From contig NIVC01000991.1 in the NCBI GenBank assembly GCA_002269645.1, forward strand, positions 327,304-391,303: a stretch of 64,000 bases of DNA. The letters are read 5' to 3'. Below the pieces are notes generated by a model. The model was not told the origin of the DNA and did not search any database. It saw only the letters and a list, made by a program, of their open reading frames with translations. Shown here in pieces: positions 1 to 64,000 of this stretch (positions within the stretch are counted from its first letter, which is position 1; every line of letters begins with the position of its first letter). Origin of the DNA: Macrostomum lignano (Eukaryota). Made by a program: the position numbers and the translations under genes.

Positions 1-2430
1 TTGATTGATCCCACACCCCACACTGGAACTGATTGATCCCACACCCCACACTGGAACTGATTGATCCCACACCCCACACTGGAACTGATTGATCCCACAC
101 CTCACACTCAGTTTGATTGATCCCACACCCCACACTCGCTTTGATTGATCCCACACCTCACACTCGCTTTGATTGATCCCACACCTGGATTGATTGATCC
201 CACACCCCACACCTGGATTGATTGATCCCACACCCCACACTTGGATTGATTGATCCCACACCCCACACTGGAACTGATTGATCCCACACCCCACACTGGA
301 ACTGATTGATCCCACACCCACACTTCGATTGATTGATCCCACACCCCACACTTGGATTGATTGATCCCACACCCCACACTGGAACTGATTGATCCCACAC
401 CCCACACTGGAACTGATTGATCCCACACCCATACTTGGATTGATTGATCCCACACCCCACACTGGAACTGATTGATCCCACACCCCACACTTCGATTGAT
501 TGATCCCACACCCCAAACTTGGATTGATTGATCTCACACCCCACACTGAAACTGATTGATCCCACACCCCACACTGGAACTGATTGATCCCACACCCCAC
601 CATTGGATTGATTGATCCCACACCCCACACTGGAACTGATTGATCCCACACCCCACACTTCGATTAATTGATCCCACACCCCAAACTTGGATTGATTGAT
701 CCCACACCCCACACTGGAACTGATTGATCCCACACCCCACACTGGAACTGATTGATCCTACACCTCACACTTGGATTGATTGATCCCACACCCCACACTG
801 GAACTGATTGATCCCACACCCCACACTGAAACTGATTGATCCCACACCCCACACTGGAACTGATTGATCCCACACCCCACACTTGGATTGATTGATCCCA
901 CACCCCACACTGGAACTGATTGATCCTACACCTCACACTTGGATTGATTGATCCCACACCCCACACTGGAACTGATTGATCCCACACCCCACACTGGAAC
1001 TGATTGATCCCACACCCCACACTTGGATTGATTGATCCCACACCCCACACTGGAACTGATTGATCCTACACCTCACACTTGGATTGATTGATCCCACACC
1101 CCACACTGGAACTGATTGATCCCACACCCCACACTTGGATTGATTGATCCCACACCCCACACTTGGATTGATTGATCCCACACCCCACACTGGAACTGAT
1201 TGATCCCACACCCCACACTGAAACTGATTGATCCCACACCCCACACTGGAACTGATTGATCCCACACCCCACACTTGGATTGATTGATCCCACACCCCAC
1301 ACTGGAACTGATTGATCCTACACCTCACACTTGGATTGATTGATCCCACACCCCACACTGGAACTGATTGATCCCACACCCCACACTGGAACTGATTGAT
1401 CCCACACCCCACACTTGGATTGATTGATCCCACACCCCACACTGGAACTGATTGATCCCACACCCCACACTTGGATTGATTGATCCCACACCCCACACTT
1501 CGATTGATTGATCCCACACCCCAAACTGGAACTGATTGATCCCACACCCCACACTGGAACTGGTTGATCCCACACCCCACACTGGAACTGATTGATCCCA
1601 CACCCCACACTGGAACTGGTTGATCCCACACCCCACACTTAGATTGATTGATCCCACACCCCACACTGGAACTGATTGATCCCACACCCCACACTGGAAC
1701 TGATTGATCCCACACCCCACACTGGAACTGATTGATCCCACACCCCACACTGAAACTGATTGATCCCACACCCCACACTTGGATTGATTGATCCCACACC
1801 CCACACTGAAACTGATTGATCCCACACCCCACACTTAGATTGATTGATCCCACACCCCACACTGGAACTGATTGATCCCACACCCCACACTGAAACTGAT
1901 TGATCCCACACCCCACACTGGAACTGATTGATCCCACACCCCACACTGAAACTGATTGATCCCACACCCCACACTGAAACTGATTGATCCCACACCCCAC
2001 ACTGGAACTGATTGATCCCACACCCCACACTGAAACTGATTGATCCTACACCTCACACTGAAACTGATTGATCCCACACCCCACACTGGAACTGATTGAT
2101 CCCACACCCCACACTGAAACTGATTGATCCCACACCCCACACTGGAACTGATTGATCCCACACCCCACACTGAAACTGATTGATCCCACACCCCTTACTG
2201 GAACTGATTGATCCCACACCCCACACTGAAACTGATTGATCCCACACCCTACACTGGAACTGATTGATCCCACACCCCACACTGGAACTGATTGATCCCA
2301 CACCCCACACTGAAACTGATTGATCCCACACCCCACACTGAAACTGATTGATCCCACACCCCACACTGGAACTGATTGATCCCACACCCCACACTGGAAC
2401 TGGTTGATCCCACACCCCACACTGGAACTG
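1..2430. repeat. 28-bp minisatellite (ACTGGAACTGATTGATCCCACACCCCAC and ACTTGGATT variants), intronic in the ZIP gene
   Basis: Unit recurs at 28-bp spacing (e.g. 22 and 50). The array runs off the left edge. It accounts for all the WGVGSI/CGINQ ORFs. Confidence 0.97.
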
Positions 2431-2757
2431 ACTGGTTTCACAGCCCACACCAATAACAAAGGGCATTGTAACTGTTTTTGAGCGGGTGATAAGTACATTG
2501 AAAGCATAATTATTAGCATTACGTATACATGCATACTGTAGGCATTCAACTGCAGATTACAACAATTAATAATTAAAAATCATACTGTTAACGATTAAGT
2601 GTGATCATTATCGATATAAAACTCTTAATGTGTTATTTAAAAAAATGGTGAAGTTACAAAACCAATTTTAAAACAACAGATTAATCTTAAAGTTATCTTT
2701 GTTATAATTTTCCAATCGCATGCGCTCGCCCTATTGAAAGTAGTGAAAATCAATTAC

Positions 2758-13940
<11,183 letters not shown>

Positions 13941-14548
13941 GTCACGTTCGATTTCCAGGCATACGAACGAGAAAAGAGAAATTCTAGCGTATTCAACTGT
14001 TGACTGCTGAAAACAGAAATTGTCTAACCTGTCTCGTATGTGGGTCTTTGCACGGGTTTTTAATAGAATCTAAATTTCAAGCAGAGATAAAGCGGCTAGA
14101 CTGACTCTCTTGGGACCAAGGACTGTCAAACAAGCGCAGCAACCCCGAAAGAACGAAATAAACGACTGAGATAAGGAGACTCCTGAGAGATGGCATCAGA
14201 GCTGCCTGCATTCCCACGAAAAGCATGAGAATCAAGTCGCATTTCAATACGCCAGAAATTTTGGTGTGAATCGAACATTACTTTAAATGTTCGTTTGTCC
14301 TGCTGTGTCTGACGCTTGAATCGAGAGGAGACCGTATCCTAAAATCACGTACCTCATGAGCCACTGCGGAATAAACATTTAAGCAATTTAGCAAACTCGA
14401 ATATTGACTTGGGGGCTTTTATTGCTTCGAAATTTGGTTTCAAGTTTATTTCAATAGATTACTGGGATGCCTGCAGGGCGGAGCCATGAGAGAGCTAAGG
14501 ATCGCCTTCGATCCTCCTTTTAGTACGATCTAGATTGGTAACAAGATA

Positions 14549-14985
14549 GCGCCCCTGGTGCTGGCGCCCCTGGTGCTGGCGCCCCTGGTGCTGGCGCCCC
14601 TGGTGCTGGCGCCCCTGGTGCTGGCGCCCCTGGTGCTGGCGCCCCTGGTGCTGGCGCCCCTGGTGCTGGCGCCCCTGGTGCTGGCGCCCCTGGTGCTGGC
14701 GCCCCTGGTGCTGGCGCCCCTGGTGCTGGCGCCCCTGGTGCTGGCGCCCCTGGTGCTGGCGCCCCTGGTGCTGGCGCCCCTGGTGCTGGCGCCCCTGGTG
14801 CTGGCGCCCCTGGTGCTGGCGCCCCTGGTGCTGGCGCCCCTGGTGCTGGCGCCCCTGGTGCTGGCGCCCCTGGTGCTGGCGCCCCTGGTGCTGGCGCCCC
14901 TGGTGCTGGCGCCCCTGGTGCTGGCGCCCCTGGTGCTGGCGCCCCTGGTGCTGGCGCCCCTGGTGCTGGCGCCCCTGGTGCTGGC
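14549..14985. repeat. Perfect 15-bp GC-rich minisatellite (GCGCCCCTGGTGCTG) x29
   Basis: Identical units directly abut the LINE fragment. It produces the LAPLV, GRQHQ and GASTR ORFs. Confidence 0.97.
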
Positions 14986-14989
14986 TAAA

Positions 14990-16270
14990 GCCCCTGCATG
15001 GCTGAGCCGGGGCTCCACTCTCAGGACCTCGGAGCTGGCAGGAGCCTCCTGTACACGTCGGCAGACGACCGCGGCCAAGGCGGTGTCGGCATGCTGATCG
15101 GACTGCGCCTTCGGCAGAGCGTGCACTGCGCTTCGCTGTCCCCGCGACTGATACGAGTCCACCTGCGCCTGCGCGCCCGCTGCATCCGTCTGTTCTGCGC
15201 GTATACACCCACCGCTGCTCACCCTGAGGAGCTCGCGCCTTCTTCGACTTCCTGGCTGGGCAGCTGGAAGAGGTGCCAAACTGCGACACGCTGGCGGTGC
15301 TCGGAGACCTGAACACAGTACCGCGGAGGTCCGAACGCTCGACCTTTGTCGCGGGACGCGATAATGCCAACACCGATGCGCTCGGTACGTGTGCTCGGTG
15401 CGCTCGAATCTGCTTGACCGGCTGGATCTGGTGTCCGCGAACACCCAGTTCCGCAAGCCCCCTGCCCGCCTGGTTACTTTTGCGGGCTGCAAGAGAAGGC
15501 GACGGAACTCACGCGCGGGCGGAACGCCACAAGGAAACTGGCGCAACTCGATCATGCGCTGGTTCGCACTCGCGAGCGCCGTCGCGTCACCAACTGCGAC
15601 ACCATGGCTCCGCTGGCTCTCCGGTTAGACCACCGACTCCTGCTCTGCGCGACTTGCGGCTCCGCGACCAGCTCTACCGACGGCCAAAGCAACAGCCACG
15701 GCGCTACTATCGCGCTCTGTTGGACACCCGCGTGAAGCGTCAATTCGCGGGCGCCTTCGTCGGCGCGCTTGCAGACCAGCTCGAGGCGGGGTATTCCATC
15801 GTATGCACCGCCGTTAGAGCCGCTGCAGAGCAGTCGGTCCCGCTGATGCGGCCAGCGCAGAAATCGCTGCCCGTCTGGCAGAGCAACCCGACCATCTGGC
15901 AGGCGCGGTTCAACATCGAGTGACTCCGCAGAAACCGGCGGGCCACGGGCGACGCTGAAGACGCGTTTGAGCGCCTTCTAGATGAGTGGCAGCAGGCCGC
16001 TGTCGACGACACCGTCCGGTCCATCACTGCAAGCGGCCCCGACGTGAAGAGCCGTGCAGTGTGGACGGCCGTCAGGACTCTGACGGTGCGCAAAAAGCGC
16101 GTGGCGCTGAATCTGGCCGGCGACACGCCCGAGGAGCGCAGGAATGAATTGCGCGACTTCTTCGCCGGCATCGTGAACGCACCCACGTTGCCGCTGCCTG
16201 CAGATCCTCTGCCTGCCAGCCTGCCGCTGCCTGCGCCTGGGCGGCCTTCGGTTCGATCCGCTGCGTGCAT
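14990..16270 (+). mobile_element. Degenerate RTE-like non-LTR retrotransposon fragment (AP endonuclease and linker; reverse transcriptase absent)
   Basis: APE motifs are spread across shifted frames: GQGGVGMLI, CAYTPT, VLGDLN, ANTQFRK, QLDHALV, DHRLL, then an RTE-like linker (W..VR.L, ER...LRDFF). Multiple frameshifts and a stop. Confidence 0.85.
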
Positions 16271-17078
16271 GACCTGTCAATCGGAAAAAAAGTACGGCGC
16301 ATTTCATTGAACCCGGTAGATGACACTGTAAGAATGAGACCGTTACATGTTTTACAACACCGATCGAGCCTTTGCTAAAAACTTGCTCGAACAAGCAGTA
16401 GCTTGGTTGACGTGGCACAGACTGCTGACCTTGTTTGTCTTCAATGTAAATGATGACTGATTTTCAACTAAGGCCCTGCCTCTGCGCAGGCCATCATATG
16501 CATTACCCATCACTTATACGAATGTATACACGCGGCGAGGGACCACTAAAAAGTGTGACGGCTTTGTTACGTTAATAAGTAGAAAAACAAATACAACAGT
16601 ATTTAGTGAAATTTAAGACCTTAAAGATAGGATTTTCTGTTTTTTTGTAGCTTAAACGCTAAAAAATGTATATTTTACTAATAATTAATTTTTTAAAGCA
16701 TGTTTGATCTCTCTTTTCTGTGAATATATAGATGGAACAAGTTCAAAATGAAATGATGTGACTTAATTATTTGCTTAAATTTATTAATTTAATAAGAAAT
16801 CTTGACGAAGCGTAAGAGATTCAGTGACCTTAAAATCCTTATAGTTTTTATATTAGGCTGTTTCATTCGTAGATCTTTTTTACTCAAATAAATCTTTCCC
16901 TAGTACCAGACTGTGCGAAATACAAAGCTGAACAAAAACAGCAGTTTAAAGAATATACTCTAGTTTTAATCAAGCTTCCTTATGTTGTCTAAGCTAGCTC
17001 ACCTAATGTCTTATAAGATTGAGGATTAAATAGAACTCCTTGCTTAAAAGACTCATCGATACATTATCGTTAGCCTAA

Positions 17079-20000
17079 ATGTTTCAGCGGCTGAAACAGA
17101 AAATTGAAGAATCGAATACAGTAAAAAAGGTTGGTAATATTATTACAACAAGATTGGACTCTAATAATTATGATGATTTATTTATATTGCCTAATAAATG
17201 AATTGGCTCAGCTAAAATTTAGTCACATGATGCTGGAGTTAAAAAGGGTTGGAGGAAAGTAGGCCTGTATTTTGATAAAAAATTTCTTGGGATAGGGCCT
17301 AGTTCTTATACCATGGAAGGAATTAGGTCTACTGTCTCTAGGCATTACAAATTTTTGTGGTCTTCTCTATTCTCAAAAGCTGGCTGTTGGCTGCCATTCC
17401 CTTTCCATATCTTTTAAATTTTGCTCTTGTTGCATATAATACAATAGTATATAATTGGCTATTAGGCTATGTTATAAACATAGGCATAAGTCTACATTTT
17501 TGACATAGGTGATAGGTCTAAATAAGAAATTATTAAGAAGTATCTAATGTGTAGTCTATCTTAATTTTATTTATTTATTATATTTTAAATAATAAGCATA
17601 TTGATAAGAGTTTACTATTCTATCATATACAATTTTTTTTAAATAAAATGTCTTGCAATCAAATAGGCTATTTTTACTTTTTTATAATTGTAGGGCCTAG
17701 TCAGATTTTTTGTATAATATTAAGGCCCTAGTCAATTATAAATAAATATATATAAAAAGAAAAGATAATCAAAAGCCTCAAATACTATAGCCTAGGCTAC
17801 AGGTTAAAATGGCAATAGATCAAAAAGGTAATAATCAAAAAGGTGACAGTCAAAAGGAAGATAGTCAACCATAATATATTTATTGGAATTACAAATTCAA
17901 ATGCTTTAAATTTGTATTTTCCAAAATGTACAAAACAACATGATTAGTTAAAATTAGACTTGTATTAGTATTCTAATAGTAAATGTGCATTAATACATAG
18001 CTTAGTGGGGGTCCATTTTTTACTCATTACTTATAGTAGACCATTTACTCAGTGGTTGCTATGTCTGAATTTTTTCCCAGTATTTAAAGTATTGGGCTGG
18101 TTTACTATATATAGCATATTACTTCATACGAAAAGATCCCTATTGGAAAAAGTGACACTAGGCCTATAGATGGCTATCTAGTATGTTTCTAAAAGAGCTA
18201 ATGCATTTGATGTATAGTGTTGCACCTTTCCAATATAGCATGATACACCTAAAGGGCTAAGAATTGGTGCACTAGAGGGGCTAAAGGGTGGCATGCTAGA
18301 GGGGTAGTGCACCAGAAGGGTAGCACATGCTTAAAAGGTGGTACACAGAAGTGACAATGTGTTAAAGGGTAGAGCACTGGATTCATAGTCAGAAAGATGC
18401 ATATATCCTAAAACCAGAAATTTTGCAAAGCCAGATATCAGAGTTTTCTAGTTTAGATGTAGACACAATTCTATAATATTTATTTTTTTCTACTTATTAT
18501 ACTAATATTTAGTGATAAAAAGTATAGATTAGTTATCTATTGACATAGAATATAGTTATTAGTTGAAGACTTATTGTTAAATATATTGCAATCATATGCT
18601 TCTAGCTAAAACTATTGAATCTACTAGCAATCTAGTATCCCCCTTTGGGATGCCCAATAAGCAAAGAGTAAAAATTCTTGCAAATCTATTAATAAAACAC
18701 ATTTTCTTAAGAACCAATTCCTTCAGTTTTATAAATCATCTTAATTCAAGTAAAATTGTCATAGTCAAAGATATTTGGTATGAAATCTATTTATCCCATT
18801 TATTAGTACTTCATTTCAAGTAGATGGATCCATTAGAAAAAATGATAATCAGTAAAGAACAGGTGTTAAAATGGCAAGAAAGTTAAACTACTAATACAAT
18901 ACTCAAAGTGAAATTGGATTTTTTGCCACTGAGCTAAAGTACCATTTAATGCCATTTTACAAAGACTGGTTGATTTATAAATTAGATAACCTAAATATAG
19001 TTATTTAAAAGCCAAAGATTTTTTATGGTAGCTAATTATAGCAAAAAGTTTTAGTATATAGGATTACAGAATATTTTTAGAAAGTTTAATAATAAAAAGA
19101 ATTTATTAATGAATCTACTTATGGTATAATCCATAGGAAAAATATTGTAAATAAATAAAATATTTAAAATATTTTCTGTGATCTATTGGTACTAAATATT
19201 CGGTTTTATATTAACCTTTACATAGCAGTCTAGTCTAAAATAATGCACATTACTGCTAGTTTGCTATGTACAATATTTTTATTTTAAAAAAAAGAATTCT
19301 ATCAACAAATGCACACAGGCAACAGATTCTCTGGGCCGTCTGACGCCAAACCCAGCCGCGACAGGGGGCGAAACTGATAATGGCGCAGCAGCCAATCAGG
19401 AAGCGCCGCTGGCCTCAGCCTCCGGCCGACCAATCAGATCGCGCCAATCGTCCGGCAGCTCAATAGCTAGCGATGCTTCATTTTTTCAGCGGCTGCTTCC
19501 GCTGCATCAAAATCGCCCCACACGCCGCTGCCATCGTTGCCACCGGCGCCTTCAGATCTGGAATCCGAAGCCTCGGTTGCTGGCGTTGAGGTTATGACGA
19601 AACAGGAATTGTTTCAGAAATTCCTTCACGTTCAATCGTTAGCTAAACGGTACAAGAGTAAGTTCTATGAATTGATGGAGGCGCACAGGAGTCTGGATAC
19701 GGAGAAGGAGAAGCTGAAGAAAGCTTTGACTACTAATCAGGTAAGATTTGGGTTTTTGCTAACTAATCAAGAGCTTCCATAAAAATCTATTAGACATTGT
19801 CCCAAAAAAACGTGTTTATAATGTAATTTTTTCAATACATTTCCAGGACAAGTCCCTTAGAAGAATCAGCGAACTCAAAGAGCAAATCGAGTTGGACCAA
19901 TTGGCTAAACGAGATTTAGAACAGAACTATAGTTTAATGCTAGAGGAGAAAGATGAACTTAATAAAGTGCTCAAAATACAGGTGAGTTTGAAACTATCCT

Positions 20001-23000
20001 CTGTTGGTTTATCCGTTAAAATTGAGGCAGGGAGAGAAATAGGGTCAGGTCCGAAACTGCACGCCAGCCAATCAGAGGCCGTCATCAAAGTGAGGGTAGG
20101 GTAGGGAGAGAAAGGAAAGAGTCGTCAAGTTCAGAAACTGCACGCCAGCCAATCAGAGGCTGACATCGAATTGGGGTAGGGTAGGGAGAGAAAAGAATCG
20201 TCCAGTTCAGAAACTGCATGCCAGCCAATCAGAGGCCGCCATCAAATTGGGGGTAGGGTAGGGAGAGAAAAGCTAGAACTTTGAAGCCCTCGACTTCCAG
20301 TCAATAAGCTCAGCTGTCTGGAACGCGGTGACAAGCATTGTGTATGTATAATAAGGTTGTTTAATTAAAAATCACAACATGAAAGGTTCAAATTTTAATG
20401 ATAAAAATGAAAAAAATACCACCGTTAGCTGGAGGACTGCAATCTGATGATGGCTGAGGTATTAAAATTTTTTATATTGTTATCACAAGTCAATCATACC
20501 CTCATTGGTAATAATAGCTACAGACTATTATTATTATTTGCTAATAAATCATAAGCAAATAGGGAAAAGTGAAAGTTTTGCTAATTTATAGTTATTTTTA
20601 CTTTATTAGCCTTAGTATTTACAGATGTAATTGAGCTATTCAACCCAAAACGCACTGCCTGTTAATTTTATATACTATTTATTTGTAACAGGTTGCACCG
20701 CATACTATAGAAATTGGATACAGGTTGATAATATTTCATGGTATTTTAAACTATAGTTAATCTTTATTAATTATATTTACGCTTAATTCTTTAACCTCGT
20801 GGTGATAAAACCTCGGTCAGGTGAGCCTTCTAAAAGAGGGCAAAGACCTTCCACCGGAACTGGAAGCCAAGATCAAGGATGGTCACGAGAAGGAGGCGTC
20901 TGAGAAGCGAAAAATGGAAGAAAATTTGAAAGCGGCTCAAGAGAAGGTGAGACTTAAGCAAAACAATAGTTGTTAGTTTTTATTGTTTATTAACTAATAA
21001 TGACATTAATTTTCAATGCAGAATGTGCGATTGGAACAACTGCTAACCAAGTGTCGCGACAGTATTCAAAGTCACAAAGACAAACTGGCAGAGATACAGG
21101 CCGATAAGGAGGCGCTGCGAGCTGAAGCTGAAGCTAAAGTGCAAGCAAGTAAAGCTGAAATCGTAAGTGTAGGATGATATAGTTGGATATAGTTTGCTAT
21201 GTACATGTAAAGTCTTCGCCTAGGTAAAATCCATGATAAAGTTCAAACTTAGATCAAGGCCAGGTAAAATCCCCATTTGGATCTAGGCCAGGTAAAATCC
21301 CAATCTAGATCTAGGTCAGGTAAAATCCCAATCTAGATCTAGGCCAGGTAAAATCCCAATCTAGATCTAGGCCAGGTAAAATCCCAATCTAAATCTAGGC
21401 CAGGTAAAATTCCAATCTAGATATAGGCCAGGTAAAATCCCCAATCTATATCTAGGCCAGGTAAAATCCCCAATCTAGATCTAAGCCAGGTAAAATCCCA
21501 ATCTAGATCTAGACCAGGTAAAATCCCAATCTAGATCTAGGCCAGGTAAAATCCCAATCTAGATCTAGGCCAGGTAAAATTCCAATCTAGATATAAGCCA
21601 GGTAAAATCCCCATCTAGATCTAGGCCAGGTAAAATCCCAATCTACATTGGATCCAAATTGGTCTATTTCCGCCTCCCATTGTCAGGAGAAGCTGACAGC
21701 CAGACTAGCAGAGACCCGTCAGAAAGCGAAACAGGCCACGGACGAGGCAACCCGTCAGCTAGCCGAGTCCAAAGCAACTCTGCACGCTTCACTTCAAGAG
21801 AAAGAGGAACTGATTGACAGCCTACGGCAGCAGTTGCAAACCGCCCTGGGCAAAGCTGAATCGAGTTCGGCCGACTGTCGCGAGCTGAGCGACCAGTTGC
21901 GCCAATTGCAAATGCATATAGCCGGCAAAGAGGATGAATTTCAATTAGCTATTGAGGAGCGGGATATGGCTAAGAATGCGGCTGCTTTTGAGGGCGAGAA
22001 GCGCCGGGAGGAGCTGCAGGCTCGCGTGGCGGCCTTGGAGTCGGCTGAGAAGCAGTACAGAAGCGCGCTGGAGTCGGAGCGGGTCAAGAGCGAACATTTG
22101 GCAGCGGAGCTGGCTGATAGGCGAGCCGCTACTGAGGCTCAGATGGAGAAAGAGAAATCTCAGGTGAGAAGGGTATTGTTGTGCGCTGAGGATTTAATGC
22201 GAGTGGTGCGAGAGAAAGAAGTGAAGTGGGAGAGATAGATAATGTGTAAGAGAGGTAGATTAGGAAAGAAAGTAGAGTAGGGGAATAGAGAGCAGTAGAG
22301 TAGGGGAATAGAGAGCAGTAGAGTAGCGAAGAGAAGTAGATTAGGGAGAGAATTAGATTAGGAGAGAAATAGAGTAGGGAGAGAATTAGAGTGGGGGGAG
22401 AAGTAGAGTGGGGAGAGAAGTAGAGTGGGGAGAGAAGTAGAGTGGGGAGAGAAGTAGAGTGGGGAGAGAAGTAGAGTGGGGAGAGAAGTAGAGTGGGGAG
22501 AGAAGTAGAGTGGGGAGAGAATTAGAGTGGGGAGAGAAGTAGAGTGGGGGAGAAGTAGAGTGGGAGAGAAGTAGAGTGGGGAGAGAAGTAGAGTGGGGAG
22601 AGAAGTAGAGTGGGGAGAGAAGTAGAGTGGGGAGAGAAGTAGAGTGGGGAGAGAAGAAGAGTGGGGAGAGAAGAAGAGTGGGGAGAGAAGAAGAGTGGGG
22701 AGAGAAGTAGAGTGGGGGAGAGAAGTAGAGTGGGGAGAGAAGTAGAGTGGGGAGAGAAGTAGAGTGGGGAGAGAAGTAGAGTGGGGAGAGAAGTAGAGTG
22801 GGGAGAGAAGTAGAGTGGGGAGAGAATTAGAGTGGGGAGAGAAGTAGAGTGGGGAGAGAAGTAGAGTGGGGGAGAAGTAGAGTGGGGGAGAAGTAGAGTG
22901 GGGAGAGAAGTATACGCTCGTATAAGGGGCCAGAAGTAGAGTATGGAGACAAAAGTGGCGAGAGAAGTAGAGTGAGGAAAGAAGTAGTTTGCGAGGTGAG

Positions 23001-26000
23001 TGGAGAAGTAGATTTGTGATACGTTATAAAAAAGGTAATTCGTTTTTAGGGTTTCTAAATTCCTTATATAACAGATATGCTGTTATTGCTTATAATATAA
23101 TATCCCCTTCTCCATCCCCAGGCGGTAGCGGAGCTGGAGTCCCGTCTCGCTCAGTCAGCCGAACAGCAGGCCTCCGTGCTGTCGGAGCTCCGGGCGGAAT
23201 TCGCACAGGAGCAAGCCAGACTGCGCGACAGCCTAACGGAGCAGGCTGAAGTGGAAAAAGCAGAGCTAACAGCCGAATTAGAGAAAGGTTTTGCCGGTCA
23301 ATTCGAATCAGAGAAACGGCGATTCCAATCCGCATTGGCTGAGAAAGAGGAGCAGATTGACTACTTGAAGGATTTGTCTTCGGGATTGGAAACGCAGGTG
23401 AGTTGAATAGGTTGTAAACATTGCTTTGTTATATTTACTACGATACATATCGGCACTATTACTAGAAGTTTCAATTTTATCAATACGTAGTTTACTTTAT
23501 TAAATTTCTTACGATACATATCGGTTGACAATGGATGAAAATCGATTGTATATATTTCGATACATATCGGCTGGCTGATCAGCAAATTATTGTTAGGTTT
23601 TATGGTACAAATCGGCACCATTATGGACAAGCTATTTACTATTGTTATCGATACATATCGGCTTGTTAATTTCACGTATTTAGGTAGGGAAAGAATTGAT
23701 GCCTTAATTATTACTATTTCGATACATATCGCTGTCAAGGTTCGAAACTACGCTGCTAGCGCCGACGAACAAGGCCGCCTGATGGAGAGTCTGCGCGCCC
23801 AGCATCAGGACCAGCTGGCCGCTGCAAACGAACGTCTCGAGCAAGAGTGCACTCGCACTAAACAGTTGGAACAGAGCGCCGTTGAATTGGCCACAGCCAG
23901 AGAATCTCTCCAACGAATGCTTGACGAATCCGCTACTGAAAGCGACCGATTAAGCAAAGCCTGCGCCCAGCTAACTGAGAAACTGTCCGAGGAACGGGGC
24001 ATCAAGCAGCGCGTCACTGAACAGCTAGCCGATAGCGAGCGCCGGCGTACCGAATTCGAGTATCAATTGGAACGATTGCGCGACGATTATAATCTGGTTT
24101 GCCGCGAGTTGGACGGCTCCAGAACTGCCGCTGAGACGGCCGAGACGGCGCGACGAACCGCCGAGGATGAGGTATGCTATAGGTGTTTTTTTCTAATGAT
24201 TTTCAACAAATTTCGGTTATAATATCCCTTTTTGCTGCTATTTACTTTGTTAAAAAGTAGTATTTTGGAAAAAAAGCTCTTAAATTTAGCTTTAAGAAGA
24301 CTTTAATTATAGTAAAATCTACAAATTTAACGATGTAGCTTTCATATTTTTATATTAATGCAGTAAACAAAGTGGTATGATTTTATTTTTGTCTATCTGG
24401 AAGATATCAAGACAAATATAGTTATTATCGATACATATTGGACACATTTAGGATACTATTTAGGCCTTGATTTGGGGCTGGAATTAAAACTTTGAGATAA
24501 ACAGTAGTAGTAGGTTAGGGTCAAGTATAGTATTTTTTATTAAAAATACATAATTAAAATAATGTTTCGATACATATCGGCAATTTTTTTCGAAACAGGC
24601 CGACAAGCGAGCAGAAGAAGCGGAACAGGCGAACCGTAGAGTGACCGACTTACAATCGGAAGTTGCTTCGCTAACTGATCGATTATCGGAGACTGCAAAT
24701 CGACTGTCTTCAGCTACGTCAGATCGAGACCGACTGTCGGAAGAGTTAAGCAGTGTCCAGTCTCAGCTGACTTGGACTCAGCACAGATTAGAGGAGCAGC
24801 AGGATCGTGTCGCCGCTTTAACCGAGGAAGCCAAAGCTGCCGAATTGAGAATCGCCGCAGGTCAGCAAGAGGCTACCGAGTTGAAAGCTAGGATTGGCCA
24901 TTTAATTGGCAGCTCGGAGGATAATGAGCAAAGTGCAAGAAAGCAGATGGATAGTCTGAGGGCGGAGTTGGATACCAGGTTTGTATATGGCATTTTCTAA
25001 GGTGAACATTTAGTATGCCGTTTATTTGAAGCTCGATAAGTTAGAATATCCCATTGTCGATAATCCTGCGTCAAGATCCCATAGTTAAATAATCCCCATT
25101 ATCGATAATCCAGCATCAAGATCCCAAAGTTAAACAATCCCTATTATAGATAATCTAGCATCAAGATCCCAAAGTTAAACAATCCCTATTATCGATAATC
25201 TAGCATCAAGATCCCAAAGTTAAATAATCCCCATTATCGTTAATCCAGCATCAAGATCCCATAGTTAAATAATCCCCATTATCGATAATCCAGCATCAAG
25301 ATCCCAAAGTTCCCCAACTCGCCACCCGTCCAGAACGCACGAGCTGCAGCGCGCCCGGCAGGAAGCGCAATCGCAAGTTGAAGCCGCAGAATCTTTGCGC
25401 TCCCAGGAGGCCGAAGCTGCGGAAGCGCGTGAACGCGAACTGAGCGAATCAGCGCGACAATTGCGAGCCAATCTGTCCAACGTCGAGTCGGAGCTGCGTC
25501 AAAGAGAAGCCGATCTCAACGAGTCTGAGTCCCGAGCTGCTCAGTTCGAGTCGGCTCTCGCCGATGCCGAAGCCGCCAGGCTGCGCGCCGTTGCCGAACG
25601 CGACGCTTTGGAGGCCGACGCAGCCCGCGCCAACGCTGCAGCCGAAGCTGCCGCCGCCGAATCGGCGGAATTGCGCGCCGAGATGACGCGCCAAAATGAG
25701 CACCTAGCCGGGGTGCGCGAGGCCGGTGAAAGTCGGGCAGCCGATTTAGAGGCTACGTTTGGCAAATTGAGACTTGAAATGGAGACTAAGTCTGCCGAGG
25801 CTGAAGAATGGAAGACCAAGTGTCAGGAGATGGAGAACTCAATCCAGACTCACGAATCTGAATCCAGTCAGTTGAAATCAGAATTGGAAGAATGGAAGAC
25901 CAAGTGTCAGGAGATGGAGAACTCAATCCAGACTCACGAATCTGAATCTGGTCAGTTGAAATCAGAACTGGAAGAATGGAAGACCAAGTGTCAGGAGATG

Positions 26001-29000
26001 GATAACTCAATCCAGACTCACGAATCTGAATCCGGTCAGTTGAAATCAGAACTGGAAGAATGGAAGACCAAGTGTCAGGAGATGGAGAACTCGATCCAGA
26101 CTCACGAATCTGAATCCGGTCAGTTGAAATCAGAACTGGAAGAATGGAAGACCAAGTGTCAGGAGATGGAGAACTCGATCCAGACTCACGAATCTGAATC
26201 CAGTCAGTTGAAATCAGAATTGGAAGAATGGAAGACCAAGTGTCAGGAGATGGAGAACTCAATCCAGACTCACGAATCTGAATCCGGTCAGTTGAAATCA
26301 GAATTGGAAGAATGGAAGACCAAGTGTCAGGAGATGGAGAACTCAATCCAGACTCACGAATCTGAATCCGGTCAGTTGAAATCAGAACTGGAAGAATGGA
26401 AGACCAAGTGTCAGGAGCTGGATAACTCGATCCAGACTCACGAATCTGAATCCGGTCAGTTGAAATCAGAACTGGAAGAATGGAAGACCAAGTGTCAGGA
26501 GATGGAGAACTCGATCCAGACTCACGAATCTGAATCCAGTCAGTTGAAATCAGAATTGGAAGAATGGAAGACCAAGTGTCAGGAGATGGAGAACTCAATC
26601 CAGACTCTCGAAGCTCAGTGTAATCAGTTGACATCAGAGGTTGAAGAGTGGAAGAGCAAGTGTCAGGAGATGCAAGCTGAGCTAAACAGTAGTTTGCAGG
26701 GAGCTGATGCTCAACTCACTCACCTCAGAGAATCAGTTGAAACGAAGACGGCCGAACTGGAAGAATGGAAGTCAAAGTATCAAGGTATTGAGCAAATTGT
26801 ACAATCCGGCGAGTCTCAGCTGTCTTCCTTACGGTCAGAATTTGAGACCAAGAATACAGAGGCTGAAGAATGGAAGACCAAGTGTCAGGAGATGGAGAAC
26901 TCGATCCAGACTCACGAATCTGAATCCGGTCAGTTGAAATCAGAACTGGAAGAATGGAAGACCAAGTGTCAGGAGATGGAGAACTCGATCCAGACTCACG
27001 AATCTGAATCCAGTCAGTTGAAATCAGAATTGGAAGAATGGAAGACCAAGTGTCAGGAGATGGAGAACTCAATCCAGACTCTCGAAGCTCAGTGTAATCA
27101 GTTGACATCAGAGGTTGAAGAGTGGAAGAGCAAGTGTCAGGAGATGCAAGCTGAGCTAAACAGTAGTTTGCAGGGAGCTGATGCTCAACTCACTCACCTC
27201 AGAGAATCAGTTGAAACGAAGACGGCCGAACTGGAAGAATGGAAGTCAAAGTATCAAGGTATTGAGCAAATTGTACAATCCGGCGAGTCTCAGCTGTCTT
27301 CCTTACGGTCAGAATTTGAGACCAAGAATACAGAGGCTGAAGAATGGAAGACCAAGTGTCAGGAGATGGAGAACTCGATCCAGACTCACGAATCTGAATC
27401 CGGTCAGTTGAAATCAGAACTGGAAGAATGGAAGACCAAGTGTCAGGAGATGGATAACTCAATCCAGACTCACGAATCTGAATCCGGTCAGTTGAAATCA
27501 GAACTGGAAGAATGGAAGACCAAGTGTCAGGAGATGGAGAACTCGATCCAGACTCACGAATCTGAATCCGGTCAGTTGAAATCAGAACTGGAAGAATGGA
27601 AGACCAAGTGTCAGGAGATGGAGAACTCGATCCAGACTCACGAATCTGAATCCAGTCAGTTGAAATCAGAATTGGAAGAATGGAAGACCAAGTGTCAGGA
27701 GATGGAGAACTCAATCCAGACTCTCGAAGCTCAGTGTAATCAGTTGACATCAGAGGTTGAAGAGTGGAAGAGCAAGTGTCAGGAGATGCAAGCTGAGCTA
27801 AACAGTAGTTTGCAGGGAGCTGATGCTCAACTCACTCACCTCAGAGAATCAGTTGAAACGAAGACGGCCGAACTGGAAGAATGGAAGTCAAAGTATCAAG
27901 GTATTGAGCAAATTGTACAATCCGGCGAGTCTCAGCTGTCTTCCTTACGGTCAGAATTTGAGACTAAGAATACAGAGGCTGAAGAATGGAAGTCCAAGTG
28001 CTCAGATTTGAACGACCAAGTGACTAATTTAAACTCGGAACTCAAAGCAAAAACCGATGAGTCCGAAGAATTGCAGTCACAGTTGTCGCAACTAAAGTCA
28101 TTGGTTGAATCCAAAAGCACCGAGGTTGAAGATCTGACAGCCAAATGCCAAATTGCCCAGTCTGAATTGGACAGCGTCAACCAAACTCACATGGAGCAAT
28201 TAACTCAGATAAGAAACGAGTTAGAGACAAAAACTAGCGAAGCAAAAAGCTGGGAGTCCAAGTTTCATGAGGCTCAATCGCAGTTGGAGAGAAGCCTTCA
28301 AGGAGCCGACGTTCAGCTAAATGAATTGAGATTGGAGCTCGAAGCTAAAACAGCAACAGCTGAGAACTTCGAAGCAAAGTGCTCGGAGCTTCAAACTGAG
28401 GTAGAAAGCTGGCGTACAAAATTCCATGGAGCAGATGCGGAACTAACTCAACTCAGATCAGAGGTTGAAGACAAGACAACTAAAGTTGAAGACTGGAAGA
28501 ACAAGTGTCGCGAGTTTCAAGCAAAATTAAAAGCAACAATTCAAGCGCACAAAAAGCTGACCTCTGAATTAAACGAGTCCCAATCGAAGGTAGCTCAACT
28601 TGAAGAGTGCAAGATAAAAAATCAGGAGGCACAAAACGAGTTGGAAGCTAAGTTGCAAGCCTCAGAATCACAGCTAGCAAATCTACAAACTGACTTTGAT
28701 GAAAAGACAACTGCTATGGATACAAAATTTGCTGAATTGCGTTCCGAGGTTGAAGCGAAAAATTCTCAGGTAGAAGAATTGACAACGAAATGCCAAGAGA
28801 TTCAATCCGAACTCAATAAATGCATTGAATCGCACGAAGCTCAAGTGTCTCAGATCAAAGCTGAATTCGATGCAAAGGTGTCCGAAGTTGATAGCCTGAA
28901 GAGCCGGTGTCAAGAGCTGCAAGTCGAGCTGGACGGAGGCCAGCAGACGGCCGATGCTCAGCTGACCCTTGTCCGGTCCGAGCTGGAAGCGAAAAATGCT

Positions 29001-32000
29001 GAAATTGACGACTGGAAGTTGAAATTCCAAGAAACCAGCCAGAATTATGAGTCAAGTGAAGCGCAACTGTCCCAATTAAGATTGGAGCTTGAAGCGAAAT
29101 CTACCGAAGCGGATGACTGGAGAGCTAAATTCCAAGAAACTCAAAATCAACTTGACGCCACGTTGCATTCTCACGAAGTTCAAATCTCGCAGCTGAGATC
29201 GGACATCGAGGCAGCAGCTTCAGATGTAGAGCACTGGCGATCCAAGTGTCAGGAAGCGCAATCAGAGCTAGAGACAGCCATGCAGGCCCATGTAGACCAG
29301 CTAACACAATTGAAATCCGAATATTCGGCAAAATCTGCCGAGACAGACGACTTGAAAGCAGCTCGTCAAGAGCATCAGCAAAATTTGGAGCAGCTTTGCA
29401 GCGATTTAGCAGCCAGAGAGACCGAGCTCTCCCAGCTGAGGTCGGATTGCGCAGCCAAAGCATCCGAAGCTGAAAATTGGTTGGCTAAGTGTCAGGAGCT
29501 TGAGCATCAATTAGCTCAACTGGAAAGCCAACTAGAAGCCAAAGAAATTGAATTAGGCCAATCGCGATCTGATCTTGAAGCCAAGTGTTTGGAGCTTGAC
29601 GAACTCCGGTCCAGCAGCGAAGAGCACAGACGCCAGCTGGAGCAGTTTGGCAGCAGTCAGGAGGCAAGCGAGGTAGTCTTAGCCGAACTGCGAGCTGACT
29701 GTGACTCCAAAGCGGCCGAGGTGGACACTTTGAAGGCTCACTGCAATGAACAGGAGAATGAGTTAAAGGAGCTGAGCAGCCGACTGGAAGCATCTGAGGC
29801 TGAGGCTACTCAAGCCCGTTCCGATTGTTTAGCCAAATCAGCAGAAGCTGAGAACTGGCTGGCTAAGTGTCAAGAGCAGCTGCAACGATTGCAAGAAGTT
29901 GAAGCTGGCGAAGAGTTGAAAGACGCCGAACTGTCTAAATTGCGATCGGATTTGGTTTCCGTGACAGCCGAGGCGGATAATTGGCGAGCGAAATGTGAAT
30001 TGCTTGAGCAGGAGCAGGCTCTGCAGATGGATCAATTAGCCAGTGGTCAAGAAGCTATTGAGGCCGAACTTCGAGCTCAGATTGTCGAATTGACGGCTGA
30101 GAATCGGGCCAATTTGGAGGCGGCTGATGAAGCTCGAGAGAAGCTGGCCGCTACGGAAGCTGCCTCCGCAGATGCTGGCCGATCAACTTTGATGCGGATA
30201 TTGAAAAAGATTGACAATCTGGTCGAAGCGTTGGATGTGAAATCTTCAGACTCGGGCGAGGATAACGAGGGCGAGACTGCGGCGATGAATTTCCTTGATT
30301 TGGCGGCTGAAGCTGCTGCAGCGATGAAGCAACAACTGGCAGAGATGAAGACCGAACGGGAAGCTGAGGCTCAGGTGGGTATGATCTAATCTAGAAAATG
30401 ATTGTAAATCTGCTTGGCTATGACAAGATTACTGGTCAAGGTTAAGAGCTTCAATCTGACTAGAATCTTACGAGCGAAGTAATGGTAAATTCCGCTGAAC
30501 CCTGAAAATGCACACGCTTACACAGCGTGTACAGCCACTTTGTCATCGTCAACCAGTGCACACATTCTTTCCCTTTGGGGTTTTTATTGGAGGCAGGGGG
30601 CTGTGTAAAGCGACATTGTCACACAACAAGAGGCATTACTACCTGCCTATTCCGCTGACTCCCCTGAGCAGGCACACAAGCGCGCGGATATGTACGCAGT
30701 CATATGCACAGGCACACACTCACAAGAGCGTACAGCGGCCCTAACTGTATTTATCGTTAGGCATGTACACTTCACTGTGCCTTGGGGGTTGGCCCTCAAA
30801 GGCTGGTAATTGCACGAGCAGAGCCAAGCCGAGATTCCAATTTAGCTCCAAAAATTAATGTGACTGCACTGGGAATCGAGCCTGGGCCCCTGGCACTTCA
30901 GAGCGCCGCGCCCGACCACTAGGCTACGGCCTCAAAATGACACTGGTCTGTTCAGTAGCAAGTGAAATTAAGTAGTATGTATTGCACCTGTGAAAAAGCA
31001 ATCAAGCCATAAATTACACTACAAAAGATATGAAAGGCAGATTAACTAAAATTCATGAGCAACTATGCTACTATTTTGAGTCAGTAGTTTAGAAGCATGT
31101 TACATGGAAAATTTGTACCCATCGCGCAGTCTTTCCAACGTCGACTAGCAAGCCTGGAGTCTCAGTTGCAAACCAGCCAGTCTGAGGTTGATCAACTTCG
31201 CGAAGATGTCGACTCGGCGTCCATTGAACGCGATCGTCTGGTTGTAGACGGTGCCGCTGAGGCCACTGAACTCAGACACCAGCTGGACGAGTTGCAACGT
31301 CGATGCGAGGCCTTGCAAGCTGAACTGTCGGAGGCCAAGGCTAGGGAGGCGGAACTTGAGGAGGCTAAGAAGTCCGACGGGCTTCATGTGGTGCGTTTTA
31401 TCAATAGTTTGTTATTATTATTCGTTTAAGGATGATGCTACTGCTTAGTAGTCTGTTAGGCTTTTTAGGTCGGTTTTTAGGTATGTCAAGTAGATTTTTA
31501 GGTAGACTGGGTATACTACTGAGCTGATTATGCAGGCTATTGAGTAAATTGTTTTGTAGATATTGAGTAGACTATTGCGTAGATTGACTAGATTGAGTAA
31601 ACTATTGAGTAGATTGAGTAGGCTATTGGGTAGATTGAGTAGACTACTGGCTAGATTAAGTAGACTATTAAGTACATTCAGTAGACTATTGAGTAGATTG
31701 AGTCGACTATTGAGTAGATTGAGTCGACTATTAAGTAGATTCAGTAGACTATTGAGTAGATTGAGTAGACTATTGAGTAGATTGAGTAGACTATGGGGTA
31801 GATTGAGTAGACTATTGAGTAGATTGAGTAGACTATGGGGTAGATTGAGTAGACTATTGAGTAGATTGAGTAGACTATGGGGTAGATTGAGTAGACTATG
31901 GGGTAGATTGAGTAGACTATTGAGTAGATTGGGTTATACTACTGAGTAGATTGAGTAGACTATGGGGTAGATTGAGTAGACTGCTGGCTAGATTAAGTAG

Positions 32001-35000
32001 GCTATTTGATAGATTGAGTAGACTATTGAGTAGATTGAGTTATACTACTGAGTAGATTGAGTAGACTATGGGGTAGATTGAGTAGACTGCTGGCTAGATT
32101 AAGTAGACTATTAACTAGATTAAGTAGGCTATTTGATAGATTGAGTAGACTATTGTGTAGTCGTAGATTGGTTAAACGGATTGAGTAGGCTGTTGGGAAG
32201 ATTGAGTAGACTGCTATTGGTTAGACTGAGTGGACTATTGGGTAGATTAGAGACTATTGTTAAATACAGAACCAGAAAGTATTTTATTGGTTTGAAAGCT
32301 GTTTGATATTTAAAATTTTATTTTTAAAAATCTATTTAATGTATATATATGTTTAGTATATACTTGCTATTTAAAATAAATAAACGTTTCCCTTAGCAGT
32401 TTCCACCGTCAATGTTCACTCTGGCTTGCAAAGTTCAGGTAATTTTAGTTAAAGTAAAATATAAGACTATTGAGTTAGAAATCTCAAAATGCTCATTGGT
32501 GCCGTTGGGCTTGGCTGCTCTCTTCAGTTTTTGGCTTGTTGGTTTTGTTCTAATTGAAAATTTATCTGGTAAAATGTTTCACTTTCTACTTCTATTGGTG
32601 ACTGTTCAGTAGCCTAAATAGTAAAATCTGAGCTAAATTTAGCTACCTTAAATAAAAATTCAGGAGGTCATCCAGTCGGAGGTGAACAGGCAGAAGTCGG
32701 CCTCAGCCTCAGCGGAGGGCAGCGGTCAGCTGGAAGGTCGACCATCTGACGGGTTCGAATGGGCTGAACAGCTGACCGACCGAATCGAGGCTGTCAAATC
32801 TTCGGCTTTGTGAGTTCTCTTAGTACTTTAATTGATGAATAAGTTCAGTATTTGATTGAACGTAGTGATTTTAACAAAGGATTTTCCCGCTTTAGAAATA
32901 CGCAACCGACTGGGGACACGGTTAGTCTGGAGGACTACGAAGCTCTTCGGATGCACACTACTGATCTGGAGGTAAGTAGTATAGAACGGTGTTTTTAGAG
33001 GTTTCAGTTCTGCTAATAATACAATAATAGTGACAAGAATCGCTAAAGAGTCATTGCAAACAACTCACAAGGTGACTATCATGGAGCGATTATTGTGACT
33101 TTTTAACGACTTAAACGTCCGTAATTGTGACCTAAGAGGCGACTGTTGAGTCACGAGCGCATGACGCGCTTAACTTTTCTACTCTACTGACAAGTACATG
33201 TAGACTTAATAGAGTTTTTAAAGATGCCCTTTAGAGGCAACTCAGTTACGGCCCCAGAGTCGGAGGCAATAAAATGACTCAAATGGATTCTTTGACGACT
33301 ATCTTATCGTTTTTGGGCTGTCCATAATCACTTCTTTCCTATTTTACCTGCGTTACCTGTAACGACCCAGTACCGTGTCTCATCGGTTGATGACTGCGCA
33401 CTTGTCTCAACTCTCAACCCCAACTTACTGCTACATCTAGACTCAATTGAGCAGCGTCAGCGCCGAGCTGTCAAGTCTAAAGCTGAGATCGTCTCCGGAG
33501 CGACCATCGGCGTCGCAGATTGCTCAACTGCCGTCGCCTGGCCCGTCCGAGTCGATGCAGTATCAGTTCGCTTCGTTTATCGAAATTCCCGAGATTGAAT
33601 ACCTGAGAAATGTGCTGTTCAAGTATATGCTTGGAGAGAAGACCCAGGTAAGTTATTGTTTGTTTAATTCTGACATTGAGCTCTGGTTGTCTGACAGCCT
33701 GGAGTGTCTTCCTGTCAGTCAGTGTCTGACTGTCAGGAGTGTAGTGTCTGTCAGGAGTAGTGTCTGCCTGTCAGGAGCAGTTTCAGCCCATCAAGAGTAG
33801 TGTCTGCCTGTCAGGAGTGTAGTGTCTGTCAGGAGTAGTGTCTGCCTGTCAGGAGTAGTGTCTGTCAGGAGTAGTGTCTGCCTGTCAGGAGTGTAGTGTC
33901 TGTCAGGAGTAGTGTCTGCCTGTCAGGAGTGTAGTGTCTGTCAGGAGTAGTGTCTGCCTGTCAGGAGTAGTGTCTGTCAGGAGTAGTGTCTGCCTGTCAG
34001 GAGTGTAGTGTCTGTCAGGAGTAGTGTCTGCCTGTCAGGAGTGTAGTGTCTGTCAGGAGTAGTGTCTGCCTGTCAGGAGCAGTTTCAGCCCATCAAGAGT
34101 AGTGTCTGCCTGTCAGGAGTGTAGTGTCTGTCAGGAGTAGTGTCTGCCTGTCAGGAGTAGTGTCTGTCAGGAGTAGTGTCTGCCTGTCAGGAGTGTAGTG
34201 TCTGTCAGGAGTAGTGTCTGCCTGTCAGGAGTGTAGTGTCTGTCAGGAGTAGTGTCTGCCTGTCAGGAGTAGTGTCTGTCAGGAGTAGTGTCTGCCTGTC
34301 AGGAGTGTAGTGTCTGTCAGGAGTAGTGTCTGCCTGTCAGGAGTGTAGTGTCTGTCAGGAGTAGTGTCTGCCTGTCAGGAGCAGTTTCAGCCCATCAAGA
34401 GTAGTGTCTGCCTGTCAGGAGTGTAGTGTCTGTCAGGAGTAGTGTCTGCCTGTCAGGAGTAGTGTCTGTCAGGAGTAGTGTCTGCCTGTCAGGAGTGTAG
34501 TGTCTGTCAGGAGTAGTGTCTGCCTGTCAGGAGTGTAGTGTCTGTCAGGAGTAGTGTCTGCCTGTCAGGAGTAGTGTCTGTCAGGAGTAGTGTCTGCCTG
34601 TCAGGAGTGTAGTGTCTGTCAGGAGTAGTGTCTGCCTGTCAGGAGTGTAATGTCTGTCAGGAGTAGTGTCTGTCAGGAGTAGTGTCTGCCTGTCAGGAGT
34701 AGTGTCTGCCTGTCAGGAGCAGTTTCAGCCCATCAAGAGTAGTGTCTGCCTGTCAGGAGTAGTGCCTGTCAGGAGTAGTGCCTGTCAGGAGTAGTGTCTG
34801 CCTGTCAGGAGTAGTGTCTGCCTGTCAGGAGTAGTGTCCGCCTGTCAGGAGTAGTGTCTGCCTGTCAGGAGTAGTGTCTGCCTGTCAGGAGTAGTGTCTG
34901 CCTGTCAGGAGTAGTGTCTGCCTGTCAGGAGTAGTGTCTGCCTGTCAGGAGTGTAGTATCTGTCAGGAGTAGTGTCTGCCTGTCAGGAGTGTAGTATCTG

Positions 35001-35602
35001 TCAGGAGTAGTGTCTGCCTGTCAGGAGTGTAGTATCTGTCAGGAGTAGTGTCTGCCTGTCAGGTCAGTAGCATCCAAATGTCAGAATGCTACTGACAATA
35101 ATGATAGTTCTCAAACTAACAAAACCCAAACTTCAGACCCTGGCCAAGGTGATTTGCACTGTGCTGAAATTTAGCGAGCCCCAAATTCAACAGGTGCTTG
35201 ACTACGAGTCGAAGAAAGCCAATGTAAGTCCAACTATGAATTTATTGATTTTGCAATGCTAATACATATTAAAATTACGGTATATATAATATAAAAATGT
35301 TTTGCCTTTATCTATCATTCAGCAATAAAGGCTTAAAAATAAATTCTGTAAACTTCGACTTAAGCTGGTATAAATCTGTACTTATTAATTATTTAGGAGT
35401 AATATTTAAAAAAAGCGATAGATGTTGATCTGGTGGCACCTGTTCTAATTATATATATAATTAGCAGTATTATTTGCACTAATAACTAAGCATACAACCA
35501 TGCTTTTAATTAAAACAAAGTTTTAATGAACTGAAAAAAATGTTTTATTTTTATTTTTGTTTTTCATTTCAGTCCTGGTTAGCGCTGAACCGACCTACAT
35601 AG
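17079..35602 (+). CDS. GOLGA4: Golgin subfamily A member 4 (golgin-245/p230) orthologue, GRIP-domain trans-Golgi coiled-coil tether, about 2760 aa
   Basis: Exons 17079-17129, 19319-19740 (one base short of frame), 19847-19981, 20821-20946, 21022-21162, 21687-22163, 23122-23397, 23740-24171, 24599-24978, 25334-30374, 31130-31390, 32664-32809, 32896-32971, 33441-33647, 35137-35223, 35573-35602. All are GT-AG and phase-compatible apart from the exon-2 discrepancy. N-terminus MFQRLKQKIEE, then PSDLESE...QDKSLRRISELKEQ...EEKD...QVSLLK as in GOLGA4. C-terminal GRIP domain EIEYLRNVLFKYMLGE..TLAKVICTVLKFS...SW. Confidence 0.93.
20052..20272. repeat. Three ~70-bp direct repeats, each with a CCAAT box (AGCCAATCAG)
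   Basis: GAAACTGCACGCCAGCCAATCAGAGGC...GGGGTAGGGTAGGGAGAGAAA x3 in GOLGA4 intron 3. Confidence 0.8.
21255..21645. repeat. 28-bp minisatellite (AGGCCAGGTAAAATCCCAATCTAGATCT)
   Basis: About 14 units in GOLGA4 intron 5. Confidence 0.92.
22265..22910. repeat. 17-bp purine-rich minisatellite (AGAAGTAGAGTGGGGAG)
   Basis: Tandem units in GOLGA4 intron 6. Confidence 0.93.
25045..25312. repeat. 45-bp minisatellite (ATAATCCCCATTATCGATAATCCAGCATCAAGATCCCAAAGTTAA)
   Basis: About 6 units ending about 20 nt before the acceptor of the giant exon. Confidence 0.9.
25800..27990 (+). repeat. Coding tandem repeats in GOLGA4 exon 10: 84-bp (28-aa) unit x18 with 117-bp and 105-bp units x3
   Basis: EEWKTKCQEMENSIQTHESESGQLKSEL is repeated in blocks of 10, 3 and 5. 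Each block is followed by the same 39-aa and 35-aa units. Confidence 0.95.
30505..30931 (-). mobile_element. tRNA-derived SINE (tRNA-like head at 30931-30861)
   Basis: The head has an A-box (TAGCCTAGTGG), a B-box (GCTCGATTCCC) and a partial acceptor stem. The anticodon loop is only 6 nt, so it is not a functional tRNA. The 3' boundary is approximate. Confidence 0.6.
31505..32235. repeat. 21-bp minisatellite (GAGTAGATTGAGTAGACTATT variants)
   Basis: Tandem units in GOLGA4 intron 11. It explains the SRLLSRL ORF. Confidence 0.92.
33715..35065. repeat. 16/20-bp minisatellite (GTAGTGTCTG[CCTG]TCAGGA) with a ~300-bp higher-order unit
   Basis: The marker GAGCAGTTTCAGCCCATCAAGAG recurs near 33775, 34077, 34379 and 34716. 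Confidence 0.93.
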
Positions 35603-36274
35603 CCTACTTATAAACTCGACTTGTAGCAGTAGTATTGATGGACATTGTTTTGAGTCTGTGATAACACCTTAAGAAAATAGCAGCGTGAAAGAGAATATTG
35701 CTCCCTTGGTGTGCATATTTTAATTTATCTCACAATACTTGACTCAACTGTTTACAGTTTTCTTTTTAGTTTGAAAGCTAATACATAATTAGCTGGTATT
35801 ATTAATCTAGCTCCATATACTGTTTGCGTTTGTCTATTTAAAATTTAGTCTAAAGAAATAATAAAATAGCTCACAGCGACCACAGCACAGCCTCGTGACT
35901 TTTCATACATTCTTTTTGTGTAAAACCGTGTTGCTAAACTATTAATTACCATTGTTATCCGATATTTGGCAGTCAGTTTTATGGATTTATTATATTTGCG
36001 TGTTTCCGCCAATTTCATTTTTACTGTTTAATTAGCATCTCTGTTTTTAGCCTGTTCATTACGACTGTGTTCCGTGTGACCCATTTCATTTTTTGTTGTT
36101 TTGTTCCCGTTTTTAGCCAGGTATTTGTTGAATTTTTTCTCTTGAAATAAACTTTGTGGACTGCGTTAAACTTGCATGAAATTACATGCTTCCTGTGCAG
36201 ATTCCCACTTCCTGAGAGGCCATTAACGATAAAAAATACTTTTCGGTATGCTTAACTACTTATGCTACTTTATG

Positions 36275-36550
36275 CCTCCCAGATCCTCAGTTGCTCGGCA
36301 GCCTTCGAGAACCTCAGTTGCTGGGCAAGCCTCCCAGATCCCCAGTTGCTGGGCCAGCCTCCCAGAGTGTCAGTTGCTGGGCCAGCCTCCCTGAGTGTCA
36401 GTTGCTGGGCCAGCATCCCAGATCCCCAGTTGCTGGGCCAGCCTCCCAGAGTGTCAGTTGCTGGGCCAGCCTCCCAGATCCTCAGTTGCCGGGCCAGCCT
36501 CCCAGATCCTCAGTTGCCGGGCCAGCCTCCCACATTCTTGGTTGCCGGGC
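36275..36550. repeat. 28-bp minisatellite (CAGTTGCTGGGCCAGCCTCCCAGATCCT), same family as 40933-41690 but inverted
   Basis: Direct unit comparison. It lies between the convergent 3' ends of GOLGA4 and EHBP1-like c. Confidence 0.9.
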
Positions 36551-37080
36551 CGCACTGTTAGTTTCGCAGTTGACTGTTGACTGCCTGCGCCGCAGGCAAT
36601 ACAGTACAAATTAAAAAGTGAGAATTCCGACTATGCAGTATTTTATTTACAACGGGCTCAAAAAATCATTTCAAAATATTTCGTTTTTATTATAAAAAGT
36701 TGTAGACAGAAAAAATAGTTTTACTCTACAGGCAAACGAGTTGGTTCTGTCTGAATAATAACATTAACTGTAATAAGCTGTTAGTCACACAATGGAACAA
36801 GTTAACGGCAGAAAGCCTATGTGCGAAGAATGCAACAAAACGACAGGGAGAGATCAAAATGAGTCTAAGTTACCGGAATGTTAAACACTAAGGCCAAAAA
36901 CAAAAAATGTTTAACTATTTAACAGACTTGTCTACTCATATCTATGAGAATTCATTTTTCCAAGAAACGAAAGTCAAACTATCCCATATCCTAAGGACAG
37001 ATCCCAGCACGGTAAAATGAAATCGGTTGAACTGACACTGAATCACAGTTTAATACTTGTGCACGCGCCGACAATCGGCC

Positions 37081-40000
37081 TCACAGCAGGCTGCATGCCT
37101 GCCAACTGCCTTTACTAGCATCAACAACAGCATCGGCAGCAGCTGCCTGACAGATCGCCCTGGTGGCCATCTGCTGCTCAGTAGCCGAACGAATCTCCAA
37201 GCGATCCAGCTGAGCGAGCAGTCGGTCTCGCCTTTTCAATTCTCTGGCCAGCTCTCGCGACAGCTGCGGCTCCAGCGACTGGCATTGGCCTGAAATGCGT
37301 TTATTGGGTTTTAATGGTTGCTATAAGTCGGTGAGATGCTTAAACCGAGGGCGCCATCCGTCCCCTACAACCAGTGCTGATGGCAATTCTGTCCATTCCC
37401 ACTGACTCCTGAGTACATACAAGCACTCATTTTAGCGCCGCAGGCACTCATTTTAGCGCCGCAGGCACTCATTTTAGCGCCGCAGGCACTCATTTTAGCG
37501 CCCGCAGGCACTCATTTTAGCGCCCGCAGGCACTCATTTTAGCGCCCGCAGGCACTCATTTTAGCGCCCGCAGGCACTCATTTTAGCGCCCGCAGGCACT
37601 CATTTTAGCGCCCGCAGGCACTCATTTTAGCGCCCGCAGGCACTCATTTTAGCGCCCGCAGGCACTCATTTTAGCGCCGCAGGCACTCATTTTGACGCCG
37701 TAGGCACTCATTCTAGCGCAGCAGGCACTCATTTTGGCGCCTCAGGCACTCATTTTGGCGCCGCAGGCACTCATTTTGGCGCCGCAGGCACTCATTTTAG
37801 CGCCGCAAGCAGTCATTTTAGCGCCGCAGGCACTCATTTTAGCGCCGCAAGCACTCATTTTAGCGCCGCAAGCACTCATTTCGGCGCCGCAGGCACACAT
37901 TTTGGCGCCGCAGGCACTAATTTTAGCGCCGCAGGCACTCATTTTGGCGCCGCAGACGCTCATTTTAGCGCCACAGGCATACATTTTAGCGCCACAGGCA
38001 CACATTTTAGCGCCGCAGGCACTCATTTTGGCGCCGCAGACGCTCATTTTAGCGCCACAGGCACACATTTTAGCGCCACAGGCACACATTTTAGCGCCGC
38101 AGGCACTCATTTTGGCGCCGCAGACGCTCATTTTAGCGCCACAGGCACACATTTTAGCGCCGTAGGCACACATTTTAGCGCCACAGGCACTCATTTTAGC
38201 GCCAGAAGCACTCATTTTAGCGCCTCAGGCACTCATGCGGCGCTATCTTTCGTCGCCCTGAAGCAACGTTATTGATTTCCATAACGGGTCACAAGTCACA
38301 CAAGTCAAATGAATATGACCGCGCGCGGAATAGAACCAGGGGTCGTTAAGCGCGAGAGTCAGCCATGTTCGCCCTCCCCCGCATCACCTCGTCCTCACCT
38401 GCCTGCAGATGCCTGCGAATCCTTCGTTTTAGCGATTCCAACCGATTTAACTGTTGCAGTTCCCGCTGCATCAGCTCCAACTGTTGCCACCTGTTGTGCA
38501 GCAGCAGCCGGCGCATCAGCAGGCTGTACCAGTCGGCCAGCAGGCCTCGAACTCCGGTAGCCACCGCGCCAGAACCCGGCGCCGCAGATCTACTCAAACA
38601 GTCGCTCAGATCGGCGCACAACCGGTTCAAACAGCACCGCTCATCAACCAGTTCCTGTTGTCGACGGATCAACAGCTGCATAGCGGCGTCGGGGCTGCGA
38701 TCGACAATGTCAACAATTTCGACATCCTGCATGTCAGTCTGGTGGTGGTCAATCTGATCGCAGTGGGGACTACTCAAGGCGAGACAGTGCCTCAACTGTT
38801 GGAGAAAGTCAAGCACGGTAGGAACGTCGGGAGTTCGTCGGCTGATCAGTTCGGCTGGGTCCGGCAGTCTGGGTGGAAGGGATACGGAGAGGCACAATAA
38901 AATCGGTACCCAGGCCAAGAAGTCAATTTAGGTTATTTTACTGCCTGGGACTCTGAGGCGCTTCAATAGGGACTCTGGGGCTGAAGAGTCACTGAGTTGC
39001 GTCTGAATGAGTTGATTTTTTATGAATCAAAATCATATACTCAGAAAAATTGAAAAGCCGCCACTCTATGCGCCAGTGAGCAATATTTCTCTTGGACTAT
39101 TCTGAAATAAAAGACGCGAGAAAACTGGGTAGCTTTAATCCGTCCAACCCTTACACACCGCTCCCTTCACTTCATTCCTCAACTCAAGTCTGCCGCGGCG
39201 TAGTTAAGTTGCGTCACTCGCAAAGATTGAGAGACTTCACCTGCGCTCTCAAAATTGGCGTCCACAGACGGAATCTTCTGTGATGGCGACTTTTCCATGT
39301 TGCTGGGTAAATTTCGAAATACCAACTGGATTTGTTAGAAATTTGAGCGCTAGCAAGACTCTTAGACGACTTTCACGTAACGACAGCAGCTCACGTGACT
39401 CAACAGGCGCTTCTACAGTTGTAACCTTTTCAACGGGACAAGCAGTACGTCCTCACCTGGTCACCCCCAGCCGTCGAGCAGCCTCAGCAGCCATCAGATG
39501 GCACTGCAGCCAGCCAGAAGGCCCAGTCGCAGCCAGTTCAGCAGCCGCCCCATAGTCCAACAGCCCCGGCCTGTGCCGCTCAACAATAGCGCAGAAGGCC
39601 AGGCCGCTACGAAACGAGGTGCTGAGATTTTGTACAACAGCTCCGGGACAATTAGCTGTTGATTCCCTAGCCCAGGTGAACAATCGTTCCAGTTCTGACA
39701 TGTCTAAATCTGACAGACTTCTGTTGGCTTTGATCGTGACCGCCTTTGATTGATTTTCTGTCACCGTGTCAGACTGATCTACCGGTATTGATTGCGTCAA
39801 TAACAAGGCTAACGGGTTTTTTACAATGGAGTGTAGAGTGAGGCTGACTGATCCAGAATCGATCTGAAATTTGTTATAACTCAACTAAATTATCATAACT
39901 CATTTTCGCAGATTAGCTTTATAGCAACGAATTATTAACTGCAATTCAGCGTAGCATAGCAACAACACGGTACAAAATTAACATGGCAACAGCATAGCAA

Positions 40001-40882
40001 CAGCATAACAGCATAGCAACAGCATAGCAACAACATAACAACAGCGCAGCAACAGCATGGCAACAGCATGGCAACAGCATAACAGCATAGCAACAGCATA
40101 GCAACAGCACAGCAACAGCAGAGCAACAGCACAGCAACATCATAGCAACAGCACAGCAACATCATGGCAACAGCACAGCAACATCATAGCAACAGCACAG
40201 CAACATCATAGCAACAGCACAGCAAGATCATGGCAACAGCACAGCAACATCATAGCAACAGCAGAGCAACAGCACAGCAACATCATAGCAACAGCACAGC
40301 AACATCATGGCAACAGCATGAAAAAAGCATGAGAAAACACAGAAACAGCAAAGCAACCTTTTTAGCCATCCGCTCGCTAGGCACTAAATCCAATTGTAGC
40401 TCCAAACTCTTCTCAATGCCAGCTGGATCGATGAGATCTAGCGACGCCAGATCTAGCTGGCACCGGGCCAACGGTTTAATCCTAGTCGAACTGAGAACAG
40501 AAGACAGAGGAGACCTACGCAGAAGCCGCTGTCCATTCCCCTGACTGCAGCGATGCTCTTCAAGTGTGACCGTCACATTGGTTGCGGACAGAGAAGTCGG
40601 TTCAGAATCTCTAAGCAGCATCGAGCCTCTAAAACATTTCTTTGCCTTCGGAGTGGACAGAATGACAGTCTGTGGATTGCTAGACCAGTCAAGACGGCAG
40701 CGCCGAGGGTTGGACAGGCAGGCCGACCAGCTGCTTGGCTCTGTGCTAGCCGAGACGGTTGATGAAGTTGAAGATGAATCAGGAGATGAAGCTGACAGTG
40801 TCACACGAAGATTACCAGGGTTGAAGCCTGCTGCGCAGATTAACGAAGCTGACGAAATGCGGGCCTTGAGCTGCACTTCCGC
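37081..40882 (-). CDS. EHBP1: EHBP1-like paralogue c: NT-C2 + CH + bMERB + CaaX (CSLL); start exon not found
   Basis: Exons 40882-40358, 39863-39457, 38868-38399, 37289-37081. NT-C2: LICAAGFNPGNLRV, WSACLSNP, LARCQLDL. CH: LFTWARE...STSFRSGLAFCAIVERHRPGLLDY. bMERB: LLADWYSLL...L; ELKRRDRLLAQLD. Ends QACSLL*. Confidence 0.85.
37421..38235. repeat. 21-bp minisatellite (GCAGGCACTCATTTTAGCGCC), same family as the array inside the 11287-11803 element
   Basis: Reverse complement of the 11.4-kb unit. The flank GGCGCTAT..GTTATTGATT.CCA also matches. It lies in the last intron of EHBP1-like c. Confidence 0.92.
39965..40320. repeat. 11/22-bp CAA/CAG-rich repeat (CAGCAACATCATAGCAACAGCA)
   Basis: Intronic array between the NT-C2 and CH exons of paralogue c. 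It gives the MLLCCC ORFs. Confidence 0.88.
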
Positions 40883-40932
40883 CTGCAATAACGAAGAATT
40901 GGAGACTGGGAATACTCGACTTCTGCTTTTAC

Positions 40933-41690
40933 TGCTGGCCCAGCAACTGAGGATCTGGGAGGCTGGCCCAGCAACTGAGGATCTGGGAGGCTGGCCCAGC
41001 AACTGACACTCTGGGAGGCTGGCCCAGCAACTGAGGATCTGGGAGGCTGGCCCAGCAACTGGGGATCTGGGAGGCTGGCCCAGCAACTGGGGATCTGGGA
41101 GGCTGGCCCAGCAACTAGGGATTTGGGAGGCTGGCCCAGCAACTGGGGATCTGGGAGGCTGGCCCAGCAACTGGGGATCTGGGAGGCTGACCCAGCAACT
41201 GGGGATCTGGGAGGCTGGCCCAGCAACTGAGGATCTGGGAGGCTGGCCCAGCAACTGAGGATCTGGGAGGCTGGCCCAGCAAGTGACACTCTGGGAGGCT
41301 GGCCCAGCAACTGGGGATCTGGGAGGCTGGCCCAGCAACTGAGGGATCTGGGAGGCTGGCCCAGCAACTGAGGGATCTGGGAGGCTGGCCAAGCAACTGA
41401 GGATCTGGGAGGCTGGCCCAGCAACTGGTGATCCGGGAGGCTGGCCCAGCAACTGGGGATCTGGGAGGCTGGCCCAGCAACTGAGGGATCTGGGAGGCTG
41501 GCCAAGCAACTGAGGATCTGGGAGGCTTGCCCAGCAACTGGTGATCTGGGAGGCTGGCCCAGCAACTGAGGGATCTGGGAGGCTGGCACACCAACTGAGG
41601 ATCTGGGAGACTGGCCCAGCAACTGAGGATCTGGGAGGCTGGCCCAGCAACTGGGGATCTGGGAGGCTGGCCCAGCAACTGGGGATCAGA
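40933..41690. repeat. 28-bp minisatellite (GGGAGGCTGGCCCAGCAACTGAGGATCT)
   Basis: Tandem units between paralogues b and c. It produces the CWASLPDPQ ORFs. Confidence 0.93.
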
Positions 41691-41992
41691 CAGACAGACA
41701 CTAGAGGATGGGGGACAGGGGACACTTCAAAAACATCAGTGAACAAGATCAGATAAAGTACAACAGTACATGTATATGACTGTAAAATCCATTCAATATC
41801 AACGCTAAATCATTTTGAATTTTATTTACATAAGAAAGTCGTTCAAAATAAGAGATTTTTTAAGAAAGCGAACGCAAATGATGCAAAAAACAAAAAAGGG
41901 CCCCGATCGGTTATGAAAGACGAGATTATGAGATTATCAAAATGGGATTTTCTACTATAGAAAGTTCTCTCGCAATACTCAAGTTACTCAAG

Positions 41993-42941
41993 TCACAGAA
42001 CGGCACACGATGACCAGTCAATTTGAAGAGCCACAAGTGACTGAGTCCTAAAGTGAGATTGCGCTTCTAGTGAGTACACCACCAGGCAGTTGTCGCGTTG
42101 ATTGTCAAACTCTCCAGCATCCAGAATTACCCAGTCATCTTCATCGTCACTAAAGTTCACCCGCTGGCCTGAACCTCTTAGAGGCGCCTGTCTACCAAGT
42201 CGATCTCGCAGTTGGCGCAGAAATGCCCCAATTAGTGCAGGGCTTGGGATGCGATGAAGCACCAGATCTGCCGGATCGGGGACTCTGAAGTGTGTCAAAA
42301 GCATGGAAACCTACTATATTGTTTTACTTCTATATCAAGGCTTACGAGGGAATTGCTAAGGGGAGGCTTTAATTTTTCAAGGATTCCAATAAAAATTTTT
42401 CGTTCCCTTGCATTTTGCGAGTAACCAAATATCGACAACATCGAAAATGACGGCATCAGCTTCGCACCTGTCAACGCCCAGCTGTCTAGCGGCTGCAAAC
42501 GCCAAACGATGATTCTCACGCATGTCGTTAGTAAGAAAATTGTAATCAATTAGCCAAGGTGCAAATCTATTAATTATGGCGCAAAATGCCAGACCATTGC
42601 GAAACGAGGTATGCCGATTAGAGATCTGCACAAATCGATAGCCTTGGCTGCACTGCTGGCTCCAAGCCAGAAGGCTGTCCGTGAACTCGCTTTCTAGAGG
42701 AGAAGCTTGAAAGTTAGCGATCGAGTCTGGGCTGGATGGAAGTGGCTCAACAACTTGACTGAGACTGCTCACTGATGATGACGGATGCTGCGGCTCGGGC
42801 CGTGGCAAGTTTAGTTCAGACGCAACAGTCGGACAGTGCAATCGGAGAAGCAGGGACAGGCTTGCGAATGCTACCTGTTGCACAGGTTTTAATTGGAATT
42901 ATAGGATAGGCTTAGATACCGGCTGGAGTCCCTAAAGAAAC

Positions 42942-43040
<99 letters not shown>

Positions 43041-43045
43041 CCTCT

Positions 43046-43094
<49 letters not shown>

Positions 43095-43113
43095 CATCTA
43101 TCTATCTACCTCT

Positions 43114-43184
<71 letters not shown>

Positions 43185-43189
43185 CCTCT

Positions 43190-43246
<57 letters not shown>

Positions 43247-43275
43247 CATCTATCTATCTGTCTATCTATCTATCC

Positions 43276-43335
<60 letters not shown>

Positions 43336-43950
43336 GTCTATTTATCTATCCAAAGTGAAAACTATCAAAGACGAACATTTTCCTCATCCTAAACTTGGCT
43401 TATTAATTCTAACTTTACCTCATATTACGCTCTAACCTAACTGCTTTACCTTTTTAGACTTGCTCCGAAGCTGCAGCTCTGCAAGCCATTGATTTCCATC
43501 ATTGACAGCCCGAGCAATGCCCGCCAGTTCAAGGATCTTTACCGATCTACTAGCAATAATCTTGCACTCTGCGGTGCTAGCCAAGCTTCTAGTAGCAGCA
43601 GATTCTAACAGGGCAAATTTCCACAAATCAGACGGGACGCAAGAGAAGACGAATGCGACGGAGGAGTCGCCGCAGTCCGCGGCAGTGCCGCAGAAGCGAC
43701 GGGCGTTGGCGGAATTCGCCGATAAACTCCAACACTGCGGCTCCGTGCGGTGAAGCCAACGACACCCTTTGCCTTTGCGCAGCGACTTCCTTAACAGACG
43801 ATCAAGAACGCCACTGCCGTCAGGTTTTCTGATTGTTGCAGCATCGTTTGGAACAGCAACTGCCGACAACTCACGGAGAGGACGCTTTGACTTCGGAGGG
43901 GACTCAACTGAGAAGCACGCAAAGCTGACGATGAGCTGCTGCTGCTGCAT
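41993..43950 (-). CDS. EHBP1-like paralogue b: NT-C2 + CH + CaaX (CAVL), no bMERB, 399 aa
   Basis: Exons 43950-43450 (ATG), 42874-42468, 42284-41993. NT-C2 strands [30 protein letters not shown]|[10 protein letters not shown]: LLAWSQQ...[24 protein letters not shown]|[15 protein letters not shown]. Ends SSCAVL*. AATAAA near 41825. Confidence 0.82.
42942..43350. repeat. (TCTA)n microsatellite with CCTCTT interruptions
   Basis: Fills intron 1 of paralogue b. Confidence 0.95.
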
Positions 43951-44186
43951 AGCTGCAGAAACAAGAAAAGTTAAGAGTATTATAAATTGTTTTCATCAGA
44001 TTGCTTTTGTCTGAGCTCAGCTAACTAAATTGTCTTTCCAGACAGGCCAATCCGCTCCCAGACAAAAGAGCTTACACGAGATTCGCTTTCATAAGCTCGA
44101 AGTCTCTATCCGACCTTCGGGTCCTTTGAAACTCCACAATGGCAATCCGGCACGCTCAAAGTCTGTCTCTTTGATCTCAGCTCTCT

Positions 44187-44189
<3 letters not shown>

Positions 44190-44249
<60 letters not shown>

Positions 44250-44900
44250 TTTTTCTCTCCTCTCCTTTTGTCTCTCGTCTATCTTTCCTTGGGTATTTTT
44301 CCTCTTTCCTCTTGTCTTCTCTCTTGTCGCCTCTCTTGCCTTTCCTTTCTGCTCTAATCTTTAATCTTTCGTCTCCTCTTTCTTTTCTATTTTCTCTAAT
44401 CTCTCGTCTCCTCTTTCTTCTCTAATCTTTCGTCTCCTCTTTCTTTTCTATTTTCTCTAATCTCTCGTCTCCTCTTTCTTTTCTATCGTCTCTAATCTCT
44501 AATCTCTCGTCTCCTCTTTCTTTTCTATCGTCTCTAATCTCTAATCTCTCGTCTCCTCTTTCTTTTCTATCGTCTCTAATCTCTAATCTCTCGTCTCCTC
44601 TTTCTTTTCTATCGTCTCTAATCTCTAATCTCTCGTCTCCTCTTTCTTTTCTATTTTCTCTAATCTCTCGTCTCCTCTTTCTTTTCTATCGTCTCTAATC
44701 TCTAATCTCTCGTCTCCTCTGTCTTTTCTATCGTCTCTAATCTCTAATCTCTCGTCTCCTCTTTCTTTTCTATCGTCTCTAATCTCTAATCTCTCGTCTC
44801 CTCTTTCTTTTCAATCGTCTCTAATCTTTAATCTCTCGTCTCCTCTTTCTTTTCTATCGTCTCTAATCTCTAATCTCTCGTCTCCTCTTTCTTCTCCTCT
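44190..44900. repeat. (CT)n microsatellite followed by a ~35-41-bp pyrimidine-rich minisatellite (TCTCTAATCTCTCGTCTCCTCTTTCTTTTCTATCG)
   Basis: Directly visible. Confidence 0.88.
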
Positions 44901-45483
44901 CTACTCGATTACTTCTCCTTTACTATCTCATCTCTTATGGAATATGAATTAAAAAAACGCTGTTTATTGTATACACGAAATCAGATTGACATTTTTGCAG
45001 CTTTCTTTTCTGCCTTGGGTTGTGGGATATCGAAGCTTCACATTCTAGCCAAAGAAAAACTTTATTAAACTTTAAGTCAGTTGTTGACAGAGAATTTCTG
45101 AACTATTGTGTTGCGAGACCATCAGTGTCAGGATGGTCTAGGCGTTGCTGATGTATCCTAATGTATCATCTGCATCCACCTAAAACAACTTCAATTAGCT
45201 ACAAAATTGTTATAGCTAGACAAATAACAAAACACACGAGATAAGAGGATCAATCTAGGTTTTTTCCGCGTGTTTCTATATATTAATAAAAAAATATTAA
45301 AACCCACACACTGTGATTGTTATGTTGTAAAAGAAGTACAGCCAAAAAATAATCGATAAAATTTGGTAAAATTCGGAAATTTGGTAAAAAACACAGCTGA
45401 AAGTAGATTTTGTTTGAAAAAAGTGAGATTGTGTTTTTGGAAGATACGAAATCTTCTCTAATCTCTAATCTTGTAATTTGTTA

Positions 45484-45646
45484 GCACTCGGCAACATGTT
45501 AAAACTTCCAACCCTAAAACCAATGATCAATAATAATAACAATGACAATAATAGATTAAATCGGCTCAAATGGCCAGCGTGCAACCGACAGCTCGATCCT
45601 CACCAGCTTTAGACTTTAGTGGAAACTTTAACATGTTGCCGAATGC
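45484..45646. mobile_element. 163-bp miniature inverted-repeat element
   Basis: 27-bp TIRs GCACTCGGCAACATGTTAAAACTTCCA / TGGAAACTTTAACATGTTGCCGAATGC with 3 mismatches. No TSD seen. Confidence 0.5.
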
Positions 45647-46005
45647 AGGATTTCAGGAATGTACTTTTAGATATTGTATAGATAAACAGCAGTAGATGCA
45701 ATAAAAAAACAATCCTGCTTGCGTAAATTGGTTCAATTTTGACGCTTCAATAAAACTGTATAAAAAATCGCATTTGTACACTATAATCTTGTTTGCCTGA
45801 AAGTCAGATATAAGAACTGAAAAAATTAGGTTTTTTCGCTATAAATTTGGTTTGTTTCGCGAGCATAAAAATTCAAACTCCAACTTTGTCCTCTGTGTGG
45901 CATTCTTCACTTTAGCCATTAGCCTTTCTGCCATGGCATATTCTTAACTTGATTGGCTTAGTTTTAAAACCCACACGTAGGAGGAACGTTAGAAAAAGCA
46001 AATTC

Positions 46006-49000
46006 CTACATAACACAGCAAGCCGATGCAGCATTTTTAGCAGTCGACTTGTCTGCATCGCTGACCGAGTCAGACTGCATCAGCTGCTCGAGCTGTTCAG
46101 CATCAACAAACTCCCAGTCCAGTTCCCAATCGGCATCCGATACAGAAGCGCCGGAGGCTTTGAAAAAGTCGCGAAGACGATGCAACAGTTGCACATTTTT
46201 CTGGTCTGTACCGATAGAATTCGAAAGCGACTGATGTGTCGAACGTGTCGCTGTAGTGGCGCCGGACTCAGCAGCAGATTGCCTGCGCAGAGTATTTGAA
46301 TAACTATAAACGAATAGCTTCAAACGAATTAATAATAACAATACAGTAATTGATTACACCTGGCGCAATCGGGCTATTGCGCGGCGCATCTGAAGGCTGC
46401 GTACGGCTGTTCAGTCCAAGGACTGGGGGATGTCGCCAGTCGCCACAAACTCTCAATTACCCCAGTGGGTCCAGTAGGTCGAGAATCGAACCTCCGACCT
46501 CTCAGTCGTGGGTCCGACGCTCTAACCACTAGGGAGTAAGACGTTTGCTTGCGGGAAGTTTGCTTGCGGAATTTTGATGTCTGCTTCCTAGAAACTCGCA
46601 ATCACAATTGCAAGATTTTAACTTGCCGAATTATTTTCTTGTCTGCTTGCTTGTTTTGATTGCTTGTGAAGTTAGTCAGTCAATTATTACTTACTACAGA
46701 TGCTTTGCAAGTGGATTCTTATCAGCGTCGACGTAAACTGACTTGACACTAAGCTTTCAAACTAGGCTTATAGAGTTTCATTCTAAGAATTTAGTATATA
46801 GAAATGATGTACATTAATGTACAATGTACGTTCATTTCCAAAAAATCTATTCTGTACACTTCGGTGCCTAAATCATTCGATATGTGCATTGTTCGAAATT
46901 GTGTCCAATTTTTGTTGAAAATGTATTCCCAGTAAAAAACTCAATTATTCCATTTCTGCATTAGGAGGGCTTTTCAAATCCGTCATATCCTCATACAAAA
47001 TCATAACACTATAGGCGACTTCCACGAATCTTAGAAAATAAAAATTAGAAATACAAGAGCTCAATAATAGGTTCTTTAAGGTTCCGCAAGAAAACTGTGG
47101 CTGGCAAACCTCGGCAAGCAAAATTTCTGCAAGCAAATTTCGGCAAGCAAACTTCGGCAAGCAAACTTCGGCAAGCAAACTTCGGCAAGCAAAGTTCGGC
47201 AAGCAAATTTCGGCAAGCAAACTTCGGCCAGCAAAGTTCGGCAAGCAAACTTCGGCAAGCAAACTTCGGCAAGCAAACTTCGGCCAGCAAACTTCGGCAA
47301 GCAAATTTCGGCAAGCAAATTTCGGCAAGCAAAGTTCGGCAGGCAAAGTTCGGCAAGCAAAGTTCGGCAAGCAAACTTCGGCAAGCAAAGTTCGGCAAGC
47401 AAAAGTCCCGCAAGCAAAGTTCGGCAAGCAAAGTTCGGCAAGCAAAGTTCGGCAAGCAAAAGTCCCGCAAGCATGGTTGAAGGTTAAGTCTACCGAATGG
47501 AGCATAATTGTTACACAAACTCATTAGTAACTGTTAGTGACCACTCTCACCGTTCAATGCCGAGAACATTAGCGGCCTCCATCACCATAGCAAACCTGCG
47601 AGCGTTGCCTCCAGTCCCGATGACAGCTCGAAGATCAATTAGATCCGGTCTGTGCTTGTGAATGATGGCGCACAGAACCACACCGTCGCGAAATCCCGCA
47701 ACAGCCCAGTCTGAATTGCACACCAGCGGATAGCTTTTCAGCGCCTCCTTCGTCCACGAAATAAGACTGTCAGTGAGTTCCGGGAATTGTTGGCGCGACT
47801 CTTGGTGAGAAACAACAGCAGGCATTTGATTCGGCAAATGGCTCCTGGAACTTCTAGCGAGAAGCGACTGCAGCTGAAGCGTATCATTTATATTTACTCG
47901 TGTCCTAGCGATATCGCGCAATGCTTCATTTGACTTCAGCGAATCCAGCCTCAGCTCTGATTGATTACCCGACTCAGGAATCGAAGTAGTACTACTCAAA
48001 ATAGAGAGATTAAACTGTTTGTCATCGTTTGTAGTTTGGCAACTTTGCAAACCGGTCACTGCAACTGGGTCCTCGGCAGCTGCATCAACTAGAGACTTCT
48101 GCAAGCCGGTCACTGCAACTGGGTCCTCGGCAGCTGCATCAACTAGAGACTTCTGCAAGCCGGTCACTGCAACTGGGTCCTCGGCAGCTGCATCAACTAG
48201 AGACTTCTGCAAGCCGGTCACTGCAACTGGGTCCTCGGCAGCTGCATCAACTAGAGACTTCTGCAAGCCGGTCACTGCAACTGGGTCCTCGGCAGCTGCA
48301 TCAACTAGAGACTTCTGCAAACCGGTCACTGCAACTGGGTCCTCGGCAGCTGCATCAACTAGAGACTTCTGCAAACTGGTCACTGCAACTGGGTCCTCAG
48401 CAGCTGCACCAACTAGAGACTTCTGCAAACCGGTCACTGCAACTGGGTCCTCGGTAGCTGCACCAACCAGAGGCTTCTGCAAGCCGCTCTCTGCAACTGG
48501 GTCCTCAGAAGTTGCACCAACCAGAGGCTGAGCACCTTGAGTACCCTGAATCAAGGCATCCTTGTCTGACGACAGCTCTGCTAACGTTTGAGAAGTATTT
48601 GATTGGTTCGTAGCGAGGGCCTGCGCTTTGGAAAAACACGGCGAAGTTACTGGTTCATCAGAGCCACCACCACCAACATCGGAGTCGTTTAGTTGCTGAT
48701 TTGGCCTTAGAAATCCTTCATCAGGATTTTTAATCCCGATTGTATAGACGGTTAGCGACACACTTGCAGCAGTTAGTTGTAATGTGGGTAAAAAGTGAAT
48801 GAGTGAAAAAGGTATTTGTTATAGCCACTCTAATACTACTTACAAGTAGGAAGCTACACTTCCAAATAGTGCAACCCTAATTACATAGAGTTCGGAAAAA
48901 CTCCACTGACCAGTCTAGGATCGGTGGGCGTCAGACTGTAAGTCGCTAATTCAGAAACTCTCTGCTCAATTAGGTCAGAGCTGACAAACTCAGCCAAGTT

Positions 49001-49339
49001 GATGCGACATCGAGCTACCTCAACCCGGCTATTAGGCATGATGGTCTTTCGCTTCTTAGTCTCAACTTGTAGTCGCCAGATCTTGTCTTGATAGCGGCCG
49101 CGCTCCGTTGAATCATTTCGGAATTTAAACTTGGCCGTTAAATCAACAGTTTGAGGCGAGAGCCAATTAACGCAGCGAACGCTCGGATTGGCTGCCTGTG
49201 CCGACCAATCAGAGAGCTCCGTGGAGCGCCGTTTGGTCGATTTAACTAAAGCAACGCCTAACTGACTCGGTTGGAATTCTGGGCAGCAATCGACCGACAC
49301 GCGGTGGAAGCTGACGGTCACGTGATACTTTACGGTAGG
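46006..49339 (-). CDS. EHBP1-like paralogue a: NT-C2 + 18-aa repeat linker + CH + CaaX (CCVM), no bMERB; start exon not found
   Basis: Exons 49339-48911 (or -48885), 48776 (or 48762)-47551, 46282-46006. NT-C2: VDCCPEFQPSQL, WSAQAANP, QDKIWRLQVE, VARCRINLAEF. CH: LISWTKE..FRDGVVLCAIIHKHRPDLID..LHRLRDFF. Ends SACCVM*. Confidence 0.82.
46330..46531 (-). mobile_element. tRNA-derived SINE, 5' end truncated by a Mutator-like element
   Basis: TAGTGGTTAGAGCG (A-box) ... GGTTCGATTCTC (B-box), followed by a non-tRNA body and a simple AT-rich tail. Confidence 0.7.
46532..47475. mobile_element. Mutator/foldback-like element related to 7144-7749, with an expanded 15-bp array (CGGCAAGCAAACTTC) at about 47100-47475
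   Basis: The left end GGGAGTAAGACGTTTGCTTGCGGGAAGTTTGC resembles GGGAGCACGACGTTTGCCCGCCGGAAGTTTGC at 7144. The inverted 15-mer array is on the right. The right terminus and TSD are missing. Confidence 0.6.
48044..48530 (-). repeat. Coding 54-bp (18-aa) tandem repeat x9 (AAAEDPVAVTGLQKSLVD) in EHBP1-like a
   Basis: 54-bp period (48061 and 48115), in frame within the large exon. Confidence 0.95.
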
Positions 49340-49789
49340 CTGGAAAAGTGTATGGAAGCATGCGTGCTATAGGATCACGACAGGTGCAAGGTACAGGTGT
49401 AATTTTTTAGCACTTTAATTATAAACTGCCTATTACTTTATATCATACTATACCACTCTACTGATTATATATTAACCGGTTGTTTTAAGCGTCCAAAATC
49501 AGTCAGACAGCTCAAAATCAAATCAAATGCCAACACTTTCTAGTAATACTTGACACGCACCCTTGACAAAAAAGGAATCGTCGCATCATTGCGATCAAGC
49601 CAAACTACTATAGTGTATTGAATATGTTTAAGAGTGGAAAAGTTAAACCTGTTATACTGCAGATCTACCATAGCGCGTATATGCTAAGTTGACACAACTA
49701 TTGAAACTTGAAGTTAAAATGAATTCGAACTTGAAGACATTCAGTTATACATGTATCTACTAGTAAAGTGAATATTTCAACTGATTAAG

Positions 49790-50360
49790 CTGTAATCGTT
49801 TAAGTGTATTGGTATACAAGTGTCTATTGTTTAAGTGTGTTGGTGTCTGTCGTTTAAGTGTGTTGTTATACAGGTGTCTTTCGCTTAAGTGTGTTGTTAT
49901 ACAGGTGTCTATCGCTTAAGTGTGTTGTTATACAGGTGTCTAACGTTTAAGTGTGCTGTTATACAGGGGTCTATCGCTTAAGTGTGTTGTTATACAGGTG
50001 TCTATCGTTTAAGTGTGTTGTTATACAGGTGTCTATCGTTTAAGTGTGTTGTTATACAGGTGTCTATCGTTTAAGTGTGTTGTTATACAGGTGTCTATCG
50101 TTTAAGTGTGTTGTTATACAGGTGTCTATCGTTTAAGTGTGTTGTTATACAGGTGTCTATCGTTTAAGTGTGTTGTTATACAGGTGTCTATCGTTTAAGT
50201 GTGTTGTTATACAGGTGTCTATCGTTTAAGTGTGTTGTTATACAGGTGTCTATCGTTTAAGTGTGTTGTTATACAGGTGTCTATCGTTTAAGTGTGTTGT
50301 TATACAGGTGTCTATCGTTTAAGTGTGTTGTTATACAGGTGTCTATCGTTTAAGTGTGTT
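49790..50360. repeat. 31-bp minisatellite (GTTTAAGTGTGTTGTTATACAGGTGTCTATC)
   Basis: 31-bp period, near-identical units. Confidence 0.95.
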
Positions 50361-51189
50361 ATAGCCTAGACTGCAACAAGCTATCCTTAGAACTATTATA
50401 GTTATACTATTACCCCTATTAGCAGAGAAGAACAACAAGAAAACGATAAGATCAATAACCGAAGAGAATTAAAGTTAGCTACCTGTCAATCAATCACAAA
50501 AGGCAGAGAGAAGTAAGCAAACAGTGCGGCTAGTTATAACAACAAAAGAAACCAGCACGCAACGATAATTGAATTCCTCGAAATAAAGTATTTATTAATT
50601 AGCGCACCGTTCCACACTCACGCATCATTTTATGGTTGTATTTATGGATAAGAAAACGATAATTAAAAAGTATTATACTAGTAAATTTATGGATTTAATA
50701 GTAAATAGAAAAGGCCAGAAGACACTAGCCATATTCGCAACCATATTCAATAACTGAAGTCTATTAAATGTCAAATGTTGATATTCAACTCAACTTAACA
50801 ATGTGTGCCAGTCACAATCTTAATAGATGGAATTATTGGCAATAATAACTAATAAACTTACTACTACATACTTAAAACTGGTTTCATTTTTAAGCACAAA
50901 AACTATTGTAAAGAATGCAGTTCTCCGTTCAAACAAAAAGATAATGCACAATTGATCTTATCAGCAATATTTTAGCTTACTATAGGTATCTACACAAGTG
51001 CCCCAGAAGTTTTGCTCTCGGTTAAAGAAAACTCCTGTTTTTCGTCTACTTACTACTTTGAGGCCTATTTAGTATAAATTACCACTTTAACTTACTGTGT
51101 AGTGTAGAAGTTGACCAATGTCTAAACGGCACATTTTTATCAGTTTTATCTTAATGTAAGGCCTTTGACTGCCGCTCTAATTTTCCGGA

Positions 51190-51885
51190 GTTATGAGCTC
51201 TGCCCTCCCTGCCCGGTCAATCCTGCGCTGTACTTGGTCCATCTGCTGGCTCCTCTGGTTGTCTCCCTGCCTAAGTGTCTCTGGCTCTCATCCTGACAGT
51301 GGATTGGTGTCCTGGGTTGGATGTTTGTCCCGAATCGGGGATACCGGCTGAGTCCGGGTCCTCTTGCCCCTTGTGCCCCTTCCCGACCCCTTGGCCTGGC
51401 CTTCAATACAGAGCTGGATAGGCGATACCCTTGGGTTTGTAGCCGGTAGACGGTCTTCCTGCCTAGAGTCACGCCCTCGGAAACAAGCCTTCCAGACTCG
51501 CTCCAATAATCAAGCCATTTCCGTAGACTTCGGGGTTTCCCCGCTCTCGGACCGCTTTCAGTAATAACCCAAGCTTTTTACGCATTTCCAATTTTTTCAG
51601 CGCACTCCCGAGGACTTTGTCTGCTGGGTGGTGGCCTGGGTGGACTCGGTCTCAGCACCGTCCCTGATTCCACTTTTGGGTTGGCGGTGTCTTACCGTAG
51701 GTTTGGGTTAGCAGCACCAATACTCCATGTTCTCACCAGAGTCCTGAGCTCTGGTCCCAATCGTGGCCTCTCGGGCTACATGCCCCTGGCAGTATGGCCC
51801 ACAGTCAGATCCCTGCGGCAGAGCCCCCTTTCGGGCTGATCCGCGGTAAGCCCCTGGCTTTCCATCCCCGTTTAACAACAACAAC
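51190..51885 (+). mobile_element. Probable retroposon (SINE/LINE) fragment
   Basis: A sharply bounded GC-rich block in AT-rich DNA ending in an (AAC)4 tail. No recognisable protein motif. Orientation is inferred from the tail only. Confidence 0.35.
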
Positions 51886-52198
51886 AGACGGCACATTAAT
51901 AACAGCCTAACGACTAAGTTTGTGTGCCTGCTTAATTATAGACCAAAATATAGACTAAGTATAATGTAGACGTCAGACTTACTCTTATTAGTAGTTATGA
52001 TATTAAACGGAAAATTCTTTAACAGAAAAAACTTTACGATTCAGCTTACATAGCAATATATAGTTATAAAACGATTTTTTCAAATTCAGAAACAAATAAC
52101 GTCAAAATGACACCCAGAATATTTTCTCGAGCAACTTTAATTGATCTTCCATATCTAATATACTACTGCTACTACTGATAGTAATAATAACAGTAAAA

Positions 52199-55100
52199 CT
52201 ACTGAGGATAGGCCTCAACCAGCATAGCGTGTCCCTGACCGCCAGCAGCGCACGCCGCAACCAAAGCTAACTGGCCGCTGCCCTTCAACAGGCGATTAGC
52301 TGCGCACGTGACCAAGCGTACGCCAGTAGCTCCGAACGGGTGCCCAATAGACAGACTGCCGCCCCAGCAGTTCAATTTGTCCATAGGCGGAGCGCCATAC
52401 TTGCCAGCCTGCCTGCCCATGTATTGCTTAGCAAAATAGTCCGAATCCAAAGCGGCTAAATTAGCCAATATCTGACCAGCGAATGCTTCGTGATATTCGA
52501 AAGCGTCAATATCTGCCAGGCTCAGACCGTTGCGCTCTAGAATACGCGGCGTCGCATAGGCAGGCCCTAGCAACAGTTGATCTTTCGGGTCCTGGCTAAC
52601 GTACATGAAATCGCGCAGGTAAGCTTTCGGCTTCAAGCCGAGTCGTTTGGCCGTCTCCTCGGTGGTTAGAAGGCAGGCCGAGGCTCCATCAGTGAGGAAG
52701 CTGGCATTGGCAGCTGTGATGGTGCCGTGAGGCTTGACAAAGGCCGGTTTGAGCTTGCTCATCGCTTCCATGCTGCTAGGACGGACGCCATTGTCGCGGG
52801 AGACGGTGTTAGCGACTCCGGGCACCTGCGTGAATGCAAATTAACTAGCGATTTAGAAACCTGTGGATTTTCTGCAGTTCCACAGCATGACAGACTGTCA
52901 GGAACTTCAAAACGATGATTGAACTTCAGTGTAATGTAACTTCTAAAGATTGTGGTACGTGATTAGACTGACAGACCGTCGGGAACTTCAACACGATGAT
53001 TGTACTTCAAAAGATTGTGGTACGTGATCAGACTGGCAGACCGTCGGGAACTTCAACACGATGATTGTACTTCAAAATATTGTGGTACGTGATCAGACTG
53101 GCAGACCGTCGGGAACTTCAACACGATGATTGTACTTCAAAAGATTGTGGTACGTGATCAGACTGGCAGACCGTCGGGAACTTCAAAACGATTATTGAAC
53201 TTCAGTGTTATGTAACTTCTAAAGATTGTGGTGCGTGATTAGACTGACAGACCGTCGGGAACTTCAACACGATGATTGAACTTCAGTGTTATGTAACTTC
53301 TAAATATTGTGGTACATGATTAGACTGGCAGACCGTCGGGAACTTCAACACGATGATTGAACTTCAGCGTAATGTAACTTCTAAAGATTGTGGTACGTGA
53401 TTAGACTGACAGACCGTCGGGAACTTCAACACGATGATTGAAGAACTTCAGTCTAAACGGCTTCAACACAATGATTGAAACCTTCTGTAGATTTTAGCAC
53501 ATCAAGAGCGTGATCAAGAGCACACCTACAAGACCTTCAACACGATGATTGAAGATCATTGATTCGGAACTGACATTTTCTGTAGATTTAGTTTACAGGA
53601 TGATTAATCCGAACTTTAAATAAACAATGATTCATCGAGTGGAAATGTAAACAAAACAATCAAAGCAAACCTTGAACGGCTCAATTTCGGTCAGTAGGCC
53701 ATCCTTAGCGGCCTGAGCTGCCAATGTGTGACTGCGAAGCGCGAATTCATCCTGAGCCCGACGGCTGATGCCGAACGCTGCGCACAAGCGGTCAGCTGAA
53801 TGGCCCATAGTCTCGTTAGTAGAGAATTCCGCCACGGCTGGCAGTTCAACTCCGCCAGTTAGGGAGCCAAGAATTCTGCCTCCAACTGACAGCTGGTCTG
53901 GCAGACTCTTGGCTTTGCGCATGGATAGCAGGTGGCTGCGTGTGTTCCTGGATTGAGGGGTGGGTGGATGGCATGATTAGAGACCTATGTGCTGATATGC
54001 TAGCATGATTAGAGACCTGTGTGTGCTGCTAGCATGATTGGAGACTGTGTGTGCTACTAGCATGATTAGAGACCTGTGTGCTGATATGCTAGCATGATCA
54101 GAGACCTGTGTGTGCTGATATGCTAGCATGATTAGAGACCTGTGTGTGCTGCTAGCATGATTAGAGACCTGTGTGTGCTGCTAGCATGATTAGAGACCTG
54201 TGTGTGCTGATATGCTAGCATGATTAGAGACCTGTGTGTGCTGCTAGCATGATTAGAGACCTGTGTGTGCTGCTAGCATGATTAGAGACCTGTGTGTGCT
54301 GATATGCTAGCATGATTAGAGACCTGTGTGCTGATATGCTAGCATGATTAGAGACTGTGTGCTGATATGCTAGCATTATTAGAGACCTGTGTGCTGATAT
54401 GCTAGCATGATTAGAGACTGTGTGCTAATATGCTAGCATTATTAGAGACCTGTGTGCTGATATGCTAGCATGATTAGAGACTGTGTGCTGATATGCTAGC
54501 ATGATTAGAGACCTGTGTGTGCTGCTAGCATGATTAGAGACTGTGTGCTGATATGCTAGCATTATTAGAGACCTGTGTGCTGATATGCTAGCATGATTAG
54601 AGACCTGTGTGCTGATATGCTAGCATGATTAGAGACCTGTGTGTGCTGCTAGCATGATTGGAGACTGTGTGTGCTGCTAGCATGATTAGAGACCTGTGTG
54701 CTGATATGCTAGCATGATTAGAGACCTGTGTGCTGATATGCTAGCATGATTAGAGACCTGTGTGCTGATATGCTAGCATGATTAGAGACCTGTGTGTGCT
54801 GCTAGCATGATTGGAGACTGTGTGTGCTGCTAGCATGATTAGAGACCTGTGTGCTGATATGCTAGCATGATTAGAGACCTGTGTGTGCTGCTAGCATGAT
54901 TAGAGACCTGTGTGTGCTGCTAGCATGATTAGAGACCTGTGTGTGCTGATATGCTAGCATGATTAGAGACCTGTGTGTGCTGATATGCTAGCATGATTAG
55001 AGACTGTGTGTGCTGATATGCTAGCATGATTAGAGACCTGTGTGCTGATATGCTAGCATGATCAGAGACCTGTGTCTGCTGATATGCTAGCATGATTAGA

Positions 55101-56463
55101 GACATGTGTGTGCTGCTAGCATGATTAGAGACCTGTGTGTGCTGATATGCTAGCATGATTAGAGACCTGTATGTGCTGCTAGCATGATTAGAGACCTGTG
55201 TGTGCTGATATGCTAGCATGATTAGAGACCTGTGTGTGCTGATATGCTAGCATGATTAGAGACCTGTGTGTGCTGATATGCTAGCATGATTAGAGACCTG
55301 TGTGTGCTGATATGCTAGCATGATTAGAGACCTGTGTGTGCTGCTATGGGTAGCATGATTAGAGACCTGTGTGTGCTGATATGCTAGCATGATTAGAGAC
55401 CTGTGTGTGCTGATATGGGTAGCATGATTAGAGACCTGTGTGTACTGATATGGGTAGCATGATCAGAGACCTGTGTGTGCTGATATGGGTAGCATGATTA
55501 GAGACCTGTGTGTGCTGATATGCTAGCATGATTAGAGACCTGTGTGTACTGATATGGGTAGCATGATTAGAGACCTGTGTGTGCTGATATGCTAGCATGA
55601 TCAGAGACCTGTGTGTGCTGATATGGGTAGCATGATTAGAGACCTGTGTGTGCTGATATGCTAGCATGATTAGAGACCTGTGTGTACTGATATGGGTAGC
55701 ATGATTAGAGACCTGGGTGCTGATATGCTAGCATGATTAGAGACCTGTGTGCTGATATGGCTAGCATGATTAGAGACCTGTGTGTGCTGATATGGGTAGC
55801 ATGATTAGAGACCTGGGTGTACTGATATGGGTAGCATGATTAGAGACCTGGGTGCTGATATGCTAGCATGATTAGAGACCTGTGTGTGCTGATATGGGTA
55901 GCATGATGGGTAGCATGACACAAAAAATACCTGTTCAATCGAATTGGCACATCGGACATGAACTCCACACCGCCAGCAATGCATACTTGAGCAGCCCCGG
56001 TTGCTAGCAAGCCCATACAGGTGGTGATAGCCTGATTAGACGAGATGCAAGCTTGAGTAACCGTATGAGCCGGAATCCGGTCAGAGTAGCCGGCGCCCAG
56101 AGCCGCCTCCCTAGCAATGTTACTAGTCTTAACCTCTTGAATAACCGTGCCCATAACAATGTAGTCAACAATGGACTTATCCAGCTTAGTCCTATTAGCC
56201 AGAGTCAGTAGGGAGTGCCTAGCCAAATCGTGCGGCATCAAACGCTTATAATCGGTGCCGCTCTGCAGAAACGGAGTCCGGACGCCTTCAACTAGAACTA
56301 TGTTGGGCCGGTCCGGTTTAGCTAAGCTGCGTCGCTTTGAATCGGCGGGTTTCGCGGCAGCCGGAGCCGCGGACAACAGGCGGACAGACTGTCGGTGCTG
56401 CTGTTGCAGCAGAAATCGACCAGAAGAGGCGATAGGCGCGTTTAAATTTAGAGAGCGAAGCAT
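52199..56463 (-). CDS. HADHB: Mitochondrial trifunctional enzyme subunit beta (3-ketoacyl-CoA thiolase), about 478 aa
   Basis: Exons 56463-55931, 53947-53671, 52825-52199. Basic/hydroxylated N-terminal presequence. Motifs [86 protein letters not shown]. Confidence 0.96.
52885..53450. repeat. ~57-75-bp tandem repeat (GACTGACAGACCGTCGGGAACTTCAACACGATGATTG...)
   Basis: About 9 units in HADHB intron 2. Confidence 0.88.
53968..55915. repeat. ~30-34-bp minisatellite (GCATGATTAGAGACCTGTGTGTGCTGATATGCTA)
   Basis: Occupies nearly the whole of HADHB intron 1, ending within about 20 nt of both splice sites. Confidence 0.96.
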
Positions 56464-56654
56464 TGTGTGTTGCGTATGGTTTGCGGTTCGACTTTAAAGG
56501 ATTATAAATTCACATAAATAGACAGTAGCATTAAATATTGCGCGATAAAAAATTAAAACTAAATTTAAGCACTGTTTCAAAACTTTTCTGACTTCAAAAT
56601 AAAAAGGCGACTCTGTCAATCAACACCCCTCGACTTTGTCTTACTCTTCTACTC

Positions 56655-57600
56655 CGTCAGTGACTGTCTGTAAGTAACCCCCCGACTGTCAGTGACCCTC
56701 TGTCTGTAAGTAACCCCCCGACTGTCAGTGACCCTCTGTCTGTAAGTAACCCCCCGACTGTCAGTGACCCTCTGTCTGTAAGTAACCCCCCGACTGTCAG
56801 TGACCCTCTGTCTGTAAGTAACCCCCCGACTGTCAGTGACCCTCTGTCTGTAAGTAACCCCCCGACTGTCAGTGACCCTCTGTCTGTAAGTAACCCCCGA
56901 CTGTCAGTGACCCTCTGTCTGTAAGTAACCCCGACTGTCAGTGACCCTCTGTCTGTAAGTAACCCCGACTGTCAGTGACCCTGTCTGTGAGTAACCCCCC
57001 CGACTGTAAGTGACCCTGTCTGTAAGTAACCCCCGACTGTCAGTGACCCTCTGTCTGTAAGTAACCCCCGACTGTCAGTGACCCTCTGTCTCTGTCAGTG
57101 ACTCTGTCTCTGTCAGTGACCCTCTGTCTTTGTCAGTGACCCTCTATCTTTGTCAGTGACCCCCTATCTTTGTCAGTGACCCTCTGTCTGCCAGTGACCT
57201 CTGTCTCTGTCAGTGACCCTCCGACTGTCAGTGACCCTCTGTCTCTGTCAGTGACCCTACGACTGTCAGTGACCCTCTGTCTGTCAGTGACCTTTGTCTC
57301 TGTCAGTGACCCTGTCTGTCAGTGACCTGTCTCTGTCAGTGACCCTCCGACTGTCAGTGACCCTCTGTCTCTGTCAGTAACCCTCCGACTGTCAGTGACC
57401 CTACGACTGTCAGTGACCCTCTGTCTGTCAGTGACCTTCTGTCTCCTTCAGTGACCCTGTCTGTCAGTGACCCTCTGTCTGTCAGTGACCTTCTGTCTCC
57501 TTCAGTGACCCTCTGTCTGTCAGTGACCTTTGTCTCTGTCAGTGACCCTCTGTCTGTCAGTGACCTCTGTCTCTGTCAGTGACCCTCCGACTGTCAGTGA
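56655..57600. repeat. ~37-bp then ~20-bp minisatellite with CTGTCAGTGACCCT core
   Basis: Tandem units between KDELR and HADHB. Confidence 0.92.
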
Positions 57601-58222
57601 CCCTCTGTCTCTGTCAGTGACCCTCTGTCTCTGTCAGTGACCCTCTGTCTGTCAGTGACCCACTAAGTCACTAAATTCTCTAAAAAATCAATAAAACTAC
57701 AGCAGAATAAAGAATGTTTTAAAAAAGACACGCTGCAAACTGAAAATAAAATGACCTGAATTTTCCATTAGTATAATCAATAAAAATCAGTATCAAAAAC
57801 ACTACAAAATGACAGATAAAATAGCAAACATCAATAAATATGAAAGGCATTTTTGGTATGCTAATTTTTATTGCACAATGTCAACGCATTGGGAAGTTGC
57901 CGAATTAAATAGCAGTGAACAACAGGTAAAAAAATTAAAACATGTTAAATGAAAATATCGCAATACAGAATTAAAAATTAATTAAGCTATAGTGAATTGA
58001 TCACCTCTCATGGATAAATTAAAAAATCAAGATTGAAATTCTTTTATTAAATTAATCAATAACTACTGAATGGAAGACAAAAAATCTACTTTCAAACCGA
58101 TGCGTCGACTTTACGGAAGTTTTATAAGCAAAACACGACTGATGAATATTGACTAAAAACTGGCAGGTACAAATATGCTACTTTTAATTTAGTAGTATCA
58201 TCATTATTCCCTATATTGTTTT

Positions 58223-58861
58223 CTAAGCTGGCAGACTAATCTTTCGACCGCTAAGCACTTTAGTAACGTACAAATAGAAGAAGTCGGCATACAGGCAGGT
58301 CTGCAAACAGCCAGACAATACAACAATCAAATCCAAGTAGCCTTCGGCAAAGTATCGATAGATCCAATTGAAAACATACAAGCCCCGGTAGGCACCCAGA
58401 GCGAATAGGTAATGCGACGTGATGGTCTCAGCTTCGCCAGTCTTTGTAATGAGAAACAGCTGCGGCAGAATGGCCACAGACTCCAAATAGATACTAAAAG
58501 TCCAAAGCACCTCCAAGAATGAGAACTCGTGATTAGCTACTAACGCCAGTAGTGCAGCCGGGGCGATCAGGAATTTCAATTCAAAAGTGTCGTGATTAGA
58601 ATCGTAACTGGATTTAAATCGTCCATACATCATGAATACAGTAGCAATGCTGGACGATATAAAGAACATCTTCATCAAGGTGTTGTACAGGCTGACGAAG
58701 GAGGTGAACATATCCAAATAGCGGGTGAGAAACACTAAACAGAAGCAGACTTGCGACTTTCCTGAAATGCCAGAGACTGAACGGGAAGTCCAGATCTTGT
58801 GCAAAAGCAGCACAATACCCGCAAGGTGGGACATGTCGCCCAATAAACGGAATATGTTCAT
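58223..58861 (-). CDS. KDELR: ER lumen protein-retaining (KDEL/HDEL) receptor, 212 aa, intron-free CDS
   Basis: [13 protein letters not shown] start at 58861, [64 protein letters not shown]. 639 nt without interruption. Confidence 0.96.
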
Positions 58862-60673
58862 GATTGGAAGATTTATCTGATGCCAAACACTAGCAGAAGA
58901 GGAAATTGACAATTTGGTTATGAGTTACAGGAGTTACCGACTAGTTAGAGAGCCAGTCTTATGACTAGCCCCTGACTAACTAACAAATAACAAATGACAT
59001 GCTACAAAACTATTTTAAGACATTTAAACAATGTATTATATAGTATTATATAAGATTCTACTAGTCATGTTAAATATATAATATTAAAACATGAATTATT
59101 TAGAAAAAATTCAATACTTTAAGCATAATAATATTATAAAAACAAATAGACCACTGTTGCAAGTTTGTAATAATTATAACATTAGAAAAAGAACATTCTT
59201 ACAGAAAGGCTTATAATATAAAACAATAGAACTTTAATGCCATACCTACCTAGCATACCATATGAGTAGAATGTCATTGAGGAACAAACTGATTATTATC
59301 ACTATATAAATTTCAAAATTATATTTATTAATAGTAGAAGTACCAATTTTCCTTATTTTGGAAGTTTTTTTAGCTAGGTTTTAATTTCTTGGACTATCAA
59401 TCATTACTTGGAGCATAGAGCATAAAAACTTAAAGACATGATTGAACTATTTGTTATAACAATTCTAAAACAATATAATCAAATCACTGTCTTTCTAGAC
59501 TATACTAAAAGATTAGTTTTAAAAAGTTAATAGAATAAAGCTAGCTATTTATAATATTATCTTGTACTTTCAACAGCAAATATTATTTTACCATTCTTTA
59601 CATATGTTCCTCATTGGTTTTTTGTAATGTTTTGCATATTTAACTTAGCTTAGTTTTACAAAAAAACATAAATAATATAATTAGTTTTTCTTGAACTAAA
59701 CATAAGGCAGCTTTTTATTTCTTTATTATTTACTTAAAAGCTACACAAGAATTCTATTTTTTAATCTAAAAAATCTTATTTTTGTTATATTATTGTCTAG
59801 ATACTAATACTTTGCTTCTACTTAGTCTTAAACAATAATGGCTATAGCTACTTTATATTTTATTTTAAAACTTTATTTTGCTTGCAGGGCTGCATATTTT
59901 TTTGTTTTTGTTGTTGTTGTTAAAGCTACAAATTAGTCCTATATCATTATTTACAAATAAAAAGTAGTGAATTAACTCTAGGTTTATTTATCTTAATCTT
60001 TAGTAATAATCCTATTGGTGTTTTTATTTAAGAATGATAAAGGCGTTTGCAAAATAGTTCTAATGATTAAAATTAAATGCTTTTAATTCTTAAGTTTTAA
60101 TAACTTGAAGTAAATATTATCATGTATATCAAGAGTTGAATAAACCCTACTACTAGTAAGTCTAAAAAACAAAGCAAACATTAAAAAATAAAGAAAGTAA
60201 GAATTTTGTCAAAATTTTATATAGACTTATAATCCTTATAATCCTATAGGCCTACTAGGCCCTATACAAAATAAAAGGTTAGTTATATTAATAAAAATAC
60301 AGGTTATTTTTACTAGTATTTCCTTGGGCTTCGTTACATATTTTAATAATGATCAATGTTACTTTTTTTATTTTTTAAATAAACCCTCCCCTTAGCTCCC
60401 CATTTCAGAAAATATTTTAAGTAGACCTAAAAAGGTGGTAATCTTTTACCATTATTATCTTAATGAACTTACTTTAAAACATGTTAGAATATTAGAGTTT
60501 ACTATATTCATTTTTTTAAAAAGCCTATGCCAATGGGCACTGGGAGTCTAGGTCTAATTTTTATAAATGTCAAATTTTAGAAAGCCTATTGAATTAATAG
60601 ATAATAAATGATTATAGGTCTCTATTACTTATTATTGAAGACAAGTCCCTATGGCTTCTAGTCAATCTGGCAA

Positions 60674-61861
60674 CAGAGGGGTGTCCCAAAAGTTGGTGCA
60701 CTTTCTTCACTACAGCCTTTTCTGACCAATCAAAAATATTTATTTTGTAGCAGTTAATAAGAGAATTATCTGCCTGTTAAAATGACTTTCTGTTTATTTT
60801 TGTATCTGCTAGAATTCTTGAGATATGAGCATTTTTATGCCCTAACCCCTATGCTACTTTTACAAATTGCCATAGACCAAAGCTTTGTACCTGATACACA
60901 AAACAACGAAAGATTCAACAAATCAACAAAACATTTGCAACATGAAAGCTGGGGAAAGAATAGTCAAAGTTAATCATCAACATTGTCCTGAGGCTTCTCT
61001 ACATAGTCACCACTGCGCTGCACACTTTTGTCATTGGCAATCGCATCAGCAAAGGCATCAGCAATGGCATCAACAAATTTAGGAATTGCTTGACATTGAT
61101 TCCAGACTGACAGTTTGTGAGATTGATCAGATTGATCACATGCTTGGCAGTCCAAAGTTCACTGTTCCACACTGCACAATGACTACAGAGTTGGACCAGT
61201 CAAAGATCTCGGCCTGCTGAGTACTGCGGCTCTATACCTTTTGAACCATGACAATGCAAGTCCCCACACAGCCAAGAATATAGAGGAGACAATCAAGCAG
61301 GCAAATTTTGAGCTGCTCTAACACCCACGCCTTCTCTCTGGATTTGTCACCAGCTGACTTTTCCATCTTTCCAAAGATGAAGCTGCTGCATGGACGAATC
61401 TTTGCTTGTTGTGGGAGCCTGGAAGCATTGACTCACCAAGTTTTCCTTCATGAGATGCCGCACTCAGATTTTGCTGATGCCATTTACGACATGCACAGCC
61501 AATGGCAGAAGTGTGCAGCGCAGTGATGATTATGTGGAGAAGCCTCAGAACAATATTAATGATTAACTTTGACTATTCTTTCTTCAGCTTTCATGTTGCG
61601 GATGTTTTATTGATTTGTTGAATGTTTTGTTGTTTTGTGCATCAGGTACAAAGCTTTGGTCTATGGCAATTTGTAAAAGTAGCACAGGGGGTGGGGCATA
61701 AAAATGCTCATATCTCAAGAATTCCAGCAGATACAGAAATAAACAGAAAGTCATTTTAATGGGCAGATAGTTCTTTTGTTAACTGCTACAATATAAATAT
61801 TTCTAATTGATTAGAAAAGGCTGTATTGAAGAAAGTGCACCAACTTTTGGGACACCCCTTG
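60674..61861. mobile_element. Palindromic mariner (Tc1/mariner) derivative made of two transposase 3' halves joined head-to-head
   Basis: Inverted arms of about 400 bp ending in (CA)AGGGGTGTCCCAAAAG, with TA at the right end. The plus strand has decayed HDNASPHTA..HP..LDLSPADF..WQKC..DYVEK. The minus strand has a second C-terminus ending SGDYVEK. Confidence 0.88.
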
Positions 61862-64000
61862 TAGGTCTCTATTACTTATTATTGAAGACAAGTCCCTATG
61901 GCTTCTAGTCAATCTGGCAACAAGACAATCTAGCAACAATTTTTTTATTATGGATTTTATGGATTTTAGATATAAACAAAACTTTATATGCACATAGCTT
62001 TCAATTTTATAATATAGATAATTCACTTTAGGATGGAAATGCAAAATGTATGATTATACTTAATTGACTTACTTGACTTAATTTTAAATGTTTTAATATA
62101 TCTAATAAAACTTAAATGTAGAATTTAGTGAAAAAAGAATGTATCAATTTAATGCAATTTCCTATTTCTATGCAATATTATCATTATAAGAAAACAAGCT
62201 ATTCAAACCTGCATATTTTTAACCAATCCACATTGCCATATATGCACTATACTCCTTTAGGGCCTAATCCAATCTGATTGATAATTCCTATTTTCAATCC
62301 ATGGAGCTATTTTGCAAACTTTATTAAAATAAATAGTTTACTATTAAGCTATTAAAAAACTCTATTTAAAATTATCTTGATACAAGCCTTTACCAATCCT
62401 AATAATATTTTCCATTGCAATATAAAATAGGGACCTAAGACTAGTTGTATGGTACTTAAACTAGGCATAGCCTAGGCCTAAAAGACAAACAAAAATAGGC
62501 CTAAGCCTAGTTTAAATGCAATGGGTTGGAGAAGCTATTTAATCTAATACCTTACCTAGAACTAGAACCTAGATTAGGCCTAGGCCTAGAACCTAGACCT
62601 AGTTGAGCAAATAAGCCAAATCTAGCTAAATGAAAACATTAAGCCTATTACCAACTAATGACTAATTTTTGATATGACTATTTCTTAGGCTAATAATTAT
62701 TATATTTAGACTTAGTGATTAATTACTGACGTGGATTAGGCCTAGGCCCCTACCTTAGATTAGGCATCCATCAACATAGCTGCCATAGCAAGCTAGCTAA
62801 CTAAGCACATTATACAGCCAAAAATATTTTGCCTGGCCACCTCTGCCTAGCTCAGTTTGTCCAAAGTTTAACTGTTCACAGTGCATTAACTTTAAGTCAA
62901 GTTCAATGCAGGCTAACAGTAACAGTAGCAGTGTCAAAAGTTAGGCTGGCTGGGCATGGTCGAAGGTCGAGAAACGAAAATTAAGAACGAAGGAATTTCT
63001 TCTTAGTTAGACCAAAGAACACCATAGTTCAAATAAATACCACTCACTGATGAAACTTTTCTTATCTTATCTTTTTTTTCAATTAAGACGTTGCGAGCGC
63101 AAGCATAGCACTAATCTTATTCGTACAGTATATCAGTAAGTCAATAGCAGCATGGATCGGATTTTTCAGGGTGAAACCGTAAATTCTGAGTAATTCAAAG
63201 AAAATATAGCTCTAACAAACTAATGCACGATTTACTCAATTAAAAATTTAAAATGTATTTTAAGGTTAAAAAATAATTCCGTTTTTATTATTTATAATAA
63301 TAAAAATAGCTGCTTGTTAAGCCAAACAAAATCTTTCGAGTATTAGTTTCAAAAAAACTAATTTATAAGAAACTTTGATCTTCATACAGATAAAACGGGT
63401 TTGAGTTGGAATTACTTTACGCAGTAGTACGAAGTACGGTTAAGTGTTTTCTTTTTTCGTTTATTTTTTGTTCAAAGCAATAAATTTAGATACAATCACA
63501 TCTTTGTCAGAAAGTTGGGTTATAGCACCGAATTATTATTTATACTATTGTCCAAGAGGATTTGCATTTGATTTAATGTTAATATTAAATATTATTATTG
63601 TTATTATTTATTCTTATTATTAAAAGACGATGTTTGCTATTAAACAGAGCTATATTTTGTTATAGCACCGGACAGAACCTCTGCTGAATATATATCCAAA
63701 CTAGCTAGCTCATAGCCTAGCTCTCACATTTTTCAATTGTGAAATTAAGTATTGTTACATTATGTCATTACATACTACAATTTATAAGACTACAAGCTGT
63801 TGAAACCCGCGGTTTTGAACCCGGGGAATTCCAATCTCCGGAACTACTTTTGCATGTATTCTGAAATCTAAGGCCATACCCATACACAAACAAATTAATA
63901 GTTAGTAGGATAGAGGTAGACATAAAATGGAGCACATTCGTGTAAAATTAGGTTTGAGGCAAACGTTTATATTGTTTGCTGGAATGCTGGGGTACTCCAC

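Follow-up and report, generated by a model that had tools for sequence, protein, structure and literature searches.

How does a row of three neighbouring genes in Macrostomum lignano, all resembling EHBP1, relate to that protein, and which of the three still look functional? EHBP1 (human Q8NDI1, PMC7442826; P0017 in M. lignano) contains NT-C2, CH and bMERB domains followed by a CaaX box. The CaaX box is needed for endosomal localisation and the bMERB domain masks the CH domain (PMC7442826). The window analysed here is a stretch of 64,000 nucleotides of contig NIVC01000991.1 in the Mlig_3_7 assembly, which is 100% identical to locus L004. It carries three tandem genes, a, b and c, all on the minus strand and each encoding an NT-C2-like region and a CH domain. 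The original prediction was that these constitute a selected three-member trafficking module, with c as the Rab-gated EHBP1 and a and b as Rab-independent, CaaX-anchored linkers between membrane and actin, or decoys. Our analysis points elsewhere: the array probably consists of three old, fast-evolving tandem paralogues of EHBP1, of which c has the full set of domains, b is without bMERB and conserved, and a is decaying.

Layout and descent of the array

The trio was found where it had been predicted, as EHBP1-derived paralogues, and could be modelled with GT..AG introns and the reading frame kept throughout (Table 1). Most of the predicted architecture was borne out, namely a phase-2 intron after GIER (a), GVDR (b) and GVTR (c), CH exons of 407 nt in both b and c, a shared acidic motif (DWEFVD, DWVILD and DVEIVD) and ends in CCVM, CAVL and CSLL, each gene having its own stop codon. 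The phase-0 intron was only partly as described, with KK donors in b and c but, in the window copy of a, an RL/GT donor without an in-phase acceptor. RNA-seq-derived GenBank models with separate stops exist for all three, in agreement with the claim of separate genes; the annotation behind them was divided where trans-splice and poly(A) sites had been mapped (PMC5730564). L001, L002 and L003 also carry the trio, with its gene order unchanged, giving four assembled copies of the locus. These may be homeologues or alleles, or else redundant haplotigs; the L002 and L003 copies are nearly identical.

Table 1. Positions of the features in the window (a slash marks a splice boundary; all exon models end at a stop codon)
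Feature	Position	Strand	Details
Gene a exons	49339-48911 / 48776-47551 / 46282-46006	-	Spliced model, end CCVM
Gene b exons	43950-43450 / 42874-42468 / 42284-41993	-	Spliced model, end CAVL
Gene c exons	40882-40358 / 39863-39457 / 38868-38399 / 37289-37081	-	Spliced model, end CSLL
a exon 1, NT-C2 domain	48911..49339	-	Acceptor TTTTCCAG/ to donor RL/GTCAGT
a lesion, intron-1 acceptor lost	48776..48778	-	ACAA/CTA in the window, ACAG/GTA in three paralogous loci
a exon 2	47551..48776	-	Last NT-C2 strand, linker, first two thirds of CH; ends GIER, phase-2 donor
a exon 3	46006..46282	-	Long S/T-rich loop, last CH helix, DWEFVD, CCVM
b exon 1, degenerate NT-C2-like region	43450..43950	-	Donor KK/GTAAAG, phase 0
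b exon 2 (407 nt)	42468..42874	-	Last NT-C2 strand, linker, first CH part; ends GVDR, phase-2 donor
b exon 3	41993..42284	-	Last CH helix, acidic motif, 40-aa tail, CAVL
c exon 1, divergent NT-C2	40358..40882	-	Acceptor TTATTGCAG/GCGGAA; donor KK/GTTGCT, phase 0
c exon 2 (407 nt)	39457..39863	-	Last NT-C2 strand, linker, first CH part; ends GVTR, phase-2 donor
c exon 3	38399..38868	-	Last CH helix, DVEIVD motif, bMERB helices 1-2
c exon 4	37081..37289	-	bMERB helix 3, tail, CSLL
28-nt tandem repeat, ~27 copies	40934..41687	-	Takes up the greater part of the b-c spacer (1110 nt)
KDEL-receptor gene	58223..58873	-	Pfam PF00810; upstream of the trio
Thiolase gene	52199..56463	-	L004 gene list mapped to the window; between KDEL receptor and a
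Convergent downstream gene, part	32909..35241	+	GRIP-type homologue, collinear tblastx 60-67% identity

The canonical EHBP1 of M. lignano, P0017 (BOX15_Mlig009844g3 / Mlig026541g5), lies at another locus, on NIVC01001258.1. It is a protein of 796 aa in which Pfam recognises NT-C2, CH and bMERB, and it ends in CSVQ. Its gene has introns after SKK (phase 0) and GVPR (phase 2), at positions identical to those of the trio. The canonical gene and the trio have their two oldest introns in common, one preceding the final NT-C2 strand and the other interrupting the CH domain. The CH domains of a, b and c are nearest to that of EHBP1, and c has the same domain order as EHBP1 and matches P0017 in three collinear segments (NT-C2, E 2e-9; CH, E 8e-21; bMERB, E 7e-4). 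In an exhaustive search with c the best non-self matches were mostly annotated EHBP1, together with MICAL-like and multi-CH proteins. MICAL-like proteins and MICAL-cL, which are Rab8-family effectors with a CH domain and a C-terminal bMERB (PMC5026484), resemble c in having CH and then a three-helix bMERB; however, they have no NT-C2, and sequence searches group the trio with EHBP1 instead.

The flanking genes are shared as well. The KDEL receptor in the window is 77% identical in amino acids to the one upstream of canonical EHBP1 (L005), and the GRIP-domain gene downstream of canonical EHBP1 is homologous to the gene downstream of the trio; the thiolase gene is absent from the canonical locus. 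With a paralogous segment as its setting and a separate canonical EHBP1 in the genome, the trio consists of paralogues. We thus rejected any of them as the one-to-one, syntenic orthologue, and c is not "the EHBP1" as had been proposed. The trio would sit in the slot that a single EHBP1 fills within this KDEL-receptor/EHBP1/GRIP-gene segment, which suggests that a segmental duplicate of EHBP1 gave rise to three copies on the spot, whose divergence has since far outpaced that of the neighbouring genes.

The divergence is extreme, with 24-49% identity to M. lignano EHBP1 and, within the trio, CH identities as low as 30-37%; that the open reading frames outlasted such divergence is one point in favour of the module. 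The trio also differs from EHBP1 in lacking the N-terminal WKRLQRVGK segment and in the last residue of the CaaX box, which is L in b and c and M in a, against a near-universal Q in the canonical family (31 of 35 proteins, with none ending in L or M). NPF motifs are absent from the trio, as they are from flatworm EHBP1. No orthologues of the trio were found outside M. lignano.

Domains of the three proteins

All three proteins have a central CH domain of the EHBP1/MICAL type that Pfam recognises (PF00307, cut-off 26 bits). That of b is the strongest and the closest to P0017 (56.9 bits, 49% identity), followed by c (42.5 bits, 44%) and a (30.9 bits, 37%). For the NT-C2 domain (PF10358), which the original prediction had assigned to all three, the outcome differs from gene to gene. 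The domain of a is the only one in the trio detected by Pfam (29.8 bits, cut-off 25.2), and it scores 64 bits with an EHBP1-family HMM and 98% probability in HHalign. In c Pfam is silent, and the assignment comes from targeted tests, namely the pairwise match to the canonical M. lignano NT-C2 given above and an HHalign probability of 83%. In b the similarity is weak: Pfam found no NT-C2, a pairwise comparison reached E 0.013, the score with the family HMM was 8.2 bits (matched by 1 of 2000 shuffles) and the HHalign probability was 2-4%. AlphaFold folds this region of b without confidence (pLDDT 33).

As predicted, only c retains a bMERB-type C-terminus; neither a nor b has a bMERB (PF12130) match in Pfam or with the EHBP1-family HMM. 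The continuation of c into bMERB is seen in its score of 27.9 bits (E 9e-11 at Z=1) with the family HMM and in the pairwise match to the P0017 bMERB, and AlphaFold models the region as three long helices with a mean pLDDT of 71, but a Pfam search of c gave no bMERB at E<=1. Foldseek placed the bMERB structures of Mical-cL and Mical-3 among the top matches to the C-terminus of c, with E values (0.45-1.2) that are not significant.

Alignment of c with human EHBP1 shows W1119, F1120 (as Y), the helix-2 LR motif (as IR) and R1189-D1190 to be retained. In helix 1 the LR motif is LS, helix 3 is six residues shorter in the Rab8-contact patch (region of L1177-V1186), and in the CH domain the positions of human L534 and T538 are occupied by P and D. 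Judged from its sequence, c carries a bMERB homologue and differs from human EHBP1 at positions that matter there for binding CH and Rab8; it would be a divergent full-length relative with altered Rab and CH interfaces. Because of these changes, the proposal that c is Rab-gated and a and b are not is itself unproven; together with c not being the EHBP1 orthologue, they also speak against the module.

Lesions in a and conservation of b

In three paralogous loci the first intron of a ends in the acceptor TTACAG/GTAACT. The corresponding window sequence is TTACAACTAACT, with substitutions at 48777 and 48776, and the GenBank model of the window locus, P0010, starts at 48776 and is without the NT-C2 exon. 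In L001, L002 and L003 the damage is at the other end, where ~239 nt of exon 3 are deleted and the last CH helix and CaaX box are gone; transcript-derived a proteins from these loci end in ...ATTAPLHYNVPPTCGF and a stop. The CCVM exon is therefore kept in one of four copies, the very one that has lost the intron-1 acceptor. One a-type protein, P0012, is frameshifted, and a 1-nt frameshift that sets L003 apart from L002 resembles an assembly error. The linker of a contains a coding tandem repeat (54-nt, 18-aa unit; nine copies at 48042-48526), and the annotated a-type proteins differ in its copy number (9, 8, 2 and 2).

Could these lesions be artefacts of assembly or annotation, with the real a an intact NT-C2-CH-CaaX gene? 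The assembly was made from noisy long reads and has redundant contigs, the L003 frameshift looks like such an error, and the window copy has an in-frame alternative splice available, from a donor AT/GTAATT at 48885 to an acceptor AAG/ at 48763. However, the same 239-nt deletion is present in three separate contigs and is reflected in the ends of transcript-derived proteins, the acceptor change consists of two adjacent substitutions with no indel, and the model of the window locus omits exon 1. We regard this explanation as very unlikely as a whole. No assembled copy of a is free of lesions, although in part these could be assembly errors or be bypassed. Gene a would then be in the course of being lost in a redundant, partly polyploid genome.

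The state of b is quite different. All four assembled loci have it intact, with CAVL retained and its 1.2-kb reading frame open; its exon 3 is 100% identical to that of L001 and differs from that of L002 by five substitutions. Between loci, the exons mismatch at 1.6% of positions as against 3.2-3.6% in unique non-coding sequence, and five of five exonic indels are multiples of three compared with four of 30 in non-coding sequence. The dN/dS ratios, which come from small counts of 10-36 substitutions per comparison, are 0.09-0.55 overall and 0.31-0.48 for b. Synonymous changes are in excess against L002 for a exons 1-2 (p = 4e-5), b (p = 0.011) and c (p = 0.039). It would seem from these sequence comparisons that b is under purifying selection, and its conservation argues for function.

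The original prediction took the CaaX boxes on two truncated termini as a sign of selection. For b, with its intact box and its dN/dS, this stands; for a, with CCVM in a single copy that has no intron-1 acceptor, the argument fails. The box of b is probably inherited, as its last seven residues (W-S-S-C-A-V-L) resemble those of c (W-Q-A-C-S-L-L) in a short shared pattern, W-x-[AS]-C-[AS]-[LV]-L. This match suggests that b inherited its tail and lost bMERB from within, making re-acquisition unnecessary. The loss may have been an internal deletion that left the C-terminal end of b in place; the neighbour-joining tree does not separate one loss in a and b from two.

Where does this leave the three-member module? 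In the window all three genes have a CaaX-type end, against a chance of ~1% per reading-frame end (from 595 stop-to-stop frames in the window, a count that probably includes the trio itself), all three have transcript-based models, and a exons 1-2 show the synonymous excess given above. Against this, a is intact in none of the assembled copies (acceptor lost in one, CCVM segment deleted in three), and the CaaX box of b is accounted for by inheritance of the tail. With a damaged and b conserved the case for selection holds for b only, and the module, which we consider unlikely, is unsupported.

Conversely, a and b might both be transcribed relics without function, their CaaX boxes leftovers that have yet to decay. 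Gene a is visibly decaying, b has an N-terminal domain that can scarcely be recognised as NT-C2 and is modelled without confidence, and the high redundancy of the M. lignano genome (PMC5730564) relaxes selection. For b, though, the duplication that separated it from c must be old, as their CH domains are only 37% identical, yet its reading frame is open in every locus, its indels are all in frame, its dN/dS and synonymous excess are as given above, and no CH domain of the trio is closer to canonical EHBP1 than its own. We therefore think it distinctly unlikely that both genes are relics. Our preferred reading, of three paralogues with different fates, takes b as a gene that lost bMERB, kept its lipid-anchor signal and, by its sequence, looks functional.

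Putative spliced leader acceptors and a candidate operon

The GenBank models of the trio are 5'-partial, with their 5' ends exactly at strong splice acceptors. Exon 1 of a has no genomic ATG in frame before its first strand, exon 1 of c begins without a genomic ATG, and the annotated proteins P0011 (a) and P0001 (c) begin exactly at these exon starts, with PTVKYHV and AEVQLK. Exon 1 of b has its own ATG, 2 nt past an acceptor, and coordinate mapping places the starts of the annotated b proteins P0003 and P0004, each in its own locus, after ATGCAGCAG/. The 35-nt spliced leader of M. lignano ends in ATG (PMC8629364), and a and c both have phase-0 acceptors; the leader probably supplies the start codon of both. 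Mature mRNAs would be made by trans-splicing at acceptors 49340, about 43945-43953, and 40883, with the terminal AUG of the leader as start codon in a and c.

Operons in M. lignano have been defined as same-strand trans-spliced genes with a repeat-adjusted intergenic distance of <1 kb (PMC8629364). Between b and c, subtraction of the 754-nt tandem repeat from 1110 nt leaves ~356 nt, which is under this limit, and between a and b 2053 nt less ~550 nt of repeats leaves ~1.5 kb, which is over it. The canonical EHBP1 gene carries the 28-nt repeat too, in its intron 1 (L005 6479-7083), and the repeat recurs inverted at window positions 36274-36551. The array resembles published spliced leader operons (PMC8629364, PMC5730564) in its common strand, in acceptors immediately upstream of coding sequence, in 5'-partial models and in the short adjusted b-c spacer, but differs in that published members are mostly unrelated neighbours and the candidate members here are paralogues. 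Thus b and c at least may share one precursor transcript. Expression, trans-splice sites and co-transcription are taken here from the deposited annotation and its published method, and the shared prefixes of transcript-unit names, which arise through 95% clustering across loci, are at most suggestive of co-transcription.

The trio is therefore best described as an ordinary lineage-specific expansion of a gene family with one twist, which is b. Its CaaX box, with L in the last position, predicts geranylgeranylation, so that b would be a prenyl-anchored protein; its CH domain, bMERB being absent, could not be masked in cis, and its activity between membrane and cytoskeleton would be independent of Rab binding. 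In this it is akin to the engineered truncations of EHBP1 (delta-CaaX and isolated domains; PMC7442826), as a natural bMERB-deleted EHBP1 that has kept its prenylation box; it differs in being a natural gene, in its degenerate NT-C2 and in the type of prenyl group predicted. A bolder and rather doubtful proposal is that b is a selected, "uncaged" EHBP1, with a geranylgeranyl anchor and an EHBP1-type CH domain but no bMERB, that shares a precursor with a rewired c. If true, M. lignano would have, beside the canonical Rab8-gated EHBP1, a constitutive arm (b) and a differently gated arm (c) coupling membranes to actin.

Locus copies and gene models

Models of a, b and c were assembled from stop-to-stop ORFs together with the DNA at the ORF edges; all three are minus-strand genes whose exons join in frame across GT..AG introns. 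The original prediction was largely right. Exon 2 of b and of c is 407 nt in each case, a phase-2 intron follows GIER, GVDR and GVTR in a, b and c respectively, the predicted acidic motifs DWEFVD (a), DWVILD (b) and DVEIVD (c) lie downstream of the CH domain, and the termini CCVM, CAVL and CSLL are each followed by a stop codon. The phase-0 intron, which had been placed in all three genes, is found after KK in b and c, but the RL/GT donor of a has no in-phase acceptor in the window.

Exons of the three EHBP1-derived genes and their neighbours (window coordinates)
Feature	Position	Strand	Remarks
KDEL-receptor gene, upstream of the trio	58223-58873		77% protein identity to the KDEL receptor of the canonical EHBP1 locus
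Thiolase gene, between the KDEL receptor and a	52199-56463		no counterpart at the canonical locus
a, exons	49339-48911 / 48776-47551 / 46282-46006	-	ends CCVM, stop
b, exons	43950-43450 / 42874-42468 / 42284-41993	-	ends CAVL, stop
c, exons	40882-40358 / 39863-39457 / 38868-38399 / 37289-37081	-	ends CSLL, stop
Large convergent gene, downstream of the trio	about 25000-35600		collinear tblastx matches to the GRIP gene of the canonical locus

With the spliced models as queries, the only homologue matches were proteins of M. lignano, a free-living flatworm, from GCA_002269645.1 (Mlig_3_7). The assembly contains the locus four times, as the window's own copy (L004, NIVC01000991.1, 100% identical to window 36800-50400) and as three sister copies, L001, L002 and L003; redundancy of the M. 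lignano DV1 line is known (PMC5730564). The Mlig_3_7 annotation was built from RNA-seq, with transcription units divided into genes where spliced-leader and poly(A) sites had been mapped (PMC5730564). The trio genes are lineage-specific and already stand in it as hypothetical proteins; no mention of their identifiers was found in paper texts or in the supplements of PMC5816591. An older UniRef model of c (P0002) has ...HLQAEGQCQ against ...HLQAGQCQ in the GenBank model and in ours (window 38399/37289). The two versions differ by a single residue where the bMERB intron is spliced, which suggests that a splice site 3 nt off was mis-called or is used alternatively. Elsewhere, window 14001-16000 forms a 2-kb block of 62% G+C against a background of 31-53%. 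An Rfam search of the whole window found no RNA family, and a search of the window for the spliced leader found nothing.

Domain content and the interfaces of c

NT-C2 and CH had been predicted in all three genes and bMERB in c. Searches with Pfam on raw ORFs and spliced models confirmed CH in a, b and c, but detected NT-C2 in a alone, with none in b or c, and no bMERB in c. For these two domains Pfam was superseded by pairwise comparison, by family HMMs made from about 30 canonical EHBP1 sequences and by HHalign. An exhaustive HMMER search with c matched 1053 proteins at E<=0.001, every one through the CH domain. Eight top-ranked matches were looked up; they include two named EHBP1 proteins from other animals, one named as MICAL-like, an Opisthorchis protein that has no name but the complete NT-C2, CH and bMERB set, and P0017, an M. 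lignano protein of 796 amino acids named EH domain-binding protein 1 in UniRef. P0017 carries all three domains by Pfam and ends in CSVQ, and c aligns with it in three collinear blocks, corresponding to NT-C2 (E 2e-9), CH (E 8e-21) and bMERB (E 7e-4). The family bMERB HMM scored 27.9 bits with c and gave no match in a or b. For NT-C2 the family HMM gave 64 bits for a, 9.3 for c and 6.8 for b, and HHalign against the NT-C2 family gave 98%, 83% and 2-4%, respectively. The N-terminus of b resembles the C-terminal half of NT-C2 only (pairwise E 0.013 against P0017) and had an HMM score of 8.2 bits, which 1 of 2000 shuffles reached; its homology to NT-C2 rests mainly on its position and the common intron.

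The AlphaFold model of the c C-terminus has three long helices (mean pLDDT 71). Foldseek found no match to it at E<=0.001; bMERB structures ranked 7th, 10th and 31st, with generic helical bundles above them, and phmmer against PDB sequences gave only non-significant matches for this region, the bMERB domains of EHBP1 and MICAL-cL having E 1.8-9. For the b N-terminus a six-sequence alignment gave an unusable model (pLDDT 33). Short CH-containing matches, scanned for further NT-C2, CH and CaaX truncations, proved to be fragments only.

To compare interfaces, c was aligned to the EHBP1 family with residues mapped in human EHBP1 as reference. In this alignment c retains W1119, F1120 (as Y), the LR motif of helix 2 (as IR) and R1189-D1190, while the LR motif of helix 1 has become LS. 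Helix 3 is six residues shorter in the L1177-V1186 hydrophobic patch, which contacts Rab8 in human EHBP1. In the CH domain c has P and D in place of L534 and T538, residues whose mutation in human EHBP1 abolishes binding to bMERB. Given these altered bMERB and CH residues, Rab gating of c is not to be assumed. Gene c looks like a paralogue that has been rewired, and it is not the species' own EHBP1; that protein, P0017, is encoded on NIVC01001258.1.

Origin of the trio and transcript processing

At the canonical locus (L005, NIVC01001258.1) EHBP1 is flanked upstream by a KDEL-receptor gene and downstream by a GRIP-domain gene in convergent orientation, and the neighbours of the trio match these in kind. 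The KDEL-receptor and GRIP-type paralogues flanking canonical EHBP1 reveal an old segmental duplication. Moreover, the canonical gene has a phase-0 intron at SKK/V and a phase-2 intron after GVPR at exactly the positions used in the trio, as well as two further introns that the trio lacks. From the common neighbours and intron positions the trio is a tandem triplication of the EHBP1 copy in the duplicated segment, and divergent paralogues with domain loss, as originally proposed, are a sound reading of its evolution. Divergence of the trio far exceeds that of its neighbours: identity to P0017 is 24-49%, against 77% between the KDEL receptors. In a neighbour-joining tree of CH domains trio monophyly had weak support (65% of bootstraps) and the internal order was not resolved, so that one bMERB loss is indistinguishable from two. 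No orthologue from another species came up in the exhaustive search with c, and word-indexed homologue searches with a, b and c found M. lignano relatives only; dN/dS is therefore limited to loci within M. lignano.

The deposited trio proteins are 5'-partial. Their first residues fall exactly at strong acceptors, PTVKYHV in a and AEVQLK in c, and the b models begin immediately after ATGCAGCAG. Neither a nor c has an in-frame genomic ATG ahead of the first NT-C2 strand, and both acceptors are phase 0. Since the spliced leader of M. lignano terminates in ...TTGCATG (PMC8629364), its AUG is likely to be the start codon of a and c. That the acceptor of c is the ancestral intron-1 acceptor was considered and rejected, the canonical gene having Met through SKK in a single exon.

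The b-c spacer is 1110 nt, 754 nt of which is a 28-nt tandem repeat; adjusted for the repeat it falls within the published operon threshold, whereas the a-b spacer exceeds it. This repeat, GCTGGCCCAGCAACTGAGGATCTGGGAG, lies at window 40934-41687 upstream of c, inverted at 36274-36551 downstream of c, and also in intron 1 of canonical EHBP1 (L005 6479-7083). It may be a widespread satellite of the genome or else a remnant of the segmental duplication. Simple or tandem repeats with periods of 21, 11, 4, 14 and 31 nt lie at 37423-38236, 39982-40319, 42942-43350, 47082-47460 and 49795-50360. Almost all trio introns and spacers are each occupied by a different repeat, which inflates intron and intergenic lengths.

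Constraint, decay and the CaaX termini

Across the locus copies the difference is 1.6% in exons but 3.2-3.6% in unique non-coding sequence, and indel lengths are multiples of three in 5/5 exonic cases against 4/30 non-coding ones. Gene b is intact in each of the four copies and always ends in CAVL; the last exon is identical in L001, and dN/dS between copies is 0.31-0.48, with a synonymous excess against L002 (p = 0.011). Gene c is uninterrupted and ends in CSLL in the copies where it is visible (dN/dS 0.45-0.55).

Gene a is decaying. In L001, L002 and L003 its last exon carries the same 239-nt deletion, which takes out CCVM, the acidic motif and also the final helix of the CH domain, and creates a new end in ATTAPLHYNVPPTCGF, also the terminus of the transcript-derived P0009 and P0011 models; the L003 copy has an additional frameshift (P0012). 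The window copy has kept CCVM and lost the intron-1 acceptor, which reads TTACAG/GTAACT in the sister loci and TTACAACTAACT in the window, with substitutions at 48777 and 48776. Accordingly the deposited P0010 starts at 48776, without the NT-C2 exon. A candidate in-frame alternative splice would join donor 48885 to acceptor 48763 in this copy. As exons 1-2 are still well conserved, the lesions look recent, consistent with ongoing loss in a redundant genome. A 54-nt tandem repeat lies within the coding sequence of a (window 48042-48526; nine copies of the 18-residue unit AAAEDPVAVTGLQKSLVD), and its copy number in a-type annotated proteins is 9, 8, 2 and 2.

About 1% of the window's 595 ORFs have CaaX-like ends, a figure in which a, b and c are probably counted, and chance is unlikely to have supplied two extra ones. 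Of 35 canonical EHBP1 sequences examined, 31 end in CxxQ and none in L or M; the final residue is M in a and L in b and c. As a general rule, L at this position predicts geranylgeranylation. In human EHBP1, a substrate of farnesyltransferase, the CaaX box is required for endosomal localisation (PMC7442826). The last seven residues of b (W-S-S-C-A-V-L) and c (W-Q-A-C-S-L-L) are alike, so re-acquisition of a CaaX box need not be invoked; the match, a short one, suggests that the b tail was inherited after internal loss of bMERB. The argument that CaaX retention in a and b reflects selection stands for b, where, added to the other evidence of constraint, it supports function, and is not supported for a. 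The shared acidic motif as it stands in b, EDDWVIL (residues 351-357, window 42100-42130), fits the LC3-interacting (LIR/AIM) consensus of acidic residues followed by W-x-x-L; a has DWEFV at this position and c no aromatic residue. The fit may be coincidence.

The trio is a variant of the known EHBP1 family at an already annotated, lineage-specific locus and has no bearing on any long-standing open question. It illustrates three processes in a small space: an EHBP1 duplicate was triplicated and stripped of domains, the ancestral N-terminus was lost with the spliced leader apparently supplying a start codon, and complementary decay of one paralogue is in progress across redundant genome copies. 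A bMERB-less, prenyl-anchored EHBP1 derivative under selection, proposed for both a and b, is credible for b alone. If functional, b would be nature's version of the truncated constructs on which the autoinhibition model of EHBP1 was founded. From it one could learn which parts of the protein can act without Rab gating and whether a CaaX change from Q to L alters its targeting, and it is amenable to testing, as transgenesis and RNAi exist for M. lignano.
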